A DNA stretch of 64,000 nucleotides from Coriobacteriia bacterium (GTDB taxonomy: Bacteria; Actinomycetota; Coriobacteriia; Anaerosomatales; PALSA-660). The number at the start of each line of letters is the position of its first letter. Positions within the stretch are counted from its first letter, which is position 1. The stretch spans positions 19,892 to 83,891 of the forward strand of contig JAUSBS010000100.1 in NCBI GenBank assembly GCA_030651905.1. Direction: 5' to 3'. Both the position numbers and the translations under genes were made by a program. The notes beneath the pieces are model-generated. The model was not told where the DNA came from, made no database searches, and saw only the letters and a list, made by a program, of their open reading frames with translations. Shown here in pieces: positions 1 to 64,000 of this stretch.

Positions 1-229
1 TCGGCGAGACGACGAGGATCCTCAGCACGCCTTCCGCGGGTACGAGCTGCAACGCGGGCAGAGTGAACGCCGCGGTCTTACCGGTACCCGTCTGCGCGCA
101 TCCGACCACGTCGCGACCGTCCAACACGAGGGGGATCGCCTGCTCTTGGATGGGCGTCGGGTCCGTGTAACCCATCGCGGTCACGCCATCGAGCAGTGCG
201 GGGTTCAGGCCCAGGTCGGCGAATCTCAT
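1..229 (-). CDS. DEAD-box RNA helicase, N-terminal fragment (gene continues beyond window start)
   Basis: Minus-strand translation from ATG at 229 reads [55 protein letters not shown]. This contains the Q-motif and Walker A AQTGTGKT. The start overlaps the aldolase stop (ATGA). Confidence 0.8.
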
Positions 230-1272
230 GAAGCTCCTCCAAGCAGCGCCGGAAGCGCCTCGACGAAACGGTCCACATCAGCTTCGGTGGTGTCCCAGGA
301 TGTCACCCAGCGCGCCACGGTCGTGCCGTCGTCGCGCGCGTCCCACTCATAGAAGTCGGCCAGGGCCCGCAGCGGCGCTATCGAGGCGGTCGGCAGGACC
401 GGGAAGAGCTCGTTCGCACCCACGGGGTAGGCGAACGTCGTGCCGGCCGCGCGCGCACCGTCCTCGAGCCGACGGGCCATTTCGTTCGCGTGCGAGGCGA
501 GCTCGAGCCACAAAGACGACCCGTACATCGCTGCGAACTGAGCGCCCACATAGCGCATCTTACTGGCGAGTTGAGCGGACGACTTCCGCACGTACTTGAA
601 TCCCTCGGCCAGTCCGGGAGTCAGGAACGCGACGGCCTCACCGAAGAGCATGCCGTTCTTCGTCCCTCCGAACGAGATCACATCAACGCCCGCGTCGGTG
701 GTGAACGCCGCGATCGGGACGCCGAGCGACGCGGCGGCGTTCGAGACCCGTGCGCCGTCCATGTGGAGATACATACTGTGTGCGTGACAGTAGTCGGCCA
801 GTGCGCGCACCTCGTCCACTGTGTAGACGACGCCGGTCTCGGCCACCTGACTGATGGAGACGACGCGAGGCTGGACGTGGTGTTCCACGCCTGTGAGCAG
901 TCGCACCTGCGGCTCCAGGGCCTCGACGGTCAGCTTGCCGTCCGTGGAGGGCACGGCGAGGACCTTAGCGCTGGTGAGGCGTTCGGGAGCACCACATTCG
1001 TCGGTGTTGATGTGCGCGGTGGCCGGACACAGCACGGCATCGCCGGGGCGCAGGAGCGCGGCCAGCGCGGTCACGTTCGCTCCGGTGCCGTTGAACGTGA
1101 AGAAGACCTCCGCGTCCTCGCCGAGGTGGGAGCGCACCGCGCGGATGCCGCGTGCCGTCCACGGGTCGTCGCCGTACGCGTGGAGGTGCCCGTCGTTCGC
1201 GTCGGCGATCGCGACGAGCATGTCGGGGTGAGCGCCGGAGTTGTTGTCCGACGCGAACGTGCGTCCAGCCAT
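226..1272 (-). CDS. ltaE: low-specificity L-threonine aldolase (PLP enzyme)
   Basis: C-terminal 348 aa of the 670-aa ORF read [19 protein letters not shown]...FGGTKNG..., which resembles the threonine aldolase/beta-eliminating lyase family. The upstream part of the ORF is Arg/Ser-rich shadow antisense to the DUF362 gene. ATG at 1272; an alternative ATG at 1293 has an AGGAG just upstream. Confidence 0.8.
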
Positions 1273-1366
1273 CTTGAGGCGCCTCTCGCCCATGTTCTCC
1301 TGTTTCGCCGTCTGAAGGATACCCGAGAAGGCCTGTGCCCGCTCGGGAACACAGATACCTGGATGC

Positions 1367-2398
1367 ATGAGACGAGGAGGGGCGGCAAGCGTGGAGCGGC
1401 GCGAGTTCTGCAGATATCTCGGCGTGTGCACCGTGGCGGCCTGCACGGGAGGGCTCGCGGGCTGCGCTCGCCTGATCGACTGGTCTTCCGGCTCACGCGA
1501 TACAGCTTCGCGCTCCATGAGCGGTACCGAGACCACGTCCGTGCAGCCGACCGGGACGTCCGTGCCGACCGCCACTCCGGAAGCGCCGGCGCCGCCGCCT
1601 GATCTCGCCGTCTGGACGGGCGACGATCCTGAGAGCAACGTCCGCGCCGCCATCGCGGCTCTCGGCGGCATGGAGCGCTTCGTGAAACGTGGTGCGAAGG
1701 TCGTCGTCAAGCCGAACGTGCTCACCGGACGCGCGCCGAAGTACGCCACGACGACGAACCCGCAGGTGCTCGCCGGCGTCGTGAAGATGTGCCTCGAGGC
1801 CGGAGCCGCGAGCGTCGTCGTGCTCGATCGCCCGACGAGCTCCGCGCGCCAGGCGTTCGACGTCTCGGGACTGACGGCCGCCACGCAGTCGGCAGGAGGA
1901 ACGCTCAAGATCCTCAGCGACCGCAACTTCGAGCGGGTCGAGATACCGGGTGGCCGCTCGCTCACCTCATGGCCTCTGGTCGCGGACGTCTTCGACGCCG
2001 ACGTCTTCATCAACGTCCCGATCGCCAAGACCCACGGCATGGCGGGGCTGACGCTGTCGATGAAGAACCTCATGGGGATCATGGGCGGTGAGCGCGGCAC
2101 GATCCACCAGGACTTCGCACAGAAGATCGTGGACGTGAACACGCTCGTGAAGCCGCACCTCGTCGTGTTGGACGCGTACCGGATGCTCATCCGCAACGGG
2201 CCGACCGGCGGTGATCTCAGGGACGTGCGTCTGGCCAAGACCGTGGTGGCCGGAACGAGCCAGGTGGCGGTGGACGCGTTCGGTACGACGCTGTTCGAGA
2301 TGAAGCCGACCGACCTCGACTACCTGGTGCGCGCCGCTGAGCAGGGGCTCGGGATCATCGACCTGGCCCTGCTCTCCGTTGCGCGAGGGCAGGCCTGA
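1367..2398 (+). CDS. DUF362 domain protein with twin-arginine signal and lipobox (exported lipoprotein)
   Basis: N-terminus is ...VERREFCRYLGVCTVAACTGGLAGC (RR motif, LAGC lipobox). The body (VVVKPNV..., INVPIAKTHGMAGLTLSMKNLMG) matches my recollection of DUF362. A GTG at 1391 preceded by GAGGAGG is a plausible alternative start. Confidence 0.8.
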   Translation: MRRGGAASVERREFCRYLGVCTVAACTGGLAGCARLIDWSSGSRDTASRSMSGTETTSVQPTGTSVPTATPEAPAPPPDLAVWTGDDPESNVRAAIAALGGMERFVKRGAKVVVKPNVLTGRAPKYATTTNPQVLAGVVKMCLEAGAASVVVLDRPTSSARQAFDVSGLTAATQSAGGTLKILSDRNFERVEIPGGRSLTSWPLVADVFDADVFINVPIAKTHGMAGLTLSMKNLMGIMGGERGTIHQDFAQKIVDVNTLVKPHLVVLDAYRMLIRNGPTGGDLRDVRLAKTVVAGTSQVAVDAFGTTLFEMKPTDLDYLVRAAEQGLGIIDLALLSVARGQA

Positions 2399-2399
2399 G

Positions 2400-3968
2400 A
2401 TGGCCGACGCTGCGCGAACGCGTGCGCGGAGAGGACTTCGGCGCCTGCGGAAGGCTTCCCAATACACGCTGCTCGCCGCGTTCCTCGTCTTGCTGACACT
2501 CACGGTCTGGCCTCTCGGCCACGTCTACCTCGGAGCCTTCCTCGTCGCGGACCCACTCATCGCGGCCAACAGCGCCATGGGCGGCGTCTTGAGGATCGAG
2601 ATGCTGCTCGCCGTGGTCGTGCTGCTCTCGCCGCTACTCCTCGGCCGCGCGTTCTGCGGCTACGTGTGTCCGACAGGAGCACTGGCGGAGGCCGTGTCGC
2701 CGACGGAGCGTCCTTCTGACGGAGGACCCCCGCGCATGCGCGCTTCACGCGTGCCCGCGCGAGCGCGCGCGATCCTTCGCGCGCTGCCCCCCTACGTGCT
2801 CATCGCGTGCGGGGGTCTGCTCCTCTTCGCGAGCGGGTCCTTCCTGTTCTTCGATCCTTTGACGACGCTGACCCGCTCGGCCACAGTCCTGCTCTATCCC
2901 GCACTCGACCGCCTCACACGCGTGATCGGGGACGTGGCCTACCTGGCGCCGCCCCTGCGCGGCGGAGTGGATGCGGTCACCTCGGCGCTCACGGGGCGGA
3001 TCGTCTTCACCCGTCCGCTCACGTACGGCCTCCAGCTCGGCATCCTCGGCTACTTCGGCATGATGCTCGGCCTCTCGCGGCTGGAGCCGAGACTATGGTG
3101 CCGCCATCTCTGCCCGCTCGGCGCCCTGCTGGGCCTGACGGGACGTTTCGCGCTGTTCGGAAGGGTCGTCGATGCGGAAGTGTGCATCCAGTGCGGGAAG
3201 TGCGAGCACGTCTGCCCGCTCGATGCGGTCTCGGGCGATCACCTGTCCACCGACACGGCGCGCTGCCAACTCGGACTCGAGTGCGCCGAGGTCTGCCCGA
3301 CGGACGCGATACGCGTGGGCTGGCTGCCCTCGAGAACGACGTTCCAGCCGTCGCGCAGGGCGCTGCTCGGCGCATCGGGCGCGACCCTGCTCGCCGGGTT
3401 CTTCACCTACACGGGCCTCTCACGCTCCGAGCGCGACGTGCGACTCATCAGGCCACCGGGCGCACGCACCGAGACCGAGGTCCTGGGACTGTGCAGCCGC
3501 TGCGGACAGTGCATGAAGGTCTGCCCCACGAACGTGCTGCAGCCGGCGGTCACCCGCGCCGGGATCGAGGGTGTCTTCACCCCGCAGATGGACTACCGGC
3601 TCTCCTACTGCGACTGGTCGTGCAGCGAGTGCGGGAAGGTGTGTCCGACCGGAGCCATCATGCCGCTTGCGCTGGAGGCCAAGCGCAAGACGACGATAGG
3701 GCGCGCCTACATCGATCGGAACCGCTGCATTCCGTGGGCCGACTACAAGACGTGCCTCGTGTGCCAGGAACTCTGCCCTATCCCCGACAAGGCGATCGCG
3801 TTGCGCGAGGTCGAGGTGGACGACCCTCGTGGCGGCAAGGTCAGACTCGGACGGCCCGAGGTCCTTGTCGAGCGCTGCATCGGTTGCGGCGTGTGCGAGA
3901 ACGCCTGCCCGGTGCCCAACGAGTCGGCCATCGTCGTGCGCGCGGTCGCCCCGGAGCGGCGCGCGTGA
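2400..3968 (+). CDS. membrane polyferredoxin, NapH-like N-terminal half fused to NapG-like C-terminal half (about 6 Fe-S motifs)
   Basis: ATG at 2400 lies 2 nt after the DUF362 stop. TM helices carry FCGYVCPTGAL and WCRHLCPLGALLG motifs (NapH/MauN/NosR type). Cluster motifs are CIQCGKCEHVCP, CAEVCP, CSRCGQCMKVCP, CSECGKVCP, CLVCQELCP and CIGCGVCENACP. There is an internal TAT-like SRRALLGASGATLLAG segment. Confidence 0.8.
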   Translation: MADAARTRARRGLRRLRKASQYTLLAAFLVLLTLTVWPLGHVYLGAFLVADPLIAANSAMGGVLRIEMLLAVVVLLSPLLLGRAFCGYVCPTGALAEAVSPTERPSDGGPPRMRASRVPARARAILRALPPYVLIACGGLLLFASGSFLFFDPLTTLTRSATVLLYPALDRLTRVIGDVAYLAPPLRGGVDAVTSALTGRIVFTRPLTYGLQLGILGYFGMMLGLSRLEPRLWCRHLCPLGALLGLTGRFALFGRVVDAEVCIQCGKCEHVCPLDAVSGDHLSTDTARCQLGLECAEVCPTDAIRVGWLPSRTTFQPSRRALLGASGATLLAGFFTYTGLSRSERDVRLIRPPGARTETEVLGLCSRCGQCMKVCPTNVLQPAVTRAGIEGVFTPQMDYRLSYCDWSCSECGKVCPTGAIMPLALEAKRKTTIGRAYIDRNRCIPWADYKTCLVCQELCPIPDKAIALREVEVDDPRGGKVRLGRPEVLVERCIGCGVCENACPVPNESAIVVRAVAPERRA

Positions 3969-3975
3969 GTGTCCG

Positions 3976-6402
3976 CTACTCGTACGCGATGGCGTCGCGC
4001 ACGCTGACCTGCGAGGCGCGGAACGCGGGGAGCAGGCTCGCCACGGCGGAGATGCCCGCCACGACGAGAAGCCAGGCCAGCACCCCGCTCCACGAGAACT
4101 CATAGGACAGCGGGATGGTGATGGCCTTCTCGAGCAGCAGGACGAGTCCGAGACTCACGGGATAGGTGAAGACGGCCCCGAACGCCCAGCTGAGCACGCC
4201 TATGACGACACCCTCCGTGACGAAGACCTGGAATATCGAGCCATGCGAAGCGCCGACAGCGCGCATGACCCCGATCTCGCGGGTGCTCTCCAGAACGTTG
4301 ATGATCATCGTCCCCGACAGCCCTATGATGCCGACCGCCGCCAGGATGACCGCCATCACGATCAGGAACGTCACGAGGATGCCCAGCTCGTTCGCGAGCG
4401 TCGTGGACATGCCACGCTGTGTCCGTACGCCGGACACGACGAAGCCCGCCGACTTCAACCGCGCCTCCAGGCGATCGCCGGCCAAGCGCTGGCCCGCGTC
4501 GGAGGTGTCGGTCGTCCGAACGACGGTGCGCCCGACGGCGCCCTCCTCGCCCAACGCTCGGCTGAGATACTCACGGTCGGTGAAGACGAGCGATCCCATC
4601 ATCTGTCCCTGGACGATGCCCACCACGCGCCACTCGAGCTCCCGGCCGCGGACGGTGAACGTGCGCGTGTCTCCGATCCGCAGACCCTCGTCGTTCGCGA
4701 TGTCGGTGTTGATGACGACGAGTCCCACATCCCCGGGGCGGAGCCAGCGGCCCTCCACGAGGCGGGGCTTGATGAACGTGCTGGCCGGCGGCAAGCCGAT
4801 GACGCTCGGGGCGTCGTTCTCGCTGCCGTCGGGTCGTGCGAGCGACGCTCCGTGCAGGATCCAGCTCTCCGCTCCGGTGACACCCGGGGTGCTCAGGATC
4901 TCGCGCTCGACGGCGGCGCGGTTGACGGGCTGCTGGTAGCTCACCTCGACGTCGTAGCTCCACCACGCGGCGACGTCGTCGACGGTCTTGAGCATCGAGC
5001 TCCGGACGCTCATCACCGACATCACGACCGTCGAGGCGAGCGTGAGCGTGACGAGCGTCATGACGAGACGCCCCTTTCGCAGGAACGTGTTGCGCAAGCC
5101 CAGGGCGACCGGGCGTGGCAACCCGCGGACGAGTCCGAGCACGCGGTCGATGAAGCCATGGCCGAACTTGGCAGAGGACATCCCCGTGCGCGTGAGCGCG
5201 TTGACGACGCTGATACGCGTCCCGGTGCGGATGGGGAAGTACGCGGCGGCGAGCGGGACGAGCAGACCGACCGCGATCGCCAGAGCGATGGCGTAGCCGG
5301 GCGCGGTGGCGGGAGCATCGCCGAAGTTGAGCAGCCCGCCGCCGAACCGCGCGAACCATCCGGCCCACCATCCACCGGTCGGCAGTCCGACGAGCAGCGC
5401 GAGCACGCCGTACGCCGCCACGAGCGCCAGGTACATCCACATGATCTGCGACGAGCGCCCGCCGATGGCCTTCATCACGCCGACCTGTCTGACCTGCTGC
5501 GTGACGAGCGCGCTCACGGTGTTGACGACGAGGAAGCCGGACAGCAGCAGCGCCATGATGCCCAGTGCCAGCAGCAGGAGCGCCACGGCACGGAATATGT
5601 CGCCCAGGAAGTGGCTGTTCGGCTTCGGAACGTTCATGCCATAGACGGCCACGCCGCGCGGCGCCAGTACGTCGTCCCGCAGATGGGCCGCGAAGCGGCT
5701 CGCCTCGTCGCGGGTGAGATCCGCCCGATCCATCGAGACGACGAGCTGGTTGTAGGCCTCCGGCTGACGGAGGTCGGTGAGCTCTCCCATGGAGACGAAA
5801 CCGCGGAGACGGCCGGAGAACATGGCAGGAAACGCGTTGATGTCATGCGCGAACCCCACGACGCGCAGGACGCGCAGCTCGCCGTCACCGGCATCGACGG
5901 TGATGGAGTCGCCCTGCGCGATGTCGACCTCTTGCGTGGCCGAACGTTCGATGACCACTTCGCCGGGACCCGGCGGCCACGGCACTCCTTCATCCGCGAA
6001 CGCGCGCTCGACCTCCGAGGATGCCCAGTCGCCGGCGGACACGATCTCGATGCTGCGTGAGCGCTCAGCGACCGTCACGCCGGCGGGAGGCTCCTCCACG
6101 CCCCGCAGATCGCCGAGGCGGAACCGCATGACCGTCGAGCGACGCCCGTCCGCCGCACGCACGCCCGGCTGCCGCGCCACGGCGCGGACGAGCTCTTCGC
6201 CGAAGTCACTCGTGTAGAGGGTGGCGTTGGCCGGGACGGACCGGGGGAAGTTGCTGTCGAACGACTCGACGAGCATGCCACGGCCCCCGATGACGACGAG
6301 GATGGCGAAGACCCCGATCGCGATCGACAGCACAGTGAGTAGCGTGCGGATCTTGTGGGCGAGCAGGTCGCGTCCGATCTTGGACCAGCGCGGCTCAGCC
6401 AT
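3976..6402 (-). CDS. ABC transporter permease, FtsX/MacB family (two FtsX domains, large extracytoplasmic loops)
   Basis: Begins [35 protein letters not shown] and ends ...[18 protein letters not shown], typical of MacB-like permeases. ATG at 6402 overlaps the ATPase stop by 8 nt. Confidence 0.85.
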
Positions 6403-7174
6403 GACCTTGACCGGAGCCCTTGAGCGGACTGCGGGTCTCCTCGACGATCTCCCCGTCACGCACGTGGAGCGCGCGTGTCACACGTGCCGCCAGATCGTCG
6501 TCGTGGGTCACCATGACGATGGTCTTGCCTTGACGGACGAGCTTCTCGAAGAGCCCGAAGACAGCCTCGGCCGTCGTCGAATCCAGATTGCCGGTGGGCT
6601 CGTCGGCTGCGAGTATCGGCGGATCGTTGGCCAGCGCGCGTGCGATGGCGACGCGCTGCTGCTGGCCGCCGGAGAGCGCCGCGGGAAGCTTGTGCGCCTG
6701 ATCGACCATCTCGACTTGCTCCAGAAGCGCCATCGCATACGACTCCCGCTCCCGGACGGCGTGCACGTTGCAGAAGTCCATCGGGAGCATGACGTTCTCG
6801 ACGACGGTGAGCGTGGGAAGCAGCTGGAAGAACTGGAACACGACACCTATGGTCCGCCCTCGCCACGCAGCGAGCGCATTCTCCCCGAGAGCGTGGACCG
6901 GTGTCCCGTCCACGACGACCTGACCGGACGACGGACGATCGATACCCGTGATCATGTTGATGAGGGTGGTCTTGCCGGAGCCCGACTTGCCGATCAGTCC
7001 GACGAACTCGCCCTCGTCCACGACAAGATCGATGCCCTTGAGCGCGGTGAAGGGGACCTCGCCGGTGTCGTAGACCTTCACCAGGGACGAGAGTTCGATG
7101 AGCGGACGACCATGAGAGCGGCGAGCCACGTGTTCGTGCGTCCCTTCCAGGGAGCGGTGAACGGACGCGTGCAT
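6395..7174 (-). CDS. ABC transporter ATP-binding protein (MacB/LolD-like)
   Basis: Walker [11 protein letters not shown], signature [15 protein letters not shown], Walker [13 protein letters not shown]. Start is uncertain: ATG 7174, or GTG 7129 which has GGAAGGGA upstream. The Arg-rich ORF extension to 7435 was rejected. Confidence 0.85.
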
Positions 7175-7267
7175 GCGCCACCGGCATCCGCGCGCAGCGT
7201 CCGAGGTAAGAGGATACCCCGAGGTATCGACCGAGCACACTCCCGGTGCCGGCAGCGGGGCACGAGA

Positions 7268-7297
7268 GAGGCGGCGGGCGTCTTCGCCCGCCGCCTC
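7268..7297 (-). terminator. 13-bp perfect GC hairpin downstream of the cytochrome gene
   Basis: GAGGCGGCGGGCG-tctt-CGCCCGCCGCCTC lies 47 nt after the cytochrome stop. On the minus strand it is followed by TCTCGTG, a weak U tract as is common in high-GC genomes. Confidence 0.5.
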
Positions 7298-7343
7298 GAG
7301 GAGCGGCACTGGATCGCTGCGGCGAAGCGCCGCTTCGAAGTGT

Positions 7344-8123
7344 CTAGCGGACCCGCACGGGAGCCTTCTTCGCGACCGGCGCCGGCGCTGCGAAGAACAT
7401 CCTGGCCGCGACCGGTGCCACATGGCAGGCACCACACGTCGGCGTCGCGATCGTCGCGCCGTCGGCGCTGACGACGTGGCACTTCGCGTTCGTGCAGGTG
7501 GTCGCCTGGACTCGGGCGGTGACTGCCGAGGCGTTGTTGATCGGGGTACCCCGGGTCATCAGTGCCGACACCGGAGCGTACAGGGCAGCGCGGTTGGTGG
7601 CGTTGTATGCATGACCACTGTGGGTCGCGGGAGCGACGTGGCAGGCATCACAGGCAGCCGGTGCGTGGCAGGAGGCGCAGGCGGCGGACTTGGTGCCCGA
7701 CTGCGGCCACGAGCCGCGAACGTGGATGGCGTGCAGTTGGGCTGCGCTCAGCTTGGACCAGTTCGAAGTGCTGAAGTAGCCGTAGGCCGTCGGAACGGAC
7801 ATGACGGTCCTCGCGGGGCCGGCGCCGTATCCGGCGTGGCAACCGGCGGCGGCGCAGTTGGAGCCCAGCCCGTGGCTGTGCTTGTAGTAGGTGCCGATCC
7901 TCTGGCTCGACTTCAGCCAGTGGCAGGACTTGCACTTCGAGTAGTTCACGACGGCAGTGAAGTCGGCCACAGGGGCACCGATCTTCGCACGAGGCGAATG
8001 GCAACGGGCGCACTCCGCGCTCGTGCCGGTCGCGCTCAAGCGGGCGAACGCCGGAACGACGCTCGTGAGAACGATCGTCGCGGCCACCGCTACCACCATC
8101 AGGATCTGGATGCTGCGCTTCAT
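7344..8123 (-). CDS. secreted or membrane-anchored multihaem c-type cytochrome (5 CXXCH plus 2 CX4CH motifs)
   Basis: Signal-like N-terminus [27 protein letters not shown]. Haem motifs are CARCH, CKSCH, CAAAGCH, CASCH, CDACH, CTNAKCH and CGACH within 259 aa. GAGGGG RBS lies about 10 nt upstream of ATG 8123. Confidence 0.75.
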
Positions 8124-8406
8124 CTTGATCAGCCCCTCGTCCGGGATTCTCGCCCGGGTTCCGCCTGTCCCCACTGTCAGACCGTTCACGCTTGCAGGAC
8201 GACCGCTTGTCTCTGCTAGTGTCGGCTGAACGGTCTCCGGACTGAACCAAACGGTTAGCTCGACGCGCCGAACGGTCGGTCTGACGCTTTCGCGGCGGCC
8301 GGCGAGTAGGGCTGGTGTGCTGGAAGGCACCTCCTGAAAGATGAACGGTACCTTCAGGATGATGTGGTGGCGTGCCGGTTCCTGAGTCGCCCGTGCCGCG
8401 GTGGGC

Positions 8407-8412
8407 TATAGT
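8407..8412 (+). promoter_or_regulatory. candidate -10 box (TATAGT), 7 nt before the MFS ATG (possible leaderless transcript)
   Basis: GGGCTATAGTGGCCGCCATG. No SD sequence lies between the box and the ATG. No convincing -35 was seen. Confidence 0.3.
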
Positions 8413-8419
8413 GGCCGCC

Positions 8420-9637
8420 ATGGACAAGCGACGTCTCGCGATCGCCTTCAGCATCGTCCTGGTGGACATGCTGGGCTTCAGCCTCATCCTGCCGCTGCTG
8501 CGCTACATCGCAGTGGGCTTCGGTGCCAGCGACTTCACCGTAGGTCTGCTGGTCTCCGTCTACGCTCTGGGCCAGTTCTTCGGCGCACCCGTCCTGGGCC
8601 GACTCTCGGATCGCTTCGGACGCCGCCCGATCCTTCTGGTGTCGATCTTCGGTACCTTCGTTGGCTTCATCGTCCTGGGATTCGCGACGACGCTTTGGAT
8701 GCTCTTCCTCAGCCGGATCATCGACGGCATCACCGGCGGCAACATCTCCGTGGCGCAGGCATACATCTCCGATGTGACCGACGCCGAGCATCGGGGGCAG
8801 GCGCTCGGCCTCATCGGCGCGGCCTTCGGCATCGGGTTCGTACTCGGCCCGGTCACCGGCGGACTGCTCGGCGAGGCGTTCGGCTACTCGGTTCCCGCGT
8901 TCGTCGCGGCAGGACTGGCCGCGCTCAACATGGGGCTCGTGGCGTTCCTGATGCCCGAGTCACTCACGCGCGAGATGCGCCGGCGGCTCTCAGAGCGCAA
9001 GCGCCCCATCATCGACATCGCAGGCCTGCGACAGGCACTCGAGCACCCCCGAGTCGGCCCACTGCTCACCATCCGCACCGTGACGGCTCTGGCGTTCCAG
9101 ACGTTCGAGAGCGGGTTCGCCATCTGGGCGCCGGTCGCTATCGGTCTCACCGCACGCGGGAACGGCCTCGTGCTCGGCTACATCGGCGTGTTACAGATCA
9201 TCATCCAGGGCGCTCTGATCCGCCCACTCACGCGGCGGTTCCCGGAAGGACGGCTGCTCACGGCGATGATCGCCCTCGCCGGGGTGTCCCTCGTGGCGTG
9301 GACACTCTCGCCGAACGTGTGGGTGCTCCTGGTCGTCTTCATACCGCTGTCGATCGGGATGGCGGTATCGAACACACTACAGAGCTCACTGCTCTCGAAG
9401 TCCGTCGACCCGGACGAGGTCGGAACGGTCTTCGGCCTCTCGACCTCAGCGCTGAGCCTGATGCGGATCCCCGCGGGCGTGCTGGCGGGCTCGCTCACCG
9501 GCCTCGCACTCTGGTCGCCGGGAGTGTTCTGCGGCGCTCTAGCGCTGGGGATCGTCCCGTTCGCCTGGCGCAGATGCCGTGGCGGCGTGTGCGAGGAGCC
9601 CATGGGTGACGACGAACCGGTCCCCGCCCAGACCTGA
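8420..9637 (+). CDS. MFS transporter (drug:H+ antiporter/TCR-Tet-like)
   Basis: MDKRRLAIAFSIVLVDMLGFSLILPLL...GRLSDRFGRRPILL is the MFS motif A. About 12 predicted TM segments. Confidence 0.85.
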   Translation: MDKRRLAIAFSIVLVDMLGFSLILPLLRYIAVGFGASDFTVGLLVSVYALGQFFGAPVLGRLSDRFGRRPILLVSIFGTFVGFIVLGFATTLWMLFLSRIIDGITGGNISVAQAYISDVTDAEHRGQALGLIGAAFGIGFVLGPVTGGLLGEAFGYSVPAFVAAGLAALNMGLVAFLMPESLTREMRRRLSERKRPIIDIAGLRQALEHPRVGPLLTIRTVTALAFQTFESGFAIWAPVAIGLTARGNGLVLGYIGVLQIIIQGALIRPLTRRFPEGRLLTAMIALAGVSLVAWTLSPNVWVLLVVFIPLSIGMAVSNTLQSSLLSKSVDPDEVGTVFGLSTSALSLMRIPAGVLAGSLTGLALWSPGVFCGALALGIVPFAWRRCRGGVCEEPMGDDEPVPAQT

Positions 9638-9837
9638 GTCCGACATCGAGACCGACCCGCGCACCTCATCCATCCCGTCGCAGGCCGCTGTCCTTTCGAG
9701 CTCGAACGCACCACGGGAGTCGGGACCCTGACGGGGACACTCCGCATGTGTGTTCGCCGGCGTAGCCGGTGGACACACGAGGACCGTCCCCGAAGGGGTT
9801 CCGACTCCCGTTCCGTAACGCTCTTCCCCAGCCAGTA

Positions 9838-10215
9838 CTACTTGGCCTCGACGACCGCCCACTTGCCCGCGGCGCTCTTGAGCTTGGCCGACGTCAAGGC
9901 CTCGCCCTTCGGGCCCTTGAAGGAACCGGTCACGAGAACGCTGTCCTTCGCGGCCGACTCGTAGTTCACGTACACGTACATGGGGTCGCTGACCACGTAG
10001 CCGGCGGCCTTGAGGACCTCGAGCATCTCGCCGCGAACGCTCTCCGGAGCGGCAAGCGTCTCTGCGCCCTTGGGCGCACCCGTGCCGCTCGGCCCGCCCG
10101 GTGACTCGATCGTTCCACCGCAACCGACCAGTGCCACGGCTGCCAGCAGCATCACCGTGACCGTCGCGATGGCGACGATCCTGCCGAACCTGTCCGTACC
10201 TCCCACTGCGATCAT
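9838..10215 (-). CDS. small lipoprotein, last gene of the dnaK operon direction
   Basis: MIAVGGTDRFGRIVAIATVTVMLLAAVALVGCGG contains a lipobox. High GC3. No family recognised. Confidence 0.55.
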   Translation of the reverse strand: MIAVGGTDRFGRIVAIATVTVMLLAAVALVGCGGTIESPGGPSGTGAPKGAETLAAPESVRGEMLEVLKAAGYVVSDPMYVYVNYESAAKDSVLVTGSFKGPKGEALTSAKLKSAAGKWAVVEAK

Positions 10216-10309
10216 GGAGACCCCCTGCTCAATCAAAGATGGTATGTGGGTTCGTTCGTGTATTCGGCGCCCGAGGCGCCGCTCCTGCCATCGTACCCTA
10301 GCTCGACGC

Positions 10310-10735
10310 CTACTCGTCTCGTGAGATACGTCGTTGGATGCCGCCGCGCGGTACGAGCACGATCTCACGGCGATACGAGGCGTGCGCCGCTTCGATCTCC
10401 CGATCCATGCGCCGTCGGATGTCCTCGACCATCCCCCGGAGCGTGTCCATCTCGGCGAGCATGTGTGCGCGCTCGTCCTCCAGCTCGATGATCCGGACCA
10501 CCCCTGAGAGGTTGATGCCTTCTTCCTGGGTGAGATGCTGGATGAAGCGGAGCCGCTCGATGTCGATGTCCGAGTAGAGCCGGGTGTTACCCGACGAACG
10601 CTGGGGGCTGAGGAGCTCACGACGCTCGTAGACACGCAGCGTCTGAGGGTGCATACCCGCGAGCTCGGCAGCCACGCTGATCATGTACAGCGGGCGCGAG
10701 CTCCCGGAGTCCCCCGCACGTCGTCGTGGCGTCAT
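10310..10735 (-). CDS. hspR: heat-shock repressor HspR (MerR family)
   Basis: MerR-type HTH YMISVAAELAGMHPQTLRVYERRELLSPQRSSGNTRLYS. Position immediately downstream of dnaJ is canonical for actinobacterial hspR. Confidence 0.9.
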   Translation of the reverse strand: MTPRRRAGDSGSSRPLYMISVAAELAGMHPQTLRVYERRELLSPQRSSGNTRLYSDIDIERLRFIQHLTQEEGINLSGVVRIIELEDERAHMLAEMDTLRGMVEDIRRRMDREIEAAHASYRREIVLVPRGGIQRRISRDE

Positions 10736-10759
10736 GGTCGAAGTCGCCTCCTTGGCTAT

Positions 10760-11899
10760 CTACCTGTCGAGGTGGGAGCGCACGTTGTCGTCTCGGGACG
10801 AAGCGAATCGCTTGAGCAGTTCCTTCTGCTCGGCGTTGAGCCCTGTCGGGGTCACGACCACCACGCGGACGCGCATGTCGCCGCGGGACGTCCCCTTCAG
10901 CTTCGGGGCGCCCTTTCCCGGCAACTTGAAGACCTTGCCGGTCTGTGTGCCCTCTTTGATCTTCAGCTTGACACGGCCGTCCAGCGTAGGGATCTCGAAC
11001 TCGGCACCCATCGCAGCCTCGTCGTAGGTCACGGGAAGATCGAGCACGATGTCCGCCCCTTCTCGCTTGAAGTAGGGATGCGGTTTGATGTGCGTGACGA
11101 CGTACAAGTCACCGTGCGGCCCGCCGGCCGCCCCCGACTCGCCTTTGCCCTTGAAGCGGATCTTGCCACCGTCCGTCACGCCGGCCGGGATCTGGACGGT
11201 GACCGGCTTCACCTTCACCACGTGCCCTTTGCCCCGGCATGCTTGGCAGGGAGTCTCTATGATCTGGCCGCTGCCGGCGCACCGCGCACACGGCCTCGAA
11301 ACAGCGAACAGCCCCTGACCCTGGGACGAATGACCGCTGCCCTTGCACACCGGGCATGTGACCGGCCCCGTTCCCAGCGCGGCGCCGCCGCCCTTGCAGA
11401 CAGAGCACCTCTCGGTCCGCTGGACGTCAACCTTGGTCGACACGCCGGTCAGTGCATCGTCGAAAGCGAGTGTGACGTCGTACTGGAGGTCTCGCCCGCG
11501 CTGAGCACGCGGCTGTCCGACGCCCGCGCCGCTTGAGAACATCGAGCCGAAGAGATCTCCAAGATCGCCGAGTCCGCCGACATCGACGTTCTGGTAGGAG
11601 AAGCCGCCGCCCGGACCGCCGGCACCCTGCCAGCCCTGACCCGGACCGCCCCGCCCCGGACCGCCCGCGCCCGGCGGCTGATTCCCTCCGAAGTACTGAC
11701 CGAACTGGTCGTACTGGGAGCGCTTCTCCTTGTCGGAGAGCACCTGGTACGCCTCGTTGAGCTCCTTGAACTTCTCTTCCGTACCACCCGTGTCCGGGTG
11801 GTGCTTCCGGGACAGTCGGCGGAAGGCCTTCTTGATCTCGTCGCCCGACGCCGTCTTGGGCACACCCAGGACGTCGTAGTAGTTGGGGGCGGCGGCCAC
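10760..11899 (-). CDS. dnaJ: chaperone DnaJ
   Basis: J domain YYDVLGV...HPD, a G-rich linker, and four CxxCxGxG zinc-finger repeats. GTG start with AGGAG upstream. Confidence 0.95.
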   Translation of the reverse strand: MAAAPNYYDVLGVPKTASGDEIKKAFRRLSRKHHPDTGGTEEKFKELNEAYQVLSDKEKRSQYDQFGQYFGGNQPPGAGGPGRGGPGQGWQGAGGPGGGFSYQNVDVGGLGDLGDLFGSMFSSGAGVGQPRAQRGRDLQYDVTLAFDDALTGVSTKVDVQRTERCSVCKGGGAALGTGPVTCPVCKGSGHSSQGQGLFAVSRPCARCAGSGQIIETPCQACRGKGHVVKVKPVTVQIPAGVTDGGKIRFKGKGESGAAGGPHGDLYVVTHIKPHPYFKREGADIVLDLPVTYDEAAMGAEFEIPTLDGRVKLKIKEGTQTGKVFKLPGKGAPKLKGTSRGDMRVRVVVVTPTGLNAEQKELLKRFASSRDDNVRSHLDR

Positions 11900-11905
11900 G
11901 ACGCT

Positions 11906-12478
11906 CTACTCCTGCGCCGGCTGCGCGCGCTCGGGGCCGCCGCTCGAGACGACCACCATCGCCGGGCGCAGGACGCGCCCGTTCATGCTGTAGCCCTTCT
12001 GGAACACCTCCACCACCGTGTGTTCGGGGACCTCACGGTCCTCGACCTGGTTCACCGCGTGGTGGAGATTGGGGTCGAAGGGCTGGCCGAAGGGGTCGAT
12101 GATCTCGACCCCTTCGCGCCCCAGCACATCCATGATCTGCTTCGAGACCATCTCGACGCCTTTGAGCAGGTGCTCCAGGTCACCTCCGCCGACAGCGTGC
12201 TCGACGGCGCGATCAAGATCGTCGATGACCGGGAACAGGCGCTCGACCACACGTCCGCTCGCACGAAGCGCCTGGTCTTGGCTCTGAGCCGCCTGGCGGC
12301 GGCGGAAGTTCTCGAACTCAGCCTGCCAGCGCGCGGCCTCCTCGACCGCACGCACGGTCTCCTCTCGGGACGCGACAAGCTCGGCCTCCAGCTCGGCGCC
12401 AGGGACTTGCGCGCCCAGATCCGCCTCTCGCTCGTCGTCGATCGGAGCCGGTTCGCCCGGCGTCTCATGGCGTTTCAT
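11906..12478 (-). CDS. grpE: nucleotide exchange factor GrpE
   Basis: Lies between dnaK and dnaJ. The C-terminal GrpE signature ...FDPNLHHAV...VVEVFQKGY is present. Confidence 0.95.
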   Translation of the reverse strand: MKRHETPGEPAPIDDEREADLGAQVPGAELEAELVASREETVRAVEEAARWQAEFENFRRRQAAQSQDQALRASGRVVERLFPVIDDLDRAVEHAVGGGDLEHLLKGVEMVSKQIMDVLGREGVEIIDPFGQPFDPNLHHAVNQVEDREVPEHTVVEVFQKGYSMNGRVLRPAMVVVSSGGPERAQPAQE

Positions 12479-12481
12479 CGC

Positions 12482-14383
12482 CTACTTCTTCTCGTCTTCG
12501 TCGACGACCTCGAAGTCCGCGACTTCCTCGTCACCGTGCGCGTCGCCGGTTTCGGCCTCGGCACCGGACTCAGCGTCCGCCTGCCCGGTCTGGTAGACGA
12601 TCTCGGCCAGCTTGTAGGACGCCTCCTGGAGCTTCGTCGACGCGGCCTTGATGGCATCGATGTCGTCGCCCTCCAGAGCCTTCTTGACCTCGGCTGCGGC
12701 CTCTTCGACCGTGGTCTTGGTCTCGGCAGGCACCTTGTCGCCGAGGTCCTTGAGTGTCTTCTCCGTGGTGTAGACGAGGGTGTCGGCGATGTTGCGCGCT
12801 TCGACCTCTTCCTTGTGGGCACGGTCCTCCGACGCATGGGACTCGGCGTCCTTGACCATGTTCTCGACCTCGTCGTCGGACAGAGCGGTCGTGCCGGAGA
12901 TGGTGATCTTCTGCTCCTGGCCGGTGCCGCGGTCCTTGGCCGAGACGTTGACGATGCCGTTCGCGTCGATGTCGAACGTGACCTCGACTTGCGGCACGCC
13001 GCGCGGCGCGGGCGGGATGTTGGCCAGGCTGAACTTGCCCAGCGTCTTGTTGCCCGAAGCCACCTCGCGCTCGCCTTGGAGCACGTGGATCTCCACAGAC
13101 GTCTGGCCGTCGGCCGCGGTGGTGTACGTCTCGGTCTTGCGGGTCGGTATCGTCGTGTTCCGCTCGATCATCTTCGTCATCACGCCGCCGAGCGTCTCGA
13201 CGCCCAGCGAGAGAGGGGTCACGTCCAGCAGCAGGATTCCCTTGACGTCGCCGCCGAGCACGCCGCCCTGGATGGCGGCGCCCAGCGCCACGACCTCGTC
13301 AGGGTTGACGCCCATGTGCGGGTCCTTGCCGGTGAGCCCCTTGACCATCTCCTGGACCGCGGGCATGCGGGTGGAGCCGCCGACGAGGATGATCTCGTCG
13401 AGCGCGCCCATCTTCATCCCGGCGTCCTTCATCGCGGCTTCGACGGGCTTCTTGCACCTGTCGAGCAGGTCCGCGGTGATCTTGAGGAATTCGGAGCGTG
13501 TGAGTTCGTAGTCGAGATGCTTCGGGCCCGACGCGTCGGCCGTGATGAACGGCAGGTTGATCTGGACGGTCTGGGCCTGCGACAGCTCCATCTTCGCCTG
13601 CTCGGCCTTTTCCTTCAGGCGCTGGAGCGCCATCTTGTCCGCGCGAAGATCGATGCCGTATTCGGACTTGAACTTGTCGGCGAGCCAGTCGATGACCCGC
13701 TGATCCCAGTCGTCGCCACCGAGGTGGTTGTCGCCGTTGGTGGCCTTCACCTCGTACACGCCGTCGCCGAGCTCGAGGATCGACACGTCGAACGTGCCGC
13801 CGCCGAGGTCGAAGACGAGCACTGTCTGCTCCTTGGAGCCCTTGTCGAGGCCGTACGCGAGCGCGGCGGCGGTGGGTTCGTTGATGATGCGCAGGACTTC
13901 GAGGCCGGCGATCTTGCCGGCGTCCTTCGTGGCCTGGCGCTGCATGTCGTTGAAGTACGCGGGGACGGTGATGACCGCCTGTGTCACTGACTCGCCCAAG
14001 TACGCCTCAGCATCCGTCTTGAGCTTCTGCAGGATCATGGCCGAGATCTCCTCGGGCATGTACTGCTTGCCCTCCACGTCAACGACCGCGCGTCCGTCCT
14101 TGCCCTTCACGGCCTTGAACGCGACCGTCTTGCGCTCCGAGGCGGTCTCCTCGAACTTGCGACCGACGAAACGCTTGATCGACTTGATGGTGTTCTCGGG
14201 GTTGGTGATGGCCTGGTTCTTGGCCGCCTTGCCCACGATGCGTTCGCCGTCCTTGCGGAACGCGACGACGGAAGGCGTCGTTCGATCGCCTTCCGCGTTG
14301 ATGATGATGGACGGCTCGCCGCCTTCGAGGACGGCCATGGCCGAGTTCGTCGTACCCAGGTCGATACCTATGACTTTGCCCAT
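12482..14383 (-). CDS. dnaK: chaperone DnaK (Hsp70)
   Basis: [18 protein letters not shown]..., [10 protein letters not shown], and C-terminal ...[19 protein letters not shown] precedes ATG 14383. The 16-aa ORF extension was rejected. Confidence 0.97.
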
Positions 14384-14440
14384 CGCTGGTGTCTCCTTCT
14401 CGTCCGATGCGAGGCGCCGACGTGGCGCCACCGCCTCCGA

Positions 14441-14470
14441 ATCCTAGAATGTGAGTGTCCTCGTGTCAAG
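14441..14470 (-). promoter_or_regulatory. dnaK promoter (TTGACA-17-TAGGAT) overlapping a HAIR-like HspR operator
   Basis: Minus strand reads CTTGACA-CGAGGAC-ACTCACA followed by TTCTAGGAT. It matches the HAIR consensus CTTGAGT-N7-ACTCAAG at 10 of 14 positions with exact spacing. The -35 TTGACA and -10 TAGGAT are spaced 17 nt. Confidence 0.5.
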
Positions 14471-14586
14471 TTTTGTGATGGTGTGCCAGTGAATCTTTCC
14501 CTCGAGACGGCGAACTGTAACTCCCCCGGGATCCGCGCACGGTCGAGGCTCGCCGTGCGTCAGGGACTCACCCGTTCGAAGGCTCC

Positions 14587-14615
14587 TTTACAGCCTGTCC
14601 GCGCCTCGGTAATGT
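14587..14615 (+). promoter_or_regulatory. candidate promoter of the ferredoxin gene (TTTACA-17-TAATGT)
   Basis: Hexamers are spaced 17 nt and lie about 37 nt upstream of ATG 14652, which has a GAAGGAGAG RBS. Confidence 0.35.
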
Positions 14616-14651
14616 ACGCGCGAACGTCCGTCAGGACTCGAAGGAGAGACG

Positions 14652-14840
14652 ATGCCCCGACCCATCATCAACGAGGACGAATGCTCCGGCTGCGGCATCT
14701 GCGTCGACACGTGCCCGGACAGTGTCCTGGAGCTCGTGGACGACAAAGCGGAGCCCGTCAACGAGGATGACTGCACGGGGTGCGCCAGCTGCATGGAAGA
14801 GTGCCCGATGGGCGCGATCGTGGAGGTCGAGGAGGACTAG
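14652..14840 (+). CDS. 2x[4Fe-4S] ferredoxin
   Basis: 62 aa with CSGCGICVDTCP and CTGCASCMEECP motifs. Confidence 0.85.
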   Translation: MPRPIINEDECSGCGICVDTCPDSVLELVDDKAEPVNEDDCTGCASCMEECPMGAIVEVEED

Positions 14841-15418
14841 GAGCCCGATCCGGGCAAGCCGGAGGCCTTGACGAGCGCCTTCAGCCGCTCCCACACCTTC
14901 GCCTTGGCCTGTGCGTCCTGAAGTGAGGCGGACAGGCTTCCCACGGCGCCGAGTGTCCGTCCACGTACCGAGACCGGGCGACCCGGTACCAGCGCCTTGA
15001 GTGCGAACGCTGCAGCCAGATCCTCGGCGGCTTCGTCGTCCAGAGCGATCACGAGCCGGGGGTCGACGGCCTCGACGACGAGCTCCAGGCGCCGGGCACG
15101 TGCCTCGAGCGGCGCATCAGCGGGGCGGGTGCAGACAGCCCACACCGAGCGGGGGTCGAGCCCGAGCGCCCCGAGTGCCTTGTCGGCCGCTTCGCCGTCG
15201 GGGCCCGCCAGCACACGTCGAGCGGTGCGGTCGGCCGCCTCGGGCAGCCCCTTGGCGACAACGACCGCCGCGAGCGGGTCGCCGGCCGAGGCGACACCGA
15301 AGGCGACTCCGAGCGCGGCGTCGGCGTCCTTGAGCTCCGCTCGCGCCTTGGCCTCGAAGCGGCGCTGGATCCGTTCGGCATCGTCGCTGGTCACGCGCTC
15401 TGCCTGAAGTAGGCCCAT
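14837..15418 (-). CDS. uracil-DNA-glycosylase-superfamily-like protein lacking recognisable catalytic motifs
   Basis: The pattern VVVAKGLPEAADRTARRVLAGPDGEAADKALGALGLDPRSVWAVCTRP...DPRLVIALDDEAA parallels family-4 UDG topology. The GE(A/G)PG and HPS motifs are absent. An alternative GTG start at 15394 forms a GTGA overlap with the epimerase stop. Confidence 0.45.
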   Translation of the reverse strand: MGLLQAERVTSDDAERIQRRFEAKARAELKDADAALGVAFGVASAGDPLAAVVVAKGLPEAADRTARRVLAGPDGEAADKALGALGLDPRSVWAVCTRPADAPLEARARRLELVVEAVDPRLVIALDDEAAEDLAAAFALKALVPGRPVSVRGRTLGAVGSLSASLQDAQAKAKVWERLKALVKASGLPGSGS

Positions 15419-16332
15419 GTCATGGCGAGTCCGCTCTCCAGGCCCTGGTTCGCCGTCCAGCCGAACATCTCGAGTGCCTTCGCGGGATCGAGCGCACTGC
15501 GCTCCACGTCGCCTTCTCGCGCGGGGAGGCGCTCGAACTCCTTGAGCACCATCGACTCCATCCGAAGCACCCCTGCGATCTCCTCGACCGAGGACTCGCG
15601 GCCCGTTGAGATGTTGTACGCCGGCCCGTCGGGCCCCGGTCCCGCTAGTGGGTCATCCGCGAAGAGCGCGTATATGATGGCGGCCACGACATCGCCGACG
15701 TAGATGAAGTCCCGTGTCTGTCGGCCCGTCCCGTAGATGACCGGCCTATCTCCGGCGGCCAGCTTCGTGGCGAAGATGGCGACCACGCCACCCTCGCCGT
15801 GTCCGTCCTGGCGGGGACCATACACGTTGGCGAATCGGAAGGACGCGAAGTCGGTGCCGGTCCCGGCCAGCGCCCCGGCAAGCGCCGCCTCAGCCTCCAG
15901 CTTCGAGACCCCATACGGGTTCATGGGCCGCTTGGACGACGTCTCTGACAGGGGGACCTCCGCCGGCTCGCCGTAGACCGCCGCGGACGACGCGGAGACG
16001 ACGCGCTCGACGCCGGCTGCAGCTGCCGCCGCAGCGACGGCCCGCGTCCCATCGACGTTGACCGCGTGGTCGCGAGCGGGATCGGCGATGGACGCCTGCA
16101 CATCGGCCTGCGCGGCGAGATGGACGACCGCTTCGGGAGCGAACTCGGCGACGAGGTCCGACAGGCCCGGGTCGAGGATGTCGATGCGCCTGAACCACGC
16201 CGCGGGATGGAGATTCTCGGCGCGACCGACCGACAGGTCGTCGATGACTCCCACCTCGTGGCGTCCGGTGATGAGGGCGTGGACCAGGTTGCTGCCGATG
16301 AAACCGGCGCCGCCGGTTACGAGTACGCGCAT
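15391..16332 (-). CDS. NAD-dependent epimerase/dehydratase (GalE-like)
   Basis: MRVLVTGGAGFIGSNLV is a Rossmann motif; YGVSK is the catalytic YxxxK. ATG at 16332. Confidence 0.85.
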   Translation of the reverse strand: MRVLVTGGAGFIGSNLVHALITGRHEVGVIDDLSVGRAENLHPAAWFRRIDILDPGLSDLVAEFAPEAVVHLAAQADVQASIADPARDHAVNVDGTRAVAAAAAAAGVERVVSASSAAVYGEPAEVPLSETSSKRPMNPYGVSKLEAEAALAGALAGTGTDFASFRFANVYGPRQDGHGEGGVVAIFATKLAAGDRPVIYGTGRQTRDFIYVGDVVAAIIYALFADDPLAGPGPDGPAYNISTGRESSVEEIAGVLRMESMVLKEFERLPAREGDVERSALDPAKALEMFGWTANQGLESGLAMTWAYFRQSA

Positions 16333-16363
16333 CAGCCGTGCTCCTTCGCAGGTCGTGTCCGGG

Positions 16364-17062
16364 TCACTTCGCCGACTCGCCACTTCCCTCGAGGCGCCGG
16401 ACGTCCACCAGACGCGCTTGGACGATGAGGCGCTCGCGGGCGCTGTAGGGGGGATGACACGCCGTGAGCGTGAGCATCGGGTCCTCGGTGTGCGCCACGA
16501 CCTCCACGTGGTCGGGTGTCACCGCGAAGATGCGGACGACCTGGTAGCGGTAGCGGCGATACGGCGAGTAGAGGTCGATGGTATCACCCGATGTGAGCAC
16601 GTCCAGACTCCCGAAGGGGTGCCCGTACGTCGTGCGGTGGCCCGAGATGCCGACGTTGCCCGTCGCGCCCGGCAGATCGGTCGTGGTGATCCAGCCGGGG
16701 CCACGGCGAAGGTCGCCTGCCGCCGTTCCCTTCACGACGACCGTGTCGAGGCCCATCTTCTCGATCACGAGCCGCCCGAACGCTCCGCCGCGCGCGAGGG
16801 AACCCCAGTATCCCCCGTCGGCGGCGTCCCATCCGGAGAAGTCCATGAGGACGGGTTGCGCCGGCGATACCACCGAATTGCCGAGGACGGAAGCGACCAG
16901 CTGCGTGCGCAGGGCCGACTGGTCGAGGTAGTTCACCGCATCGGTGACCCCGACATAGGCCACAAGCCCGAGGGCCGCACCGAGCAGCACGTTGGCCAGC
17001 GCGTGAAGTGAGAGCCGGAGAGGGCCGACCGGCACACTCGCCGCAAGCACCGATCCACTCAT
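16364..17062 (-). CDS. class E sortase
   Basis: N-terminal TM segment, ISGHRTTYGHPF, catalytic TLTAC, and C-terminal RLIVQARL, typical of actinobacterial SrtE. GGGAGGGAGG RBS precedes ATG 17062. Confidence 0.85.
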   Translation of the reverse strand: MSGSVLAASVPVGPLRLSLHALANVLLGAALGLVAYVGVTDAVNYLDQSALRTQLVASVLGNSVVSPAQPVLMDFSGWDAADGGYWGSLARGGAFGRLVIEKMGLDTVVVKGTAAGDLRRGPGWITTTDLPGATGNVGISGHRTTYGHPFGSLDVLTSGDTIDLYSPYRRYRYQVVRIFAVTPDHVEVVAHTEDPMLTLTACHPPYSARERLIVQARLVDVRRLEGSGESAK

Positions 17063-17184
17063 GGCGGTCCGCCTCCCTCCCGCTACCGGCACCACCTCCG
17101 CGCGCTCCCCCACTATAAGTAATCTCACCTGACCTGCCGATATCACTCCTGTACGGCACGTTTGACATCAGGGACGCGAAAGCG

Positions 17185-17290
17185 GCTTCTCCCCGAAAAG
17201 GCACACCCCGCGAAAGCGGGGGTCGCAAAGTCACGGGTCTACCGGAGGGCGAAACCCCTCCCATGACGGCCGGACTGCCGAAGGTGAACG
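17185..17290 (+). promoter_or_regulatory. c-di-GMP-I (GEMM-I)-like riboswitch aptamer, copy 1
   Basis: GAAAAGGCACA-CCCCGC-GAAA-GCGGGG-GUCGCAAAGUCACGGGUCUACCGGAGGG-CGAAA-CCCCUCCCAUGACGGCCGGACUGCCGAAGG aligns block by block with the remembered Vc2 aptamer. That aptamer reads CAGGGCAAA-CCAUUC-GAAA-GAGUGG-GACGCAAAGCCUCCGGCC...GGUAGCGGGGUUACCGAUGG. It sits in the 5' leader of the HExxH gene. Confidence 0.65.
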
Positions 17291-17311
17291 ACCTGACGTC
17301 CGCATGGTGCG

Positions 17312-17367
17312 GCCGGGCCCTCCCGAAGGCGACGCGACCTTCGAGGATGAGCCCGGCTTCTCGTCTC
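17312..17367 (+). terminator. riboswitch expression platform: long GC hairpin plus UUCUCGUCU (putative attenuator), copy 1
   Basis: GCCGGGCCCUCCCGAAGG-CGACGCGA-CCUUCGAGGAUGAGCCCGGC followed by UUCUCGUCUCC. The 5' arm repeats the aptamer box CUCCCCGAAAAGGC as CCUCCCGAAGGC. Confidence 0.45.
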
Positions 17368-17394
17368 CCCGCACGCACAGGGAGTACGCGCACC

Positions 17395-18006
17395 ATGCAC
17401 CGTTGCTCATCATCCACACGACTCATCGCGGCGCTGACGATCGTCCTGATCGTCGCGCTCGTGGTTCCGGCGATCGTGAGCGCGGCACCCGTGCCGTTCC
17501 GGGTCGGTGCGACGAACGCCGGCTCCTCCGCTGCGCTCGCCTCTGTGGCCGAGGAGCACGCCCTCGACGCCAAGACCGCAGCGGTGGCCGCCGAGGCCGC
17601 TGCGTTGGCGGAGCAGCAGCGGATCGCAGCTGCCGCTCTGGTGGAGAAGGAGCGACTCGCGGCGGCGGCATACACGGCGGCCCGGACGAGCGCGAAGAAG
17701 CCGGCCGCCAAGACCGCGAAGATCTCAGGCGGCAGCGAGCTCACGCAGGCACAGTCGATCCTCGCCTCGCTCAGGTCCCGCTACCCCCGCTACCTGTCCG
17801 GAGCCACCGTCTCGATCGGCTCCGCAAAGGGCTACCAAGCGATCTCGTACTACACGTCGGGCCGCATCGTCATCAGCCCGACGCATCGAGCCAGTCTTGA
17901 GCGGATCCTCGCCCACGAGATCTGGCACATCATCGACTGGCGGGACAACGGCCGCATCGATTGGGGCGAGCGCGTACCGCCGAGCAACGCCGCGAGCTAC
18001 CGCTAG
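17395..18006 (+). CDS. secreted protein with minimal HExxH (zinc metallopeptidase-like) C-terminal domain, paralog 1
   Basis: Signal peptide MHRCSSSTRLIAALTIVLIVALVVPAIVSA, an Ala-rich linker, and the conserved C-terminal domain ...YPRYLSGATVSIGSAKGYQAISYYTSGRIVISPTHRASLERILAHEIWHIIDWRDNGRIDWGE. AGGGAG RBS. Confidence 0.75.
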   Translation: MHRCSSSTRLIAALTIVLIVALVVPAIVSAAPVPFRVGATNAGSSAALASVAEEHALDAKTAAVAAEAAALAEQQRIAAAALVEKERLAAAAYTAARTSAKKPAAKTAKISGGSELTQAQSILASLRSRYPRYLSGATVSIGSAKGYQAISYYTSGRIVISPTHRASLERILAHEIWHIIDWRDNGRIDWGERVPPSNAASYR

Positions 18007-18030
18007 CAGCTCGCGCTGAAGGATGCGAAC

Positions 18031-18051
18031 ACCGCCGGGTCATCCGGCGGT
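18031..18051 (+). terminator. hairpin after HExxH paralog 1
   Basis: ACCGCCGG-GTCAT-CCGGCGGT lies 25 nt after the stop. No U tract. Confidence 0.3.
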
Positions 18052-18228
18052 CTGGTCGTGCAGTGGCGCCGACCGGCCGGGCACCCGACGGCCCCTTTCG
18101 GCGTGTGCTGCTGCCGTTCATCGTAATCATGGACCTTCTATAAGCGAGAACCGTCCGACCCTATAAGGGTTCGCCACGTCGGTGCCGATAGTGTGTGATG
18201 TAAGGCACATTGACAGCGAGATGAATAC

Positions 18229-18335
18229 GGGTGCTCCCCGAAAAAGGCACAGCCCGCGAAAGCGGGCGTCGCAAAGTCACGGGTCTACCGGAGGCGGAAT
18301 CCAAGCCTCCCACGACAGCCGGACCGCCGAGGTAG
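18229..18335 (+). promoter_or_regulatory. c-di-GMP-I (GEMM-I)-like riboswitch aptamer, copy 2
   Basis: GAAAAAGGCACA-GCCCGC-GAAA-GCGGGC-GUCGCAAAGUCACGGGUCUACCGGAGGC...GCCUCCCACGACAGCCGGACCGCCGAGG. The P1b stem differs from copy 1 by compensatory changes (CCCCGC/GCGGGG versus GCCCGC/GCGGGC). Confidence 0.65.
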
Positions 18336-18357
18336 AGAACCAGGACTCGAATAAGTC

Positions 18358-18417
18358 GAGACCCGGGTGCTCCGAAGGCAAGATGCGACGGAGCGCTCCC
18401 GGGTCTCGTCTCGTGTC
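18358..18417 (+). terminator. riboswitch expression platform hairpin plus GUCUCGUGU, copy 2
   Basis: GAGACCCGGGUGCUCCG...CGGAGCGCUCCCGGGUCUC followed by GUCUCGUGUC. The 5' arm (CGGGUGCUCCGAAGGCA) duplicates the aptamer 5' segment (CGGGUGCUCCCCGAAAAAGGCA). Confidence 0.45.
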
Positions 18418-18437
18418 AGGTTCTCAAGGGGCGCACC

Positions 18438-19025
18438 ATGAAGTACACGATCAAGTCGCTGGCCACCACGATGATCGCCGCTCTCCTCCTGGCGATCCTG
18501 GTCCTGCCGCTCGCCGGCTCCGGAACCCCGGTCGCCAGCGGTGCATCGATCGCGGCCTCCAAGAGCGCCCCGTTCGCCGCCTACACCAGGCGGCGCCGTG
18601 TGAAGCGCGTCATCAAGCGCCGCAGGGTCCGCCACCATCATCACCGCGTCGTGCGTCGCCGCAAGGTCGCACGGCGCCCGGTCGCCACGGCGCCCGTCGC
18701 CCCGCTGGCCATCGTCGCAGCCCCGGTCGCCCCCACGGCTCCGGTCGTCGACGAGGCCGCTCTCGCGCAGACGATCCTCGACGGGCTCAAGGCGCAGTAT
18801 CCGCGCTACCTCAGCAACGCGACGGTCAGCATGGGAGATGCCATGGGATACCAGGCCATCTCCTACTACACCAGCGGGCGGATCGTCGTCAGCCCGACCC
18901 ACACGGCCACTCTCTCCAGGATCATGAACCACGAGATCTGGCACATCATCGACTGGCAGGACGATGGCGCGCTTGACTGGGGCGAGGCCATCCCGCCCAC
19001 GAACATGAGCACGTACGCGAACTAG
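18438..19025 (+). CDS. secreted protein with minimal HExxH domain, paralog 2 (carries an Arg/His-rich tract)
   Basis: Signal peptide MKYTIKSLATTMIAALLLAILVLPLAG. Polybasic tract RRRRVKRVIKRRRVRHHHHRVVRRRKVARR. The C-terminal domain is mostly identical by eye to paralog 1, including NHEIWHIIDWQDDG. Confidence 0.8.
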   Translation: MKYTIKSLATTMIAALLLAILVLPLAGSGTPVASGASIAASKSAPFAAYTRRRRVKRVIKRRRVRHHHHRVVRRRKVARRPVATAPVAPLAIVAAPVAPTAPVVDEAALAQTILDGLKAQYPRYLSNATVSMGDAMGYQAISYYTSGRIVVSPTHTATLSRIMNHEIWHIIDWQDDGALDWGEAIPPTNMSTYAN

Positions 19026-19047
19026 CTGTCCTGGGCAAGGACCGGTT

Positions 19048-19086
19048 GGAGGGGCCTCCCCGCGCGAGTCGCGGTGGGGCCCCTCC
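19048..19086. terminator. convergent-gene hairpin 1
   Basis: GGAGGGGCC...GGCCCCTCC stem between the converging HExxH-2 and LPXTG genes. Confidence 0.4.
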
Positions 19087-19136
19087 GCCGTTCTCGGTGA
19101 CCGCCATCGGATGCCGTGGATGACCCCGGACATGGT

Positions 19137-19174
19137 GGAGGGCGGGTCGTCTCCGAGGAGATGACCCGCCCTCC
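19137..19174. terminator. convergent-gene hairpin 2
   Basis: GGAGGGCGGGTC-GTCTCCGAGGAGAT-GACCCGCCCTCC, a 12-bp perfect outer stem. It lies 40 nt beyond the LPXTG gene stop. Confidence 0.45.
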
Positions 19175-19213
19175 GGGGGCAAGGACCGGCGGGGTGCGCC
19201 GGGCTTGTCGTCC

Positions 19214-22198
19214 TTATGCCACGCGGTGCGAGACGCGTCGAAGTACCACGCCTGCAAGCGCGAGCACGCCCGCCGCGAGCAGCAGCAGGTAGAGGTCGAT
19301 GCCGGTGAACGGCAGGAACGGCAGCGTCACGACCACGCGCGCCTTGTCCACGTTGTCGACCGGAGTCTTGTCGATCGTCGGATCATCCGGGAAGTCGATC
19401 TTGACGGTGTTGTCGATCTTCGTGCCGTCCGCCACGTCGCTCTTGACCCTCATCTTGTAGACGATGGTCCCGGAGGCATCGGGGAGGAGCGGGCCTGTGA
19501 GGTTCCACGTGATCTTGCCGCCCGACACGGTGCCCCCAGCCGCGTCGACAACGTCGACGTAGCGCTCGTCGTAGTCGTCCACGATCTGGAAGTCGGTGGC
19601 CGAGGCCTTGCCGTCGTTGCCGTAGACCAGCGTGTAGGTGAGGATCTCGTCCGGGTCCGCGATCGTTGGCGTGACCGACTTGTGGATCCAGAGATCCGGC
19701 TCGTCGAAACCGATGAACGGCTCCTGGTTGCCAAAGTCGAGGTCCTGGGTGGAAGAACCGCCCGTGACGGTGACGGGCTCAGGGCTGACCGTGCGAACCC
19801 AGCCCGTCTGCATCTCCTCAGTGAGGAAGTACAGCCCCGGCTTGAGGTTCCCGAACGAGTAGGCACCGCCGGGTCCGGTCGTGGTAGAGGCAACGAACAC
19901 ATAGTCCGCTGGGACCGACGGGCTCTCTTCGCCGCTGGCAGCCAGCATCGGGAGGGACTGGAACAGCTCTCTGATATCCCTGTGCCTGTAGAGATTGATG
20001 GTCCAGCCGGCGAGCAGGGGTTCGCCGATCGCCTTGATGGTGTCGCCGTTGAGGTCGTTGAACTTGACGCCGTTGAGATCGCTGAACTGGGTGTTGCCGA
20101 CCACAACGCGCTTGGTCTGCCCGCCGACCAGCGTGAACTCGACCGGGACCTCGCTCGTCGACTGGTACCAGCCCGTCTCGGAGGCCTCGGTGAGCTTGTA
20201 CGTACCGGGCATCAGGTTCTCGAACGACAGGTTGCCGGACGAGTCGGTCAACGCAGTGAACGTCGCCGTATCGGCCCCCGCGGGCCCCGTCAGTGTGAAT
20301 TCGCGTACGAGACCCGGCTCAGGGGCGTCAAAGATGCCATCACCGTTGAAGTCGTTGAACTTCACGACCTGAACGACCGCGAGCTCCTCGTTGGTGAAGT
20401 CCAGGTTGTACAGGTGGGTGGTGTGGCCGATGGTGGCGGCGTCAGCGGCGCTGTCATAGATCGGCGCGGACTTCTGCACCCAGCCGGTCTCCATGGCCTC
20501 CTCGACGTAGTAGTCGCCGGGCTCGAGGTCGTAGAAGGCCCAGTGGCCGGGAAGGCCGTCGACGGATCTGGTGACCGTCGTGGCGACCGAACCGATGGTG
20601 CCTGTCTTGTAGAGCTTGATGGTCCAGCCGTTGAGGCCGGCCCCGCCCTCGAAGTTGAACTTGTGGCCGGAGATCTCGTTGTCGACGACCTCGTCGTTTT
20701 TGAAGTCCAGGTCGGTCAGGTGGGTGGTGTGGCCGATGGTGGCGGCGTCAGCGGCGCTGTCATAGATCGGCGCGGACTTCTGCACCCAGCCGGTCTCCAT
20801 CTCTTCCTGCACGTAGTACTTGCCGGGCTCGAGGTCGTAGAAGGCCCAGTGGCCGGGAAGGCCGTCGACGGACTTGGTGATCGTCGAGGCGACCGAGGCT
20901 GCGGTGCCTTCCTTGTAGAGCTTGATGGTCCAGTTGTTGAGGCCGGCTCCGCCATCGAAGTTGAACTTGTGGCCGGAGATCTCGTTGGACACCTGTGCGT
21001 TCCCGAAGACTCCGCAATCCTTCGTCTCGGAATGCCCGAGCTGGAATCCACTTGTGATGCCGCTCTTCGTACAGATCCAGGTCTCACCGGCGGGAGCTGC
21101 GCCCTCCGCCAACTTGTAGTAGCCGTCGTCGACGACCCGCTTCGAGGGGTCGGTATCGTCGTGGCTGAAGAACACGAGACCGTTCGAATCGGTGGTCTTG
21201 GTGATCGTCTTCACTACCGTTGTGTACGTGCTGTCTGTGTACTGCGTCAGAACGAACGGCCAGCCACTGATCCAGGGCTCGCCGGTCTCCTGCACGCCGT
21301 CTGCGTCCAGGTCGTGGAACTTCTTGGCTTGGATGTGCGAGCAGAAGTCGGGCTCATCGGCGAAGCGGACGTCGATATGACTGAGGCCGGCCCACTGGCT
21401 GCCGTCACACTCCGTGCCGGATGGCGGGCTGTGCATGAGCGTGTCGTGGTAGCTCCCGTCCGTGCCGAACGCGCTGTATACGTTGGCGTTCGGACCGCCC
21501 TTGACCACCATGTAGGTGACGGGCGCAGTGGACGTCCACGCGAACACCGGTCCGTAGGTGCCGGTGCTCACAGTGATGGTGATGCTCACCGACGTGCCAT
21601 GGTGCAGGAACGAGTATGTCTGGGTGCCGGAGGAGATGGCCCCGGCGCCGGGCACGCCATCCGGAATCCTGAAGTCGCCCGCAACCAGACTCGGGTTGCC
21701 GTCCACTATCGTCGGCTGTACGCCGTCGCCCGAAGGACTGTTCAGCGCGGTCGTGCTCGACACGACGACGCCCATATCCAGCGCGGCAGCCGTGACGGTG
21801 ACGGGTGCGGGCTCCTCCGAGGGTGCCGGATCGGGCGCCGGTGCCGGGTCTGCCGGCGGCGCAGGGTCGGGCGCCGGTGCCGGGTCTGCCGGCGGCGCGG
21901 GATCAGGCGCGGGTGCCGGATCGGGTGCCGGTGCCGGGTCTGCCGGCGGCGCAGGGTCGGGCGCCGGTGCCGGATCAGGCGCAGGGTCTGGCGCTGGTGC
22001 CGGATCGGGCGCGGGTGCGGCCTGCTCCGGAGCAGGCGCATCGATCGCGTACGCGACCGCGACGACGCCAGGACCGGTCATGGCGAACACGAGCACCATG
22101 GCCGTGAGCGCCGCCAACCACTTGCGGATCCATCGAACGTGCGGCCTCGAGAGCGCCATCGTCCTCATCCCCCTGTCCGCGACGCGCCAGCGTCGCAT
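19214..22198 (-). CDS. LPXTG-anchored cell-surface protein with Pro-rich N-terminal tract, SdrD-B/Cna-B-like repeats and DUF11-like domain
   Basis: Signal peptide ...WLAALTAMVLVFAMTGPGVVAVAYA, then (PAPD)n. About 5-6 prealbumin-like repeats (GHKFNF...GW.I.LY...PG.Y...E....GW). A DUF11-like segment (LWIHKSV...ILTYTLVYGNDG). The C-terminus is LPFTG plus a hydrophobic stretch plus RRVSHRVA. Start is uncertain among ATG 22198, 22168 and 22159. Confidence 0.85.
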   Translation of the reverse strand: MRRWRVADRGMRTMALSRPHVRWIRKWLAALTAMVLVFAMTGPGVVAVAYAIDAPAPEQAAPAPDPAPAPDPAPDPAPAPDPAPPADPAPAPDPAPAPDPAPPADPAPAPDPAPPADPAPAPDPAPSEEPAPVTVTAAALDMGVVVSSTTALNSPSGDGVQPTIVDGNPSLVAGDFRIPDGVPGAGAISSGTQTYSFLHHGTSVSITITVSTGTYGPVFAWTSTAPVTYMVVKGGPNANVYSAFGTDGSYHDTLMHSPPSGTECDGSQWAGLSHIDVRFADEPDFCSHIQAKKFHDLDADGVQETGEPWISGWPFVLTQYTDSTYTTVVKTITKTTDSNGLVFFSHDDTDPSKRVVDDGYYKLAEGAAPAGETWICTKSGITSGFQLGHSETKDCGVFGNAQVSNEISGHKFNFDGGAGLNNWTIKLYKEGTAASVASTITKSVDGLPGHWAFYDLEPGKYYVQEEMETGWVQKSAPIYDSAADAATIGHTTHLTDLDFKNDEVVDNEISGHKFNFEGGAGLNGWTIKLYKTGTIGSVATTVTRSVDGLPGHWAFYDLEPGDYYVEEAMETGWVQKSAPIYDSAADAATIGHTTHLYNLDFTNEELAVVQVVKFNDFNGDGIFDAPEPGLVREFTLTGPAGADTATFTALTDSSGNLSFENLMPGTYKLTEASETGWYQSTSEVPVEFTLVGGQTKRVVVGNTQFSDLNGVKFNDLNGDTIKAIGEPLLAGWTINLYRHRDIRELFQSLPMLAASGEESPSVPADYVFVASTTTGPGGAYSFGNLKPGLYFLTEEMQTGWVRTVSPEPVTVTGGSSTQDLDFGNQEPFIGFDEPDLWIHKSVTPTIADPDEILTYTLVYGNDGKASATDFQIVDDYDERYVDVVDAAGGTVSGGKITWNLTGPLLPDASGTIVYKMRVKSDVADGTKIDNTVKIDFPDDPTIDKTPVDNVDKARVVVTLPFLPFTGIDLYLLLLAAGVLALAGVVLRRVSHRVA
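20396..20995 (-). repeat. two tandem 306-bp (102-codon) near-identical intragenic repeats
   Basis: The block beginning GAAGTCCAGGT...GGTGGGTGGTGTGGCCGATGGTGGCGGCGTCAGCGGCGCTGTCATAGATCGGCGCGGACTTCTGCACCCAGCCGGTCTCCAT recurs at an offset of exactly 306 nt (20396 versus 20702). Long runs are identical. Confidence 0.8.
21822..22018 (-). repeat. low-complexity GC-rich repeat encoding (DPAPAPDPAPPA)n
   Basis: Reiterated GGTGCCGGGTCTGCCGGCGGCGCAGGGTCGGGCGCC-type units of about 36 nt. They are in frame within the surface protein. Confidence 0.7.
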
Positions 22199-22477
22199 CT
22201 ACTCGCCGCGGCCGGCTGCTACAGGTATGAGGACGCAGAAGACCGGCCGCCTCGGGCCGGTCTCACGATTGACTCCCCGCCGGTCAAACTCGTGACCGTC
22301 ATGCACACCGGCGGATCGCAGTCTCCCGAATTCACAGTATGTAGTGCACCCCGAAAGCCGTGGTACACCTTGCCCCTGCTGGGCGTTATACCCCCTCGCG
22401 AATGCGCCGGTAAGCCCCCGTTGGGCGAATTCATACCAGAGGATGAGTGGTTTCTTAGAGACGCTCTCGTGCGGGTG

Positions 22478-24874
22478 TCAGGAGTTGGAAACGCGCGGCG
22501 ACCCTTTCGAGCGCTTCGCCGAGGCTGACCTTCCGTCGCACCCGGGTACCAGTGCGCGGTCGAGGACCTGGTCCATGTGGTCGACGGGGACGATCTCCAT
22601 CTCGTCGCGCACGTGGGGCGGGAGCAGTTCGAGATCGCGGACGTTCTCCTTCGGGATGAGGACCGTCTTGATGCCCGCTCGGTGTGCCGCGAGCAACTTC
22701 TCCTTGAGGCCACCGATCGGCAGGACGTTGCCGCGCAGGGTGATCTCACCCGTCATCGCCACATCCCTGCGGACATGGCAGCGCATGAGCGCCGACGCCA
22801 TGGCCGTGGCCATCGTGATGCCGGCGGAAGGGCCGTCCTTCGGTATGGCGGCGGCCGGAACGTGGATGTGGATGTCGAGCTTCTCGTGGAAGGCCTCGTC
22901 GATCCCGAGCTCCTTCGCATGGGCGCGTATGTAGGAGAGCGCGGCCTGCGCGGACTCTCGCATCACGTCGCCGAGCTGGCCGGTCATCGTCAGCTCGCCC
23001 TTACCGGTCATCGTCGTCGCCTCGACGAAGATGACGTCGCCGCCGGCCTCGGTCCACACCAGCCCCGTCGCGGCGCCTACTTCGTCGCGCTCCTCGGCCA
23101 TGCCGAAGCTGAAGCGCGCCGGCCCCAGATACTTCTGAACGTTGCGGACCGTCACGCGCGTCTTGCCCTTGTGCCCCTCGACGACCTTGCGCGCGACCTG
23201 TCGACAGATCGAAGCCACCTGCCGTTCGATCCCGCGGACACCGGCTTCGCGGGTGTAGCGCCGGATGATCTCGTGGAGCGCGGAATCGTCGATCTCGAGC
23301 TTGCCCGGCGTGAGGCCGTGCTCCTTCACCTGCTTCGGAACCAGGTACTGACGCGCGATATGGAGCTTCTCGTCCTCGGTGTATCCAGGGAAGTGGATGA
23401 CCTCCATGCGGTCCTGCAGCGCAGGCGGGATCGTGTCGAGCAGGTTCGCCGTCGTGATGAACATGACGTCGGACAGGTCGAACGGCGCCTCCAGATAGTG
23501 GTCCTGGAAGCTGTTGTTCTGCTCAGGGTCGAGTACTTCGAGCAGCGCGGATGTCGGGTCGCCTCGGAAGTCGGCCCCCACCTTGTCCACCTCGTCCATC
23601 ATGAAGACCGGGTTGCGCGTTCCGGACTGTGAGATCGACTGGATGATGCGGCCCGGAAGCGCGCCCACGTAGGTGCGGCGGTGCCCGCGGATCTCGGCCT
23701 CATCGCGCACGCCACCGAGTGACATGCGGATGAACTTGCGGCCCAGTGATCGCGCGATGGACTTGCCGATCGAGGTCTTCCCGACGCCGGGAGGGCCGAC
23801 GAAGCACAGGATGGGGCCGCGCATCTTGTCGGTCAGCTTGTGCACGGCCAGATACTCGAGCACGCGCTCCTTGACCTTCTCGAGTCCGTAGTGGTCCTCG
23901 TCGAGGCCGCACTGGGCCTCGAGGAGGTCGAGCCTCTCGTCGTCCATCGCCGTCCACGGCAATCCGACCAGCCAGTCGAGATACGTGCGGATGACGCCGG
24001 TCTCGGCGGCAGCCTGAGGCATCTTCTCGAGGCGGCCGAGCTCCTTGAGCGCCTTCTCCTCGACGATCTCGGGCATCCCCGCGGTGCGGATCCGCTCCTT
24101 GTACTCGTCGATCTCGGCCTGAACCTCGTCGAACTGACCGAGCTCCTGCTGGATCGCCTTGAGCTGCTCGCGCAGGAAGTACTCCCGCTGGGACTTCGTC
24201 ATCTGGTCTTTGACGCGGCTCTGGATGCGGCTGCCGAGCTCGAGGATCTCGAGCTCCTTGCGAAGGAACGCCCCGGCCTTCTCGAGGCGGGTCTTCGGTT
24301 CGATGGCCTCGAGGATCACCTGCTTCTCGTCGACCTTGAGGTTGAGGTGGAACGCGATGAAGTCAGCGAGGCGGCCGGGCTCCTCGATCGAGCCGGCCGC
24401 CATCAGGACCTCCTGCGGTATCGGCTTGCCGAGTTCGGCAGCCTTCTCGAAGTCGGTCACGAGCGCCCGCATGAGCGCCTGCGTCTCGACGTCGGCGGTG
24501 CCGACCTCCTCGATGAACTCGACCTTCACCTTGAGGTACGGGTCCGAACCGATGAACTCCTTGATGCGGATGCGCTTGACGCCCTCGACCAGCGCCTTGG
24601 CGGTGCCGTCCGGCAGCTTGAGTTCCTGCAAGACGTTGGCGACGCAGCCGATCTCGTACATGTCCTCAGGGGATGGATCCTGGGTCTCCGCGTGCTTCTG
24701 GGTCACGAGCGCGACCTGGTGGCCGCCGCGCATAGCCTCCTCGAGCGCGACGATCGAGCGCTCACGGCCGACGAAGAGCGGCACGACGAGGTTCGGGAAC
24801 AGGATGAGGTCCCGCAGCGGTATCAGCGGGAGTTCGTCCGGGGTCTGATCGAGGTTCTCGGGCTGTGCGGACAT
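22478..24874 (-). CDS. lon: ATP-dependent protease Lon
   Basis: LON N-terminal domain ([23 protein letters not shown]), Walker [10 protein letters not shown], and catalytic [17 protein letters not shown] at 24874; the 100-aa upstream ORF extension was rejected. Confidence 0.95.
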
Positions 24875-25046
24875 GCGACGACCGCCTTTGTCGAGGGATT
24901 GCGGTACTGTGGTCTCGTTGACTGTGTGTTCGGTATAGTACCCGTCCCCCCTGCCCGCGCGTCGCAACGGCGGTCTCGCGGGGCCGCCATGCCTACATCG
25001 TCGCTCCTGGGGGCGAACCGTGCGCCACCCCTCTCCGACAGCACAC

Positions 25047-26993
25047 ATGAGGCTAGCCGCCGCCCTCTTGGGCGCCGCCCTGATCATGGGAGCGGCGGCC
25101 GGAGCGTGGGCCGCGCCGGCAGAACCGTCCGCGCCACGGGTCGTCCTGCGGCGCATCGAGGGACTCACTACCACTCAGGGCACGCTGGGCGCCGAAGTCT
25201 CCGTGGCCCTCCCGCGACAGATAAGCGGCATGACCGTCCGCCTTCGTCTGCTCGCGGCCGACGGCACGACCGTCTACCAGAGCACCCAGACGCGGGGGCG
25301 GCTCGACCCGGGAGCGTATCAGTTCAGCTTCCAGCGCGACTTGTCCTCGGTCCGCATGAAGGAGGGCGTCTGGACACTCGAGGCCCGTGTCCGCGCGACC
25401 GGCTCCGCGGCCGTCGTCGTGAGCGAGCCGCTCTACGTGGTGGGCCCGGACCGGGAGCCTCTCCCCGTCGCCATCGTCGTCCGGTTCGCCGCACTTCCGA
25501 TGTCCGATCCCATGGGACGCTTCGTCATCGATCCAGCCCAGGAGCCATCGATACGATCCGAGATCGACGCGCTTGCCCGCCTGTCCGCGCTGAGGCCCGA
25601 TCTGCACCTCACGGCCGCCCTGCCGCCGATCGTGCTCGATGAACTGCGTCAGGTCGCCGACGGCTACTCTCTTGATCAGACCGGCACGGCCCCCGTGACA
25701 CAGGACGCCGCACCGTGCGCCGCCGCCGCATCGACGCTCGCATCGTTGCGTCAGACACTACGCTCCGACGCGCTGACCCTGGTTGGCGTGGGCTACGCGG
25801 ACCCCGCCTGCGACGGCCTTGAGGCCATAGGCGCCATCGATGACCTCGCCCTGCAACTCTCGCTCGGCGCCACGGTGACGAGCGAGACGCTCGGGGCTGT
25901 GACCACCGCCGGGGCAGCAGTCCACGGCGACGCGCTGCCCCGCGCGGCCCTCGCCGCACTCGCGGCGCGCCAGACCACCTTCGTGCTGCTCGCTCCCGGC
26001 TCCGTGCGCTCGGTCTCCAAGAACAAGGAGTCCTCCGCGAGCCCGGGAGCCTACGCGATCGTCGACTCGACGGCGACCGCGCTCGTGTTCGACCCCGTCG
26101 CGTCGGGACTCTTCGCGGGACCGGCGGGTGACGGGCGCGCCGCGCTCGGCCACCTGTTCGCCCGGCTGACGACCAGGCCGTCGAGGAGTGCTCCCGTCGT
26201 GGCTGTCGTGGACGTCGGCCCCGGGTCTCGAACCTCCGTGAACGATCTCCAGGCGCTGCTCGCCGTGCTGGCGCGGACGGGGTGGGTCACCCTTGTCGAT
26301 GCTCCCGAAGCCGCATCCATGGTGACGTCGGGGACCACGGTGGTGCTGCCGGCCTCCACCGCCTCCGTGACGATCGCCCCGTACTGGAGCGCGGTGGCCA
26401 CTGCGCGCGAGCGCGTAATGGCGCTCCAGGAGGCGGTAGGCCCGGCGGATGCGGACGCCGAGACGGCCGTACGGGCGCTGCTCGTCGCCGAGAGCGCGGC
26501 GTGGAGCATCGACACGTCCGGAGCAGTCGAGCGGGGTGCCGCGTTCTCGGCCGCCGCTGACGAGCGAGCGTGGAGCGTGCTGTCCAAGGCAACGCTGGCC
26601 GTCCCGAACGTCACACTGTCGGGCAACGCCGGTCGCGTGCCGGTGAGCATCAACAACGCCACGGACCGCCCGATGCTGTTGACGCTGCGCATGCGGCCCA
26701 AGGGTCTTCATCTCAAGCGCGGCTCCGAGATCACATTCCTGGCCTTGCCCGGCGAGAACATCCAGTCCGTGGCGGTCGAGATGGGGACGTCGCTTTCGGG
26801 CGCGGTGCACTTCGATCTTGCAGCAGGCCGGCTGACGGTCGCTTCGGGTGACGCCACCGTTCGCGCGTCATACATCGACCGCCTGGCGATACTGCTCGGT
26901 GTCATCGTGGTCTTAGTCGCCCTGCTCTGGTACATAACACGGAGAGGTCCGGACGCTCTCGACCGACTGAGGAAGGCTGCCGACACACGCTGA
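25047..26993 (+). CDS. secreted protein with C-terminal TM anchor (DUF6049-like, tentative)
   Basis: Signal peptide [23 protein letters not shown]-terminal helix [18 protein letters not shown] followed by basic residues. The size and the position upstream of trxB/trxA resemble the actinobacterial DUF6049 locus, from memory only. Confidence 0.65.
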
Positions 26994-27035
26994 TGCGTCG
27001 TGATCGGTCGGCCCCCGGCCCGGGAAAGGCCCAGC

Positions 27036-27401
27036 ATGCTCAAGTGGATCAAGATCGCACTCGTCATCCTTATAGCGGTGACGGGGGTCAACGATATCGG
27101 GAAGTGGCTGGTCGGCGCCTACACGGTGGAGGATCGCACCAGGACGATGTCCTTCCAAGCCGCGCAGGTGGCCAAGAAGACACGGACAGCCGACTCGGGC
27201 TGGCCGACCGTCGCGCAGGCAGCGCAGCAGTCCGGACTCCGAGTGCTGGCCTACGGACAGACCGCAGCCAGCGTCACGGTCACGGCTCAGATCGCCGTGA
27301 GCGGCACGTGGGTGATCGGTCCCACGATCGCGCTCATAGGCGGGAAGCCGCTGTCGACGCCGTTCACCATCGAGCAGACGGTGACCACGCCGATCGGATG
27401 A
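27036..27401 (+). CDS. small membrane-anchored hypothetical protein
   Basis: MLKWIKIALVILIAVTGVNDIGKW is an N-terminal TM segment. High GC3. GGAAAGG lies upstream. Confidence 0.55.
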   Translation: MLKWIKIALVILIAVTGVNDIGKWLVGAYTVEDRTRTMSFQAAQVAKKTRTADSGWPTVAQAAQQSGLRVLAYGQTAASVTVTAQIAVSGTWVIGPTIALIGGKPLSTPFTIEQTVTTPIG

Positions 27402-27492
27402 GGGGTCCGGCCGAGCGGTATACACTCTTACGCGACGCGGCGTCATGCCGGCTACCCGGTGTGCGCCCACACGACGATACGGAACAGGATCG

Positions 27493-28614
27493 GTGAAGCT
27501 CGTGCGCACCGTCGTCATCGACACGAACGTTCTGCTCTCCCAGCCGGAGGCGATCAACGACTTCCCGGACGCCCTCGTCGTCATCCCGGACACCGTCCTG
27601 TCCGAGATCGACAAGCTCAAGACGGCGCGCGTCGACGCCGAGCTTCGCTACAAGGGCCGTGAGATCAGCCGCATGCTGTTCGAGCTCTCCGAAGTCGGCA
27701 GCCTGGCCGCCGGCGTGGACATGCCCAACGGCGGCCGCCTGCGGGTCGTCGCTCTGGGCAACGAGAACGCCTTGCCCGAAGGCCTCTCCGCGCGCAACGC
27801 GGACGACCGGATCCTCGCCATCGCCCTTCAGGCCAGCACGGAGGGCTGCGAGCAGCTCACGCTCGTGACCAACGATCTGAACATGCTGCTCAAGGCGCAG
27901 ACCTACGGCATCACCGTGGAACGGATCGAGAACCAGGACACGTTCGCGCGGCGCTTCATCATCCGTCCGTTCCAGCGCTACCGGGTGCCATTGACCATCC
28001 TGTCCATCGCGCTCGCCGTCTTCGCGGCGATCATCTACCTCATGGCGTTCAGCCCGTTCGCGCCGAACCGGTCCTCGAGCGGCATCGCCGCCCTGCCTCC
28101 GGAGTTCGTGGACCAGCTACCGCTCGAACAGCAACAGGTGCTGACCCTGCTCTACAAACTGCAGACGAACCCGAAGGACGCGGACTCCCAGCGACAGGTC
28201 GCCATCCTCTACGACCAGCTATCGGAGTCGAACATCGCGTTCCTCCCCTACGCGATCCAGCACTATGAGACGCTGCTGAAGCTCGCGCCGAGCGACACCG
28301 ACACCCGCAACGACCTCGCCACGGCCTACTTCCGCGCTGGTCGGATCGAGACCGCGATCCAAGAGGCAACGGCCGTCCTGCGCCAGGACCCCAGCCACGT
28401 CAACGCGAACTTCAACCTCGGCGTCTTCTATCTGGACTCCAAACCCAAGCAGTACCAGAAGGCGGCGAACCAGTTCGAGAAGGTCATCCGCCTCACGCAG
28501 AACAACTCGCGTCAACTCGACACGCTCGGCCGCGCGCGGACGATGCTCGACCAGGTCAAGAAGGACGCCACTGCCGCGGGCCAGCCGGTCAAGCTCAACG
28601 GAGGAACGCTGTGA
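27493..28614 (+). CDS. PIN-domain (PhoH/YlaK-type) protein fused to a TM helix and TPR repeats
   Basis: VVIDTNVLL...VIPDTVLSEIDKLK...ADDRILAIAL...LVTNDLNMLLKAQ is a PIN_YlaK-like pattern. This is followed by TM LTILSIALAVFAAIIYLMAF and TPR-like repeats (AILYDQL..., ATAYFRAGR..., NLGVFYL...). GTG start at 27493. Confidence 0.75.
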   Translation: MKLVRTVVIDTNVLLSQPEAINDFPDALVVIPDTVLSEIDKLKTARVDAELRYKGREISRMLFELSEVGSLAAGVDMPNGGRLRVVALGNENALPEGLSARNADDRILAIALQASTEGCEQLTLVTNDLNMLLKAQTYGITVERIENQDTFARRFIIRPFQRYRVPLTILSIALAVFAAIIYLMAFSPFAPNRSSSGIAALPPEFVDQLPLEQQQVLTLLYKLQTNPKDADSQRQVAILYDQLSESNIAFLPYAIQHYETLLKLAPSDTDTRNDLATAYFRAGRIETAIQEATAVLRQDPSHVNANFNLGVFYLDSKPKQYQKAANQFEKVIRLTQNNSRQLDTLGRARTMLDQVKKDATAAGQPVKLNGGTL

Positions 28615-29552
28615 ACGAGGTCATAGACATCGCCATCGTGGGCGGCGGCCCTGCGGGGCTGACCGCGGCGCTCTACGGCGCCCGCGCCCGGGCGAACACC
28701 GTGGTGTTCGAGAGCCAGCTTCCCGGCGGCGCGATCATCACCACCGACTGGATCGAGAACTACCCCGGCATGCCGGAGGGCCTCAACGGCTCCCGTATCG
28801 GTGAGCTCATGCACGCCCATGCCGAGAAGTTCGGGGCTCGCTTCCATACGTTCGTCCGCGTCGAGAGGATCCGCGAGGAGTCGGGCGGTTTCATCCTGAG
28901 CTGCGACGACGGCGAGGAGTACCCGGCCCGGACGGTCATCCTCTCCACCGGGTCGATCCCCCGCAAGCTGGGAGTACCCGGTGAGGCCGAGTTCACGGGT
29001 CGCGGTGTATCTTGGTGCGCCACGTGTGACGGAGCGCTCTTCCGCGGCAAGACCGTCGCTGTCATCGGCGGTGGCGATGCGGCCGTCGAAGAGGCGCTCT
29101 TCCTCACGAAGTTCGCCGAGAAGGTCTATCTCATCCACCGGCGTGACGAACTTCGCGCGACGAAGTGCATCCAGGAGCGCGCGATCGCGAACGAGAAGAT
29201 CGAACTCGTCTTGTCACGCATCCCGATCGAGATCACGGGGCATGAGGGCCGCGTCAGCGGCGTCCGGCTGCAATCCACTGCGGGCGAAGCCGACCAGCTC
29301 CTACCGCTCGACGGCGTCTTCGAGTTCATCGGGGTCCATCCGAACAGTGAACTCGTCTCGGGGCTCGTCGATCTTTCCGGAGCGGGCTGGGTGAAGATCG
29401 ACTCGTCGTGCATGACCTCGGTACCGGGACTCTTCGCGGCGGGCGACGTCACCGACACTCCCCTGAAACAGGTCGTCACCGCAGCGGGTCAGGGCGCCAC
29501 CGCGGCGTTCGAGGCGCTCCGACACGTCGATAGCGGCGTCTGTACGTTGTAG
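28611..29552 (+). CDS. trxB: thioredoxin-disulfide reductase
   Basis: GGGPAG FAD motif, redox-active CATCDG, and GGGDAAVEEA NADPH motif. The GTG start overlaps the upstream stop (GTGA), with GGAGGA RBS. Confidence 0.95.
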   Translation: MNEVIDIAIVGGGPAGLTAALYGARARANTVVFESQLPGGAIITTDWIENYPGMPEGLNGSRIGELMHAHAEKFGARFHTFVRVERIREESGGFILSCDDGEEYPARTVILSTGSIPRKLGVPGEAEFTGRGVSWCATCDGALFRGKTVAVIGGGDAAVEEALFLTKFAEKVYLIHRRDELRATKCIQERAIANEKIELVLSRIPIEITGHEGRVSGVRLQSTAGEADQLLPLDGVFEFIGVHPNSELVSGLVDLSGAGWVKIDSSCMTSVPGLFAAGDVTDTPLKQVVTAAGQGATAAFEALRHVDSGVCTL

Positions 29553-29609
29553 GATACGGAGGCGCGCCGCCGGCGCTTTCACACCCCCCACCGAAGGGAG
29601 CGTACGGCC

Positions 29610-29939
29610 GTGAGTGAGAACCTGATACAGGTCACGGACGCCGGATTCGAGGCGTCGGTCCTGAAGAGCGCCGTCCCTGTCGTCTTGGATTTCTGGGCCC
29701 CGTGGTGCGGCCCCTGCCGGATGATGGAACCGCTGCTCGAGGAACTGGCTGTCGAGTACGCGGGCAAGATCGTCATCGGGAAGCTCAACGTCGACGAGAA
29801 CCCCTCGACCGCGACCGGCTTCGACATCCTGTCGATCCCGACGCTGCTCGTCTTCTCGGGGGGTCAGGTCGTCAAGAAACTCGTCGGCGCGATGCCGAAG
29901 AAGCGCCTCATCGAAGAGCTCGGACCCTGGATAGGCTGA
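29610..29939 (+). CDS. trxA: thioredoxin
   Basis: WAPWCGPC active site; 109 aa; GAAGGGAG RBS before the GTG. Confidence 0.95.
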   Translation: MSENLIQVTDAGFEASVLKSAVPVVLDFWAPWCGPCRMMEPLLEELAVEYAGKIVIGKLNVDENPSTATGFDILSIPTLLVFSGGQVVKKLVGAMPKKRLIEELGPWIG

Positions 29940-29973
29940 CAAGCCCCGTTCGCAGAGAGGCGGACTGAGGACG

Positions 29974-30225
29974 ATGTGTGAGAGCGGTATCAACGTCGAC
30001 CAACTACGGATGTCCATCACGCACACCGAGAAGATGCTCGGCATGGCACAGGAGTGGATAGAGGAGTTGCATCACGTCGCCGACACCGGCAAGAAGCACG
30101 ATGCGAGCGTCGAGCTCGCTCAAGCGACCGTCCTGCTCGGCGAGGCCCGAGTGAAACTGGAGAAGGCCATCGACCGGCTGGACGGCGCTGCGCCCGCGGA
30201 GGGCGTCACGGTCGAGCTCGTCTAG
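29974..30225 (+). CDS. small helical hypothetical protein
   Basis: 83-aa ORF with strong GC3 bias and heptad-like content. No family recognised. SD spacing is short. Confidence 0.45.
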   Translation: MCESGINVDQLRMSITHTEKMLGMAQEWIEELHHVADTGKKHDASVELAQATVLLGEARVKLEKAIDRLDGAAPAEGVTVELV

Positions 30226-30272
30226 CACCCGTCGCGGCCGGCACCATCGGCAGCGACTCCCTCGAATCCCTC

Positions 30273-30302
30273 GAAGGACCTCGGCTGCGGCCGAGGTCCT
30301 TC
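30273..30302. terminator. 13-bp perfect hairpin between converging genes
   Basis: GAAGGACCTCGGC-tgcg-GCCGAGGTCCTTC abuts the cbiO stop. Confidence 0.55.
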
Positions 30303-30303
30303 G

Positions 30304-31056
30304 CTATGCCCGGGCGCAGACCGGGCAGGCCTGCAGCGCCAGTGGTCGTTCCAGCCCGCTGGCTTCGAGCAGGGCGTCGTCGCAGAAGATCTCGCGGGTG
30401 GGCCCGTCGGCCGTCACGGTCCCGCCGCTCATGACGATGGTCCGCTCGCACAGGTCGAGCGCCAGATCGAGGTCGTGGGTGGCGATGACCTTCGTGTGCT
30501 CGAAGGTCGCCAGTAGGGCGATGAGACGCCGGCGCGCTCGGGGATCAAGGTTCGACGACGGCTCGTCCAAGACGAGCATGCTCGGTGACATGGCGAGCAC
30601 GGTCGCGATCGAGACCGCACGCTTCTCCCCGCCCGACAGCCGGTACGGGGGCCGGTCCTTGAGCGCGAGCGAACCGACGCGGGAGAGCGCCTCGTCCACG
30701 CGCGCGTCTATCTCCTCGGGCGAGAGCCCCAGGTTCATCGGCCCGAAGGCGACGTCCTCAGCGACCGTCGGCATGAAGAGCTGGTCGTCGGGGTCCTGGA
30801 ACACCATGCCCACGGTCTTTCGGATGTCCTTGACGGTGTGCTTCGTGACCGGCAGGCCGCCGATGCGGACCTCCCCCTTCGAGGGGCTCAGGAAGCCGTT
30901 GAGGTGCATGAGCAGCGTCGACTTGCCCGCCCCGTTGGCGCCCACGATAGCCACGGACTCGCCGTGCCCTAGATGGAAGCTGACCCCGGTCAGCGCCACC
31001 GTGCCGTCCGGGTAGGCGAAGCCGAGGTTGGTGACGTCGAGCGTGTGATGGCTCAT
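30304..31056 (-). CDS. cbiO: ECF-type Ni/Co transporter ATPase (CbiO/NikO)
   Basis: Walker A GANGAGKST, LSGGEKRAVSIA, LVLDEPSSNLD. The ATG overlaps the cbiQ stop (ATGA). Confidence 0.9.
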   Translation of the reverse strand: MSHHTLDVTNLGFAYPDGTVALTGVSFHLGHGESVAIVGANGAGKSTLLMHLNGFLSPSKGEVRIGGLPVTKHTVKDIRKTVGMVFQDPDDQLFMPTVAEDVAFGPMNLGLSPEEIDARVDEALSRVGSLALKDRPPYRLSGGEKRAVSIATVLAMSPSMLVLDEPSSNLDPRARRRLIALLATFEHTKVIATHDLDLALDLCERTIVMSGGTVTADGPTREIFCDDALLEASGLERPLALQACPVCARA

Positions 31057-31865
31057 GAGGGCACTCCCGTGACGATCTGTCCCACGAGCAGCGGGACGTT
31101 GTACAGGCGCAGTAACACGAACGCGGCGGACCAACCGAGCACGAAGGCGGCGTCGCGGCCGGTGAAGCGCAGGCGCGCGCGAACGCGCACGTGGCCGTCG
31201 AACCCACGGCACAGCATCGCCAGGTAGATGCGCTGAGCGCGCGCATAGGTCCGCAGGAGCAGCGACCCCATCATCTGACCGTAGACCCGCGGGCCCATGC
31301 CGCGCCCGTCGAAGGAGCGCAGGGCCCGGGCCCGCGTCATGCGCATGCCCTCTTCGCCGAGCACGAATATGTACCGATAGAGCAGCAGCATCTGGGTGGC
31401 GAAGACGTCGGGCGCGCCGAGCTTCTCGATGGCCATGCACACGCCCGTGAAGCTCGTCGTCCCGATAAGCGCGAGCGCGGCGATCGTAGTGAGCGAGAAA
31501 CGCAGCAGTATCGAGGCGAACGAGACCCAGCCGCCGGTGATCGCCAGGCCGCCCAGCTGGCCGACCACCGTGCGGTCGAGGATCGGGTTGAACATCCCGA
31601 TGACCACGGCGAACGGCGCCACGATCAGCACCTTGCGCATCAGGAACCCGATGGGAAGATCGCCCCGGCTCGCTATGACCAGGGGGAACAGCACGAACGG
31701 CAGGAGCGGAAGCACGTCGTACTTGCCGAACGAGACCACGCACACCAGGAAGACGAGTGTCGTCAGGACCTTCGCGCGCGGGTCAAGCCGGTGCACGGCC
31801 GTGTCCTGGTACGCGAGCCTGTCCAGCTGCCCGAGCTGGTAGAGGCCCTGTTCGATGGACGGCAT
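31053..31865 (-). CDS. cbiQ: ECF transporter T component (CbiQ/NikQ)
   Basis: MPSIEQGLYQLGQLDRLAYQDTAVHRLDPRAK..., with about 5 TM segments and conserved ...ARALRSF. Confidence 0.9.
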   Translation of the reverse strand: MPSIEQGLYQLGQLDRLAYQDTAVHRLDPRAKVLTTLVFLVCVVSFGKYDVLPLLPFVLFPLVIASRGDLPIGFLMRKVLIVAPFAVVIGMFNPILDRTVVGQLGGLAITGGWVSFASILLRFSLTTIAALALIGTTSFTGVCMAIEKLGAPDVFATQMLLLYRYIFVLGEEGMRMTRARALRSFDGRGMGPRVYGQMMGSLLLRTYARAQRIYLAMLCRGFDGHVRVRARLRFTGRDAAFVLGWSAAFVLLRLYNVPLLVGQIVTGVPS

Positions 31866-31879
31866 GGGCTGCTCCGCCG

Positions 31880-32299
31880 TCAGTCGATGCCGACGCCGGT
31901 GGTCGTCGCCACGAACTTGCCGTGCTTGACCCCCTTGGTGCCGATGAGCTCGTCGGCGATCCGCTTGATCTCGGCGGACGGCCCCCGCATGACGACGACC
32001 TCGAGGCAGTGGTGCGCGTCCAGGTGGATGTGCAGCGTGGACACGATCGACTGATGGTGTGAGTGCTGGTGCTCGGTGAGCTTGTCGGCCAGGTCCGTGG
32101 AGTGGTGGTCGTAGACAAGGGTGACCGTGCCGACCGCTTCCGCGTCGCCACTGCTCCACTGCTCCTCGACGAGCGCGTTGCGGATGAGGTCGCGCACGGC
32201 CTCCGACCGGTTGACGTAGCCCTTGTCGGCGATGAGCGCGTCGAAGCGCTGGACAAGGCGCTCGTCGGCCGAGATCCCGAATCTGACGATGTCTGGCAT
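31880..32299 (-). CDS. nikR: nickel-responsive regulator NikR
   Basis: Ribbon-helix-helix N-terminus [23 protein letters not shown]...[15 protein letters not shown]-terminal metal site HHQ...[12 protein letters not shown]. Confidence 0.9.
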
Positions 32300-32325
32300 C
32301 CCCGTGGCCCCTTCGTGTGCTGTTC

Positions 32326-32467
32326 GTGCTACGCCGATACTGCCCGGATAGCACCTGGATGGCACGCTCGCATGAGTTCGTGCGAATCGTTCCGATACGC
32401 TTGACGTGGCCTTTTGCCGTCGCTACGGTCGATCAGAATCGTAGCACGGATTCTGCAACGGTAGCAC
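32326..32467. promoter_or_regulatory. nikR/cbiM divergent control region: repeated GTAGCAC/GTGCTAC boxes and candidate cbiM promoter
   Basis: GTGCTA-N17-TAGCAC (32326-32354). GCTACG-N12-CGTAGC (32422-32445). Direct GTAGCAC copies at 32441 and 32461. TTGACG(32401)-17-TACGGT(32424) overlaps the second inverted repeat. Confidence 0.35.
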
Positions 32468-32512
32468 CCCGCGGATACGCGCAGCCCGTCCCACTCTGGA
32501 GAAGACCAGACC

Positions 32513-33565
32513 ATGCATATGGCCGACGCACTGATATCCCCGGCGGTCGGCGGCGCGCTCTGGGTCGCCACTGCCGCCACCACGGTCTACTGCGCGAAGA
32601 AGGTCCGCGAGGAGTCCGACCAGGGCAAGGTACCGCTCATGGGCGTCACCGGCGCCTTCATCTTCGCGGCGCAGATGATCAACTTCACCATTCCCGGGAC
32701 CGGCTCGAGCGGTCACCTCGGCGGGGGTCTGATACTGGCGCTTCTGCTCGGACCCGAGGCCGCCTTCCTCGTCATGGCCTCGGTGCTCGGCGTGCAGGCG
32801 CTCTTCTTCGCTGACGGAGGCCTGTTGGCGCTGGGCGCCAACATCTTCAACCTCGGCTTCTTCCCGGCGTTCATCGCTCTCCCCTTCGTCTACCGCACGA
32901 TCGCGGGGGCGGCGCCGACGCGCGGTCGCGTCATCGCCGCCAGCCTTGCCGCCGTGACCGTCGGCCTCCAGCTCGGAGCGTTCGGCGTGGTGCTGGAGAC
33001 GGTCGCATCGGGCATCAGCGAGCTGCCGTTCTCGGCGTTCGTCCTTGCGATGCAGCCGATCCATCTCGCGATCGGGATCGTGGAGGGGCTGGTGACCGCG
33101 GGCGTCGTGCTCTTCGTGATGGCCGCGCAGCCGGACATGCTCGCGCGGATCTCGGAGCGCAAGGCACTGTCGGGCGTGCGACTGAAGCCCGTCCTGATAG
33201 GCCTTGCGATAGCCGCCGTCGTGGCGGGCGGCGCGCTGTCCTGGTTCGCGTCGGTCAACCCCGACGGGCTCGAGTGGTCCATGGAGAAGGTCGCCGGCAA
33301 GCTCGAGATCGAGGGCTCGGCGGGCGAGGCGGTCCACGCTGCATCGGCCTCGCTGCAGGAGAGGACGGCGTTCATGCCCGACTACGGCTTCAAGTCGGCC
33401 GCTGAGCCCGCCGGCGAAGAGGCCGCACCCGCGTGGCCCTCGGTCGACGCCGGAACGAGCGTCGCTGGCGTTGTGGGCGGTGCGATCACGCTCGCAGTCG
33501 CAGCTTTGATCGGGCTCGCGCTCAGGCGCAAGCGGCCCAACACGGAGGCCCCCGCCGCTTCGTAG
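32513..33565 (+). CDS. cbiM: CbiM/NikM substrate-capture component fused to a PDGLE domain
   Basis: MHMADALISP... is the CbiM-type N-terminal Met-His. GSSGHLGG is present. The C-terminal extension carries NPDGLEW and a final TM segment. Confidence 0.85.
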   Translation: MHMADALISPAVGGALWVATAATTVYCAKKVREESDQGKVPLMGVTGAFIFAAQMINFTIPGTGSSGHLGGGLILALLLGPEAAFLVMASVLGVQALFFADGGLLALGANIFNLGFFPAFIALPFVYRTIAGAAPTRGRVIAASLAAVTVGLQLGAFGVVLETVASGISELPFSAFVLAMQPIHLAIGIVEGLVTAGVVLFVMAAQPDMLARISERKALSGVRLKPVLIGLAIAAVVAGGALSWFASVNPDGLEWSMEKVAGKLEIEGSAGEAVHAASASLQERTAFMPDYGFKSAAEPAGEEAAPAWPSVDAGTSVAGVVGGAITLAVAALIGLALRRKRPNTEAPAAS

Positions 33566-33585
33566 AACCGACCACCTCCCTCACC

Positions 33586-33627
33586 GCGAGCCCCGTACGC
33601 CTCCCGAACAGGCGCGACGGGGCTCGC
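33586..33627 (+). terminator. 11-bp perfect hairpin after cbiM
   Basis: GCGAGCCCCGT-(20 nt)-ACGGGGCTCGC, followed by GTGTTATGG. Confidence 0.5.
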
Positions 33628-33637
33628 GTGTTATGGC

Positions 33638-33643
33638 TACAAT
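33638..33643 (+). promoter_or_regulatory. candidate -10 box TACAAT, 6 nt before ATG 33650 (possible leaderless start of the hyp transcription unit)
   Basis: GGCTACAATCGGCGCATG. No SD. The -35 is weak. Confidence 0.3.
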
Positions 33644-33649
33644 CGGCGC

Positions 33650-34300
33650 ATGAAGACGAAGCACCGCGCCACCGCCACGCTGACCTACGTGCCGTTCGCC
33701 GAGGCGCCCTTGTATTGGGAGTGCCCGGTCTGCGGCAACCTCTCCGGCGCACTCGTCATGGCCGACGCGAACACCCCGTGCCCGCGTTGCGGCACGGCGG
33801 GCGTCGAGAGGCGCTCCTTCCCGAACGAACGCCTCGGCCATCTCGACGAGCGGATCCGCAAGTACCACGCCGAATCCGAGTGGGAGATCGTCGTCATACT
33901 GGGAGCCACGTTCCTCGAGACACTCCTCGAGGACATGCTCGACCGCATCATGGGAGCCCATGGCGCCGATGTCGCGGTGCGCTCGATGGTGCTCGACAAC
34001 GTGCGCGCGGTGGGCCAGCGCATCGGCAGACTCTTCCCCCAGCTCACCGGCGAGGAGTTCGAGGCCGCCGCTCTCGAGATGGGCTTCCGCGACTTCCCGA
34101 AGCGCTGGCGGCGCATCCGAGAGGTGCGCAACGCGTTCATCCACGACACGCAGTACCGCGAGGAGATCGAGGCCCTCGATGCCGCGACCGCCCTGCGCAC
34201 CATGGAGCTCATGGACCAGGCCTACTCGCTGTTCGTGTCGATGAACAACAAGTTCGTGGCTGACGGGCAGCGCGTCCGGGGGGCCGTGCAGAGGCCGTGA
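33650..34300 (+). CDS. zinc-ribbon protein with HEPN/DUF4145-like C-terminal domain
   Basis: CPVCGN...CPRCG is a zinc ribbon. The helical domain ends in RRIREVRNAFIHD (Rx4H, RN..H as in HEPN/DUF4145). The stop overlaps the hypF GTG (GTGA). Confidence 0.65.
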   Translation: MKTKHRATATLTYVPFAEAPLYWECPVCGNLSGALVMADANTPCPRCGTAGVERRSFPNERLGHLDERIRKYHAESEWEIVVILGATFLETLLEDMLDRIMGAHGADVAVRSMVLDNVRAVGQRIGRLFPQLTGEEFEAAALEMGFRDFPKRWRRIREVRNAFIHDTQYREEIEALDAATALRTMELMDQAYSLFVSMNNKFVADGQRVRGAVQRP

Positions 34301-36780
34301 GCGCCGCCCGGCTGCGCATCACCGGCGTCGTCCAGGGCGTGGGCTTCCGCCCCTTCGTCTACAGCCTCGCGCGGTCGCACGCGCTCACCGGCTGGGTCAA
34401 CAACACCTCCGAGGGCGTGTTCGCGGTGGTCGAGGGCGACCCCGACGCCATCGCAACGTTCGCCCGGGAGGTCCGCGAGCTCGCGCCAGTGCAGGCGGTC
34501 GTCGAGACGGTCGACGTGACGCCGGTCGAGCCCGAGGGCTTCGCCGACTTCACGATCCGCGAGTCGGAGGCGGCCGATGGCGCGATGACGCTCGTCTCCC
34601 CCGACATCGCCACGTGCCCGGCATGCCTCGCGGAGCTGCGCGACCCGGGCGACCGCAGGCACCGCTACCCCTTCGTGAACTGCACGAACTGCGGCCCGCG
34701 CTTCACCATCATCGAGGACGTGCCGTACGACCGGCCGAAGACCACCATGCGCGGCTTCCCGATGTGCCACGCGTGCGCCGCCGAGTACGCCGACCCGGCG
34801 AACCGCCGGTTCCACGCTCAGCCGAACGCATGCCCGGTGTGCGGGCCGCGGCTCTACCTCAACGTGAAGGGACGCGCGCCGTCGGGCTGGGAGTGGGACT
34901 GGGCGAAGGACCGCGTCCCGCGCCCGCACCACGACGCCGCAGCCGAGCACGGACGCACCGACGACATCCTCCAAGCCGCCCGGTTCATGCTCGAAGGCGG
35001 CGACATCCTCGCGATCAAGGGGCTCGGCGGCTTCCATCTCGCGTGCGACGCGACCAACGAGGTCGCGGTCGCGCGCCTGCGCGAGCGCAAACGCCGCTGG
35101 GGCAAGCCCTTCGCCGTCATGTTCCCGGACCTCGCCGCAGCCCGCGAGCACTGCGTGATCGACGAGGCCGAGGCGGCGCTCCTGGAAGGCAGCGTCCGCC
35201 CGATCGTGCTGGCCCGGCGACTCGACACTGCTAGCGACGCGCACGAGGCGGCGCTAGTCGCTGGCGGCACCTCGCAGCGCGCCTCCGCAGGCGTGTTCGT
35301 CGGCGAAGCCGATGGACACTCCGAGGACAGCGCGCGAAGGGGTGCCGGCGGCGGCGAAGCCGCCCCCATGTCCGCCCTTGCCCTTTCTGTCGCGCCCGGG
35401 CTGGCGGAACTCGGGGTCATGCTGCCGTACACGCCGCTACATCATGTGTTGCTCGCAGACCTCGGGCGGCCGCTGGTCATGACGTCGGGGAACCTGAGCG
35501 ACGAGCCGATCGCGATGGACAACGCCGAGGCGCTCGCGCGGCTCGCGGCACTCGCGGACGGCTTCCTGCTGCATGACAGGGGCATCTACGCGCGGTACGA
35601 CGACTCCGTGGTGCGCGTCGTCGCGGGCGAGACCGAGATGGTGCGCCGCTCGCGCGGGTACGCGCCGTTCCCTCTGAGGCTGCCGGCACCGGCGGGACTG
35701 CAGGTCTTCGCGGCAGGCCCGGAGCAGAAGAACACGTTCTGCCTGACGAGGGGCGCCTACGCGTTCGTGTCGCAGCACGTGGGCGACATGGAGAACGCCG
35801 AGACGCTGGAGCAGTACGAGTCCACGCTGGCGCTCTACCAACGCATGTTCCGGATCGAACCCGAGCTTGTCGCCTACGACCTGCATCCGGAGTACCTCTC
35901 GACCAAGTTCGCGCTGTCGCTGGGGCTGCCGACGGAGGGCGTCCAGCACCATCACGCCCACGTCGTCGCCGTCGCGGCGGAGCACGGCGTCCGGGAGCCC
36001 GTCGTGGGGCTGGCGTTCGACGGCACCGGCTACGGCACGGACGGCACGATCTGGGGCGGCGAAGTGCTGATCTCGACGTGGCGCGACTTCGAACGGTTCG
36101 CGCACCTGAAGGCGGTACCGATGCCCGGCGGAGCTGCCGCGGTGCGTCGGCCCGCGCGCATGGCACTGGGCTTGCTGTCAGGGCTGGACAGAGGGCTGTT
36201 GGACCACCCCGGTCTCATCAACCTGCACAGCGGGCTCGCAACGGACGAACTCACGACGATCCTCGCAATGGCAGACCAGGGAATCAACAGTCCTCTCACG
36301 TCGTCCATGGGCCGCCTCTTCGACGCGGTCGCCGCCATCACGGGCGTGCGGTCCGATGCCCTGTACGAGGGTCAGCCGGCCATCGAGCTCGAGGCCGCGG
36401 CCGACCCCGGCGAGACCGGCGCGTACCACTTCGATGTGAGCAGCTCCTCCCCCGTCGTGATCGACCCGCTTCCCGTCGTCTCGGCGCTGCTCGACGACCT
36501 CGCAGCGGGGGTGAGCGTCCCCGTCGTGTCCGCGCGCTTCCACAACGGCGTCGCAGCGATGGCGGTCGAGATCGCCCGCGGCGCAGCGAAGGCGTCCGGC
36601 GCGCGCCACGTGGTCGTGTCCGGCGGCGTCATGATGAATCGGCTCCTGCTCGCAGGCATCCTGCGCGGGGTCGAAGCAGCCGGCCTCACGCCGCTGCTGC
36701 CCCGGGCGCTGCCGATCAACGACGGCGGCATCTCGTTCGGTCAGGCCGTCGTGGCGCTCGCGCGCCGCGATGCGGTATAA
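34297..36780 (+). CDS. hypF: [NiFe]-hydrogenase maturation carbamoyltransferase HypF
   Basis: Acylphosphatase domain (VQGVGFRPFVY), two CxxC zinc-finger pairs, YrdC-like and Kae1-like domains; 827 aa. Confidence 0.95.
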   Translation: MSAARLRITGVVQGVGFRPFVYSLARSHALTGWVNNTSEGVFAVVEGDPDAIATFAREVRELAPVQAVVETVDVTPVEPEGFADFTIRESEAADGAMTLVSPDIATCPACLAELRDPGDRRHRYPFVNCTNCGPRFTIIEDVPYDRPKTTMRGFPMCHACAAEYADPANRRFHAQPNACPVCGPRLYLNVKGRAPSGWEWDWAKDRVPRPHHDAAAEHGRTDDILQAARFMLEGGDILAIKGLGGFHLACDATNEVAVARLRERKRRWGKPFAVMFPDLAAAREHCVIDEAEAALLEGSVRPIVLARRLDTASDAHEAALVAGGTSQRASAGVFVGEADGHSEDSARRGAGGGEAAPMSALALSVAPGLAELGVMLPYTPLHHVLLADLGRPLVMTSGNLSDEPIAMDNAEALARLAALADGFLLHDRGIYARYDDSVVRVVAGETEMVRRSRGYAPFPLRLPAPAGLQVFAAGPEQKNTFCLTRGAYAFVSQHVGDMENAETLEQYESTLALYQRMFRIEPELVAYDLHPEYLSTKFALSLGLPTEGVQHHHAHVVAVAAEHGVREPVVGLAFDGTGYGTDGTIWGGEVLISTWRDFERFAHLKAVPMPGGAAAVRRPARMALGLLSGLDRGLLDHPGLINLHSGLATDELTTILAMADQGINSPLTSSMGRLFDAVAAITGVRSDALYEGQPAIELEAAADPGETGAYHFDVSSSSPVVIDPLPVVSALLDDLAAGVSVPVVSARFHNGVAAMAVEIARGAAKASGARHVVVSGGVMMNRLLLAGILRGVEAAGLTPLLPRALPINDGGISFGQAVVALARRDAV

Positions 36781-36838
36781 CCGAAGTCCGTTCATCCACG
36801 GCGCCCGGATCGGCGCCGCCCGAGAAGGGCCCGCACAG

Positions 36839-37141
36839 ATGTGCCTCGCAATCCCCGCCAAGGTCGTCTTGATCGGCGAGAACCGCATCGCCCAGGTCGA
36901 CATACACGGCGTCACGCGCACCGTGAGCCTCGATCTCGTACCCGACGCTGAGATGGACTCGTGGGTACTCGTGCACGCCGGCTTCGCCATCCAAGTCGTC
37001 GACGAGGAGTTCGCCGCGGAGTCGTGGGCGCTCATCCAGGAGATGGGCGAGGCGCTCGACGCGGAGGACGCGGCACTGCTCGAGGCGTCCGCGCAGGCCG
37101 CACAGGCCGCCGCGACCACGACGTCCGACGTCCCGGCGTAG
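36839..37141 (+). CDS. hypC: hydrogenase maturation chaperone HypC
   Basis: Start set at MCLAIPAKV, since the essential Cys2 requires this Met. GAAGGG lies upstream. The 23-aa ORF extension was rejected. Confidence 0.9.
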   Translation: MCLAIPAKVVLIGENRIAQVDIHGVTRTVSLDLVPDAEMDSWVLVHAGFAIQVVDEEFAAESWALIQEMGEALDAEDAALLEASAQAAQAAATTTSDVPA

Positions 37142-37151
37142 GGACTCTGCC

Positions 37152-38252
37152 GTGACCCCCGATCCCTCCACGCCCTTCCGGGACCCGGAGCTCGCGCTCA
37201 GACTCGCGGCCGCGATCAAGGCATCCGCGACGCGCCCCATGAAGATCATGGAGGTGTGCGGCACCCACACGGTCTCGATCGCCCGCAACGGGCTGCGCGA
37301 TCTCATGCCGGAGAACGTCACGCTGCTCTCCGGCCCCGGCTGTCCGGTCTGCGTCACCGCGAACCGCGATATCGACATGGCCATCGAGCTGGGCCGTCAG
37401 CCCGGTATCACGCTCACGACCTTCGGCGACATGATGAAGGTCCCCGGCTCGCGCAGCTCGCTCTCCCGCGAGAAGGCCGACGGACGCGACATACGCGTCG
37501 TCTACTCGCCGCTCGACGCGGTCGCGCTGGCGGACGACAACCCCGGGATGCAGGTGGTCTTCCTCGGTGTCGGTTTCGAGACGACCGCGCCGACCGTCGC
37601 GGCAGCTATCAAGACCGCGTCGCGCATGGGACTCCAGAACTTCTCGGTGCTCTCAGTACACAAGACGGTGCCGCTCGCGCTCGAAGCGATCGTCAACGAT
37701 CCCCAGGTGGCCATCGACGCCTTCATCCTGCCTGGTCACGTCTCCACCATCATCGGTCCCGAGCCGTACCGGTTCCTCGCCGAACGCTACGGCGTACCGG
37801 GCGCGGTCACCGGCTTCGAGCCGGTCGACGTGCTCCAGGGGATCCTCGCTCTGGTGCGGCAGGTCGCCGCCGGCGAGGCGAGCATCGACATCGCATACCG
37901 CCGGGGCGTCTCGAGCGACGGCAACCCCACCGCGCGAGGGCTCATGGCGGAGGTGTTCCAGCCGAGCGACTCGGAGTGGCGCGGGATCGGGGTCATCCCC
38001 GGCACGGGTCTGGGGATCCGACCCGAGTTCGCGAAGTGGGACGCGGCCGTGCGATTCCCCGTCACGCCCGAGGAGCCGAGAGAGATCCCCGGCTGCCAGT
38101 GCGGCGAGGTGCTGCGCGGGATCACGCTGCCCTACGAGTGCCGGCTCTTCGCGAAGGGCTGTACCCCCGAGCACCCCATCGGCCCGTGCATGGTCTCTTC
38201 CGAGGGATCCTGCGCGGCCTACTACCGCTACACCGACTACGGCAGGGCTTAA
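37152..38252 (+). CDS. hypD: hydrogenase maturation protein HypD
   Basis: FRDPELA..., MEVCGTHT, GPGCPVCV, and the C-terminal Cys-rich motif. Confidence 0.95.
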   Translation: MTPDPSTPFRDPELALRLAAAIKASATRPMKIMEVCGTHTVSIARNGLRDLMPENVTLLSGPGCPVCVTANRDIDMAIELGRQPGITLTTFGDMMKVPGSRSSLSREKADGRDIRVVYSPLDAVALADDNPGMQVVFLGVGFETTAPTVAAAIKTASRMGLQNFSVLSVHKTVPLALEAIVNDPQVAIDAFILPGHVSTIIGPEPYRFLAERYGVPGAVTGFEPVDVLQGILALVRQVAAGEASIDIAYRRGVSSDGNPTARGLMAEVFQPSDSEWRGIGVIPGTGLGIRPEFAKWDAAVRFPVTPEEPREIPGCQCGEVLRGITLPYECRLFAKGCTPEHPIGPCMVSSEGSCAAYYRYTDYGRA

Positions 38253-38289
38253 AGGCCCCACCTTCACGCACACCCCAACGGGAGGCACG

Positions 38290-39300
38290 ATGCGAGCGGA
38301 CCGGATACTGCTGGCCCACGGCAGCGGCGGCACCATGATGCGCGAGCTGATCGAGGAGGTCTTCATCGCGCGGTTCGGCGATGACGCCCTGCTGCGCATG
38401 GATGACGCCGCGTCGCTGACGCTCCCGCCGGGGCGCATCGCGATGTCGACCGACACGTACGTCGTGACGCCGCTGTTCTTCCCCGGCGGCGACATCGGGC
38501 ATCTCGCGGTGGCCGGCACCGTCAACGACGTGGCCACGGCCGGCGCGACGCCGCTGTTCCTCTCGGTCGGCTTCATCCTGGAGGAGGGCCTGCTCGTCGC
38601 GGACCTTCGTCGGATACTCGACTCGATGGCCGACGTGGCCGCGGAGGCGGGTGTCCGCATCGTCACGGGCGACACGAAGGTCGTCGAACGCGGACACGGC
38701 GACGGCGTCTACATCAACACCGCCGGTGTGGGCGTCTTGCGGGACGGCGTCGATCTGTCCGGCTCCTACTGTCGCCCCGGCGACGTCGTCCTGCTCTCCG
38801 GCACGCTCGGTGACCACGGCGTCGCCGTCATGTCGACGCGCGAAGGCCTCTCGTTCGGCACCGATATCGTCTCGGACGCCGCGCCCTTGAACCGCCTGGT
38901 TGGCGCCGTGCTCGACGCCGCGCCGGGTGTTCGCTGCTTCCGCGACCCGACCCGGGGCGGACTGGCCAGCTGCCTCAACGAACTCGCAACGGCCTCCGGC
39001 GTGTCGATCACCGTCGAGGAGGACGCTGTGCCGGTGCACGAGCAGGTGCGCGGCGCATGCGAGCTGCTCGGCTACGACGTCTACCAGGTCGCCAACGAAG
39101 GCAAGATGGTCGCCGTCGTGCCCGCGGATCAGGCGGACGCCGCGCTGGCCGCCATGCGCGCGTCGCGCTACGGCGAGAACGCCGCAGTGATCGGCGCGGT
39201 CGCGGAGGGTCCCGCCGGGCGCGTGTACGTACGCACCTCGTTCGGAGCCCGACGCATCATGGACATGCTCGTCGGCGAACAGCTGCCCCGGATCTGCTAG
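38290..39300 (+). CDS. hypE: hydrogenase maturation protein HypE
   Basis: MRADRILLAHGSGG..., PurM-like fold, and C-terminal ...GEQLPRIC. GGGAGG RBS. Confidence 0.95.
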   Translation: MRADRILLAHGSGGTMMRELIEEVFIARFGDDALLRMDDAASLTLPPGRIAMSTDTYVVTPLFFPGGDIGHLAVAGTVNDVATAGATPLFLSVGFILEEGLLVADLRRILDSMADVAAEAGVRIVTGDTKVVERGHGDGVYINTAGVGVLRDGVDLSGSYCRPGDVVLLSGTLGDHGVAVMSTREGLSFGTDIVSDAAPLNRLVGAVLDAAPGVRCFRDPTRGGLASCLNELATASGVSITVEEDAVPVHEQVRGACELLGYDVYQVANEGKMVAVVPADQADAALAAMRASRYGENAAVIGAVAEGPAGRVYVRTSFGARRIMDMLVGEQLPRIC

Positions 39301-39304
39301 GCCG

Positions 39305-40276
39305 ATGACGCAACCGGAGCACACACGCTCGGACTCCCTCGGCGGCCTGCTGCGCATCGCGGCGGCCGCCGTCGTCTGGGGCACCATCCCCCTCGTGCTG
39401 CGGGCGGCGGATGGCTCCTCGGCGGTGAAGGTCTTCTACCGGGTCGCGTTCGCCGGTATCGCGATGCTGGTGTGGATGATCGCCCGCGGGCGTCTCGGCG
39501 AACTCACGTCGCTGTCGAGGCGCAAACTGCTCTCCGTGGCCGGCCAGGGCGTCCTGCTGACGGTGAACTGGCTGCTCTTCCTCACCGCGCTCGATATGAC
39601 GAAGGTCGCGGTGGCCGAACTGCTCGGCTATACCGGCCCGGTGTTCGTCGCGGCGCTGGCTCCGTTCGTCAGCAAAGAGGCGTTCGACAAGCGCATCATC
39701 CTGCCGCTGGCACTCGCGCTCGGCGGGATCATCGTGATCCTGGCGCCACAGGGCATCACGTTGGGCTCCCGGGACGAGACGATCGGCGCGGTACTCGCCT
39801 TCTGCTCCGCACTCACCTACGCTGCCCTTCTGCTTCGCTCGAAGCGGATCATCAAGGACATCTCGTCGCCGGCGCTCATGGTGGTGGAGTACAGCGTCGC
39901 CTCGGTGTTGCTCCTTCCCGCGCTGCTGTTCCTGCCCGGCCCGAGCACACCGATCGCCTTCGGGGCCCTCCTCACGCTCGGCCTCGTGCAGACGGCCGCC
40001 TCCGGCCTCGTCTTCCTCTCCGGCCTGCGGCGTGTCCGCACCGACCACGCGGCGATCATCATGTACGTCGAGCCGGTGAGTGCCGTTCTCTTCGCAGCGG
40101 CGTTCCTGAGCGAGGGGCTCACCTGGCCGACCCTTCTGGGCGGCGCGATGGTGATCGGCGGTGGCGCGCTCGTGGCGCGACTCGACGCCGGCTACGGCCC
40201 CGAGGCGCCCCCGACGACGAACGCGGATGACGAGCCCGCGCCAGCCGACGCACAGAGCCCGCTCTCGCTGGGGTAG
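39305..40276 (+). CDS. EamA/DMT family transporter
   Basis: 10 TM segments and two EamA-like halves. Confidence 0.85.
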   Translation: MTQPEHTRSDSLGGLLRIAAAAVVWGTIPLVLRAADGSSAVKVFYRVAFAGIAMLVWMIARGRLGELTSLSRRKLLSVAGQGVLLTVNWLLFLTALDMTKVAVAELLGYTGPVFVAALAPFVSKEAFDKRIILPLALALGGIIVILAPQGITLGSRDETIGAVLAFCSALTYAALLLRSKRIIKDISSPALMVVEYSVASVLLLPALLFLPGPSTPIAFGALLTLGLVQTAASGLVFLSGLRRVRTDHAAIIMYVEPVSAVLFAAAFLSEGLTWPTLLGGAMVIGGGALVARLDAGYGPEAPPTTNADDEPAPADAQSPLSLG

Positions 40277-40303
40277 CATAGAAGGCGAAGGGGGCCATCC
40301 ACT

Positions 40304-41947
40304 GTGAGCGCACTCGACCGCCTGATCGAAGCCGACGCCGTTCGCCGCCTCTGGGCGCGCGACGGCTCGCTCTTCTCGCGCGACCCGGCCGTCGCCGCTT
40401 CCATCAAGGGACTGCTCGGCTGGGTGGGGCTCGCCTCATCCGCCGACGATGCAGCGCTCGTGCTGGCTGAGGCGGCTCAGGCCGCGCGACGCTCCGGCAT
40501 CACGGACATCGTCTTGCTCGGCATGGGCGGCAGTTCGCTCGCCCCGCTGGTCTTGAGCGAGGTGCTCGGCGGCGGCGAGGGCGCGCCGCGCCTGCACGTG
40601 CTCGATACCACCTCGCCATACACCGTCCTTCGCACGATAGAGACGCTGTGGCCATCGACGACGCTCGTGGTCGTCTCGTCCAAATCGGGCGGCACCATCG
40701 AGCCGAACTCGCTCTACGCGATCTTCCGTCAGTGGGCCGAGGAGATCCTCGGTGACGAGGCGGGCTCGCACTTCATCGCGATCACTGACCCCGGCAGCTC
40801 GCTCGAGGCACGCGCACGCGCCGACGGATTCGCAGCGGTCTTCCCGGGCCTTCCCGATGTGGGCGGACGGTTCTCCGCGCTCTCGGCGTTCGGCATCGTC
40901 CCTGCCTCGCTTGCGGGCATCGATGTGGCACGCCTGACCGCAAGCGCACTGGAGATGGAAGCGTCGTGCAGGGTGGAGACAGGCGAGAACCCCGCCGCAC
41001 AGCTTGCCGCGTGGATCGCGGACTGCCTGGAATCGGGACGGGACAAGCTCACGTTCCTCGCTTCCGAGCCGCTCGCGCCTTTCGGACTGTGGGTCGAGCA
41101 GCTCGTGGCCGAGTCGACCGGTAAGGACGAGACCGGCGTCGTACCCGTGCTCGAGCGCGCCCCCGGGGACGCGCGCGCATGGGGCGGCGACCGGATGCTG
41201 TTCGTCATGCGCACGCCGTTCGACGACGAGCTGGCATCCGTGGCGGCCCGTGCGCCGCACGGCACTCCCGTCCTCGAGATCATCATCGAGGACCCCTACG
41301 CGATCGGCGGCGAGTTCGTCCGCTGGGAGTTCGCCACGGCTCTGACCGGTCACCTCATGGGCGTGAACCCGTTCGACCAGCCGAACGTCGCCGAAGCGAA
41401 GGCGGCGACGGCAGCGATCCTCGAGGGCACGCTCGCCGCGCCCGCGCCGACCATGCGGCTCGGGGACATCGCGATAACCACGAGCCTCCCGTCGTCCGGG
41501 ACCGGGGGCGCCGGAACCCTCGCAGCCGCCTTCGATGCGCTGCTCTCGGGCGCCGATACGGGCTCCTATCTCGCCGTGCTCGCCTACCTGCCCGAGGACC
41601 GCGAGATCGTCGGGCCGCTGGCCGACGCGGTGGCCGCGCTGGCAGCCGAGCGCCACATGGCATGCACGCTGGAGATCGGCCCGCGATACCTCCACTCGAC
41701 CGGCCAGTTGCACAAGGCGGGGCCGCCGACGGGACGCTTCATCGTGGTGACCACGCGCGACGACGCGGTGGTGAGTGTGCCGGGCATGCCCTACACGCTC
41801 GGCGGGCTCATCCGCGCGCAGGCCGAGGGGGACTTCGTGACTCTGGCGAAGCGGGGGCTGCCGGTCGTGCGAGTCGATCTGCCGCAACCCGCGCACGGAC
41901 CGGTCCGACTGCTCGCCGAGACGCTCCGGGGCGCCGGGATCGGCTAG
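40304..41947 (+). CDS. pgi: glucose-6-phosphate isomerase (SIS-domain PGI of the transaldolase-associated type)
   Basis: LLGMGGSSLAP, VVSSKSGGTIEPN, and GGRFSALSAFGIVP motifs. Confidence 0.8.
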   Translation: MSALDRLIEADAVRRLWARDGSLFSRDPAVAASIKGLLGWVGLASSADDAALVLAEAAQAARRSGITDIVLLGMGGSSLAPLVLSEVLGGGEGAPRLHVLDTTSPYTVLRTIETLWPSTTLVVVSSKSGGTIEPNSLYAIFRQWAEEILGDEAGSHFIAITDPGSSLEARARADGFAAVFPGLPDVGGRFSALSAFGIVPASLAGIDVARLTASALEMEASCRVETGENPAAQLAAWIADCLESGRDKLTFLASEPLAPFGLWVEQLVAESTGKDETGVVPVLERAPGDARAWGGDRMLFVMRTPFDDELASVAARAPHGTPVLEIIIEDPYAIGGEFVRWEFATALTGHLMGVNPFDQPNVAEAKAATAAILEGTLAAPAPTMRLGDIAITTSLPSSGTGGAGTLAAAFDALLSGADTGSYLAVLAYLPEDREIVGPLADAVAALAAERHMACTLEIGPRYLHSTGQLHKAGPPTGRFIVVTTRDDAVVSVPGMPYTLGGLIRAQAEGDFVTLAKRGLPVVRVDLPQPAHGPVRLLAETLRGAGIG

Positions 41948-42951
41948 TAGACCCGCGCCTCCAGCCACGCCCGGTACTCCTCCAGCAGCGCGTCGATCTC
42001 CGCGGAGCTGCCTGCCTTGTTCACGCGGTCGCGCACGAAGGTGGCGCCGGGCATCCCGGTGACGTACCAGCCCACGTGCTTGCGCATCCGGGTGAAGGCG
42101 CGCTCCCCTCCGAAAGCGACGAGCGCGGCCGTGTGCTCGCGTGCCACCGCGATGCGCTCGAAAGCACTCGGCGGCGCCAGGATCTCGCCACGGTCGATGA
42201 GCGCGCGGGCCTCGCGGAAGATCCACGGATCACCCTGCGCTCCCCGCGCGACCATGACGGCGTCCACACCGGTCCGGCGAAGCATCGCCTCGGCGTCCGG
42301 CGCAGAAGACACGTCTCCGCTGCCGATGACCGGCACCGATACCGCGGCCTTGACCGCCGCGATCAGGTCCCAGTCCGCGCTCCCCCGGTAGAACTGCTTG
42401 CGCGTCCTCCCGTGGACCGCCATCGCCGAGACGCCCGCGGCCTCGAGCACGCGGCCGAACTCCACAGCGTTGCGCGACGAGTCGTCCCATCCGGCGCGGA
42501 ACTTCGCCGTGACCTGTACCGGGGAGACAGCTGCCACGACGCACTCGATGATGCGTGCGGCCAGCTCGGGCGTCTGCATGAGGCCGCTGCCCTCGCCGCG
42601 GCGTACCACCTTGCTGACCGGACAGCCCATGTTGATGTCGATGCACGCGACGTCCGCGCCGTGGCGCTCGATGATCCATGCTGCCTGAGCGGCCATCAGC
42701 TCGGGGTCGGCACCGTAGAGCTGGACCGCACACGGCGTCTCTTCGGGTGAGAACGTGAGCAGCGAGCGCGAGATGCGCGAGTCCGGGTTGTAGTGCAGCG
42801 CCTTGGCCCCGACCATCTCGGTGTAGGTGAGCCCGGCTCCCATGCGCTTGCAGATGCCGCGGAACGGCGCCTCCGTCACGCCGGCCATGGGCCCGAGGAT
42901 CACGTTACCGGCAGCGAGGACGGCGCGGATGTCGGTGCGGGGAGATGTCAT
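41944..42951 (-). CDS. dus: tRNA-dihydrouridine synthase
   Basis: LGPMAGVTEAPFR, DINMGCPV, and the TIM-barrel FMN pattern. ATG at 42951. Confidence 0.9.
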   Translation of the reverse strand: MTSPRTDIRAVLAAGNVILGPMAGVTEAPFRGICKRMGAGLTYTEMVGAKALHYNPDSRISRSLLTFSPEETPCAVQLYGADPELMAAQAAWIIERHGADVACIDINMGCPVSKVVRRGEGSGLMQTPELAARIIECVVAAVSPVQVTAKFRAGWDDSSRNAVEFGRVLEAAGVSAMAVHGRTRKQFYRGSADWDLIAAVKAAVSVPVIGSGDVSSAPDAEAMLRRTGVDAVMVARGAQGDPWIFREARALIDRGEILAPPSAFERIAVAREHTAALVAFGGERAFTRMRKHVGWYVTGMPGATFVRDRVNKAGSSAEIDALLEEYRAWLEARVY

Positions 42952-43000
42952 GGGGTGATGGTACGGCACCTGGCGGGTCGACGGGACGACGGTACGCCTA

Positions 43001-43408
43001 CTATCTCCGTGCCGTTGCCGTCTCGATGCGCTCCAGAGACTTCTCGATCGTGTCGAGATGAGCCTGGATGTCCTCGATCTCGCACTCGGCCTTCTCGTTC
43101 GTGTCGAAGTCGGCCTGAGCCTGATAGCGATCGCGCTCCGCCTGGCGGTTCTGGCTCATCATCAGGATCGGTGCCGCATACGCGGCCTGGACCGAGAACA
43201 TCAGGTTCAACAGGATGAAGGGATATGGGTCCCACCGACGGATCACTGCGGTGACGTTCAGAACGATCCAGAGCGAGACGAGCACGGTCTGGCCGATGAT
43301 GAACGGCCACGAGCCCAGTATCCGCGCCGTCCCGTCTGCAAGTCGCTGACCGAACGTGCGGTCACCGTGGTGTTCGTCGTGCCATGTCCGTGCGGCTCGA
43401 GGCGACAT
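43001..43408 (-). CDS. DUF1003 membrane protein
   Basis: FGQRLAD...GSWPFII...WDPYPFILLNL.FS.QAAY.AP.ILMSQNRQ is the DUF1003 signature as I recall it. Confidence 0.8.
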   Translation of the reverse strand: MSPRAARTWHDEHHGDRTFGQRLADGTARILGSWPFIIGQTVLVSLWIVLNVTAVIRRWDPYPFILLNLMFSVQAAYAAPILMMSQNRQAERDRYQAQADFDTNEKAECEIEDIQAHLDTIEKSLERIETATARR

Positions 43409-43515
43409 CTGTGCATCTCCCTCGTCGAGAGGTCGGTCGGCTTGTCACGCGGTGATCAGGACTGTACCCGCCCTCGGCTGTGCCTCCACCACGGTCGAAA
43501 CACGTGCCCGCACGC

Positions 43516-44025
43516 TCAGCCGACGTCCGCCTGACGAAGAGAGACGCGCTTCGTACCGTCCGCGACCCACTGCGTGCCCACCTCACTGAAACCGAATGCA
43601 TCGTGGAAGCGCCGCGACGCCTCGTTGGGCGGTTCGACGTCGAGTTCGCACACGACCTGCGGGACCGACTGTGACTCGGCGAACGCGAACAGGTCGTCGT
43701 AGAGCATCGTGGCCAGACCGCCGCCCTGTTCGGTCCGATCGACGATGACGCGATCGATGTAGAGGAACGTGCCTCCGCGCTCTGAGAACCAGATGTAGTT
43801 GGGACTGTCGTAGTCGACGCCCTCTCGTAGCGCGAGCAGGAAGGCGACGACGCGATCGTCCGACTCGATGACCTTGTGATAGGCGGCCTGCGCGTGCAGC
43901 CGGGCCAGTGCGGACCGGTCCAGCGCACTCGTGAAGTGCACATGGTCGGAGTTGAGGCGAAGGATGTCGCCGAAGTCGGCCGGCTCGGCCTGCCTGACGA
44001 CCCTATCCCGCCCACCTGTGGTCAC
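43516..44025 (-). CDS. GNAT family N-acetyltransferase
   Basis: The ...FLYIDRVIVDRTEQGGGLATMLY... acetyl-CoA binding pattern. The GTG start forms a GTGA overlap with the upstream lipoprotein stop. Confidence 0.8.
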   Translation of the reverse strand: MTTGGRDRVVRQAEPADFGDILRLNSDHVHFTSALDRSALARLHAQAAYHKVIESDDRVVAFLLALREGVDYDSPNYIWFSERGGTFLYIDRVIVDRTEQGGGLATMLYDDLFAFAESQSVPQVVCELDVEPPNEASRRFHDAFGFSEVGTQWVADGTKRVSLRQADVG

Positions 44026-44579
44026 TCGGTCGGGAGGCCATAGGCCCAGCCCATTCCCGTTCCGCCGCTGCCTGAGTTCTGCGCCCAGGTGCTTGGATCC
44101 GAATCGATCAGCGTGTAGGTGCCGGCCGGGATGTCCTGGTTCGGCTGGGCTATCCAGTAGACCGCGTTTCGCAGCGTCGTCTTCCACGGGCCGTACACCG
44201 TTCCATCGGCCGCCTTGAGCGTGATCTCGCCGGCGGGTGCGCCCGTGCCCTTGTTCCAGTGGTACGTGCAGATCTCGGTCACGAAGTAGGTCTTGTCCTG
44301 CGTCACCTTCGGCGGCTTGCCTCCGCCGCCCTCGATGGCGCCGTCGTTGCCGGCCTTCCACATCAGGACGGGCTCGCCTGCAGGACGGGTGGCCTCACCT
44401 TGGTACTCCATGACAGTGCTGCCCTGTTGCCAAGCCGCGTCTTCTGTCTCGGCATTCCGCTCGGTCTGCGTGCGCGTGCCGAACCACTCACGGCGCGCCT
44501 CGTCGATGACCGTGCAGCCAAGCGTCATAGCGGTCAGGAGCACCAACGCGACAACCAGGTTCCGGTCTCGATGCACCAT
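44022..44579 (-). CDS. lipoprotein, unknown function
   Basis: MVHRDRNLVVALVLLTAMTLGC contains a lipobox. High GC3. Confidence 0.65.
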   Translation of the reverse strand: MVHRDRNLVVALVLLTAMTLGCTVIDEARREWFGTRTQTERNAETEDAAWQQGSTVMEYQGEATRPAGEPVLMWKAGNDGAIEGGGGKPPKVTQDKTYFVTEICTYHWNKGTGAPAGEITLKAADGTVYGPWKTTLRNAVYWIAQPNQDIPAGTYTLIDSDPSTWAQNSGSGGTGMGWAYGLPTE

Positions 44580-44687
44580 CGGACAGCACCGCCCCTTCGA
44601 CTCCGCATGTTCCCCTGCCACACGGTAGACTCATGCGCAGGGGGGGGCAACCCGGCTCCCCGGTCCCGCCGCGACAGGAGAGGCGTG

Positions 44688-45476
44688 ATGAGATACGCGC
44701 GCTGGTTCGGAAGGACCGCTGCCCTGACCCTGTCGGCGACGCTGCTCCTGGCGACCGCCTGCACGAGTTCGGTCAACGACACGTGGCATCTGCGGGCGAA
44801 GAAGGGCACCGCTGCCGTGGGCGAACGGGTGACGCTGCTGCCGGCCGAGAAGCAGATCAACAGCGGGTGCGCCGGGATCAACAGTGAGAGTCGGATCGTG
44901 ATGCCGCAGGACCTGGACTGGACCGTCACCCCGTCGACCGGGCGCGTGGTCGCCGACTACTTCGTTGCCGACGCGCCGGGAACCTACAAGCTCGCACCCG
45001 TGGTCACGGCCGATTCGGGAGTGCCCGGGATGACGCCCGGAAGGCCGTTGGGGCCGACGATGACGATCAAGGTCGTGCCCGGCGAGACCCCCTCGACCGA
45101 GACGACAGGCGCCGAGATCCAGGCCTCGATGGACACGCCCGAACCGTCAGCGGACGCGCCGCTCGCAGGCACGTGGTCCTACGTCGGGATGAAGGTGACG
45201 GGGACCGGGTCGGGTGCCACGTGGGCCCGGGCTCCGAAGCCCGGCACGCTGGTGATCGAGAAGAGGACCGACGGCTACTACCTGCAGATCAGTGAGGGCA
45301 CCTCCAAGGCGACTCTGGACGGGACCAGCGTGGTCCTCGAACGCGACTTCCCCAACCTCGGGGTGTCGGTCCGCTACACCGGGGTGCTCAACGGCGACAC
45401 GATCACCGGGACGCAGCATACGGTCGCCAACGGCGCCACGCATGACGACCCGTGGACGGCCACGCGCGTGAGGTAG
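44688..45476 (+). CDS. lipoprotein, unknown function
   Basis: MRYARWFGRTAALTLSATLLLATAC contains a lipobox. ACAGGAGAGG RBS. Confidence 0.65.
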   Translation: MRYARWFGRTAALTLSATLLLATACTSSVNDTWHLRAKKGTAAVGERVTLLPAEKQINSGCAGINSESRIVMPQDLDWTVTPSTGRVVADYFVADAPGTYKLAPVVTADSGVPGMTPGRPLGPTMTIKVVPGETPSTETTGAEIQASMDTPEPSADAPLAGTWSYVGMKVTGTGSGATWARAPKPGTLVIEKRTDGYYLQISEGTSKATLDGTSVVLERDFPNLGVSVRYTGVLNGDTITGTQHTVANGATHDDPWTATRVR

Positions 45477-45618
45477 GACGGCGCGCAGCCCGGCAGATCC
45501 GATCGCTCGCAACGCAGCAAGTCCTACGCACTTAGGAGCGCGATCACGGCGGGGGAGCGCGAGGCGGCTACGGGCGCCACCAGGCTGCTCTCCCGCCGTT
45601 GGACCGTGCGATCCGGGA

Positions 45619-46416
45619 TCAGGTGGTGGCCAGATCCCACACGTTGTCGCCACGAAGGGCAGCGTCAGAACCACCGTCGATGTAGATGGTCTGGCCAGTG
45701 ACATGCGTGTTCTCCACACTTGCCAGCCAGATGAGCAGGTACGCGACGTTCTCCGGTTCGAGGTAGTAGTTCAGCGGCATCGGGACCATCTCGTCGATGG
45801 CTGCGCGAGCCTCGGCGGTCCCGATCATGTCGGCGACCATCGGCGTGCGCACGATACCCGGGCCGATCGCATTCAGCGGGATGCCGGCGCCCGCCCACTG
45901 CGGCTTGATGCTCTGGCGGCGGACCCATCGGGAGATCGCTCGCTTCGTTGAGCCGTAGATGAGCTGCTCAAGGCCGCCGCCGGTGTCGACGAGCTCCTGC
46001 GCCCGAGCAACAGCCTTCGCCTCGTCGTCGGCTACCATCGCGGCAACGAGCGCCGCGTCGTTGGGCATGAGCGACGCCATCGAGCTGATGAGCACCGCAC
46101 GCGGCGCCTCGGCCTTTGCGAGGGTGGGCGCGAGCGCCCCGAGGAATTCGGTCATGCCGAAGTAGTTGACCGAGACGGTCTTGGCGATGGGGTGCGCCAA
46201 CCCGGCACACGCGATGACAGCATCGATGCTGCCGCCCGAGAGCTCGATCGCCTTCTTCGCCGCGTCGAGGCGCCCCTGCTTGGTGCTGAGATCTGCCACG
46301 ACGTCGGCGTCATGGATGTCGACGCCGATGACCTTGTTCCCCCGCTCCTTGAGTATCCGTGCGGTTGCCGCGGCGATACCTGAAGCGGTTCCTGTGACCA
46401 CGTACGTTCGTGACAT
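45619..46416 (-). CDS. SDR family oxidoreductase
   Basis: VTGTASGIAAATA is the Rossmann TGxxxGIG motif; YGSTK is the catalytic YxxxK. GGAGG RBS. Confidence 0.85.
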   Translation of the reverse strand: MSRTYVVTGTASGIAAATARILKERGNKVIGVDIHDADVVADLSTKQGRLDAAKKAIELSGGSIDAVIACAGLAHPIAKTVSVNYFGMTEFLGALAPTLAKAEAPRAVLISSMASLMPNDAALVAAMVADDEAKAVARAQELVDTGGGLEQLIYGSTKRAISRWVRRQSIKPQWAGAGIPLNAIGPGIVRTPMVADMIGTAEARAAIDEMVPMPLNYYLEPENVAYLLIWLASVENTHVTGQTIYIDGGSDAALRGDNVWDLATT

Positions 46417-46457
46417 ATCGGCCTCCGATCGTGTCCGCGCATGAATGCGCCTGCATG

Positions 46458-46477
46458 TTTGTAACAATCGTTACAAA
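46458..46477. promoter_or_regulatory. AT-rich perfect palindrome TTTGTAAC-AATC-GTTACAAA upstream of the SDR gene
   Basis: 8-bp perfect arms lie 42 nt upstream of ATG 46416. It is conspicuously AT-rich in a GC-rich context. Confidence 0.35.
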
Positions 46478-46552
46478 CCACGTTGGCGGCTGCAAGAAAC
46501 GAGCCAAGCAGCGGCCCGGACATGTCGCGGTGGAAGCCGTTGGGCGGAGCGC

Positions 46553-47458
46553 CTACTTGCGAGCGCTCAGTGCGTCGTTGAGATCGGTCACGGCGCGCTC
46601 GAGATCCTCTGCCGTTCGCATGGTGGTCGCCGTCGGAACACTCGTCGTGAGGAAGTGCTGCGCGTACGGGAAACACGCCGCCTCGAACGGCATCGGATCG
46701 AGCATCCCCTTGCCGAACGTGTTGGTGCACAGCGAGATGTCGTCGAGCGGCAGCTTCAGCGCGGTCGCCATCTCGCCCGGATCGAACACCAGACTGAACG
46801 GCTTCGTGCACTGCTGCAGCTCACCGCCGTAGTCGACGGAGAGGTTGCCCTCGACCCAGAGGCGCTGGTCGAGATCGGTGAGCGCGCCGTTCTTCAGGTC
46901 CGCGACCAACGCCAGGCTGTTCCCGGACTTCTCGCTCGCGACGTCCACGATGACCTCTCCGCGATACGACGTCGTGACCACCGAGTGCGACGTGCTCGGG
47001 CCGATGAAGCCTTGGCTGGGATCGTAGCTGTGGGTGTTGCTCTCATACTCATCGATGATCCAGGACAGCAGCCCGGTCTTGCAGTTCTGGGCGATCAGAT
47101 AGAACTCCACCCGGCTACCCCAGAACACGCTCGTGTGGACGTTGAAGGCGCTGACGATCGCGCACAGCCGCGGCTCGGTATCGGTGAACATGGCCGACGG
47201 GAACAGGCTGTAGTGCGGCGGCAACAGCCGTTCGGCCGCCTCCGTGTCCACGATCTCGAACGCGAGGAACACGCCGTAGGGCTCTACGACGAAACTCATG
47301 TAGGGGTTGGTGCGCGATGCCCGGTTGACGATGAAGCGCTGCAGCCGGAGCGGCAGTTTGCGAAGGAACGCGCTGCCCTGGGTCGTGGACGCGACGTCCG
47401 CCGGCACGACCAGCTTCTCGGTCGTCTTGATGTAGCGCCGAAGGTCCTGGATCCGCAT
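46553..47458 (-). CDS. hypothetical protein (possibly acetoacetate-decarboxylase-like/DUF2071 fold, weak)
   Basis: 301-aa ORF with coding-like composition. The family call is only a loose pattern impression. Confidence 0.65.
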   Translation of the reverse strand: MRIQDLRRYIKTTEKLVVPADVASTTQGSAFLRKLPLRLQRFIVNRASRTNPYMSFVVEPYGVFLAFEIVDTEAAERLLPPHYSLFPSAMFTDTEPRLCAIVSAFNVHTSVFWGSRVEFYLIAQNCKTGLLSWIIDEYESNTHSYDPSQGFIGPSTSHSVVTTSYRGEVIVDVASEKSGNSLALVADLKNGALTDLDQRLWVEGNLSVDYGGELQQCTKPFSLVFDPGEMATALKLPLDDISLCTNTFGKGMLDPMPFEAACFPYAQHFLTTSVPTATTMRTAEDLERAVTDLNDALSARK

Positions 47459-47501
47459 ATCCGCTCCTCGCTCTGTGACCTCGTCAGTGGGGTCAGGACG
47501 G

Positions 47502-47675
47502 CTACCGGTATCGGGACACGGAGACCAGATAGCCGATGGCGCCTATCACCCCGGCGACCCCGAACAGCACGGCGGCAACGACGGCCGCGATGGCCAGGAG
47601 CTGACCGGGCCTCATGCCTGCGATGCCGGTCGATCGTCCGTTGCCTTCGATAGCCTGCATCTCAATCCCCTTCAT
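47502..47675 (-). CDS. 57-aa single-TM small protein (below the ORF-track cutoff)
   Basis: Hand translation gives MKGIEMQAIEGNGRSTGIAGMRPGQLLAIAAVVAAVLFGVAGVIGAIGYLVSVSRYR. The ATG overlaps the CPBP stop (ATGA). High GC3. Confidence 0.4.
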   Translation of the reverse strand: MKGIEMQAIEGNGRSTGIAGMRPGQLLAIAAVVAAVLFGVAGVIGAIGYLVSVSRYR

Positions 47676-48550
47676 GCGGTCTCCGCGGGATCCGGAGCGT
47701 CAGCGGCTGCCCATCGGTCACTAGCATACGGCCTTCGCACTGCGCCGGGCCGGCTTGTTCGAACGATCGTCGCCACCACCCCAGCCAGCAGCGTGAGGCC
47801 CGCCCAGATCCAGTAGCGCGGCTGCGCTGCCCCGTCGGCCATCACGAGCGTGGGGAACAGGGGAACGACCGCGTTAGCCCAGCCGTGGGAGACAAGACCC
47901 GCCATGGTGCGTTTGCCGGCGGCTTCGCGCACCGCGGCGTGGAAGTAAGAGTAGCCGATCAGGAGAAGCGTGAACCCGAGGAACGGCACGAAGACCTGGG
48001 TGCTTCCCGGCATGAAGAACAACGGCAGGTGCCACACGGACCAGACCACTCCGAGCACCAGATTGCCCAGCCATGGCCCCAGTCGCTGCTCGAGCGGGTC
48101 CAGGATGTATCCGCGCCAGCCCAGCTCTTCCTGTCCGCCGCCGAGAAAGACCATCAGCAGTAGATATGGTGCGAAGGTCCACACGGCCGGCAGGAGCATC
48201 GGCAGACGCGGCGCTCCCCACAGCTCCGGCAGTATCCACGCCAGCCAGGTGGTCACACCGAGCACCAGCGGGGGTGCGAGCCACCCCCACCAGCCGAAGC
48301 GAAGATCGAGCAGGCCGCGCAGGTACTCGCGAACCGCGTCCTTGCCACGCAGTGTCCGCAGCGAGTAGAGCGCTCCCGCGGCCGGCCCGAAGACACCCAC
48401 CATGATCCACGGCGCTGTCACGGCACCAAGCAGGTCCTTGCCGAGCGGGATGATACCCACCCCCGCGAGGACCAGCGGCAGCCAGATCAGCCACGACCAG
48501 GCGAACGTGACCACGAAGAACCGGTAGGGGAACCGCTTGTCCTCTGCCAT
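47672..48550 (-). CDS. CPBP family intramembrane glutamic endopeptidase (CAAX/Abi)
   Basis: The GGGQEELGWRGY and VVWSVWHLP motifs; about 8 TM segments. Confidence 0.85.
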   Translation of the reverse strand: MAEDKRFPYRFFVVTFAWSWLIWLPLVLAGVGIIPLGKDLLGAVTAPWIMVGVFGPAAGALYSLRTLRGKDAVREYLRGLLDLRFGWWGWLAPPLVLGVTTWLAWILPELWGAPRLPMLLPAVWTFAPYLLLMVFLGGGQEELGWRGYILDPLEQRLGPWLGNLVLGVVWSVWHLPLFFMPGSTQVFVPFLGFTLLLIGYSYFHAAVREAAGKRTMAGLVSHGWANAVVPLFPTLVMADGAAQPRYWIWAGLTLLAGVVATIVRTSRPGAVRRPYASDRWAAADAPDPAETA

Positions 48551-49704
48551 CAGTCCTCCTCGCTTGGGTCGGCGAGTCCGCTTGCGCCCGCCAGCACATC
48601 CGCCTGCATGATCTCGCGCATCCTCTTCGGCTCCTCGAACAAGGGGCTGTGCGCCGACTTGGTGAACGTGTAGAAGCCCTTCACCGGCGCCTCAAGCTGC
48701 TCGAAGTAGGACTTGGCCAGCAGGTAGGAGACGGTGTAGTCGAGTTCACCGTGGATGAAGTAGACGGGCACGTCCAGCCGCGTCACCTTCTTGGTCAGGT
48801 CGGTGGCGAGCTCGGTGTTCCACAGCCGGGTGCCCGAGAAGACCTTGCCGCGCCACATACCGATCTTCTCGCCCAGCGTGTACTCCGGGCTTCGGAAGGA
48901 CTCCAGCAGCAGGCCGGTGACGATCGAGCGCATCTCGTGAGTCGTGCCGATGCCGAGCTCGTGCATCGCGACATCGCGGACCGAGCTGTACGCGTCCGGC
49001 AGCGGGACCGAGTCGCCGACCGGCGCCGCTTCCAGCTTCCGCGCCATGTCCGCGTTCCCGCTCGCCCTGTATCGCTCGAGCATGTAATCGTGAGCCAGCT
49101 GCTCGGAGCGGAGCTGGTAGGACATCTGGGCGACGGCGATGTACGAGCGGTACTTCTCCGGCGCGTGCGCGGCCGCCTGGATGCCGATGAAGGTCCCGCC
49201 CGAGTGCCCCATCAGGTAGATCTTGTCCTGGCCGAAGCGCTCGCGGAGATAGTCGGTCAGCGCCAGCGTGTCGGCCACGACCTGCTCCGCGGTCAGTGAC
49301 TCCGGTGCCATGTCGGGGCTGAACGAGAGCCCCGAGCCGCGCTGCTCCCACCAGACCACGACGAAGTCCTCGTCGAGACCCGTGGGGTAGCGCTCGGTCA
49401 GGAAGTAGTCGGGCATGCCGCCGTGGAGATAGAGTAGCACCGGTTTGCTCGCGTCCTTGCCCTTGATGAACATGCCCTGCTCGACGCCGTTGATGTCGAC
49501 GTGGATCTTCTCCGAGATGCTGCCCGGCAAAGGGTTCCCGGTGTCGTTCAAGTACGCCCTCGGTCGTCCCGGACTCAAGAGCAGCACGACGCCCACGAGA
49601 ACGACCCCTGAGGCGAGCAAGACAGAGACGGCGATCGACATGACACGCCCGGCCCTTCGCGCGAACGTTCGGACAGACGGCCCACGGCCTTCGCTGTCAA
49701 TCAT
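48550..49704 (-). CDS. alpha/beta hydrolase with N-terminal TM anchor
   Basis: LLYLHGG, the nucleophile elbow GHSGG, and the WEQRGSG pattern. ATG 49704 has GGAGA upstream. Confidence 0.85.
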   Translation of the reverse strand: MIDSEGRGPSVRTFARRAGRVMSIAVSVLLASGVVLVGVVLLLSPGRPRAYLNDTGNPLPGSISEKIHVDINGVEQGMFIKGKDASKPVLLYLHGGMPDYFLTERYPTGLDEDFVVVWWEQRGSGLSFSPDMAPESLTAEQVVADTLALTDYLRERFGQDKIYLMGHSGGTFIGIQAAAHAPEKYRSYIAVAQMSYQLRSEQLAHDYMLERYRASGNADMARKLEAAPVGDSVPLPDAYSSVRDVAMHELGIGTTHEMRSIVTGLLLESFRSPEYTLGEKIGMWRGKVFSGTRLWNTELATDLTKKVTRLDVPVYFIHGELDYTVSYLLAKSYFEQLEAPVKGFYTFTKSAHSPLFEEPKRMREIMQADVLAGASGLADPSEED

Positions 49705-49833
49705 CACCCGGTCTCCGATCGTCCGTCGAGGGCGGACCAGCCCTACGCCGCGGCGTCCGGGCTGGTCCGCACCATCACGATCCGGCCGGCCCTCGGCATT
49801 CCCGCGCTGGCTCGGGTGCGGCGCCCCGCGTTA

Positions 49834-50586
49834 CTACGCCGCGGTCTCGGTCACGGCCGGGGCCGCGGAGGCAAGCGCCTTGCGATCGAACCCCTTGGCG
49901 ATCAAGTACACGGCCAGCGCCATCTCCTGCAGTCCGATCGGGATGTTGAGCACGGTATTGACCGTCGAGAAACCGAACTCCTGCGTGAAGCCGGCGTAGA
50001 TGGTCGAAACCATGAGCATCACGATCGCAACGAGCCCCCAACCCGACAGCCAACGGGGAACGAGCCGCGACCTGTAGAGCACGACGTAGTACATGAATGC
50101 TCCAACGGCGAACGGGATCAGCACGACGAACCCATGCGCCCACTCGCGTGCCGCGAGCACCAGGTTCGACGTCGTCATGGCCGAGGACAAGCCGGCGGAG
50201 CCTGCAACCACAGCCTCTTGGCTGACGGTCAGCAGCGCAAGCAGCCCGAGAGCCCCGACCACGACGAACACGGCCTCGACCAACCTGCCGGCGACAGATC
50301 CAAGGGCCAGAGCCGGGTTGAACCTCTTGATGACCGGATACAGACCGATGGCGATGCCCGCCCCGGTCAATGCCCACACGAACTCGATGAGCGCGGTCAA
50401 CACCACCCGGGTGTCGTTCGTCGCCAACTTGGCGAGATCGACGGGGGCGACCAGCGGACCGCCCAACGGGACGATGCTCAGGATCGACGTGGCCGAGCAC
50501 AGGATGAACAGGACTCCTACCGCTATCGCGGTCCCTCGGTATGAGGGCGTGCCACTCTCTTCTGCTTGCTTTCTCTCAGTGCGCAT
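49834..50586 (-). CDS. DUF4386-like membrane protein, paralog 1
   Basis: ...YRGTAIAVGVLFILCSATSIL..., 6 TM segments, AAGGAG RBS. Confidence 0.75.
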   Translation of the reverse strand: MRTERKQAEESGTPSYRGTAIAVGVLFILCSATSILSIVPLGGPLVAPVDLAKLATNDTRVVLTALIEFVWALTGAGIAIGLYPVIKRFNPALALGSVAGRLVEAVFVVVGALGLLALLTVSQEAVVAGSAGLSSAMTTSNLVLAAREWAHGFVVLIPFAVGAFMYYVVLYRSRLVPRWLSGWGLVAIVMLMVSTIYAGFTQEFGFSTVNTVLNIPIGLQEMALAVYLIAKGFDRKALASAAPAVTETAA

Positions 50587-50887
50587 CTCGATCTCCTTCT
50601 TCTGTCGGTTGCGGGGCCGGGCCAGCTTCGAGTCGGATGACCGAGACGAGGGGCACGCCAAGGTCGCGCACCCTCTTCAGGAGTCCGTGCAGCGCGGCCT
50701 GGTCGACGACCGCGCCCGTCAGGCGCGTGACGCCGTCGTCCTCCAGCGCGATCGACATGCCTTCGAACCAGCCTGTCCACGCACTGTCCAGATGGCCTTC
50801 GACCTTGATCTCGTAGACCGCCGGCCAATCCGGATCCGTCCGCTGTCCTCGCCGCTGCGCCACTGTCGACTTCGCCCTCTCCCGCAT
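50576..50887 (-). CDS. small cytoplasmic protein of unknown function (YEIKVEGHL...QAALHGLL family)
   Basis: The pattern VYEIKVEGHLDSAWTGWFEGMSIALEDDGVTRLTGAVVDQAALHGLLKRVRDLGVPLVSV recurs in actinobacterial genomes as far as I recall. The start is uncertain. Confidence 0.6.
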   Translation of the reverse strand: MRERAKSTVAQRRGQRTDPDWPAVYEIKVEGHLDSAWTGWFEGMSIALEDDGVTRLTGAVVDQAALHGLLKRVRDLGVPLVSVIRLEAGPAPQPTEEGDRDAH

Positions 50888-50979
50888 CTTCGAGCTGCTC
50901 CGTGGCAGCTACGTGACGAGCATGCGGGCGTGCGAGGGCGCGGACATCGCACGAAGGGACTAACCGGTGGGACTAATCT

Positions 50980-53682
50980 CTACAGGAGGGGCAGGATGCC
51001 CAGCTCCCGTGCCCTTGCGACGGCCTGCGTGCGGCTGTGGGCATCCAGCTTGTCGTAGATGCTGCGCGCGTGGGCCTTGACCGTGAAGAGCGAGAGGTAC
51101 AGCCGCTCGGCGATCTCCCGGTTCGTCAGTCCGGCAGCGATGTGCTGAAGCACTTCGGCCTCGCGGTCGCTCAGGAGCTCCTTCACCTCGGAAGGGTGCG
51201 CGCTCGCGGGACCGGCCGGCGGGAAGGCCGCCAGCAGCCTCTTTGCGCCCTCCGATGCGACCCCGCGGGAAACGGCTTCCTTGAGAAGGCGGGCCATCGG
51301 CGGGCCCTCACTGACGAAGACCCTGACGTAGCCCTCCGGTTCGGCCAGGGACAGGGCGCGCTCTAGTGACTCGAGCGCCGAGGATGTCTCGCCTTGCGCC
51401 TGGTGAGCGAGTGCCTGCAACGCCAGGATCTCGATCGCGCTCCCGATCCTGCCGCCCTCTTCCGCCGCGTGCAGGAGGCGCTCCAGCAGACCCGCGGCGT
51501 CGTGGGCGGCATCGTCAACCCGCTCGCTCTCATACCGGGCGATGAGCACTCTCGCCAGTGTCACGTGTTCGAACTCGCGCAGGTAGCTGAGGTCGTCGTC
51601 GATGGAGAGGCCACGTTCGCGCGCCCACTCCAGCGCTTCGTTCACCCTGCCCTGCGCAGTCCATATCCGGGCCTTCTGAGCTGATATGGGGCGCGCCTCC
51701 GGCGCGGGAGTCCTGATGAACAGGCGTTGAGCTTCGTCCAGCAGGCTGAGAGCGCCCTCCGGGTCGGCTTGCGCCTCGTTGAGCCGAGCCTGGGCGATAC
51801 ACCAGCGGTACCGCCAGATCGGCAGCTCTCCTTGCTCGCCCAGTTCCTTGCTTCTCAGCAGGTGCTGCGCGGCAGCAGCCAGGTCACCGCTTTCGAGTTC
51901 CAGCTCAGCCAGTCCCCGATAGAGGTCGGCCGCGTCCGGAGGCAGAGGCTCGCCCTGGTCCACCGCGACCTGCATCATCCGCGCGAATGCGTCCACAGCC
52001 TCACGGAGACGACCCAGCGCTGGCCTGACGTCTGCCAGAACAGACAAGGCGCTGATCGCGGTCGCGAGGTTACCGGCTGCAAGCAGTCTCGCGCTGAAGT
52101 CGACGAAGACCCGGTCGGCGGCTTCCAGGTCGCCGCCGGCCCAGTAGGTCATCCCCATGAGCGCGGTCGCCTGTTCGCGCCTGAGGTGGTCTCCTTCGGG
52201 CAGCAGCTCGAGCACCCGCCGAGCGTGCTCCAGGGTGCCGGGCACATCACCGACGGCGAGCGCATTGTAGGCACGGACTACGGATATGGTCGCCAGCAGA
52301 GACCGAAGTTGCTCTTCGTCGGCGACGATCGTCCGTCCGCTCCGCCCGGGCTTCAGCCACCGCTCGGCATCCTTCACCCGAGCCTCGGCGGCCTCCAGTT
52401 CACCGATGCCCAGCAGTGCGCAGGCATGCCAAGCGCTGAGCACAGGCCGAGAGCGGATCGTCTCGTCCGGTAGCGCCCTGGTCCACCTGAGCCATGTGGC
52501 GGACTGAGAGGTGTCCTCCGTCATGAGCCCCTCGCGCTCGATCAGGTCTGCCGCCCGCTCGAAGTCCTTGGCCGCCAGCGCGTGTCGGATCGCGTCGCAG
52601 CGCGAACCGTTGTCCTCGTACCACTCGCTCGCCCTTCGGTGCAGAAGCGGCAGCTGATCGGGCAGTTCCTCGAGCAAGTGCGCTTGCAGGACGTCGGCGA
52701 AGAGGTGGTGATAGCGATACCACTGACGCTCATCATCGAGCGGGACGACGAACAGGTTGTCGCGCTCGAGGCGCTCGAGCATCGACTTGCCACGCTTCTG
52801 ACCGGTGACGCAATCGCACAGGGCACCGCACAACCTGTCGAGGACGGAGGTCTGCAGAAGGAAGCTGCGCGTGCGCTCTGGCTGGCGCTGCAGGACCTCC
52901 TCGACCAGGTAGTCCACCACGAAACGGTTGCTGCCGGTGAAGTCCTGGATGAAGCCAGCGGCATCCGACCGCCCCTGGATGGATAGCGCCGCCAACTGCA
53001 GTCCGGCGATCCAGCCTTCGGTGCGTGTCTCGAGGGCGGCGATGTCCTCTGCCGCCAGGTCGAGGTCCATCACCCGGTTCAGGAACTCGGCGGCTTCTTC
53101 AGGGGTGAAACGCAGATCGGCCGCGCGCAGCTCGGTCAGCTGTCCCCGAGCACGCCACCGAGCCAGGGGCAGACGTGGATCCTCCCGCGTGGCGATGACA
53201 ACGTGCAACTGTGGCGGCATGTGCTCGAGCAGGAACGCGAGGGCCTCGTCCACCCCTTCGGAGTCGACGAGATGGTAGTCGTCGAGGACGAGGACGACGC
53301 CCTGCGAGAGAGTAGCGATCTCGTTGAGCAGAGCCGTCAGCATCGCCTCGGTCGGCGGCGGCTGGGGAGTCAGGAGCATGCGCAGAACACCTTGCCCGAC
53401 GTCCGGCGCGACCGTGCGCAGAGCGGCGACGAGGTAGGCCAGGAAGCGTGCCGGATCGCTGTCCCCTTCGTCCAAGGAGAGCCAGGCGAGACGCACCTCG
53501 GGTTCAAGGCCGGCCGCCCAGTCGCTGACCACCGTGGTCTTGCCGAAACCGGCCGGGGCGCATACAAGGATCAGCCTGCTCCGCAGGCCCTCTTCCAACC
53601 GCTCGATCAGGCGGGGTCGAGGAACCGCGTTGGACCGAGGCGGCGGGACGTAGAGCTTGGTGTCGAGAATCGGCGTCGACAT
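50980..53682 (-). CDS. large ATP-dependent LuxR-family regulator (MalT/LAL type)
   Basis: N-terminal LYVPPPR...VCAPAGFGKTT (Walker A), central TPR-like region, and C-terminal LuxR HTH (LSDREAEVLQHIAAGLTNREIAERLYLSLFTVKAHARSIYDKL). Confidence 0.9.
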   Translation of the reverse strand: MSTPILDTKLYVPPPRSNAVPRPRLIERLEEGLRSRLILVCAPAGFGKTTVVSDWAAGLEPEVRLAWLSLDEGDSDPARFLAYLVAALRTVAPDVGQGVLRMLLTPQPPPTEAMLTALLNEIATLSQGVVLVLDDYHLVDSEGVDEALAFLLEHMPPQLHVVIATREDPRLPLARWRARGQLTELRAADLRFTPEEAAEFLNRVMDLDLAAEDIAALETRTEGWIAGLQLAALSIQGRSDAAGFIQDFTGSNRFVVDYLVEEVLQRQPERTRSFLLQTSVLDRLCGALCDCVTGQKRGKSMLERLERDNLFVVPLDDERQWYRYHHLFADVLQAHLLEELPDQLPLLHRRASEWYEDNGSRCDAIRHALAAKDFERAADLIEREGLMTEDTSQSATWLRWTRALPDETIRSRPVLSAWHACALLGIGELEAAEARVKDAERWLKPGRSGRTIVADEEQLRSLLATISVVRAYNALAVGDVPGTLEHARRVLELLPEGDHLRREQATALMGMTYWAGGDLEAADRVFVDFSARLLAAGNLATAISALSVLADVRPALGRLREAVDAFARMMQVAVDQGEPLPPDAADLYRGLAELELESGDLAAAAQHLLRSKELGEQGELPIWRYRWCIAQARLNEAQADPEGALSLLDEAQRLFIRTPAPEARPISAQKARIWTAQGRVNEALEWARERGLSIDDDLSYLREFEHVTLARVLIARYESERVDDAAHDAAGLLERLLHAAEEGGRIGSAIEILALQALAHQAQGETSSALESLERALSLAEPEGYVRVFVSEGPPMARLLKEAVSRGVASEGAKRLLAAFPPAGPASAHPSEVKELLSDREAEVLQHIAAGLTNREIAERLYLSLFTVKAHARSIYDKLDAHSRTQAVARARELGILPLL

Positions 53683-53747
53683 GGGGCAATCATAGGACAC
53701 GACCCCGAGAAGCAGGTGATGTTCAGTCCCGCCGAACGCATTGCGCT

Positions 53748-54440
53748 TCAGCGGCGGACCGAGACAGCTGCCTCTGCCGGCTCATCGAGTCCCTTCCCGA
53801 TCAGCCATATCGCCAGGGCCAGCTGCTGCAGGGCCAGGACCGCCATCAGGGCCGCGTACGCAGGAGTCACGACCTCGGTCAGACGGCCCATGACCAGCAG
53901 GCTCGCAACCATGGCGAGCGCAAGTCCGGCGAAGCCCCAGACCGCGAGCCACCTGGGGACCAGCCTCACCCGGTAGAGGATCCAGTAGTACATGGCGTCG
54001 CCTGCGATCAGGGCCAGCATCATCGCAACGTGGTTCATCCCGTCACGCGCGCTACGCAACAGCGACCCCAAGGTCTGGAAGTACGAGGCGACCGGAGAGC
54101 CGGCGCCAACGAACCGGGTGCTCAGGTCGAGCAGCAGCAGCAGGATGAGCGCCCCGAGCATGTTGAGGATCCCGGCCGCGATCCTGAAGCCGAGGAACCC
54201 GGCGGCCGCCGTCGGACCGTATCGCCGCAGGACCGGATGCAAGGCTATGGCCACGCCGACGTACGCGCCGGCTGTGACGAGCTGGAACAGCGCGCCGACG
54301 ATCATCCGGGTCCCATCCGCGGTCATCACGCGCAGGTAGTTGGGACCGTCAGCGGCGCCGACGATGCTCAGTACGCCGGCTGCGGTGCCGACAAGGAACA
54401 ACACGCCGGCGGTGATCGCGGCTCTTCTCGTCGAGGTCAT
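53748..54440 (-). CDS. DUF4386-like membrane protein, paralog 2
   Basis: MTSTRRAAITAGVLFLVGTAAGVLS...; same architecture as paralog 1. GGAGGATGGAGG RBS. Confidence 0.75.
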   Translation of the reverse strand: MTSTRRAAITAGVLFLVGTAAGVLSIVGAADGPNYLRVMTADGTRMIVGALFQLVTAGAYVGVAIALHPVLRRYGPTAAAGFLGFRIAAGILNMLGALILLLLLDLSTRFVGAGSPVASYFQTLGSLLRSARDGMNHVAMMLALIAGDAMYYWILYRVRLVPRWLAVWGFAGLALAMVASLLVMGRLTEVVTPAYAALMAVLALQQLALAIWLIGKGLDEPAEAAVSVRR

Positions 54441-54459
54441 GCTGCCTCCATCCTCCCCG

Positions 54460-55212
54460 TCACGCCTTGGCCGCGTTGACGATGACCGGCATCCCGCCGC
54501 GCCACGCCTTCCACACGCTCGGCTCCGTGACGAGGTCACACATGAAGTGCGCGACGTTCGCCCTGCTCGTGTCGTCGGGTTTGGCGAGGCTGCTCACGAT
54601 GCCCTCGTGCAGCGCGTACTCGGTCACGTCACTATCCACGAGCGTGTCGGGACGTATGACCACCCACCCGACGAAGGGGCTGTCCGTGCCGACGTACTCG
54701 AGCAGGAAGTCGGCGGCGTCCTGGTTGTCCTTCGCCGGAGGTACGAGTGCCCGGAGCAGGCCCGTGAGCGCCCGCTCGACACCGCCGCGGCGAGCATCGA
54801 GCGCACCGGGCCGGTAGACCGAGACGGTGCTCATGAGGATGATCCGGATGGGCTCCGTCGGCTGCAGCGCGACCGCCGCGGCGCACGCCCGCTCAACCAT
54901 CGGCGTGACGAGTTCGTGCGGAGCGCCGAAGACGCCCTTGAGGTCGTTCGTGTGGCCGAGGCAGCTGATGATCGCGTCGCAGCCGCGGACCTGCTCCAGC
55001 ATCTCCTCGGCCGAGAGCGACAGCGGTTCGGCCTCGGTGACCGTCAGCAGAGGGTTCCCGGCGACTCCCTCCGGGAGCCGACCGGCGGACCGCACGATCG
55101 CGCGGACGCGGACCCCGCGGTCCAGCAGCTGCTTCAGCACGCGGCCGCCGGTGCGCCCAGTGCCACCGAGCATCAGTACGAGGTGTTCTTCTCGAGCGGG
55201 ATTCGGGTTCAT
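54460..55212 (-). CDS. NAD(P)H-binding protein (atypical SDR/NmrA-like)
   Basis: LVLMLGGTGRTGGRVLKQLLDRG is a Rossmann motif. The ATG overlaps the XRE stop (ATGA). Confidence 0.8.
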   Translation of the reverse strand: MNPNPAREEHLVLMLGGTGRTGGRVLKQLLDRGVRVRAIVRSAGRLPEGVAGNPLLTVTEAEPLSLSAEEMLEQVRGCDAIISCLGHTNDLKGVFGAPHELVTPMVERACAAAVALQPTEPIRIILMSTVSVYRPGALDARRGGVERALTGLLRALVPPAKDNQDAADFLLEYVGTDSPFVGWVVIRPDTLVDSDVTEYALHEGIVSSLAKPDDTSRANVAHFMCDLVTEPSVWKAWRGGMPVIVNAAKA

Positions 55213-55433
55213 CTCTCTTCCTTCGGGTAGTGGAAGACGTCGTCGAGCGGTACACCGAACACGGCGGCTATCTTGAACGCCACCTCAAGAGAGGGCGAGT
55301 ATCGGCCCTGCTCGATGGCGATGATGGTCTGCCGCGTCATCTGCACGCGATCGGCCAGCTCCGCCTGGGTCATCTCGCCCGCCGCGAAGCGCAGCGCGCG
55401 GATGCTGTTGGAGACCCGCGTCGGTTTGGTCAT
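55209..55433 (-). CDS. XRE-family HTH transcriptional regulator
   Basis: IRALRFAAGEMTQAELADRVQMTRQTIIAIEQGRYSPSLEVAFKIAAVFGVPLDDVF. Confidence 0.9.
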   Translation of the reverse strand: MTKPTRVSNSIRALRFAAGEMTQAELADRVQMTRQTIIAIEQGRYSPSLEVAFKIAAVFGVPLDDVFHYPKEER

Positions 55434-55435
55434 GG

Positions 55436-55912
55436 CTAGAAGCCCCTGCGGTAGGCGACCAGCTTGGCCACCGCGGTGACGATCGCCCCGACCACGAAAG
55501 ACAGGTAGAGCGCGTTCGCGATCCAGAACTGGTCGTAGCGCAGCATCGCCAGGGCCATCACGCCGACCATCCCGGCCGACGACACGTAGTAGCCGATGAG
55601 CTCACCGCGGCGGTTGATGTCCTCGTCACGCTCGTCCTTGCGACCGATGTCGCCGACCGCGTCCTCGATCGAGCCCTCGCCCGTGATCCTGGCGTTCACA
55701 GCCGCCCCGATCGCCGTGATGATCGCCGTGATGATGGTGCCGACGATCGTCAGGACGATCAGCGAGCCGACAGCGATGAGCAATGGTCGCTGGTAGGCGA
55801 TCTCAGCCACCGGCATGGTCCCGATCCGCCCCCACACGAACGTGAAGTAGGCTCCCGCGACCAGTGCTGACACGGCCGTGCTGACCCATGTGAACTTCTC
55901 CTCGAACGACAT
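55436..55912 (-). CDS. membrane protein partnered with the XRE regulator (DUF2178-like arrangement)
   Basis: 4 TM segments. AAGGAGG RBS precedes ATG 55912. First gene of a three-gene operon. Confidence 0.7.
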   Translation of the reverse strand: MSFEEKFTWVSTAVSALVAGAYFTFVWGRIGTMPVAEIAYQRPLLIAVGSLIVLTIVGTIITAIITAIGAAVNARITGEGSIEDAVGDIGRKDERDEDINRRGELIGYYVSSAGMVGVMALAMLRYDQFWIANALYLSFVVGAIVTAVAKLVAYRRGF

Positions 55913-55924
55913 CGTGGCCTCCTT

Positions 55925-55978
55925 GATGTCAGGTTTCTTTGACATCGTCACTGTAAAGATGTCCTGACATCGTGTCAA
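55925..55978 (-). promoter_or_regulatory. promoter TTGACA-17-TACAGT with GATGTCA/TGACATC operator boxes
   Basis: On the minus strand the -35 is at 55978-55973 and the -10 at 55955-55950. Inverted repeat GATGTCA-N8-TGACATC is at 55925-55946. GATGTC-CT-GACATC (55958-55971) lies inside the spacer. Confidence 0.4.
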
Positions 55979-55985
55979 GTATTCT

Positions 55986-56708
55986 TTACTCACTCGCGAC
56001 GGGGACCGCGTTCAGGGGAACCGACGCGTGCTCCGAAGCAGGCGCCTTCGTCCGAAGCAGAACCACACCCACCCAGGCGAACCACACGATCTGGAGCAGC
56101 CCGAACGCGTAGGTCGCATCCTTGAGCGGCGGCATGACCGAGACAAGGCCGGCCATCCCGACGGCGACGCCGAGCCAGCCGAGGGCCTTGGGCAGAAGGC
56201 CGCTCCGCAGGGCGACCCAGCTCACCAGCAGGACCCATAGCCCGCCCAGGAACTCGCCGCCCGCGCTGCCGAGACCCAACGCCACGGGCTCGATCCCCAG
56301 CCACGCCGCGATCGCCTGCGCGGGGTCCGTCTTCGCCAAGGCGACGATGGTGGTCATGCCGTAGGTGTAGATCATGCCGGTGGCCACAAGCGCGGCGGAC
56401 CACAGCAGGGCGACCGCCGTGGCGAGCCGCGCGGCGGTCGGTGCGTGCACCTGCAGACGGTCATGGAGCGCGAACGCCAAGACGGCGAGTGCGATGCCGA
56501 AGACCATGTAGCTGGCCACGTACATCGCGTACATGCTCGGGTAGTTGCCGATGACGAGGGCCACCTTCTCCGCGGCGGTCGTCGCGCCCTGGTAGTCCAC
56601 CACGACAAGGTAATAGGGAAATGCAGCGATGTAGGCCAGTGCGAGGTAGAGCGCCGCGAAGCCGCCCACCTTCCGCGACCCGGCGCTCTGGCGTTCCGAA
56701 GTTCCCAT
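55986..56708 (-). CDS. DUF4386-like membrane protein, paralog 3 (more divergent)
   Basis: 6 TM segments, ...GGFAALYLALAYIAAFPYYL..., GAAGGGAG RBS. Confidence 0.7.
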   Translation of the reverse strand: MGTSERQSAGSRKVGGFAALYLALAYIAAFPYYLVVVDYQGATTAAEKVALVIGNYPSMYAMYVASYMVFGIALAVLAFALHDRLQVHAPTAARLATAVALLWSAALVATGMIYTYGMTTIVALAKTDPAQAIAAWLGIEPVALGLGSAGGEFLGGLWVLLVSWVALRSGLLPKALGWLGVAVGMAGLVSVMPPLKDATYAFGLLQIVWFAWVGVVLLRTKAPASEHASVPLNAVPVASE

Positions 56709-56766
56709 CTGGGTGCTCCCTTCAGTTGGTCGCCGCGCTCTTGCGCGGTCGGCCGTGTGCCGTATA

Positions 56767-56804
56767 CTTACTAAGTAAGCGCAGTATTGTCCTTACTTAG
56801 TAAG
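56767..56804. promoter_or_regulatory. two 13-bp palindromes CTTACT(A/T)AGTAAG (TetR operator candidates)
   Basis: Sites at 56767-56779 and 56792-56804, in the divergent region between the DUF4386 paralog 3 gene and the TetR gene. Confidence 0.5.
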
Positions 56805-56823
56805 TCTGTCAAGCGGGGGTGAC

Positions 56824-57513
56824 ATGATGACCAAGAAGTCCGACACGGACGCCGCCGGGACCGACCCTCGGCCTCCCCTGACCCGGGACCGCATCATCGC
56901 CGCGGCAGTGGCCATCGCCGACGAGCGCGGCCTGGGCGCGGTGACCATGCGCGCGGTGGCGTCGCGGCTCGGCGTGGAGGCGATGTCGCTCTACAACCAC
57001 GTGGCGAACAAGGACGATCTCCTCGGCGGCATGTCCGAGGCGGCGGTCGAGCAGTTCGATCTACCCCGGGAAGTCGGCGACTGGCGTGAAGCGATGCGCC
57101 GCCGGGCGGTGTCGGCTCACGAGGTCTTCGGCCGGCATCCGTGGGCGCCGCTGCTTCTGGATTCGCGCGACTCGATCGGCCCCGCGGGCCTGCGCTACTT
57201 CGACTGGGTGCTCGGCACGCTGACGGAAGCAGGCTTCGAGATGGAGGACGCGGCGCGCGCGTTCTCGCTCATGGACAGCTATATCTACGGCTTCGGCGCT
57301 CAGCAGATCAACATGTCGGCCGCGGACGATCTCACGCAGGAGGAGCGGGCCGAGGTCCTCCTGTCCTACATCCCGCCCGAGCAGTACCCGTACGTACACC
57401 GGATGGCCACGTACACCATGGAGGCCGGCTACGACGCGGAGACCGACTTCGATTTCGGGCTCGGCATCATCCTCGACGGACTCGAGCGCATGCTCGGCAC
57501 CGCCCGACCCTGA
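56824..57513 (+). CDS. TetR/AcrR family regulator (tetracycline-repressor-like C-terminal domain)
   Basis: LTRDRIIAAAVAIADERGLGAVTMRAVASRLGVEAMSLYNHVANKDDLL. Confidence 0.9.
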   Translation: MMTKKSDTDAAGTDPRPPLTRDRIIAAAVAIADERGLGAVTMRAVASRLGVEAMSLYNHVANKDDLLGGMSEAAVEQFDLPREVGDWREAMRRRAVSAHEVFGRHPWAPLLLDSRDSIGPAGLRYFDWVLGTLTEAGFEMEDAARAFSLMDSYIYGFGAQQINMSAADDLTQEERAEVLLSYIPPEQYPYVHRMATYTMEAGYDAETDFDFGLGIILDGLERMLGTARP

Positions 57514-57559
57514 CGCGGCTTCCCGGCCGACGAGCGGGGACTGGAGATGCAGATGGGCG

Positions 57560-57931
57560 CTAGGCAGGCACGGGCCACGTCCACGCGTACCAGCCGATCA
57601 GCCCGCAGAAGACGACGCTCACAACGATCAGGAAGTTGTCGTATGCGCCTTCGTACGGCAGGCCGGCGAGATTGAAGATCACCGAGAACGCGGCCGCGCC
57701 GAGAGTCACCCAGCGGATGGCCGGATACGGCAGCGTCAAGGACAGCACGAGCATGACTATCGGGACCAGCATGATCACCGCGATCAGCAGCCACACCTGT
57801 GGGCTGACCGGCTTGCCCTGTATCTCCCCGGGCACGACATGGCCGGCGAATATGCGCAGCACATCGCCCAGGAAGTACGTCAGCATCACGGCCACCCACA
57901 GTCCCGCGAGCGTGATCCTCACATCCGGCAC
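57560..57931 (-). CDS. small 4-TM membrane protein (DUF6326-like, tentative)
   Basis: GTG start. Sequence LAGLWVAVMLTYFLGDVLRIF... Confidence 0.65.
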   Translation of the reverse strand: MPDVRITLAGLWVAVMLTYFLGDVLRIFAGHVVPGEIQGKPVSPQVWLLIAVIMLVPIVMLVLSLTLPYPAIRWVTLGAAAFSVIFNLAGLPYEGAYDNFLIVVSVVFCGLIGWYAWTWPVPA

Positions 57932-57934
57932 GGT

Positions 57935-58900
57935 TCACTCACTCCCCTCTACGGAGATGACAACCTTGCCGCGAGCGTGCCCCTCGTCCAGATAGGCGAA
58001 CGCCTGGGCGGTATCGCTCAGCGGGTACGTCCGGTCGATGACCGGAGTGACCTTGCCGGCTTCGATGATCTCCCTGAGTGCGAGCAGAGTCTCGGTGTTC
58101 GTGGCGGCAACGAACGGAGCCACCTGCTGGCGCACGAACATCGCCGACAGCCCCGCAGCGATGATCCAGCCCATACCGGCGTGGCCGCTGCTCGGGACGT
58201 GGACCCCCGTGGGCGTCAGGACGCTACGCGTGGCCGACAGCGAGTGGCTCGCCACGTTGTCCAAGATCACGTCGTAGCGCGCGCTCCCCTTGGTGAAGTC
58301 CTCTTTGGTGTAGTCGATGACATGGTCGGCGCCGATCCCGCGGACCATCTCCACGTTCCCCTTGCTGCACACGCCGGTGACTTCGGCGCCAAGTGCCTTG
58401 GCTATCTGGACGGCGTAGGTCCCCACGCCCCCCGACGCCCCATTGATGAGAACCTTCTGCTCGGGCCCGACCTTGGCGTGGTCGCGCAGTGCCTGTAGCG
58501 CAGTGCAGGCCGATGTGGGTACTGCCGCGGCCTGCTCGAACGACAGGTTCTTCGGTTTGTGCGCGATGCTACCCTGGCCGGCGACCGTGTACTCGGCGCA
58601 CGAGCCGTGGCACTGGCCGTAGACCTCGTCACCGGGCCGGAAGCCGCTCACGTTCGTGCCGATCGCCTCGACGACGCCCGCGAAGTCGAGCCCGACGACG
58701 AAGTCTTTCTTGGGTTTGGGGAACCCGATGTAGAACACGATCGGGAACGGCTTGCCCCGCATCCCGTAGTACTCGCCGGCTGCAAGGGAGGCAGCCACGA
58801 CGCGGACGAGCACCTCGCCGTCGCCCGGCGTCGGCTTCTCAAGCTGCTTGAGCTCCATCACGTCCGCGGACCCGTAGCCCGTCTGTATGATCGCCTTCAT
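57935..58900 (-). CDS. zinc-type alcohol dehydrogenase/NADPH:quinone reductase family
   Basis: MKAIIQTGYGSADVMELKQLEKPTPGDGEVLVRVVAASL..., with the GASGGVGTYAVQIAK NADPH motif. AAGGAG RBS. Confidence 0.9.
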   Translation of the reverse strand: MKAIIQTGYGSADVMELKQLEKPTPGDGEVLVRVVAASLAAGEYYGMRGKPFPIVFYIGFPKPKKDFVVGLDFAGVVEAIGTNVSGFRPGDEVYGQCHGSCAEYTVAGQGSIAHKPKNLSFEQAAAVPTSACTALQALRDHAKVGPEQKVLINGASGGVGTYAVQIAKALGAEVTGVCSKGNVEMVRGIGADHVIDYTKEDFTKGSARYDVILDNVASHSLSATRSVLTPTGVHVPSSGHAGMGWIIAAGLSAMFVRQQVAPFVAATNTETLLALREIIEAGKVTPVIDRTYPLSDTAQAFAYLDEGHARGKVVISVEGSE

Positions 58901-58913
58901 GGCACATCTCCTT

Positions 58914-58961
58914 ACTAACGCTGTTAGTCTCCGATAGCCATACTGTACTAACGGTGTTAGT
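58914..58961. promoter_or_regulatory. two 15-bp palindromes ACTAAC-N3-GTTAGT (TetR operator candidates)
   Basis: ACTAACGCTGTTAGT (58914-58928) and ACTAACGGTGTTAGT (58947-58961), between the divergent reductase and TetR genes. Confidence 0.5.
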
Positions 58962-59694
58962 ATGTCAAGGAAGTCGGTGTCCGGCCTCGGGGAGCGGACC
59001 GTCGAAGGAGGAAGGAGGAGCCACGATCGCTCAGGCAACGGACGGAAGCGCATCGCGACAGACGCTCAACCGTGAGCGCGTGGTGCGCGCGGCGATGGAG
59101 CTCGCGGACGAGGGCGGGATCGGCTCGGTCACCATGCGCGAACTCGGGCGAAGGCTCGGCGTGGAGGCGGCGTCGCTGTACAACCACGTCGCGGGAAAGG
59201 ACGACCTGCTCGCCGGCATGGCGGACCTCGCGGCTGCGGAGATCGATCTACCTTCGGGTGATGTCGACTGGAAGGAAGCGATGCGGCGCCGGGCGATCTC
59301 CGCTCGGGCGGTCTTCCTGCAGCACCGATGGGCCGCGGCGCTCATGGACTCCCGGGTGTGGAGCGGTCCCTACAGCCTGATCTACGCCGACCGAGTCCTC
59401 GGCACGCTCATCCGCGCTGGCTTCTCCCCCGTGATCGCTTCGTGGGCGTTCATCGCGCTCGACAGCTACATCTACGGCTTCGAGCGCCAGCGCTCCAACT
59501 TCTCGCCGAGCGAGGATGTTGACACCATCGAGGTGGCTCAGGACGTCCTCTCAGCGATCCCGGAGGGCGCATTCTCCTCCCTTGCCGCCGTCGCGATGGA
59601 GTACGCCGACAAGCCCTACGACGAAGATGGAGCCTTCGAGTTCGGCCTCGACATGATCCTCGACAGCCTCGAGCGCCGGCTGGGAGCGGACTGA
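58954..59694 (+). CDS. TetR/AcrR family regulator, paralog of 56824-57513
   Basis: LNRERVVRAAMELADEGGIGSVTMRELGRRLGVEAASLYNHVAGKDDLL. The only canonical in-frame start upstream of the HTH is GTG 58954, which lies inside operator 2. A very strong SD AAGGAGGAAGGAGGAG (59005-59020) instead precedes ACG/ATC at 59023/59026. Confidence 0.8.
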   Translation: MLVCQGSRCPASGSGPSKEEGGATIAQATDGSASRQTLNRERVVRAAMELADEGGIGSVTMRELGRRLGVEAASLYNHVAGKDDLLAGMADLAAAEIDLPSGDVDWKEAMRRRAISARAVFLQHRWAAALMDSRVWSGPYSLIYADRVLGTLIRAGFSPVIASWAFIALDSYIYGFERQRSNFSPSEDVDTIEVAQDVLSAIPEGAFSSLAAVAMEYADKPYDEDGAFEFGLDMILDSLERRLGAD

Positions 59695-59721
59695 CCCGGC
59701 GTCGCTTCCTCATGCTCACGT

Positions 59722-60162
59722 CTACGCGCAGCGCACGCGGACCTTCTCGCCGTCCTTGCCGTCGATGTTGATCTCCATCTCACGCAGCGCCTCGATCAGC
59801 TCGTCGATGTCCTCGGGCTTGAGGTTCGAGAAGTCGATCGACATGCCCTTGTCGGCCATCTGCTGCGTGATCTCGTCCATCGCCTGCGGCGGGATGAGCG
59901 ACGTCAACTTCAGCCCCGACCGCACGAGAGCGAGCGGTATCTTCACGTCGACCTTCTCGCCCTCGGTCCCATCCACGTTGACGTAGAGGTACTTCGGCAG
60001 TGCGCTCAGCAGTGGCGTGGGATCGCCCTTGATCACTGAGGCGGCCGGCGTGGAAGCCGTCGGCTTGCGCGATTCCAGCGCGTCGAGCAGACCCTCCGCC
60101 TCATCGGCGCTGATCTTCCCGGCGGCGAGCATGTTCAGGATACGAGCACGGTCCTCACTCAT
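59722..60162 (-). CDS. SHOCT-like (YvlB/LiaX N-terminal type) domain protein
   Basis: MSEDRARILNMLAAGKISADEAEGLLDALE is a SHOCT-like helix pair. AGGTGAGGA RBS. Confidence 0.7.
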   Translation of the reverse strand: MSEDRARILNMLAAGKISADEAEGLLDALESRKPTASTPAASVIKGDPTPLLSALPKYLYVNVDGTEGEKVDVKIPLALVRSGLKLTSLIPPQAMDEITQQMADKGMSIDFSNLKPEDIDELIEALREMEINIDGKDGEKVRVRCA

Positions 60163-60178
60163 CTTCCTCACCTTTCCC

Positions 60179-60460
60179 TTACACGAGATCGAGATCGACG
60201 ATCGTCTTGTCCGAATGGATGCGCACCACGGTGCCCCGCGTCGCCCCGAGCACGCCGAAGCAGCTGAGCAGGAGCAGTGTGTAGTGGTGGTAGCGCTGGC
60301 CGGCGAAGAACAGCACGACGTCGACCAGCATGGTGATCACCAGCACGAGCGCCACGAGGGGCAGCAGGATCAACCACACCAGGAAGAGCGGCAGCCACAG
60401 CCCGATCCCGGGCCGCTCCAGCGTGCCGACTCGCAGGTACAGCAGCATGGGCGGGAACAT
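60179..60460 (-). CDS. small 2-3 TM membrane protein
   Basis: Middle gene of the DUF2089 operon. Sequence WLPLFLVWLILLPLVALVLVITMLVDVVLFF. Confidence 0.6.
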   Translation of the reverse strand: MFPPMLLYLRVGTLERPGIGLWLPLFLVWLILLPLVALVLVITMLVDVVLFFAGQRYHHYTLLLLSCFGVLGATRGTVVRIHSDKTIVDLDLV

Positions 60461-60834
60461 CAGCGCCTCAACCTCTGCGCAGCCTCGTTCGCCGAGATCT
60501 CGCCGCGCTCCAGCATGGCGAGCACGTCCTCGTCACCCAGCGAAGCGGGCGCCTCGACCGCCACCTCCACCAGGCTCAGCTGGGCGGCGATGCGGTTCAG
60601 GCGGTTCTTCACCGTGGGGTAGCTCACGCCGAAGGCCTTCTCCATATCCTTGATCGAGCCGTGACTGCGCACGAACTCGCTCACGAACACGTGGTCCTCA
60701 TAGCGCAGTCTGGCAAGGGGCGGCAGCTCGAACTCGCCCTCGATCGCCACGCCGCTCTTCTCGAGCCGCACGCGCGTGATCACGAAGGGCTGCTCCCCCG
60801 TCAGGTCCGTCAGTTCGTGCCACTCGTTGCTCAT
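60460..60834 (-). CDS. DUF2089 domain protein (putative DNA-binding)
   Basis: ...ITRVRLEKSGVAIEGEFELPPLARL...FVSEFVRSHGSIKDMEKAFGVSYPTVKNRLNRI. GGAGGTG RBS precedes ATG 60834. Confidence 0.8.
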   Translation of the reverse strand: MSNEWHELTDLTGEQPFVITRVRLEKSGVAIEGEFELPPLARLRYEDHVFVSEFVRSHGSIKDMEKAFGVSYPTVKNRLNRIAAQLSLVEVAVEAPASLGDEDVLAMLERGEISANEAAQRLRR

Positions 60835-60869
60835 CGCGTCCACCTCCGTGGATCCGGTCCTTCGAGGGA

Positions 60870-60898
60870 ATGATAGGACGCGAGATTGAGAAAGTCAA
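60870..60898 (-). promoter_or_regulatory. candidate promoter TTGACT-17-TATCAT of the DUF2089 operon
   Basis: The minus strand reads GGACTTGACTTTCTCAATCTCGCGTCCTATCAT, about 35 nt upstream of ATG 60834. Confidence 0.4.
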
Positions 60899-61048
60899 GT
60901 CCTCGCTTAACATACTCAAGCCTTGGTAGCCTTTCGCATCATACTTCGATGTCTTCATCACGTGCTTTCGCTGATTGGCCGCGCGAAGCGGCGGGAATAC
61001 TCGACCAGAGCGAACACACAGCTGGGTCCTAAACCCCTGGGAGCGAAC

Positions 61049-61483
61049 ATGGATGAGTCGGACACGAGCCAAGGCTCGTCGGCATCGGAGCTGATCTCGA
61101 GAAGGATCGCCGATCTCGGCGACTGGCGCGGGGAGACCCTTGGCATGATGCGCCGGCTCATCATGGAAGCGGACCCGGATGTCATCGAGGAGCTGAAGTG
61201 GGTGAAGCCCTCGTCCCCGGGCACTCCGGTCTGGTCGCACGACGGCATCATCTGCACCGGCGAATCCTACAAGGGCGTCGTGAAACTCACCTTCGCCAAG
61301 GGTGCGTCTCTGAAGGATCCGGCCCGTCTCTTCAACGCGAGTCTCGACGGGAACGCACGCCGCGCGATCGACATCCACGAAGGAGAGAAGGTCGACGCGT
61401 CCGCCTTCAAGGCGCTCGTTCGCGAAGCGGTCGCACTCAACGGTTCCGGGAAGTCGAGCGCCTCGAAGAAGGCGGGGTCCTGA
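61049..61483 (+). CDS. DUF1801 (YdhG-like) domain protein
   Basis: ...DWRGETLGMMRRLIMEADPDVIEELKWVKPSSPGTPVWSHDGIICTGESYKGVVKLTFAKGASL. Confidence 0.8.
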   Translation: MDESDTSQGSSASELISRRIADLGDWRGETLGMMRRLIMEADPDVIEELKWVKPSSPGTPVWSHDGIICTGESYKGVVKLTFAKGASLKDPARLFNASLDGNARRAIDIHEGEKVDASAFKALVREAVALNGSGKSSASKKAGS

Positions 61484-61512
61484 CGGATCGCGTTCGGAAG
61501 GTGGGAGTCTGT

Positions 61513-61872
61513 ATGACTGAGAGCAAGGCCGCGAAGAAGGTCGACGGCGAGGCCGCGGCACTCGAGAAGATCGCGGCGATGCCGGGACCCTATCGCGCCA
61601 TGGGCGAGCGCATCCACGCGCTCATCCGGAGCAGCGCACCCGCGCTTCAGCCGACGACGTGGTACGGAATGCCGGCGTACGCGAAGGACGGTAAGGTCAT
61701 CTGCTTCTTCCGCGCGGATACGTACATGACGTTCGGCCTCACCGACAAGGCGAACCTCGCGCTCGAAGACGGCGCGCCGCATCAGCTGCGCGGATCCTCA
61801 TGGTTCTTCACTGCGCTGGACGACGCGACCGAGTCCGAGCTCGCCGCCATCGTGCGCAGGGCCGCGAGCTGA
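61513..61872 (+). CDS. DUF1801 (YdhG-like) domain protein, second type
   Basis: ...YRAMGERIHALIRSSAPALQPTTWYGMPAYAKDGKVICFF... Confidence 0.75.
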   Translation: MTESKAAKKVDGEAAALEKIAAMPGPYRAMGERIHALIRSSAPALQPTTWYGMPAYAKDGKVICFFRADTYMTFGLTDKANLALEDGAPHQLRGSSWFFTALDDATESELAAIVRRAAS

Positions 61873-61906
61873 TATTCGCGGCGACCTACACAACGCAGCA
61901 CACGAA

Positions 61907-62590
61907 TCAGTCACCGATCCCCCCGAGCTGCTCGACGATGTCCGCCGCAGTCGTCACGTGCGCGAAGCCGAATGCCAGGTTCAGAAGGCTCGCAACGTGC
62001 ATCTCCTCGGTGATCGAGCCGGTCGCATCGGCCGGGAAGAAGACCCGGTAGTCCCGGTAGTAGGCGTCTCTCGCCGTCGATTCGCAGCACATATTGGTCA
62101 TGATGCCGGTGACGACGAGGTCCTCCACCTTCAGGCAGCGCAGCACGGTCTCCAGGTCGGTGTTGTAGAACGCGGAGTAGCGGTGCTTGAGGACGACCTT
62201 CTCGCCGGGTAGCGGAGCCAACTCCGGATGGATGGCGCTCTCCGCGCTGCCTTCGAGGCACTTGCCCTCCCACCACCAACCCATGATCCCGGAGTCGAGG
62301 TCGCCGGGATGGTGGACGTGTTGCGTGAAGATCACCGGACGGCCGGCGAGGCGAAAGGAGGCCACCAGATGCTTCAGCGTCGGGAGGATCGCCAGCCCGC
62401 CGCACGTGAAGCTCGGCGACGCCTCTTCCAGGAAGAAGCGCTGCATGTCCACCACGATCAGAGCGCTGGCGGAGACGTTCAGACGCATCTCATGCTGGTT
62501 GTATGGCCGGATCCGCTCCAACCATGCGGATGCCTTCGATCCGATGTCCTCGGCCGTCGCGTATGGCGGTGTGATGTCAGAACTCCCCAT
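61907..62590 (-). CDS. isochorismatase-family cysteine hydrolase
   Basis: ALIVVDMQRFF..., LVVTGIMTNMCCESTARDA (catalytic Cys). GGGGAGG RBS precedes ATG 62590. Confidence 0.85.
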   Translation of the reverse strand: MGSSDITPPYATAEDIGSKASAWLERIRPYNQHEMRLNVSASALIVVDMQRFFLEEASPSFTCGGLAILPTLKHLVASFRLAGRPVIFTQHVHHPGDLDSGIMGWWWEGKCLEGSAESAIHPELAPLPGEKVVLKHRYSAFYNTDLETVLRCLKVEDLVVTGIMTNMCCESTARDAYYRDYRVFFPADATGSITEEMHVASLLNLAFGFAHVTTAADIVEQLGGIGD

Positions 62591-62789
62591 GCCGGTGCCT
62601 CCCCTAGCGCGTCGCTTTCTTGAAGACGAGATACCCGAAGAAGACCACGACACCGAGGCTCACGGGCATGATGGCGTTGACCGCGCTGTCGCATGGGCGG
62701 GCAACCACTCCTTGCCGCTCATCTACGAGTCTCCCTCGTCGTCGGTCCCGAACAGATCCTCGAAAGCCACGCCGAACGTCCGCGCGAGC

Positions 62790-63233
62790 CTAGGGTGCGT
62801 CCGGTTGACGCGGTTGCTCGGCACGACGGGCGGCGGAGTCTATCGCGATCGTCGCGATCTTGCCCGCCTCGTACACCTGGATCTCCAACGGTCCGAGCTC
62901 ATCGTCGTAGGCCTCGAGAAACGGATCGACCCCGACCACATCGTCGCCAACGCTGAAGCGCGTTGCCGAGTCGGTCACTGCGACATACGTCACTGGCCGC
63001 TGATCAGCAGACAGCTGAAGGGGCATCTTGAAGACCACCACCGTGTCCGGCTTGCCCACAGCTATGGAGTTCTCGCGCTCCCAGCGATAGCGCCCGATGG
63101 GTAGCCGTCTGCGCAGCCTGATCCCAAGCTTGAAGAGTGCGATCCCGAACAGGTCCTTCTTGAGCGCCCAGAAGAACACCTCCAAGGCGACCAGGAGGAG
63201 GACAAGGAGGGCGACGGCACCTACGAAGGACAC
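62790..63233 (-). CDS. membrane-anchored hypothetical protein
   Basis: GTG 63233 is preceded by AAGGAGGAG at 5-nt spacing. N-terminal TM VSFVGAVALLVLLLVALEVFFW. The ORF-track start at 63290 is less likely. Confidence 0.55.
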   Translation of the reverse strand: MSFVGAVALLVLLLVALEVFFWALKKDLFGIALFKLGIRLRRRLPIGRYRWERENSIAVGKPDTVVVFKMPLQLSADQRPVTYVAVTDSATRFSVGDDVVGVDPFLEAYDDELGPLEIQVYEAGKIATIAIDSAARRAEQPRQPDAP

Positions 63234-63454
63234 CTCTTCTCCTCCTTGGCCGATCGGAAGGTGATGTTGCCCGGGATCGGTGCGTCCCACCCGACGTATC
63301 GGGCATCACCGCTATCCGTTGGCTGACATGGTAGCCGATGGACGTGCGGCGGCGGGGCCATCCCGTATCCGGCCAACAGCGCGTCGATGATGCCGCCCCG
63401 GGGTATGGGGACAGTAGAGCGGATGGATCCGACCTCGGGAAGCGGAGGCATCAC

Positions 63455-63865
63455 ATGTCCACAGGAAAGCTGAGCCTTCTATACGGTGCCTGCACGATCG
63501 CGTTCTTCGCGATCGACTTCGTGTGGCTGTCGATCATGAACTCCCGCTTCTACCAGCCGAAGCTCGGCGCCCTCATGGCCGCACAGCCCAAGCTGGCGGT
63601 CGCGGCCGGCTTCTACCTGCTGTACGTGGTCGGCATCGTGGCGCTCGCGGTCGTGCCCGGACTCCGTGAGGGAGCCGTCCTGGGCGCTCTGTGGCGCGGG
63701 GCGCTCTTCGGGCTTCTCGCGTATGCGACCTACGACCTGACGAACCTGGCCACCATCCAGGGCTGGCCCTGGGAGCTCGCGGTCGTCGACATGATCTGGG
63801 GTACCACGGTGACCGGCGTGGTGTCGGTCATCGGCTACTACGTCGGACGGCAGCTCGGCGCCTAG
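63455..63865 (+). CDS. DUF2177 membrane protein
   Basis: MSTGKLSLLYGACTIAFFAIDFVWLSIMNSRFY... resembles the DUF2177 N-terminal pattern. GGAGG RBS. Confidence 0.8.
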   Translation: MSTGKLSLLYGACTIAFFAIDFVWLSIMNSRFYQPKLGALMAAQPKLAVAAGFYLLYVVGIVALAVVPGLREGAVLGALWRGALFGLLAYATYDLTNLATIQGWPWELAVVDMIWGTTVTGVVSVIGYYVGRQLGA

Positions 63866-64000
63866 GACCTCCGTGGAGGAAGCGGCACGAAAGCACTCGT
63901 CCGCGCCTTGTACGCCTCCCACTCCTGCCCGCCCGCTAGCGCGCGCTCGGTAAGAGGGATGCCCGAGACCATCGTGAGCAGCCACGTGATCGTGATCGGG
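63862..64000 (-). CDS. DUF1295/steroid-reductase-like membrane protein, C-terminal fragment (gene starts beyond window end)
   Basis: Hand translation gives ...PITITWLLTMVSGIPLTERALAGGQEWEAYKARTSAFVPLPPRRS*, which resembles the DUF1295 C-terminus. Confidence 0.55.
   Translation of the reverse strand, partial: PITITWLLTMVSGIPLTERALAGGQEWEAYKARTSAFVPLPPRRS

What the first reader, a model, noticed from the sequence alone, without database searches (positions are those of the whole stretch)
7344..8123. Compact multihaem cytochrome c (up to 7 haem motifs in 259 aa) in a Gram-positive high-GC genome
There are five CXXCH and two CX4CH motifs behind a signal or anchor sequence. The gene has its own strong terminator (7268-7297). 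It lies 3.4 kb from the DUF362/polyferredoxin pair and next to a MacB-type ABC exporter. Multihaem cytochromes are uncommon in Actinomycetota. Here it may indicate extracellular or periplasm-like electron transfer. The protein has no obvious similarity, by eye, to NrfA or NapC signatures.
Basis: partly seen in the sequence, partly recalled or inferred. Interest (0 to 1): 0.55.

Follow-up and report, generated by a model that had tools for sequence, protein, structure and literature searches.

The report
Standalone seven-haem cytochrome c module
This gene encodes a small exported protein with seven haem-binding sites, a free-standing copy of a building block that related uncultured Coriobacteriia place at the front of giant cell-surface cytochromes, so it most likely relays electrons through the cell envelope; the protein type is known but this family is uncharacterised.

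Summary
ORF 7344-8123(-) encodes a 259-aa protein with 5 CXXCH and 2 CX4CH motifs behind a Sec-type signal or anchor. All 14 Cys lie in the motifs, and all 13 His are either motif His or invariant in orthologues. The protein is identical to hypothetical protein Q7W16_07600 of a Coriobacteriia MAG.

It passes no Pfam or NCBIfam threshold and has no PDB relative by sequence or Foldseek. A profile search of 1.84 billion proteins finds 204 relatives. The roughly 230-aa module is usually the N-terminus of giant multihaem proteins (up to 4,199 aa and 71 motifs). Nearly all those that carry an organism name come from Coriobacteriia or Actinomycetota MAGs. In three such genomes ResB/CcsA maturation genes lie beside or near the giant gene.

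Orthologues keep the order MFS <-> cytochrome, ABC ATPase, fused MacB/FtsX permease, with a conserved GC-rich hairpin that lacks a U-tract.

My best reading is an envelope electron-relay cytochrome. The claimed rarity is overstated: cultured Anaerosomatales carry 17-18 multihaem cytochromes. Whether this MAG has a maturation system could not be checked; the window has none. This is an uncharacterised family within a known kind, and of moderate interest.

The parts
7344..8123 (-). Heptahaem c-type cytochrome gene (259 aa; mature form about 232 aa, about 28 kDa with haems, pI about 9.6)
   Evidence: It has seven motifs, and all Cys are in the motifs. It is identical to Q7W16_07600, accession MDO8915928.1. 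The motifs and six extra His are conserved in orthologues. dN/dS is below 1.
8043..8123 (-). Signal peptide or signal anchor (residues 1-27, MKRS + hydrophobic core + AFA|R)
   Evidence: A hydropathy window of 19 residues reaches 2.5 over residues 5-23. AlphaFold models residues 2-22 as a helix with pLDDT about 90. The AxA site is conserved across homologues. Cleavage versus anchoring was not tested.
8124..8371 (.). Divergent MFS/cytochrome intergenic region with a conserved RBS and an array of ACCGTT/AACGGT hexamers
   Evidence: Five of the window's 20 hexamer copies lie here. The motifs and ACGAGGGG are conserved in L005, L010 and L012. No sigma-70 consensus promoter was found.
7268..7297 (-). 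GC-rich hairpin 47 nt after the stop codon (a putative terminator or attenuator, or an mRNA 3' stabiliser)
   Evidence: dG is -30.6 kcal/mol. L010/L011 have an equivalent hairpin with nearly the same sequence, and L005 has one with a different stem sequence. There is no T-run, and the consensus scan reports none.
6395..7126 (-). ABC ATPase (MacB/LolD/FtsE type), downstream on the same strand
   Evidence: Pfam ABC_tran. The best NCBIfam matches are LolD, FtsE, YbbA and MacB, all below their cutoffs. It follows the cytochrome in the window and in the P0009, P0004, P0006 and P0008 loci.
3976..6459 (-). Fused duplicated MacB_PCD/FtsX permease (827 aa)
   Evidence: Pfam MacB_PCD x2 and FtsX x2. The NCBIfam ADOP duplicated-permease match is sub-threshold. 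The gene is conserved in L005-L008 and L010.
8372..9637 (+). MFS efflux-type transporter, divergently transcribed
   Evidence: Pfam MFS_1 at 6.7e-55. The similarity to Tet(A)-like efflux transporters is sub-threshold. It is paired with the cytochrome wherever the contig reaches upstream of it: in the window and in the loci of P0009, P0004, P0007, P0006 and P0008. That includes L012-L014, where the flank beyond the MFS gene differs.

Best explanation
The gene encodes a Sec-exported heptahaem c-type cytochrome that is either released or tethered by its N-terminus. It belongs to an environmental, monoderm Coriobacteriia bacterium. After export the apoprotein would receive seven covalently bound haems, most likely from a system II (ResB/CcsA) machinery encoded elsewhere in the genome.

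The protein is a free-standing copy of a roughly 230-aa seven-haem module. Related Coriobacteriia and Actinomycetota place this module directly after the signal peptide of giant multihaem proteins. I infer that the module is the membrane-proximal entry end of a haem wire. The standalone protein would then act as a short electron relay in the space between membrane and wall. It would take electrons from a membrane quinol- or hydrogenase-linked donor and pass them to other cytochromes or to external acceptors such as Fe(III).

The close family has six conserved distal His for seven haems. It lacks the His that follows motif 7 in the larger relatives. One terminal haem is therefore probably exposed or ligated by a partner, which would suit a docking or exit site.

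What is shown: the motifs, their conservation, the export signal, the modular relationship to the giant proteins, and the proximity of maturation genes in relatives. What is inferred: haem attachment in this organism, the direction and partners of electron flow, and the open haem.
For: Motifs and residues:
- There are seven motifs. All 14 Cys lie in the motifs, and all 13 His are motif His or are invariant in orthologues (H82, H84, H131, H134, H168, H171).
- In the 33-sequence superfamily alignment all seven motifs plus H131, H134, H168 and H171 are invariant, and H82 is at least 90% conserved.
- The gene is under purifying selection.
- The N-terminus is a Sec-type signal.

Relationship to the giant proteins:
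- The profile search finds 204 relatives.
- Of the 145 listed relatives with a near-complete module, the module begins within the first 40 residues in 116.
- Of those 145, 69 are longer than 1,000 aa, with up to 71 motifs.
- Twenty of them end in a discoidin-like tail.
- Precomputed Pfam hits show CarboxypepD_reg and F5/8 type C domains on 1,476-1,498-aa neighbours of small module proteins.

Maturation genes near relatives:
- ResB and CcsA lie immediately upstream of a 1,976-aa, 48-motif member in L004.
- CcsA lies upstream of the giant in L001.
- In the Kow0056 MAG, CcsA is six accession numbers from the giant cytochrome on one contig.

Organism:
- A monoderm envelope is indicated by a sortase and an LPFTG wall protein in the window.
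- NiFe-hydrogenase maturation genes (HypF, HypD) and the nickel genes NikR and CbiM are in the window.
- Related cultured Anaerosomatales respire Fe(III) with H2 and carry 17-18 multihaem cytochromes (PMC9686372).
Against: - No maturation gene, quinol dehydrogenase cytochrome or other cytochrome c gene lies in the 64-kb window. The rest of the MAG could not be inspected.
- The gene sits among housekeeping and transporter genes, not in a respiratory cluster.
- No known electron-transfer family is matched above threshold, so the role rests on motif chemistry and on the architecture of relatives.
- The structure model is only moderate (pLDDT 66, pTM 0.58).
- 'N-terminal module means membrane-proximal entry point' is an inference.
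Confidence: 0.55

Rival explanations
1. The cytochrome works with the adjacent MacB-type ABC transporter, and perhaps the MFS pump, as one unit. It might be a redox or haem-related accessory, a sensor or a substrate of the exporter. Examples would be detoxification or export of a redox-active compound, of haem, or of a metal species that the cytochrome reduces outside the membrane.
For: The order MFS <-> cytochrome, ABC ATPase, FtsX permease is kept wherever the contig extends. This holds across orthologues down to about 51% identity (P0009, P0004, P0006, P0008) and in the window. The MFS-cytochrome pair survives a change of the flank beyond the MFS gene in the P0007 loci. The cytochrome and the ABC genes are on the same strand, 217 nt apart. 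The hairpin lacks a U-tract, so read-through is possible.
Against: Synteny in these contigs extends well beyond this unit (DnaK operon, sortase, DUF362/polyferredoxin), so it may only reflect relatedness. A conserved strong hairpin separates the genes. More distant standalone members (P0076, P0161) have no ABC neighbour and follow a giant cytochrome instead. No known MacB-type system uses a cytochrome partner; this last point rests on my own knowledge and was not searched.
Confidence: 0.15
2. It is a small catalytic multihaem reductase or oxidase for a soluble substrate such as peroxide or a nitrogen, sulfur or metal oxyanion. It would use a five-coordinate haem as the active site rather than acting as a pure relay.
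For: The close family has seven haem motifs but only six conserved non-motif His. It lacks the His that follows motif 7 in larger relatives. One haem may therefore have an open or unusual sixth ligand.
Against: There is no similarity to NrfA, HAO/ONR, MccA, peroxidase or other catalytic multihaem families. There is no CXXCK or other special motif. The same module is used repeatedly as one unit of very long haem chains, which argues for electron conduction. A Met, Lys or Tyr ligand, or a ligand supplied by a partner, cannot be excluded.
Confidence: 0.1
3. It is a subunit of a polymeric cytochrome filament (OmcS/OmcE-like in principle). A residue of one subunit would complete the coordination of a haem in the next, giving a wall-spanning wire built from small units.
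For: It is small, haem-dense (33 residues per haem) and basic. One haem lacks an evident ligand from within the same chain. In relatives the same module is covalently continued into long haem chains.
Against: There is no sequence or fold match to OmcS, OmcE or OmcZ. No spare conserved His is available to donate in trans, because all six are needed in cis. No filament-associated genes were recognised nearby.
Confidence: 0.05
4. It is a non-functional relic: the organism cannot attach haem, so the gene product is inert.
For: No maturation gene is present in the 64-kb window.
Against: Every Cys and His is strictly conserved among orthologues, and dN/dS is below 1. The RBS and the promoter-region motifs are conserved. 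System II genes are widespread in Coriobacteriia MAGs, with 2,444 CcsA-type hits at E<=1e-20, many of them named Coriobacteriia or Anaerosomatales.
Confidence: 0.03

Closest known systems
Multihaem cytochromes of Gram-positive extracellular electron transfer (Thermincola ImdcA, PdcA, CwcA, OcwA; Carboxydothermus SmhA-C)
   Same: These are exported multihaem c-type cytochromes of a monoderm cell that together carry electrons from the membrane through the wall (PMC6703420, PMC7911101 and PMC7829351, listed). They include small relay proteins and larger surface proteins. The likely working principle is the same.
   Different: No sequence or fold match was detected. The haem number and motif pattern differ: seven haems, with a conserved CX4CH at position 6 and a [14 protein letters not shown] double motif. 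The phylum is different. Nothing here has been characterised experimentally.
Multihaem cytochrome repertoire of Anaerosomatales (OPB41) isolates Anaerosoma tenue and Parvivirga hydrogeniphila
   Same: These isolates belong to the same class, Coriobacteriia. Their genomes carry 17-18 multihaem cytochromes, cytochrome c biogenesis genes, and NiFe hydrogenase with Hyp genes. Fe(III) respiration is shown for one isolate (PMC9686372). One superfamily member, P0161, comes from an Anaerosomatales MAG.
   Different: That paper describes its cytochromes by similarity to MtrA, OmcH, OcwA, CFE_2239 and Smh proteins. This seven-haem module and its role as the head of the giant proteins are not described there. 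Whether the window's MAG belongs to that order was not determined.
Cytochrome c7/c3 superfamily (Pfam PF14522, PF14537; e.g. Geobacter PpcA, Desulfovibrio c3)
   Same: Both are haem-dense small cytochromes with bis-His ligation. CX4CH motifs are known to bind haem in Desulfovibrio c3 (my own knowledge). There is a weak hit to PF14522 over residues 155-234.
   Different: The score of 14.3 bits is below the 24.8-bit cutoff. This protein has seven haems rather than three or four. No PDB relative was found.
Geobacter CxxxxCH/CxxCH domain (NCBIfam TIGR01904)
   Same: The C-terminal pair CTNAKCH...CGACH follows the same motif order. A weak match covers residues 197-240.
   Different: The match scores 10 bits against a cutoff of 27 and E=0.58, which is not significant.
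Giant multihaem cytochromes with C-terminal discoidin (F5/8 type C) and carboxypeptidase-regulatory-like domains in Coriobacteriia and Actinomycetota MAGs (unnamed)
   Same: Their N-terminal roughly 230 aa are homologous to the whole window protein, with E down to 1e-41 in the profile search. All seven motifs and four to five distal His are shared.
   Different: They continue for 1,000-4,000 aa with tens of further haems and adhesion-type domains. They keep a His after motif 7 that the window family lacks. They are also uncharacterised.

Membership tests
Multihaem c-type cytochrome (general) | Several CXXCH-type haem-attachment motifs, conserved in homologues | tested here: met
   There are 5 CXXCH and 2 CX4CH motifs. 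All seven are invariant across the close orthologues (the seventh is lost only in P0011's scrambled C-terminus) and across the 33-sequence superfamily alignment.
Multihaem c-type cytochrome (general) | Export signal, so that haem is attached outside the cytoplasm | tested here: met
   The N-terminus has a basic n-region, a hydrophobic core and an AFA|R site. This was judged by inspection only; no signal-peptide predictor was available.
Multihaem c-type cytochrome (general) | Enough axial ligands (usually one distal His or Met per haem) | tested here: inconclusive
   There are six invariant non-motif His for seven haems in the close family. Larger relatives have a seventh His after motif 7.
Multihaem c-type cytochrome (general) | A cytochrome c maturation system (Ccm or CcsBA/ResBC) in the same genome | not testable with these tools
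   None is present in the 64-kb window. Relatives have ResB/CcsA next to module-bearing giants.
Multihaem c-type cytochrome (general) | Covalently bound haem in the product | not testable with these tools
   This needs haem staining or mass spectrometry.
Cytochrome c7 (Pfam PF14522) | Score at or above the gathering cutoff of 24.8 bits | tested here: not met
   14.3 bits, E=0.037.
OmcA/MtrC decahaem (NCBIfam TIGR03507) | Score at or above the cutoff of 209 bits | tested here: not met
   15.3 bits.
NrfA / NapC-NirT-NrfH | A profile match to the family. NrfA also has a CXXCK active-site motif. | tested here: not met
   No Pfam or NCBIfam hit appears even at E<=10, and there is no CX(2-20)CK motif.
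Canonical intrinsic terminator | A GC-rich stem-loop immediately followed by a U-tract | tested here: not met
   The stem is present (-30.6 kcal/mol) and structurally conserved. The tail reads TCTCGTGCCC, and the scan finds no terminator.
MacB-type ABC exporter (neighbour genes) | ABC ATPase plus a permease with FtsX transmembrane domains and a MacB periplasmic core domain | tested here: met
   Pfam ABC_tran, MacB_PCD x2 and FtsX x2. No NCBIfam equivalog cutoff is reached.

The most novel reading that the evidence does not exclude
The roughly 230-aa seven-haem unit may be a previously undescribed multihaem domain family centred on Coriobacteriia. It would form the membrane-proximal base of wall-spanning giant cytochromes (up to about 4,200 aa and about 70 haem motifs). 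Its free-standing form would have one haem left without an internal sixth ligand, and would plug into partner cytochromes or self-associate to build a conductive path through a Gram-positive wall. That would be an actinobacterial solution to extracellular electron transfer, distinct from the Thermincola and Geobacter systems.
Probability: 0.2. Interest if true: 0.65.

Novelty: new variant of a known kind. Interest (0 to 1): 0.4.

Why it matters
Environmental Coriobacteriia (OPB41/Anaerosomatales and relatives) are widespread in the subsurface, and at least one isolate lives only by Fe(III) respiration. How a monoderm actinobacterium moves electrons across its wall is not known.

This gene is the smallest representative of a module that those organisms place at the start of their largest cytochromes. 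A 28-kDa standalone version would be an experimentally tractable handle for expression, redox titration and structure determination on that family.

For genome annotation, the result also shows that a 'hypothetical protein' family with no Pfam, NCBIfam or PDB coverage can be recognised by a fixed pattern of seven motifs plus four or five His.

Tried and rejected
- **Family libraries.** Pfam and NCBIfam scans of the protein gave only sub-threshold hits: c7, OmcA/MtrC, TIGR01904 and a lipoprotein family.
- **PDB by sequence.** A profile search found nothing meaningful; the two hits at E about 0.1 cover the signal peptide or a single motif.
- **Structure prediction.** AlphaFold with 11 sequences gave pLDDT 36 and was unusable. 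With 33 sequences it gave pLDDT 66 and pTM 0.58.
- **The MAG's own contig.** An exact look-up of the window protein in the contig index failed, so the MAG's other contigs could not be reached.
- **CcsA in this MAG.** A CcsA profile built from relatives returned 2,444 hits, but named proteins carry no locus tags. None of the accessions checked falls in this MAG's accession block, MDO89159xx. This is inconclusive, not negative.
- **Word-indexed search with the superfamily alignment.** It returned only 18 proteins because common CXXCH words saturated the candidate list.
- **CFE_2239 of Carboxydocella.** I checked it as a possible relative. The Carboxydocella protein in cluster P0141 is a different 829-aa protein with only fragmentary matches.
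- **Consensus promoter and terminator scans.** They found nothing in 6900-8500.
- **Upstream GTG at 8330 as the start (328-aa ORF).** Rejected. Homologues and the conserved RBS support ATG 8123.

Full report
**1. What is in the sequence**

On the minus strand an ORF runs from ATG 8123 to TAG 7344 and encodes 259 aa.
- It contains CXXCH at residues 38, 64, 149, 158 and 230, and CX4CH at residues 90 and 210.
- All 14 cysteines belong to these seven motifs.
- Of the 13 histidines, seven are motif His. The other six are H82, H84, H131, H134, H168 and H171.
- The six-frame translation of the whole 64-kb window has only eight CXXCH, and five of them are in this ORF. The other three lie in non-coding frames.
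- The longer ORF from GTG 8330 is not the gene. All homologues start MKR at the position of ATG 8123, and a conserved ACGAGGGG ribosome-binding site precedes it in four orthologous loci.
- The N-terminus (MKRS, a 19-20-residue hydrophobic core, then AFA|R) looks like a Sec signal peptide or signal anchor. It has no twin-arginine motif and no lipobox.
- The mature protein would be about 232 aa, 33 residues per haem, with pI about 9.6.

**2. Is it a real gene?**

The protein is identical to 'hypothetical protein Q7W16_07600' (MDO8915928.1) of a Coriobacteriia MAG, on an 85.8-kb contig.
- Ten close homologues exist (45-67% identity, 246-269 aa), all from metagenomes. They keep all seven motifs and all six extra His, except that the most divergent one, P0011, loses the seventh motif in a scrambled C-terminus.
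- Motif 3 is CXXCH in every homologue. The window copy carries an in-frame GCCGCC (Ala-Ala) insertion that turns it into CX4CH. Motif 6 is CX4CH in all.
- Pairwise dN/dS among six orthologous genes is 0.22-0.52 with dS near saturation. The gene is therefore under purifying selection, although the loops evolve quickly.

**3. What family is it?**

No known family is matched above threshold.
- Pfam's best hit is Cytochrome_C7 at 14.3 bits against a cutoff of 24.8.
- The NCBIfam hits (OmcA/MtrC, TIGR01904) are far below their cutoffs.
- No NrfA or NapC/NirT match appears.
- A profile search of all PDB sequences gives nothing meaningful.
- An AlphaFold model from 33 sequences (pLDDT 66, pTM 0.58) has no Foldseek match in the PDB. 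The other fold libraries were unavailable.

A profile search of 1.84 billion representative proteins finds 204 relatives at E<=1e-3 and 149 at E<=1e-10. I analysed the 150 best locally.
- The whole roughly 230-aa unit recurs as a module.
- 145 of these proteins carry a near-complete module, and the counts below are out of those 145.
- The module begins within the first 40 residues, right after a signal sequence, in 116.
- 69 are longer than 1,000 aa and 26 are longer than 2,000 aa. The maximum is 4,199 aa, and the most haem motifs in one protein is 71.
- Nine have two copies of the module.
- Twenty end in a discoidin-like tail.

Precomputed Pfam hits on two such giants (1,476 and 1,498 aa) list CarboxypepD_reg and F5/8 type C domains.

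In a 33-sequence alignment spanning 27-69% identity, all seven motifs plus H131, H134, H168 and H171 are invariant, and H82 is at least 90% conserved. Larger relatives have a further His shortly after motif 7 (...CHPTKxxAHG). The window family lacks it and ends instead in a short basic tail.

**4. Who has it?**

- Nearly every member that carries an organism name comes from a MAG of Coriobacteriia or Anaerosomatales. The four genome-collection loci found with the profile come from two Coriobacteriia MAGs, one 'Actinomycetota' MAG and one 'Actinobacteria' MAG.
- One MAG (locus tag prefix Q7W30) holds both a 246-aa standalone member and a giant of at least 1,245 aa.
- A fragmentary, distant match exists in Carboxydocella, a member of the Firmicutes.
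- The window itself carries a sortase and an LPFTG wall protein, which fits a monoderm envelope.
- It also carries HypF, HypD, NikR and CbiM, which suggests NiFe hydrogenase and nickel supply.
- Cultured Anaerosomatales (OPB41) encode 17-18 multihaem cytochromes and cytochrome c biogenesis genes, and one isolate is an obligate H2-dependent Fe(III) reducer (PMC9686372).
- Multihaem cytochromes are therefore not unusual in this branch of the Actinomycetota.

**5. Maturation**

The window has no ResB, CcsA/ResC or Ccm gene, by Pfam scans of about 50 ORFs and a WWD-motif regex. The rest of the MAG could not be reached.

System II genes do sit beside module-bearing giants in relatives.
- In L004, ResB and CcsA lie directly upstream of a 1,976-aa, 48-motif protein.
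- In L001, a CcsA-type gene lies upstream of a giant that is followed by 14- and 11-motif cytochromes, a TPR protein and an NHL protein.
- In the Kow0056 MAG, CcsA (GAB4276348) is six accession numbers from the giant cytochrome (GAB4276342) on one 346-kb contig.
- CcsA-type proteins are abundant in Coriobacteriia MAGs.

Maturation by system II is thus likely here, but it is not shown for this genome.

**6. Gene neighbourhood**

The order in the window, by coordinate, is:
- DUF362 (1367-2398, +)
- a NapH/NapG-like polyferredoxin (2379-3968, +)
- a fused MacB_PCD/FtsX permease (3976-6459, -)
- an ABC ATPase (6395-7126, -)
- the cytochrome (7344-8123, -)
- an MFS efflux-type transporter (8372-9637, +)
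- the HspR, DnaJ, GrpE and DnaK genes

The unit MFS <-> cytochrome, ABC ATPase, permease is found in every orthologous contig that extends far enough. That covers the loci of P0009, P0004, P0006 and P0008. In the P0007 loci, whose contigs end at the cytochrome, the MFS-cytochrome pair is kept although two other cytochrome genes replace the HspR flank.

General synteny in these contigs is long, so the conserved order alone does not prove a functional link. More distant standalone members (P0076, P0161) have no ABC neighbour. They follow a giant cytochrome instead.

**7. Flanking signals**

- Forty-seven nucleotides after the stop codon lies a 13-bp GC hairpin (7268-7297, dG -30.6 kcal/mol).
- Hairpins occupy the same place in L010/L011 (almost the same sequence) and in L005 (a different stem sequence but the same structure). 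A second, smaller hairpin lies just after the stop in all of them.
- None has a U-tract, and the consensus scan reports no terminator. It may terminate, attenuate or stabilise the transcript.
- Upstream, the 248-nt divergent region holds five of the window's 20 ACCGTT/AACGGT hexamers. The array is conserved in three orthologous loci, which suggests an operator for an unknown regulator.

**8. Interpretation**

My best explanation (confidence 0.55 for the role, about 0.9 for 'genuine multihaem cytochrome c') is an exported heptahaem relay. It is the free-standing form of the module that related organisms use as the signal-proximal end of giant surface cytochromes. I infer that it passes electrons through the space between membrane and wall. 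One haem lacks an internal sixth His ligand and may serve as the docking or exit site.

The rivals are:
- a functional unit with the MacB-type exporter (0.15)
- a catalytic multihaem enzyme with an open haem (0.10)
- a filament subunit (0.05)
- an inert relic (0.03)

**9. Novelty and score**

The kind of protein is well known, and so is its presence in environmental Coriobacteriia.

New here, as far as the libraries and papers I searched show, is the recognition of a distinct seven-haem module family with no Pfam, NCBIfam or PDB coverage. Its use as the head of giant cytochromes is also new, as is the conserved transporter-flanked standalone form.

I rate it a new variant of a known kind, with interest 0.4.

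Noticed in passing
window 8124-8371 (also L005 9713-10000, L010 1074-1323, L012 4713-5006): An array of ACCGTT/AACGGT hexamers lies in the divergent MFS/cytochrome promoter region. Five of the window's 20 copies are here, three of them spaced about 21 nt apart. The array is conserved in orthologous loci and probably marks an operator of an unidentified regulator.
   Followed up: partly
window 1367-3968 (+): A DUF362 protein is followed by a 529-aa polyferredoxin. The polyferredoxin resembles a NapH-like membrane part (Fer4_5) fused to a NapG-like four-cluster ferredoxin; all NCBIfam scores are below cutoff. The pair is conserved in L006-L008. It could be a membrane redox module, but no link to the cytochrome was shown.
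   Followed up: partly
window 7836-7856 (codons for residues 90-96): Haem motif 3 reads CAAAGCH because of an in-frame GCCGCC insertion in a GCC run. All ten homologues have CXXCH here. This may be a recent slippage event or an assembly artefact.
   Followed up: partly
C-termini of the window protein and of many small superfamily members: These proteins end in short basic tails (...RVR...ARRR...HRRGR...PHRKR) with no preceding hydrophobic segment. The tails might bind anionic wall polymers or membrane; this is unexplained.
   Followed up: no
L015/L016 5259-11086; L019 205-5957: In Anaerosomatales-type contigs a small module protein (314-361 aa) lies directly downstream of a 1,476-1,498-aa multihaem protein with CarboxypepD_reg and F5/8 type C domains, next to ilv genes. 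This suggests a recurring giant-plus-small pair.
   Followed up: partly
L004 1259-3437; L001 6789-8267: ResB and CcsA genes sit immediately upstream of giant cytochromes rich in CX4CH motifs. They could be dedicated haem lyases for the unusual motif, by analogy with the specialised CcsA isoenzymes of Wolinella (my own knowledge).
   Followed up: no
window 16364-17146 (-) and 19214-22198 (-): A sortase and a 994-aa SpaA/SdrD/DUF11 wall protein that ends in LPFTG, a hydrophobic segment and a basic tail. This is evidence for a monoderm envelope with covalently anchored surface proteins.
   Followed up: partly
window 49834-56708: Three DUF4386 paralogues (49834-50661, 53748-54539, 55986-56708) surround a 906-aa MalT/LuxR-type regulator (50980-53700). 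A TetR gene lies at 56824-57513.
   Followed up: no
window 25020-27401 (+): A 657-aa ORF and a following 133-aa ORF have coding-like GC3 but no Pfam match.
   Followed up: no
window 31880-38252: A nickel and hydrogenase-maturation cluster: NikR, CbiM/PDGLE, HypF and HypD. It implies a NiFe hydrogenase elsewhere in the genome, which fits H2-driven respiration as in cultured Anaerosomatales.
   Followed up: no

What the first reader, a model, noticed from the sequence alone, without database searches (positions are those of the whole stretch)
16364..22198. Candidate c-di-GMP-gated surface module: sortase E, two riboswitch-controlled secreted HExxH proteins and a giant LPXTG protein
Within 6 kb sit four kinds of element: a class E sortase operon, two tandem units of a GEMM-I-like leader plus a secreted HExxH protein, and a converging 994-aa LPXTG protein with a Pro-rich tract. 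The only well-described analogue I know is in Clostridioides difficile. There a c-di-GMP riboswitch turns off the secreted metalloprotease PPEP-1/ZmpI, which releases sortase-anchored adhesins (CD2831/CD3246). The proteins here are much smaller and appear unrelated to M34 PPEP-1. This would therefore be an independently evolved, undescribed adhesion/release switch in an actinobacterium. It is a hypothesis built on gene neighbourhood.
Basis: partly seen in the sequence, partly recalled or inferred. Interest (0 to 1): 0.85.

Follow-up and report, generated by a model that had tools for sequence, protein, structure and literature searches.

The report
Riboswitch-gated sortase, mini-zincin and adhesin module
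A groundwater actinobacterium (class Coriobacteriia) carries a conserved gene cluster in which three cyclic-dinucleotide riboswitches control two small secreted zinc-protease-like proteins and one giant wall-anchored surface protein next to its own sortase, which has the same parts as the Clostridioides difficile adhesin-release system but uses an unrelated protease family and an orphan riboswitch variant.

Summary
Both leaders (17190-17283 and 18236-18332) are canonical c-di-GMP-I riboswitches: RF01051 scores 74.7 and 65.8 bits against a cut-off of 35, with the G20/A47/C92 pocket. A third riboswitch lies just outside the given coordinates (22246-22335, minus strand), in the leader of the 994-aa LPFTG protein. 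It is the orphan c-di-GMP-II-GAG variant (A69 changed to G).

The HExxH proteins belong to an unnamed family of about 177 clusters. The family has a roughly 90-aa C-terminal domain, invariant HExxHxxD, and a confident minimal zincin fold closest to SprT, SPRTN and the minigluzincins.

The cluster (sortase, class I riboswitch with zincin, class II-GAG riboswitch with LPFTG protein) recurs in at least 61 species-level genomes of one Coriobacteriia order. It was not found in the other orders searched. In this genome the three riboswitches are the only ones of their classes, and the LPFTG protein is the only LPFTG substrate.

The class II-GAG element is clearly a transcriptional ON switch, because the terminator overlaps the aptamer. 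The class I platform hides the ribosome-binding site with the 5' strand of P1, which suggests translational ON rather than the OFF switch of C. difficile.

Cleavage of the surface protein, the ligand of the variant and the sign of class I control are all untested.

The parts
16364..17146 (-). Sortase gene. The true start is probably near 17062. It is divergent from the first riboswitch unit and is translationally coupled to the downstream epimerase gene (15391-16383).
   Evidence: Pfam Sortase E 1e-29. The best NCBIfam match is class E, at 107.8 bits, below the cut-off of 160. A promoter-like site lies at 17140-17112 on the minus strand. A sortase sits in the same position in 63 of 64 related loci. 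The genome has only one other, weak sortase-like gene.
17190..17283 (+). c-di-GMP-I riboswitch aptamer 1, with the canonical G20/A47/C92 pocket.
   Evidence: RF01051 74.7 bits against a cut-off of 35; RF03167 68.2 bits. CGCAAAG is invariant in 64 homologues. Covariation was seen in P2 and P3.
17284..17394 (+). Expression platform 1. It holds a strong hairpin (about 17307-17365) followed by UUCUCGUCUCC, and a Shine-Dalgarno GGGAG at 17380-17384.
   Evidence: Fold z-score -4.0. It is homologous to the conserved platform of the 64 related leaders.
17395..18006 (+). HExxH protein A (203 aa): signal peptide, Ala-rich spacer and a C-terminal mini-zincin domain. The HEIWHIID motif is at 17914-17937.
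   Evidence: Translation. The domain is 66% identical to that of protein B. Family alignment with invariant H, E, H and D.
18236..18332 (+). c-di-GMP-I riboswitch aptamer 2, with the canonical pocket.
   Evidence: RF01051 65.8 bits; RF03167 62.5 bits.
18333..18437 (+). Expression platform 2. It holds a hairpin at about 18355-18412 followed by GUCUCGUGUC, and a Shine-Dalgarno AAGGGG at 18424-18429. The 5' flank plus the P1 5' strand (GGGUGCUCCCC, about 18227-18240) is complementary to the Shine-Dalgarno and spacer.
   Evidence: The minimum-free-energy fold pairs the 5' end with the Shine-Dalgarno, z-score -5.1. Cognate duplexes beat non-cognate ones in 0 of 2000 permutations. The Shine-Dalgarno opens from 0.33 to 0.67 when the aptamer is closed.
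18438..19025 (+). HExxH protein B (195 aa): signal peptide, a very basic Arg/His tract and a C-terminal mini-zincin domain. The HEIWHIID motif is at 18930-18953.
   Evidence: Translation. AlphaFold2 model of residues 100-195 with pLDDT 94. All top fold matches are zincins.
19214..22198 (-). Giant surface protein: 994 aa from ATG 22198, or more likely 981 aa from ATG 22159. It has a signal peptide, a Pro-rich spacer (about 21820-22045), SdrD_B, SpaA and DUF11 (CLIPPER) Ig-like repeats, and a sorting signal (LPFTG at 19301-19315, with the membrane segment and basic tail at 19217-19300).
   Evidence: Pfam; ORF. It is the only LPFTG protein in the genome. Homologues end in (E)PFLPFTG(G) in about 36 loci.
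22246..22335 (-). c-di-GMP-II-type riboswitch aptamer, GAG pocket variant (G69, A70, G73).
   Evidence: RF03169 55.2 bits against a cut-off of 40; canonical RF01786 reaches only 40.4 against 53.5. GUGAGACCG is invariant in 13 homologues and nearly so in 43. Covariation appears in 12 of 15 pairs. Pocket numbering follows PMC13715770.
22227..22264 (-). Expression platform of the class II-GAG riboswitch. GAGACCGGCC (22264-22255, the aptamer's pseudoknot and P1 3' strands) pairs with GGCCGGUCUU (22248-22239) to form a terminator-type hairpin. It is followed by CGUCCUCAU (22235-22227), which is complementary to the Shine-Dalgarno region AUGAGGACG (22168-22160).
   Evidence: Sequence; fold. The duplex is -20.8 kcal/mol here. 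37 of 43 homologous leaders have the same overlap followed by a U-rich tail.

Best explanation
This is a conserved cell-surface display module, specific to one order of Coriobacteriia, whose output is set by cyclic-dinucleotide riboswitches.

Shown:
1. A sortase gene sits next to the only LPFTG substrate gene in the genome.
2. The substrate gene is preceded by a c-di-GMP-II-type aptamer of the GAG pocket variant. The 3' strands of the aptamer form the 5' half of an intrinsic terminator, so a folded, ligand-bound aptamer excludes the terminator. That makes it a transcriptional ON switch.
3. One or two genes for secreted proteins with a roughly 90-aa HExxHxxD mini-zincin domain are each preceded by a canonical c-di-GMP-I aptamer.
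4. These are the only riboswitches of these classes in the genome.

Inferred:
1. In the class I leaders, the 5' strand of P1 and its upstream flank pair with the Shine-Dalgarno sequence and spacer. c-di-GMP binding, which locks P1, should therefore free the ribosome-binding site, giving translational ON. If so, zincin and surface protein are made together rather than reciprocally.
2. The zincin would be an extracellular zinc peptidase acting on the co-regulated LPFTG protein or on its anchorage. Candidate actions are trimming the N-terminal Pro/Glu-rich spacer or cutting at the conserved (E)PFLPFT segment. This is the functional analogue of PPEP-1 in C. difficile, built from an unrelated and much smaller protease.
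3. The A69G pocket change means the surface-protein switch may read c-di-GMP with altered affinity, or a different dinucleotide.
For: Riboswitch identity:
- Searches give the family scores. Pocket nucleotides come with PMC13715770. Covariation was seen.

Module conservation:
- Synteny of sortase, HExxH gene, LPFTG protein and lon was seen.
- The class I aptamer lies upstream of the domain in 64 of 80 species-level loci. The class II-GAG aptamer gave 43 hits in those loci, 42 of them on the opposite strand downstream of the zincin gene.
- In about 36 of 42 cases the gene that follows the class II-GAG aptamer ends in PFLPFTG plus a membrane segment.
- The sortase is divergent upstream in 61 of 61 assessable loci.
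- Of 151 genomes sampled from the class, 54 carry RF03169 and 56 carry the domain. All are in one order, with 49 carrying both and 0 of 83 genomes in the other orders carrying either.
- The class I riboswitch is usually the only one in a genome. It lies 380-700 nt upstream of the domain in 27 of 31 genomes.

Dedicated pair:
- The genome holds one LPFTG protein and one strong sortase.
- c-di-GMP metabolism is present: 11 GGDEF and 4 EAL matches.

Class II ON switch:
- 37 of 43 leaders have the aptamer 3' core paired with a downstream strand followed by a U-tract.

Class I Shine-Dalgarno sequestration:
- Seen in the minimum-free-energy folds.
- Cognate 5' flank and Shine-Dalgarno duplexes average -17.9 kcal/mol against -15.0 for non-cognate pairs, with 0 of 2000 permutations as low.
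- The Shine-Dalgarno is predicted more open with the aptamer closed in 36 of 40 leaders.

Zincin:
- H, E, H and D are invariant.
- The model has pLDDT 94.
- Top fold matches are SPRTN (Z 7.5), selecase (6.4) and abylysin (6.1), and nearly all of the top 50 are zincins. SprT-like matches reach TM 0.74.
- Distant family members are fused to cell-wall-binding repeats.

Precedent:
- C. difficile and Paenibacillus pair a class I riboswitch with the protease and a class II riboswitch with the sortase substrate (PMC6366702, PMC8610288).
Against: - No experiment or transcript data exist for this organism. No RNA run holds the locus.
- No substrate is shown, and gene neighbourhood is the only link between the zincin and the surface protein.
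- The related genomes share ancestry and wider synteny (dnaK operon through lon), so conservation is partly inheritance.
- The class I platform also holds a conserved strong hairpin, which carries a real U-tract in one subclade. I could not connect it to the aptamer. If it is a regulated terminator, the sign could be OFF.
- In leader A of the window, the Shine-Dalgarno is hidden by a local hairpin in both modelled states.
- A 90-aa zincin domain could be a binding or regulatory module rather than an active peptidase.
Confidence: 0.55

Rival explanations
1. This is a C. difficile-type antagonistic release switch. High c-di-GMP turns the zincin genes OFF through the conserved hairpin acting as a ligand-dependent terminator, and turns the adhesin ON. 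At low c-di-GMP the zincin is made and cuts the anchored protein off the wall.
For: - The wiring is the same as in C. difficile, where the class I element on zmpI is an OFF switch and the class II elements on CD2831 and CD3246 are ON switches (PMC6366702).
- Every class I leader holds a strong GC-rich hairpin between the aptamer and the Shine-Dalgarno. In one subclade (L047, L054, L026, L050) it is followed by UUUU(U).
- The sorting region (E)PFLPFTG is conserved beyond the LPXTG core. Four proteins repeat it as LPFTE followed by LPFTG, which could be a protease recognition site next to the anchor.
Against: - I found no alternative pairing that links the hairpin to the aptamer.
- The pairing that is supported by covariation is between the P1 5' strand and the Shine-Dalgarno, which predicts ON.
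- There is no flexible linker before LPFTG, unlike the PPEP-1 sites.
Confidence: 0.22
2. The zincin does not act on the neighbouring surface protein. It is a wall-associated peptidase with another target, such as peptidoglycan stem peptides, other envelope proteins or environmental proteins. It shares only the second-messenger regulon and the chromosomal position.
For: - Distant family members are fused to CW_binding_2 or DUF5648 repeats. They sit next to VanW, PG_binding and polysaccharide genes, without a sortase or riboswitch.
- A riboswitch-less short paralogue subfamily exists away from any sortase.
- 7 genomes have the domain without RF03169, and 5 have the reverse.
Against: - Sortase, zincin and LPFTG gene are adjacent in at least 61 species.
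- The three genes are the entire riboswitch regulon of these classes in this genome.
- HExxH zincins are, from general knowledge, rarely peptidoglycan hydrolases.
Confidence: 0.15
3. The HExxH domain is not catalytic. It would be a metal-binding or protein-binding module, for example a chaperone-like or inhibitory partner of the sortase or adhesin.
For: The domain is very small, at about 90 aa. The third metal ligand is not identified (D73 or E84). Fold matches are only moderate (Z up to 7.5, Foldseek E 0.03 or weaker).
Against: The general base Glu and both His residues are invariant in 38 diverse sequences. Minigluzincins of 105-110 aa are solved metallopeptidases with the same core.
Confidence: 0.08

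Closest known systems
Clostridioides difficile PPEP-1/ZmpI with CD2831 and CD3246, sortase B and the Cdi-1/Cdi-2 riboswitches. Also Paenibacillus alvei PPEP-2 with VMSP.
   Same: A secreted HExxH zinc protease gene behind a class I c-di-GMP riboswitch lies next to a sortase-anchored surface protein gene behind a class II-type riboswitch that acts as a transcriptional ON switch (PMC6366702, PMC8610288).
   Different: - The protease here is a roughly 90-aa domain of an unnamed family, not the roughly 190-aa PPEP/M34-like domain. The fold match to PPEP-2 and PPEP-3 is only generic (Z 4.2-4.4). PPEP homologues were reported only in Clostridiales and Bacillales (PMC8610288).
- The sortase is encoded inside the module.
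- The class II element is the A69G (GAG) variant.
- There are no Pro-Pro sites near the anchor.
- The class I element probably acts on translation and probably as an ON switch.
c-di-GMP-II-GAG variant riboswitch (Rfam RF03169), an orphan variant class defined by Weinberg et al. 2017 (PNAS 114:E2077; the paper is not held, so this is cited from memory and from reference lists).
   Same: Score above the cut-off and the G69/A70/G73 pocket.
   Different: This work adds context that I could not find in any held paper. In the class sample the variant is confined to one Coriobacteriia order. Nearly every copy precedes a PFLPFTG surface-protein gene. It is built as a terminator-exclusion ON switch. 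Two loci carry the canonical A69 at the same position.
Minimal zincins: minigluzincins (selecase, abylysin, jannalysin) and the SprT, Wss1 and SPRTN proteases.
   Same: The core is an N-terminal helix, a three-stranded sheet and an HExxH helix, at comparable size.
   Different: There is no detectable sequence relationship. The motif is HExxHxxD with a downstream WGE..PP. These proteins are secreted and signal-peptide-bearing, not cytoplasmic or DNA-associated.
Class E sortases of Actinobacteria
   Same: Class E is the best-scoring sortase class, and the host is an actinobacterium.
   Different: The score is below the NCBIfam cut-off (107.8 against 160). The substrate motif is LPFTG rather than LAXTG. 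There is a single dedicated substrate.

Membership tests
c-di-GMP-I riboswitch (RF01051) | Covariance-model score at or above the gathering score | tested here: met
   74.7 and 65.8 bits against a cut-off of 35.
c-di-GMP-I riboswitch (RF01051) | Ligand-contacting nucleotides G20, A47 and C92 | tested here: met
   AAAGGCA, CGC-A-AAG and GC before the P1 3' strand are present in both copies. They are invariant or nearly so in 64 homologues. Vc2 numbering is from my own knowledge.
c-di-GMP-I riboswitch (RF01051) | Binds c-di-GMP and changes gene expression | not testable with these tools
   Needs in-line probing or ITC, and reporter assays.
c-di-GMP-I-GGC variant (RF03167) | G in place of the intercalating A47 | tested here: not met
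   Both copies and all homologues have A at that position. RF03167 gives fewer bits than RF01051. The cmscan label came from clan competition by E-value.
c-di-GMP-II riboswitch, canonical (RF01786) | Score at or above the gathering score, and A69 recognising the first guanine | tested here: not met
   40.4 bits against 53.5. G stands at position 69. Pocket residues follow PMC13715770.
c-di-GMP-II-GAG variant (RF03169) | Score at or above the gathering score, the G69/A70/G73 pocket, and the pseudoknot | tested here: met
   55.2 bits against 40. GUGAGACCG is conserved. The loop CGGUCAC is complementary to GUGA..ACCG. Helices covary.
c-di-GMP-II-GAG variant (RF03169) | Ligand identity | not testable with these tools
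   No held paper reports a ligand.
Class E sortase (NF033747) | Score at or above the curated cut-off | tested here: not met
   107.8 bits against 160. It is still the best class, ahead of class D (73-77 bits) and class C (56 bits).
Class E sortase (NF033747) | LAXTG-type substrate motif (from general knowledge) | tested here: not met
   The only neighbouring and only matching substrate ends in LPFTG.
Sortase substrate (LPXTG protein) | N-terminal signal peptide, and a C-terminal LPXTG followed by a hydrophobic segment and a basic tail | tested here: met
Pro-Pro endopeptidase (PPEP, M34-like) | Sequence membership in the PPEP domain | tested here: not met
   No Pfam or NCBIfam hit at E 0.1. 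No PDB sequence hit. The domain is half the size.
Pro-Pro endopeptidase (PPEP, M34-like) | Substrate with Pro-Pro sites in a linker next to the wall anchor | tested here: not met
   The Pro-rich tract is N-terminal and not conserved in sequence. Only 2-4 acidic residues separate the last Ig-like domain from PFLPFTG.
Zincin metallopeptidases (HExxH) | Invariant HExxH on a helix packed against a mixed sheet | tested here: met
   H66, E67, H70 and D73 are invariant. The model has pLDDT 94 with helix 60-77 and three strands. The top fold matches are zincins.
Zincin metallopeptidases (HExxH) | Zn-dependent peptidase activity | not testable with these tools
   Needs a biochemical assay.
Minigluzincin or SprT-like families | Family-specific third metal ligand and sequence profile | tested here: inconclusive
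   The fold is similar (Z 6-7.5, TM 0.74), but there is no sequence match and the motif continues differently (HExxHxxD).

The most novel reading that the evidence does not exclude
The module is a two-signal gate. The zincin genes read c-di-GMP through canonical class I aptamers. The adhesin gene reads a different nucleotide messenger through the A69G class II variant, for example 3',3'-cGAMP, c-di-AMP or linear pGpG. This would give the orphan c-di-GMP-II-GAG class its ligand and its physiological role, which would be control of sortase-anchored LPFTG surface proteins in one Coriobacteriia order. It would also define an unnamed family of secreted mini-zincins as their processing or release proteases.
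Probability: 0.3. Interest if true: 0.85.

Novelty: new variant of a known kind. Interest (0 to 1): 0.68.

Why it matters
- It would be a second, independently assembled example of riboswitch-gated protease and adhesin control, outside the Firmicutes and with a different protease. That would argue the circuit design is a general solution for switching surface adhesion.
- It gives a clear and uniform gene context, and an ON-switch architecture, for the orphan c-di-GMP-II-GAG riboswitch variant. That makes its ligand directly testable.
- It points to a function for an unnamed family of about 177 clusters of secreted mini-zincins.
- It shows that in these small-genome groundwater and subsurface Coriobacteriia, these three genes are the only ones found behind riboswitches of these two classes.

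Tried and rejected
- Sequence searches on the HExxH proteins gave nothing useful. Pfam and NCBIfam returned no usable hit. A PDB profile search returned only chance hits at E 0.36 or weaker.
- The top hit of the exhaustive protein search, P0031 (2321 aa, 16 stretches), is a spurious match to Cna-B-like repeats and has no HExxH.
- Complex prediction of the zincin domain against the C-terminal 70 aa of the surface protein returned no answer (score 0.02), so it is not evidence either way.
- The look-up of sequencing runs listed no RNA holder. The only holder of the locus is a groundwater metagenome DNA run.
- The paper that defines the riboswitch variants (PMC5358364) is not held. The paper on 224 candidate structured RNAs does not describe the variants.
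- I looked for an anti-terminator linking the class I aptamer to the conserved leader hairpin and found only 4-6-bp possibilities. RNAalifold over the whole leader failed to resolve the platform.
- I looked at the guanine-specifying residue of the genome's GGDEF domains for cGAMP-making (Hypr) types. My positional assignment was ambiguous, so I draw no conclusion.
- Distant fused homologues (P0121, P0171, P0095) have no riboswitch or sortase context.
- I rejected the Pro-rich tract as a PPEP-like cleavage region, because it is N-terminal and not conserved.
- I rejected the RF03167 (GGC variant) label for the two leaders.

Full report
**What is there**

The region 16364-22335 holds five genes or elements in a fixed order.

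- A sortase gene lies on the minus strand (Pfam Sortase, E 1e-29). Its stop overlaps the start of an NAD-dependent epimerase gene.
- Two tandem plus-strand units follow. Each is a riboswitch leader plus a gene for a roughly 200-aa protein with an N-terminal signal sequence, a low-complexity spacer and a C-terminal HExxH domain. I set the starts at ATG 17395 and ATG 18438. The ATG at 17263 lies inside the aptamer.
- A converging minus-strand gene encodes a 994-aa protein (more likely 981 aa from ATG 22159). It has SdrD_B, SpaA and DUF11 (now called CLIPPER) Ig-like repeats. It ends in LPFTG, a hydrophobic segment and RR.
It missed a third riboswitch at 22246-22335 (minus strand), which lies in the leader of the giant gene between it and lon.

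**The riboswitches**

- cmscan labelled the two plus-strand aptamers as the c-di-GMP-I-GGC variant, RF03167, at 68.2 and 62.5 bits. That label comes from clan competition by E-value.
- The canonical model RF01051 scores higher, at 74.7 and 65.8 bits against a cut-off of 35.
- The position that defines the GGC variant (G for the intercalating A47) is A here and in all 64 homologues. G20 and C92 are also kept. These are canonical c-di-GMP-I aptamers, and their helices covary.
- The third aptamer fails the canonical class II model (40.4 bits against 53.5). It passes the GAG variant model (55.2 bits against 40).
- In the solved class II riboswitch, A69 reads one guanine, A70 intercalates and G73 reads the other (PMC13715770). 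Here the conserved string GUGA-G-A-C-C-G puts G at position 69, so the pocket is G69/A70/G73, which is 'GAG'.
- 12 of its 15 modelled pairs show double changes across 43 homologues.
- I found no paper that reports a ligand for this variant. The defining paper is not held.
- In this 1.88-Mb genome these three aptamers are the only matches to either class. The genome has 11 GGDEF and 4 EAL matches.

**The HExxH proteins**

- Neither protein matches any Pfam or NCBIfam model or any solved chain by sequence.
- An exhaustive search finds about 177 clusters at 50% identity. Nearly all are 130-230-aa proteins with the domain at the C-terminus. A few have it fused to CW_binding_2, DUF5648 or other repeats.
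- In 38 diverse sequences H, E, H and D of HExxHxxD are invariant. A downstream W, E and P (the WGE..PP motif) are nearly invariant.
- The AlphaFold2 model of the domain is confident (pLDDT 94). It has two N-terminal helices, three strands, the long HExxH helix and a short C-terminal helix.
- Foldseek's best matches are the minigluzincins selecase, abylysin and jannalysin, then IrrE and SPRTN, with weak E-values of 0.03-0.4.
- The exhaustive structural aligner gives SPRTN Z 7.5, selecase 6.4 and abylysin 6.1. Almost all of the top 50 matches are zincins, including PPEP-3 and PPEP-2 at Z 4.4 and 4.2.
- The Atlas structure search gives SprT-like proteins at TM 0.74.
- The fold is therefore a minimal zincin. 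It is not a PPEP/M34 member. Catalysis is plausible but untested.

**Conservation**

- Two near relatives show the same order: dnaK operon, ferredoxin, a 190-aa gene, epimerase, sortase, one or two HExxH genes, giant surface protein, lon.
- A scan of one genome per species returned 80 loci. All are from Coriobacteriia MAGs, several labelled Anaerosomatales, plus one isolate-like record.
- With my own covariance models, the class I aptamer lies on the same strand 400-650 nt upstream of the domain in 64 of 80 loci. The 16 exceptions are 3 truncated loci, 1 sortase-linked locus (L039) and 12 members of a shorter (140-220 aa) paralogue subfamily.
- The class II-GAG aptamer occurs 43 times, 42 of them on the opposite strand downstream of the zincin gene.
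- After correcting my ORF picks, the gene that follows it is a 530-1900-aa protein ending in (E)PFLPFTG(G) plus a membrane segment in about 36 of 42 cases. Several of the rest are interrupted by masked or frameshifted sequence.
- The sortase is divergent upstream in 61 of 61 riboswitch-bearing loci with enough flank. It is absent next to the riboswitch-less paralogues, except for L039.
- In a sample of 151 genomes of the class, RF03169 is in 54 and the domain in 56. All are in the window's order and none are in the 83 genomes of other orders. Within the order, 49 have both, 5 have the riboswitch only, 7 have the domain only and 7 have neither. The one same-genus genome has neither.
- Most genomes of the order have a single c-di-GMP-I riboswitch. 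In 27 of 31 genomes with both features it sits directly upstream of the domain.
- These genomes are kin and the wider synteny is shared, so the counts are not independent events. Even so, the module is gained, lost and duplicated as a unit.
- In the window's genome the only strong sortase and the only LPFTG protein are these two. A second, weak sortase sits next to an LPNTA protein on another contig.

**How the switches probably work**

The class II-GAG leader is clear.
- The aptamer's 3' core GAGACCGNCCC carries the 3' strands of the pseudoknot and of P1.
- It is complementary to a strand within 45 nt downstream. A U-rich run follows in 37 of 43 leaders.
- A folded, ligand-bound aptamer and the terminator are therefore mutually exclusive. 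This is the classic ON design, as in the C. difficile class II elements (PMC6366702).
- The window's copy has the hairpin (22264-22239, -20.8 kcal/mol) with a poorer U-tract. It also has a segment complementary to the Shine-Dalgarno.

The class I leaders share a more complex platform.
- The order is: aptamer; a short helix whose 5' strand abuts the P1 3' strand; a strong GC-rich hairpin; the 3' strand of the short helix; AAGGGG; about 8 nt; AUG.
- In the minimum-free-energy folds, the region just 5' of the aptamer, together with the P1 5' strand (CUCCCC), pairs with the Shine-Dalgarno and spacer.
- Cognate pairs are more stable than non-cognate ones (-17.9 against -15.0 kcal/mol, with 0 of 2000 permutations as low). 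Several different compensating sequence pairs are visible.
- When the aptamer nucleotides are withheld from other pairing, as a proxy for the bound state, the predicted openness of the Shine-Dalgarno rises from 0.35 to 0.62. This happens in 36 of 40 leaders.
- The simplest reading is that c-di-GMP locks the four C residues into P1 and releases GGGG, which gives translational ON.
- This is an inference from folding. The conserved hairpin has a true U-tract in one subclade and could be a terminator, but I found no pairing that ties it to the aptamer. Leader A of the window hides its Shine-Dalgarno locally in both modelled states.

**What the zincin does**

Nothing here shows a substrate. The arguments for the neighbouring surface protein are:
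- adjacency in at least 61 species;
- the shared and exclusive riboswitch regulon;
- the extracellular location of both proteins;
- wall-binding fusions in distant relatives;
- the C. difficile and Paenibacillus precedent, where a riboswitch-controlled zinc protease cuts the neighbouring sortase substrate (PMC6366702, PMC8610288).

The details differ from that precedent.
In homologues it is replaced by other Pro/Glu/Val-rich or Asp/Glu-rich spacers.
- At the C-terminus the last Ig-like domain runs almost directly into PFLPFTG.
- The extended conservation of (E)PF before LPFTG may mark a recognition site. So may the four proteins with a tandem LPFTE and LPFTG. This is speculation.
- A complex prediction gave no answer.

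**Verdict**

This is a real, conserved module of sortase, zincin and adhesin controlled by cyclic-dinucleotide riboswitches. It has the same wiring diagram as the C. difficile system and is built from unrelated parts.
- Three points are open: whether it releases or matures the adhesin, whether class I control is ON or OFF, and what the GAG variant senses.
- I rate it a new variant of a known kind, with good experimental handles.

Noticed in passing
L075:10617-10705 (-) and L080:10607-10695 (-): At the position where other genomes have the GAG variant, these two loci carry a class II aptamer with the canonical A69 (..GUCAAACCGG..). In L080 it precedes a 1379-aa ..EEFLPFTGGE protein. Canonical and variant pockets therefore serve the same gene type within one order.
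   Followed up: partly
L012:6565-6774 (-), L022 gene after 8918, L052:6473-6682 (-), L071:10250-10459 (-): Four surface proteins carry a tandem pseudo-sorting motif just before the real one: PFLPFTE-PFLPFTG, ALPFTEEEPFLPFTG, PYMPYTEKGEPFLPFTG and SLPFTEEEEEESLPFTG.
   Followed up: no
Loci L062, L070, L074, L078, L081, L084, L086, L088-L091: A shorter (139-170 aa) paralogous subfamily of the HExxH domain has no class I riboswitch and no adjacent sortase. Some genomes carry both kinds.
   Followed up: partly
window 18570-18665 (protein B, residues about 45-76): Protein B has an extremely basic tract, RRRRVKRVIKRRRVRHHHHRVVRRRKVARRP, between the signal peptide and the zincin domain. Protein A has an Ala/Glu-rich spacer instead.
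   Followed up: no
G000 contig C105, about 4896-6667: The genome's only other sortase-like gene (33% identical over 115 aa) sits next to a 399-aa protein ending in LPNTA plus a membrane segment. This looks like a second dedicated sortase and substrate pair, with no riboswitch found.
   Followed up: no
window 14837-16383 (-): The sortase stop overlaps the start of an NAD-dependent epimerase/dehydratase gene, which is followed by a conserved 190-aa gene with no Pfam family. The three-gene order is kept in relatives, suggesting a sortase operon with a sugar-modifying function.
   Followed up: no
window 17284-17394 compared with 17170-17195: Leader A carries a second, local copy of its own 5' flank (GGCUUCUC..UCCCC) just upstream of the Shine-Dalgarno. 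As a result the Shine-Dalgarno is predicted paired in both modelled states, unlike leader B and most homologues.
   Followed up: partly
G149 (same-genus genome, 2.7 Mb, one contig): The closest sampled relative lacks both the HExxH domain and RF03169. It has one shorter c-di-GMP-I aptamer elsewhere, so the module varies within the genus.
   Followed up: no
Precomputed Pfam labels: The precomputed Pfam labels now name DUF11 (PF01345) as CLIPPER. One held preprint, on a survey of intramolecular isopeptide bonds, uses that domain name (bioRxiv 10.1101/2025.04.25.650565), so the giant protein may be stabilised by such bonds.
   Followed up: no

Follow-up and report, generated by a model that had tools for sequence, protein, structure and literature searches.

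In Clostridioides difficile, the secreted zinc metalloprotease PPEP-1 (Zmp1/CD2830) is under the control of a class I c-di-GMP riboswitch, and the sortase-anchored LPxTG adhesins CD2831 and CD3246 are under class II riboswitches (PMC11477304, PMC8610288). The protease gene adjoins an adhesin gene there (CD2830/CD2831) and the substrate adhesins carry Pro-rich segments. In Paenibacillus alvei, the protease PPEP-2 and its surface-protein substrate VMSP have c-di-GMP riboswitches in 'group A' (PMC8610288). PPEP-2 is a Pro-directed Firmicutes protease with an M34/PPEP domain, and its substrate is linked to the S-layer.

Here we describe a module spanning 16.4–22.3 kb of the window (the whole stretch of 64,000 nucleotides that was analysed) in an environmental actinobacterium of the class Coriobacteriia. 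The module appears to be a counterpart of the C. difficile adhesin/protease switch that was put together independently, with a protease of no detectable sequence relation to PPEP-1. As in C. difficile, a class I riboswitch precedes each gene of a secreted, predicted metalloprotease, a class II riboswitch precedes the gene of a sortase-anchored, Pro-rich adhesin, and protease and adhesin genes are neighbours; as in P. alvei, the secreted metalloprotease and a surface-anchored protein, here a candidate substrate, are both under c-di-GMP riboswitches. The locus differs from that of C. difficile in its lineage (Actinomycetota instead of Firmicutes), in its GGC and GAG variant riboswitches, in having two paralogous proteases, and in a sortase and an epimerase that belong to a conserved Coriobacteriia cluster. 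On balance, we lean slightly towards reading it as a c-di-GMP-controlled cell-surface attach/detach module in which the adhesin and its shedding proteases are regulated oppositely.

Organization of the locus and its host

The order of the locus is sortase, class I aptamer with a secreted 203-aa HExxH protein, class I aptamer with a secreted 195-aa HExxH protein, convergent LPFTG adhesin, and the class II aptamer upstream of the latter. The features are as follows.

15391-16383, minus strand: NAD-dependent epimerase/GDP-mannose 4,6-dehydratase-like gene, overlapping the sortase stop codon (Pfam Epimerase E = 4.2e-58, GDP_Man_Dehyd E = 1.3e-49)
16364-17146, minus strand: membrane sortase (Pfam Sortase E = 1.1e-29)
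17191-17283, plus strand: c-di-GMP class I aptamer (GGC variant), leader of zincin 1 (RF03167 68.2 bits; RF01051 74.7 bits)
17395-18006, plus strand: secreted minimal-zincin protein 1 (P0026, 203 aa), with a Sec signal peptide, an Ala-rich linker and a ~90-aa HExxH domain at ~17704-18006 (HEIWH at 17914-17928)
18237-18332, plus strand: c-di-GMP class I aptamer (GGC variant), leader of zincin 2 (RF03167 62.5 bits; RF01051 65.8 bits)
18438-19025, plus strand: secreted minimal-zincin protein 2 (P0002, 195 aa), with a signal peptide, a polybasic R/K/H segment and an HExxH domain at ~18720-19025 (HEIWH at 18930-18944)
19214-22159, minus strand: sortase-anchored, adhesin-like LPFTG surface protein (P0003), with a PAPD repeat, SdrD_B/SpaA isopeptide-stalk domains, DUF11, LPFTG, and a TM segment with basic tail
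22246-22335, minus strand: c-di-GMP class II aptamer (GAG variant), leader of the LPFTG gene (RF03169 55.2 bits, gathering score 40)

A preliminary description of this DNA had listed four kinds of element, namely a class E sortase, GEMM-I-like leaders, secreted HExxH proteins and a 994-aa LPXTG protein with a Pro-rich tract, and Pfam, Rfam and ORF inspection recovered all of them at or close to the positions that it gave. The sortase itself was clearly identified. Its class E label is tentative, because the best NCBIfam model (class_E_sortase) scored 107.8 bits, below the trusted cutoff of 160; the class D and class C models scored lower.

The host has a large and active c-di-GMP network, with at least seven GGDEF, at least four EAL and at least nine HD-GYP domains. 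The only c-di-GMP riboswitches detected in the genome were those of the module. As the only riboswitch-level c-di-GMP output of the genome, the module offers a tractable test of the GGC and GAG variants against their ligands.

Conservation of the module in relatives

The preliminary description had left it to related genomes to decide whether this neighbourhood is conserved, and the conservation was strong. The whole module, with class I aptamers before the zincin gene, a class II-GAG aptamer before the LPFTG gene and the sortase and epimerase alongside, was found in dozens of Coriobacteriia genomes, and the same arrangement is seen in many families of the order. A class I aptamer preceded the zincin gene in 10 of 12 20-kb loci and in 13 of 20 genome-contig loci, and a class II-GAG aptamer preceded the convergent LPFTG gene in 9 of the 12 20-kb loci. 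The zincin gene was adjoined by the sortase in 69 and by an LPFTG protein in 60 of 80 genome-contig loci; the epimerase adjoined the sortase in all 12 relative loci and in 67 of the 80. Sortase and zincin had identical phylogenetic profiles. Since the aptamers matched with E-values of 1e-8 to 1e-14 per window and the gene order is kept in dozens of genomes, the matches of the locus are far beyond chance.

Riboswitch leaders of the zincin and adhesin genes

Both leaders of the zincin genes lie upstream and in the sense orientation, and both exceeded the gathering scores of RF03167 ('c-di-GMP-I-GGC', 59) and of the canonical RF01051 (35). The GEMM-I-like leaders proposed earlier are therefore class I aptamers by RF01051 and RF03167, with the qualification that they fall in the GGC variant family. 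In most relatives, the corresponding class I leaders are canonical c-di-GMP-I.

With RF01786, the canonical class II model (gathering score 53.5), the leader of the LPFTG gene reached only 40.4 bits; it was recognized by the GAG model. No other class II aptamer, and no canonical one, occurs in the host genome, and every class II leader recovered from relatives belongs to the GAG family. This leader, lying just upstream of the LPFTG gene, had been overlooked in the preliminary description. With a class II leader of its own on the adhesin gene, the locus becomes a closer parallel to C. difficile.

The terminator scan revealed no intrinsic terminators in the leaders of the module, and over all aptamers scanned they followed only 2 of 25 class I and 1 of 10 class II aptamers, so that a transcriptional-attenuation sense of the leaders could not be inferred. 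When the leader RNAs were folded with and without the enforced aptamer, no switching of the RBS was seen in either state; folds of the aptamer alone did not reproduce the Rfam structure. Given the missing terminators and the folding without RBS switching, control by the leaders is probably translational.

These results bear on an alternative in which the two riboswitch classes act in the same direction or bind different ligands, the GAG class II aptamer perhaps another cyclic dinucleotide, for example c-AMP-GMP. Two signals would then be integrated, or adhesin and protease would be made together, as in biofilm matrix remodelling. The literature searched gave no established ligand for the Rfam variant families GGC and GAG. 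The margin of the GAG model over canonical class II (55.2 vs 40.4 bits), the uniform occurrence of GAG leaders in relatives, and the absence of a riboswitch sense from leader folding and the terminator scan all speak for it. However, an active c-di-GMP network in a host that lacks any canonical class II riboswitch suggests that the GAG variant serves as its class II receptor for c-di-GMP, and the canonical c-di-GMP-I leaders of most relatives also argue against this alternative. We regard this alternative as unlikely. That both leader types belong to variant families nevertheless leaves their ligands putative, which counts against the shedding reading.

The HExxH domain is a predicted minimal zincin

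Both zincins carry Sec-type signal peptides. No Pfam family was found for their HExxH domain. In an alignment of the domain family (A2), H-E-x-x-H, two D, W and E were invariant in 37 homologues; the invariant D78, D81 and E89 (A2 numbering) are candidate third zinc ligands, and the C-terminal segment of the AF2 model has low pLDDT.

The AF2 model (pLDDT 83) has strands at residues 35-57 followed by a helix at 65-82 bearing HExxH, the β-sheet and active-site helix that define a minimal zincin or minigluzincin (MA-clan-like) fold. The best Foldseek matches were the minigluzincins selecase, abylysin and jannalysin (PDB 4QHF, 4JIU, 4JIX; E 0.015-0.15). In VIA-align, SPRTN (6MDX) scored highest (Z 8.3), the archaeal minigluzincins reached Z 6.6-7.6 (abylysin 7.6) and anthrax lethal factor reached Z 5.3. 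The structural neighbours in the ESM Atlas were SprT/YgjP zincins. The ~90-aa domain is thus confidently predicted to be a minimal, gluzincin-like zincin, and a non-protease fold, which the preliminary description had kept in view, did not emerge.

The archaeal minigluzincins, at ~100 residues and with the same β-sheet and HExxH helix, are the nearest solved relatives of the domain. We know of no secreted bacterial protease as small as this domain, which, together with the archaeal source of these relatives, counts against the shedding reading. The minigluzincins are intracellular, whereas the Coriobacteriia zincins are secreted, with signal peptides and variable N-terminal tails (polybasic or Ala-rich). 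The SprT/SPRTN and YgjP/M48-like minimal zincins, which resemble the domain in VIA-align and in the ESM Atlas, are likewise intracellular, being DNA-protein-crosslink or other proteases, and have neither secretion nor a sequence relation to the Coriobacteriia proteins.

The earlier proposal that the HExxH proteins are unrelated to M34 PPEP-1 agrees with our searches. The four zincin domains gave no match to Pfam PF07737 (ATLF) at E<=10, and the A2 profile matched no PDB sequence, PPEP-1 entries included. PPEP-1 was also absent among the top-50 structural matches listed by Foldseek and VIA-align, an absence that does not in itself indicate a different fold. ATLF clusters occurred among the ESM feature neighbours at 0.86-0.87, under the level of 0.9 that counts. 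A PPEP/ATLF-type domain has ~200 aa compared with ~90 aa here, and the families of PPEP-1 and PPEP-2 have no detectable sequence relation to the Coriobacteriia zincins.

A non-catalytic role of the domain, be it in signalling or as a chaperone or zinc-binding partner for the adhesin, would accord with its unusually small size and its lack of a Pfam family. We consider this highly improbable, since the invariance of HExxH and of the downstream acidic residue (E/D) in the 37 homologues implies selection for catalysis, and the predicted fold matches active minimal peptidases.

The LPFTG surface protein and the proposed switch

P0003 has the marks of a sortase substrate, with an N-terminal signal peptide and a C-terminal LPFTG motif (~19301-19315), behind which come a hydrophobic segment and then a basic tail, and is probably anchored by the neighbouring sortase. 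It is the largest among the few LPxTG-type proteins of the host, and its C-terminal region is homologous to the LPFTG proteins whose genes converge on the zincin gene in related genomes. Its sole Pro-rich stretch lies near the N-terminus as a PAPD/PAPAP repeat (~21778-22045), encoded by a DNA tandem array (21828-22016). In other LPFTG orthologues, the Pro-rich acidic segments are shorter or absent.

In the attach/detach reading, the neighbouring sortase would anchor the adhesin to the cell wall. By analogy with C. difficile, the class II (GAG-variant) riboswitch would turn the adhesin mRNA ON at high c-di-GMP, and the class I riboswitches would turn both zincin genes OFF. When c-di-GMP drops, the zincins would be made and would release the adhesin from the surface by cleaving it; the most plausible sites are its Pro-rich or stalk segments. 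The directions of switching, the protease activity and the adhesin as substrate are all three what we infer.

The position of the Pro-rich stretch, N-terminal and not near the anchor where PPEP-1 cleaves, counts against shedding: cleavage at this place would take off no more than a ~90-aa tip and would not release the adhesive domains. It is thus also an argument for a second alternative, in which the c-di-GMP-controlled module is real but the zincins act elsewhere, on host or environmental proteins or on surface proteins of competitors, or in processing and maturation of the adhesin instead of its release. Nothing in the open ~90-aa zincin fold points to a specificity, and the polybasic N-terminal segment, a trait of the P0002 subfamily, may hold the protease at the cell envelope, where it would act on other surface targets. 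The zincin gene is nevertheless conserved convergent to and beside the LPFTG gene and the sortase and not near other substrates, a position that suggests the adhesin as partner; we therefore judge action on other targets to be improbable.

If the attach/detach reading is true, the c-di-GMP logic of making an adhesin or making its removing protease, known from C. difficile and the Paenibacillus PPEPs, would have arisen again in Actinomycetota with an unrelated, tiny zincin. The logic would then rank as a general principle by which c-di-GMP governs surface dynamics in Gram-positive bacteria, and secreted minimal zincins of ~90 aa, a family that is widespread but uncharacterised, would acquire a biological role. 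More speculatively, and with considerable doubt, these zincins may form a new family of Pro-directed (Pro-rich-linker) endopeptidases, recruited independently and convergent with the Firmicutes PPEP family, that shed or trim the adhesin of many environmental Coriobacteriia under c-di-GMP. They would then contain the smallest secreted protease domain known from bacteria. A second nucleotide signal may enter through the GAG class II riboswitch.

Gene starts and a chance database match

A single-sequence PDB search with P0001 matched only ATP-synthase b, which was judged to be a chance match. The real start of zincin 1 is M45, where the database protein P0026 begins. The LPXTG protein reported earlier as 994 aa with a Pro-rich tract is present and has this length as called; from its probable start at M14, P0003 has 982 aa.

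Organization of the locus

Within the window, an epimerase-like gene and a membrane sortase gene adjoin a unit made of a class I c-di-GMP aptamer and a gene for a secreted HExxH protein. This unit is present twice in tandem on the plus strand, and a gene for an LPFTG surface protein converges on it.

Features of the locus (coordinates in the window, strand, description)
15391-16383, minus: NAD-dependent epimerase/GDP-mannose-4,6-dehydratase-like gene (ORFs, Pfam/NCBIfam)
16364-17146, minus: membrane sortase (ORFs, Pfam/NCBIfam)
17191-17283, plus: c-di-GMP class I aptamer 1 (RF03167, c-di-GMP-I-GGC, 68.2 bits; RF01051, 74.7 bits)
17395 (probable start, M45), plus: secreted HExxH protein P0026, 203 aa, 3' of the first class I aptamer
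18237-18332, plus: c-di-GMP class I aptamer 2 (RF03167, c-di-GMP-I-GGC, 62.5 bits; RF01051, 65.8 bits)
18438-19025, plus: secreted HExxH protein P0002, 195 aa, 3' of the second class I aptamer
19214-22159, convergent to the zincin genes: LPFTG protein P0003, 982-994 aa
22246-22335, minus: c-di-GMP class II aptamer, GAG variant (55.2 bits, gathering score 40)

The epimerase-like gene overlaps the sortase stop codon in the ORF map; modification of a surface glycan or of the adhesin is a possible function of its product. Class E was the top NCBIfam model for the sortase (107.8 bits, under the trusted cutoff). The first-start ORF call of P0026 overlaps the aptamer (17263-17394) and that of P0003 is too early (22160-22198); the real starts are probably M45 at 17395 (Shine-Dalgarno sequence AGGGAG) and M14 at 22159 (AGGGGG), respectively. 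Long antisense ORFs opposite P0003 (19205-22528 and 21558-22295, both plus) were rejected as high-GC reading-frame artefacts; one of them encodes GAGSG repeats and lies antisense to the PAPD repeat of P0003. The module is flanked by the housekeeping genes dnaK (Hsp70; 12482-14431, minus) and lon (22478-25174, minus), and no island signature was found in the GC profile around it.

Riboswitches and c-di-GMP signalling in the host

Both class I aptamers scored above gathering with RF03167 and also matched the canonical RF01051. The preliminary description had listed these two leaders correctly and had overlooked the class II-GAG aptamer of P0003 itself, which sits directly upstream of that gene and scored only 40.4 bits with the canonical class II model RF01786. 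No c-di-GMP riboswitch besides these three was found anywhere in the host genome (1.88 Mb, GC 67.6%, 96.5% complete). The same genome encodes at least 7 GGDEF, at least 4 EAL and at least 9 HD-GYP domains; despite this large complement, the riboswitch outputs are confined to this module.

Since both kinds of aptamer belong to Rfam variant families, it may be argued that c-di-GMP is only their putative ligand. It is nevertheless the favoured one, because the host c-di-GMP network is busy and most relatives carry canonical class I aptamers. Intrinsic terminators were not found in the leaders, and control is therefore probably translational.

Fold of the HExxH proteins

P0026 and P0002 both carry a Sec signal peptide and share a conserved C-terminal domain of about 90 aa, while their N-terminal tails differ, with a polybasic R/K/H segment in the P0002 subfamily and an Ala-rich helix in the P0026 subfamily. 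The domain gave no family match in Pfam or NCBIfam. In alignments of 44 homologues (A1, and A2 for the domain family), mainly from metagenomes and Coriobacteriia MAGs, HExxH and downstream D-x-x-D and W-x-E motifs were invariant. In the AlphaFold2 model of the domain (37-sequence alignment; pLDDT 83, pTM 0.73), a helix and a three-stranded sheet precede an active-site helix with HExxH, which is the architecture of minimal zincins. The best Foldseek matches were archaeal minigluzincins, namely selecase (4QHF/4QHI, E 0.015, TM 0.55), abylysin and jannalysin. VIA-align gave Z scores of 8.3 for the SPRTN protease, 7.6 for abylysin, 6.6 for selecase and jannalysin and 5.3 for anthrax lethal factor, and ESM Atlas placed the structure near SprT/YgjP zincins. 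From this architecture and these neighbours, the domain is modelled as a minimal zincin peptidase fold with predicted catalysis, and groups by fold with the minigluzincin/SprT-like proteins. To our knowledge, the solved members of that group are neither secreted nor tied to surface proteins.

The proteins had been described as apparently unrelated to the Clostridioides difficile metalloprotease PPEP-1. This is supported, as neither the profile search of PDB sequences nor Pfam linked the domain to PPEP/ATLF, and PPEP-1 is twice as large; by sequence and size, the zincins fall outside the PPEP family. PPEP-1-like action, if present, would on these grounds be a separate recruitment of a zincin and not the work of a PPEP homologue.

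Conservation of the module

The genome search found the zincin domain in 25 of 41 relatives, across most families of the host's order. Among the 20-kb loci of 12 of these relatives, sortase and epimerase orthologues (50-65% identity) adjoin the zincin in every case, and a class I aptamer, canonical or GGC, lies 5' of it in 10. In nine, the genes for the zincin and for a large LPFTG protein converge, and the C-terminal region of the latter is homologous to that of P0003; nine have a class II-GAG aptamer 5' of the LPFTG gene (in one case with tandem class II). A wider scan of genome contigs gave 80 zincin loci, mainly from Coriobacteriia and Actinomycetota MAGs of soils, sediments, wastewater and biofilms, with Slackia sp. 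and Coriobacteriaceae bacterium EMTCatB1 among the named carriers; EMTCatB1 is in culture and has the module. The zincin was adjacent to a sortase in 69 loci, an epimerase in 67 and a P0003 homologue in 60, and a class I aptamer preceded it in 13 of the 20 genome-contig loci scanned.

Sortase and zincin have an identical phylogenetic profile. The module is patchy within the host's own family, and the phylum-wide search gave strong matches in the host's order only. Conservation of gene order and regulation across many families argues strongly that the module genes work together, and we are confident that the locus is a conserved c-di-GMP-controlled adhesin/sortase/secreted-zincin module. A divergent zincin subfamily (about 48-53% domain identity; relative loci L073, L078, L079, L088, L093, L100 and L102) lacks the sortase, epimerase, LPFTG protein and class I riboswitch, and is thus independent of the module.

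Proposed mechanism

P0003 has a signal peptide, an N-terminal PAPD/PAPAP repeat, SdrD_B/SpaA prealbumin-like stalk domains, DUF11 and a C-terminal anchor of LPFTG (about 19301-19315), hydrophobic segment and basic tail. The repeat is encoded by a DNA tandem array (21828-22016; periods 30/36/54 nt), and its length could vary between strains.

In C. difficile, c-di-GMP shuts off PPEP-1 through a class I riboswitch and switches on the sortase-anchored CD2831 and CD3246 through class II riboswitches, so that these adhesins are shed at low c-di-GMP (PMC11477304; PMC8610288). Riboswitches of PPEPs are reported to be confined to C. difficile and Paenibacillus group A (PMC8610288). The parts of the Coriobacteriia locus, their signals, riboswitch classes, modelled fold and conservation are established. 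Because the C. difficile system pairs the same riboswitch classes with the same types of gene, we lean towards inverse c-di-GMP control of an adhesin and its shedding zincins, a working mode like that of PPEP-1/CD2831 and of PPEP-2/VMSP in Paenibacillus alvei. With directions taken from C. difficile, high c-di-GMP would lead to synthesis and sortase anchoring of the LPFTG adhesin (attachment, biofilm), and low c-di-GMP to release of the minimal zincins, which may cut the adhesin in the Pro-rich PAPD repeat or the stalk. Two points speak against this reading: P0003 has its one long Pro-rich tract at the N-terminus, so that cleavage there would trim the tip and not free the adhesin, and both kinds of aptamer come from variant families.

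By this analogy, the module would represent convergent use of class I and II riboswitches for opposite regulation of adhesin and protease in Actinomycetota, with a secreted zincin that is unusually small and unrelated to PPEP-1. Should the zincin prove to shed the adhesin, inverse c-di-GMP control of an adhesin and its sheddase would have a second, independent example, the first from Actinomycetota.

Other sortase substrates

Only about four LPxTG-type proteins in the host genome are genuine, P0003 being the largest. A second sortase gene lies outside the window (C105:4930-6721) beside a gene for an LPNTA-motif protein, forming a class-D-like pair.
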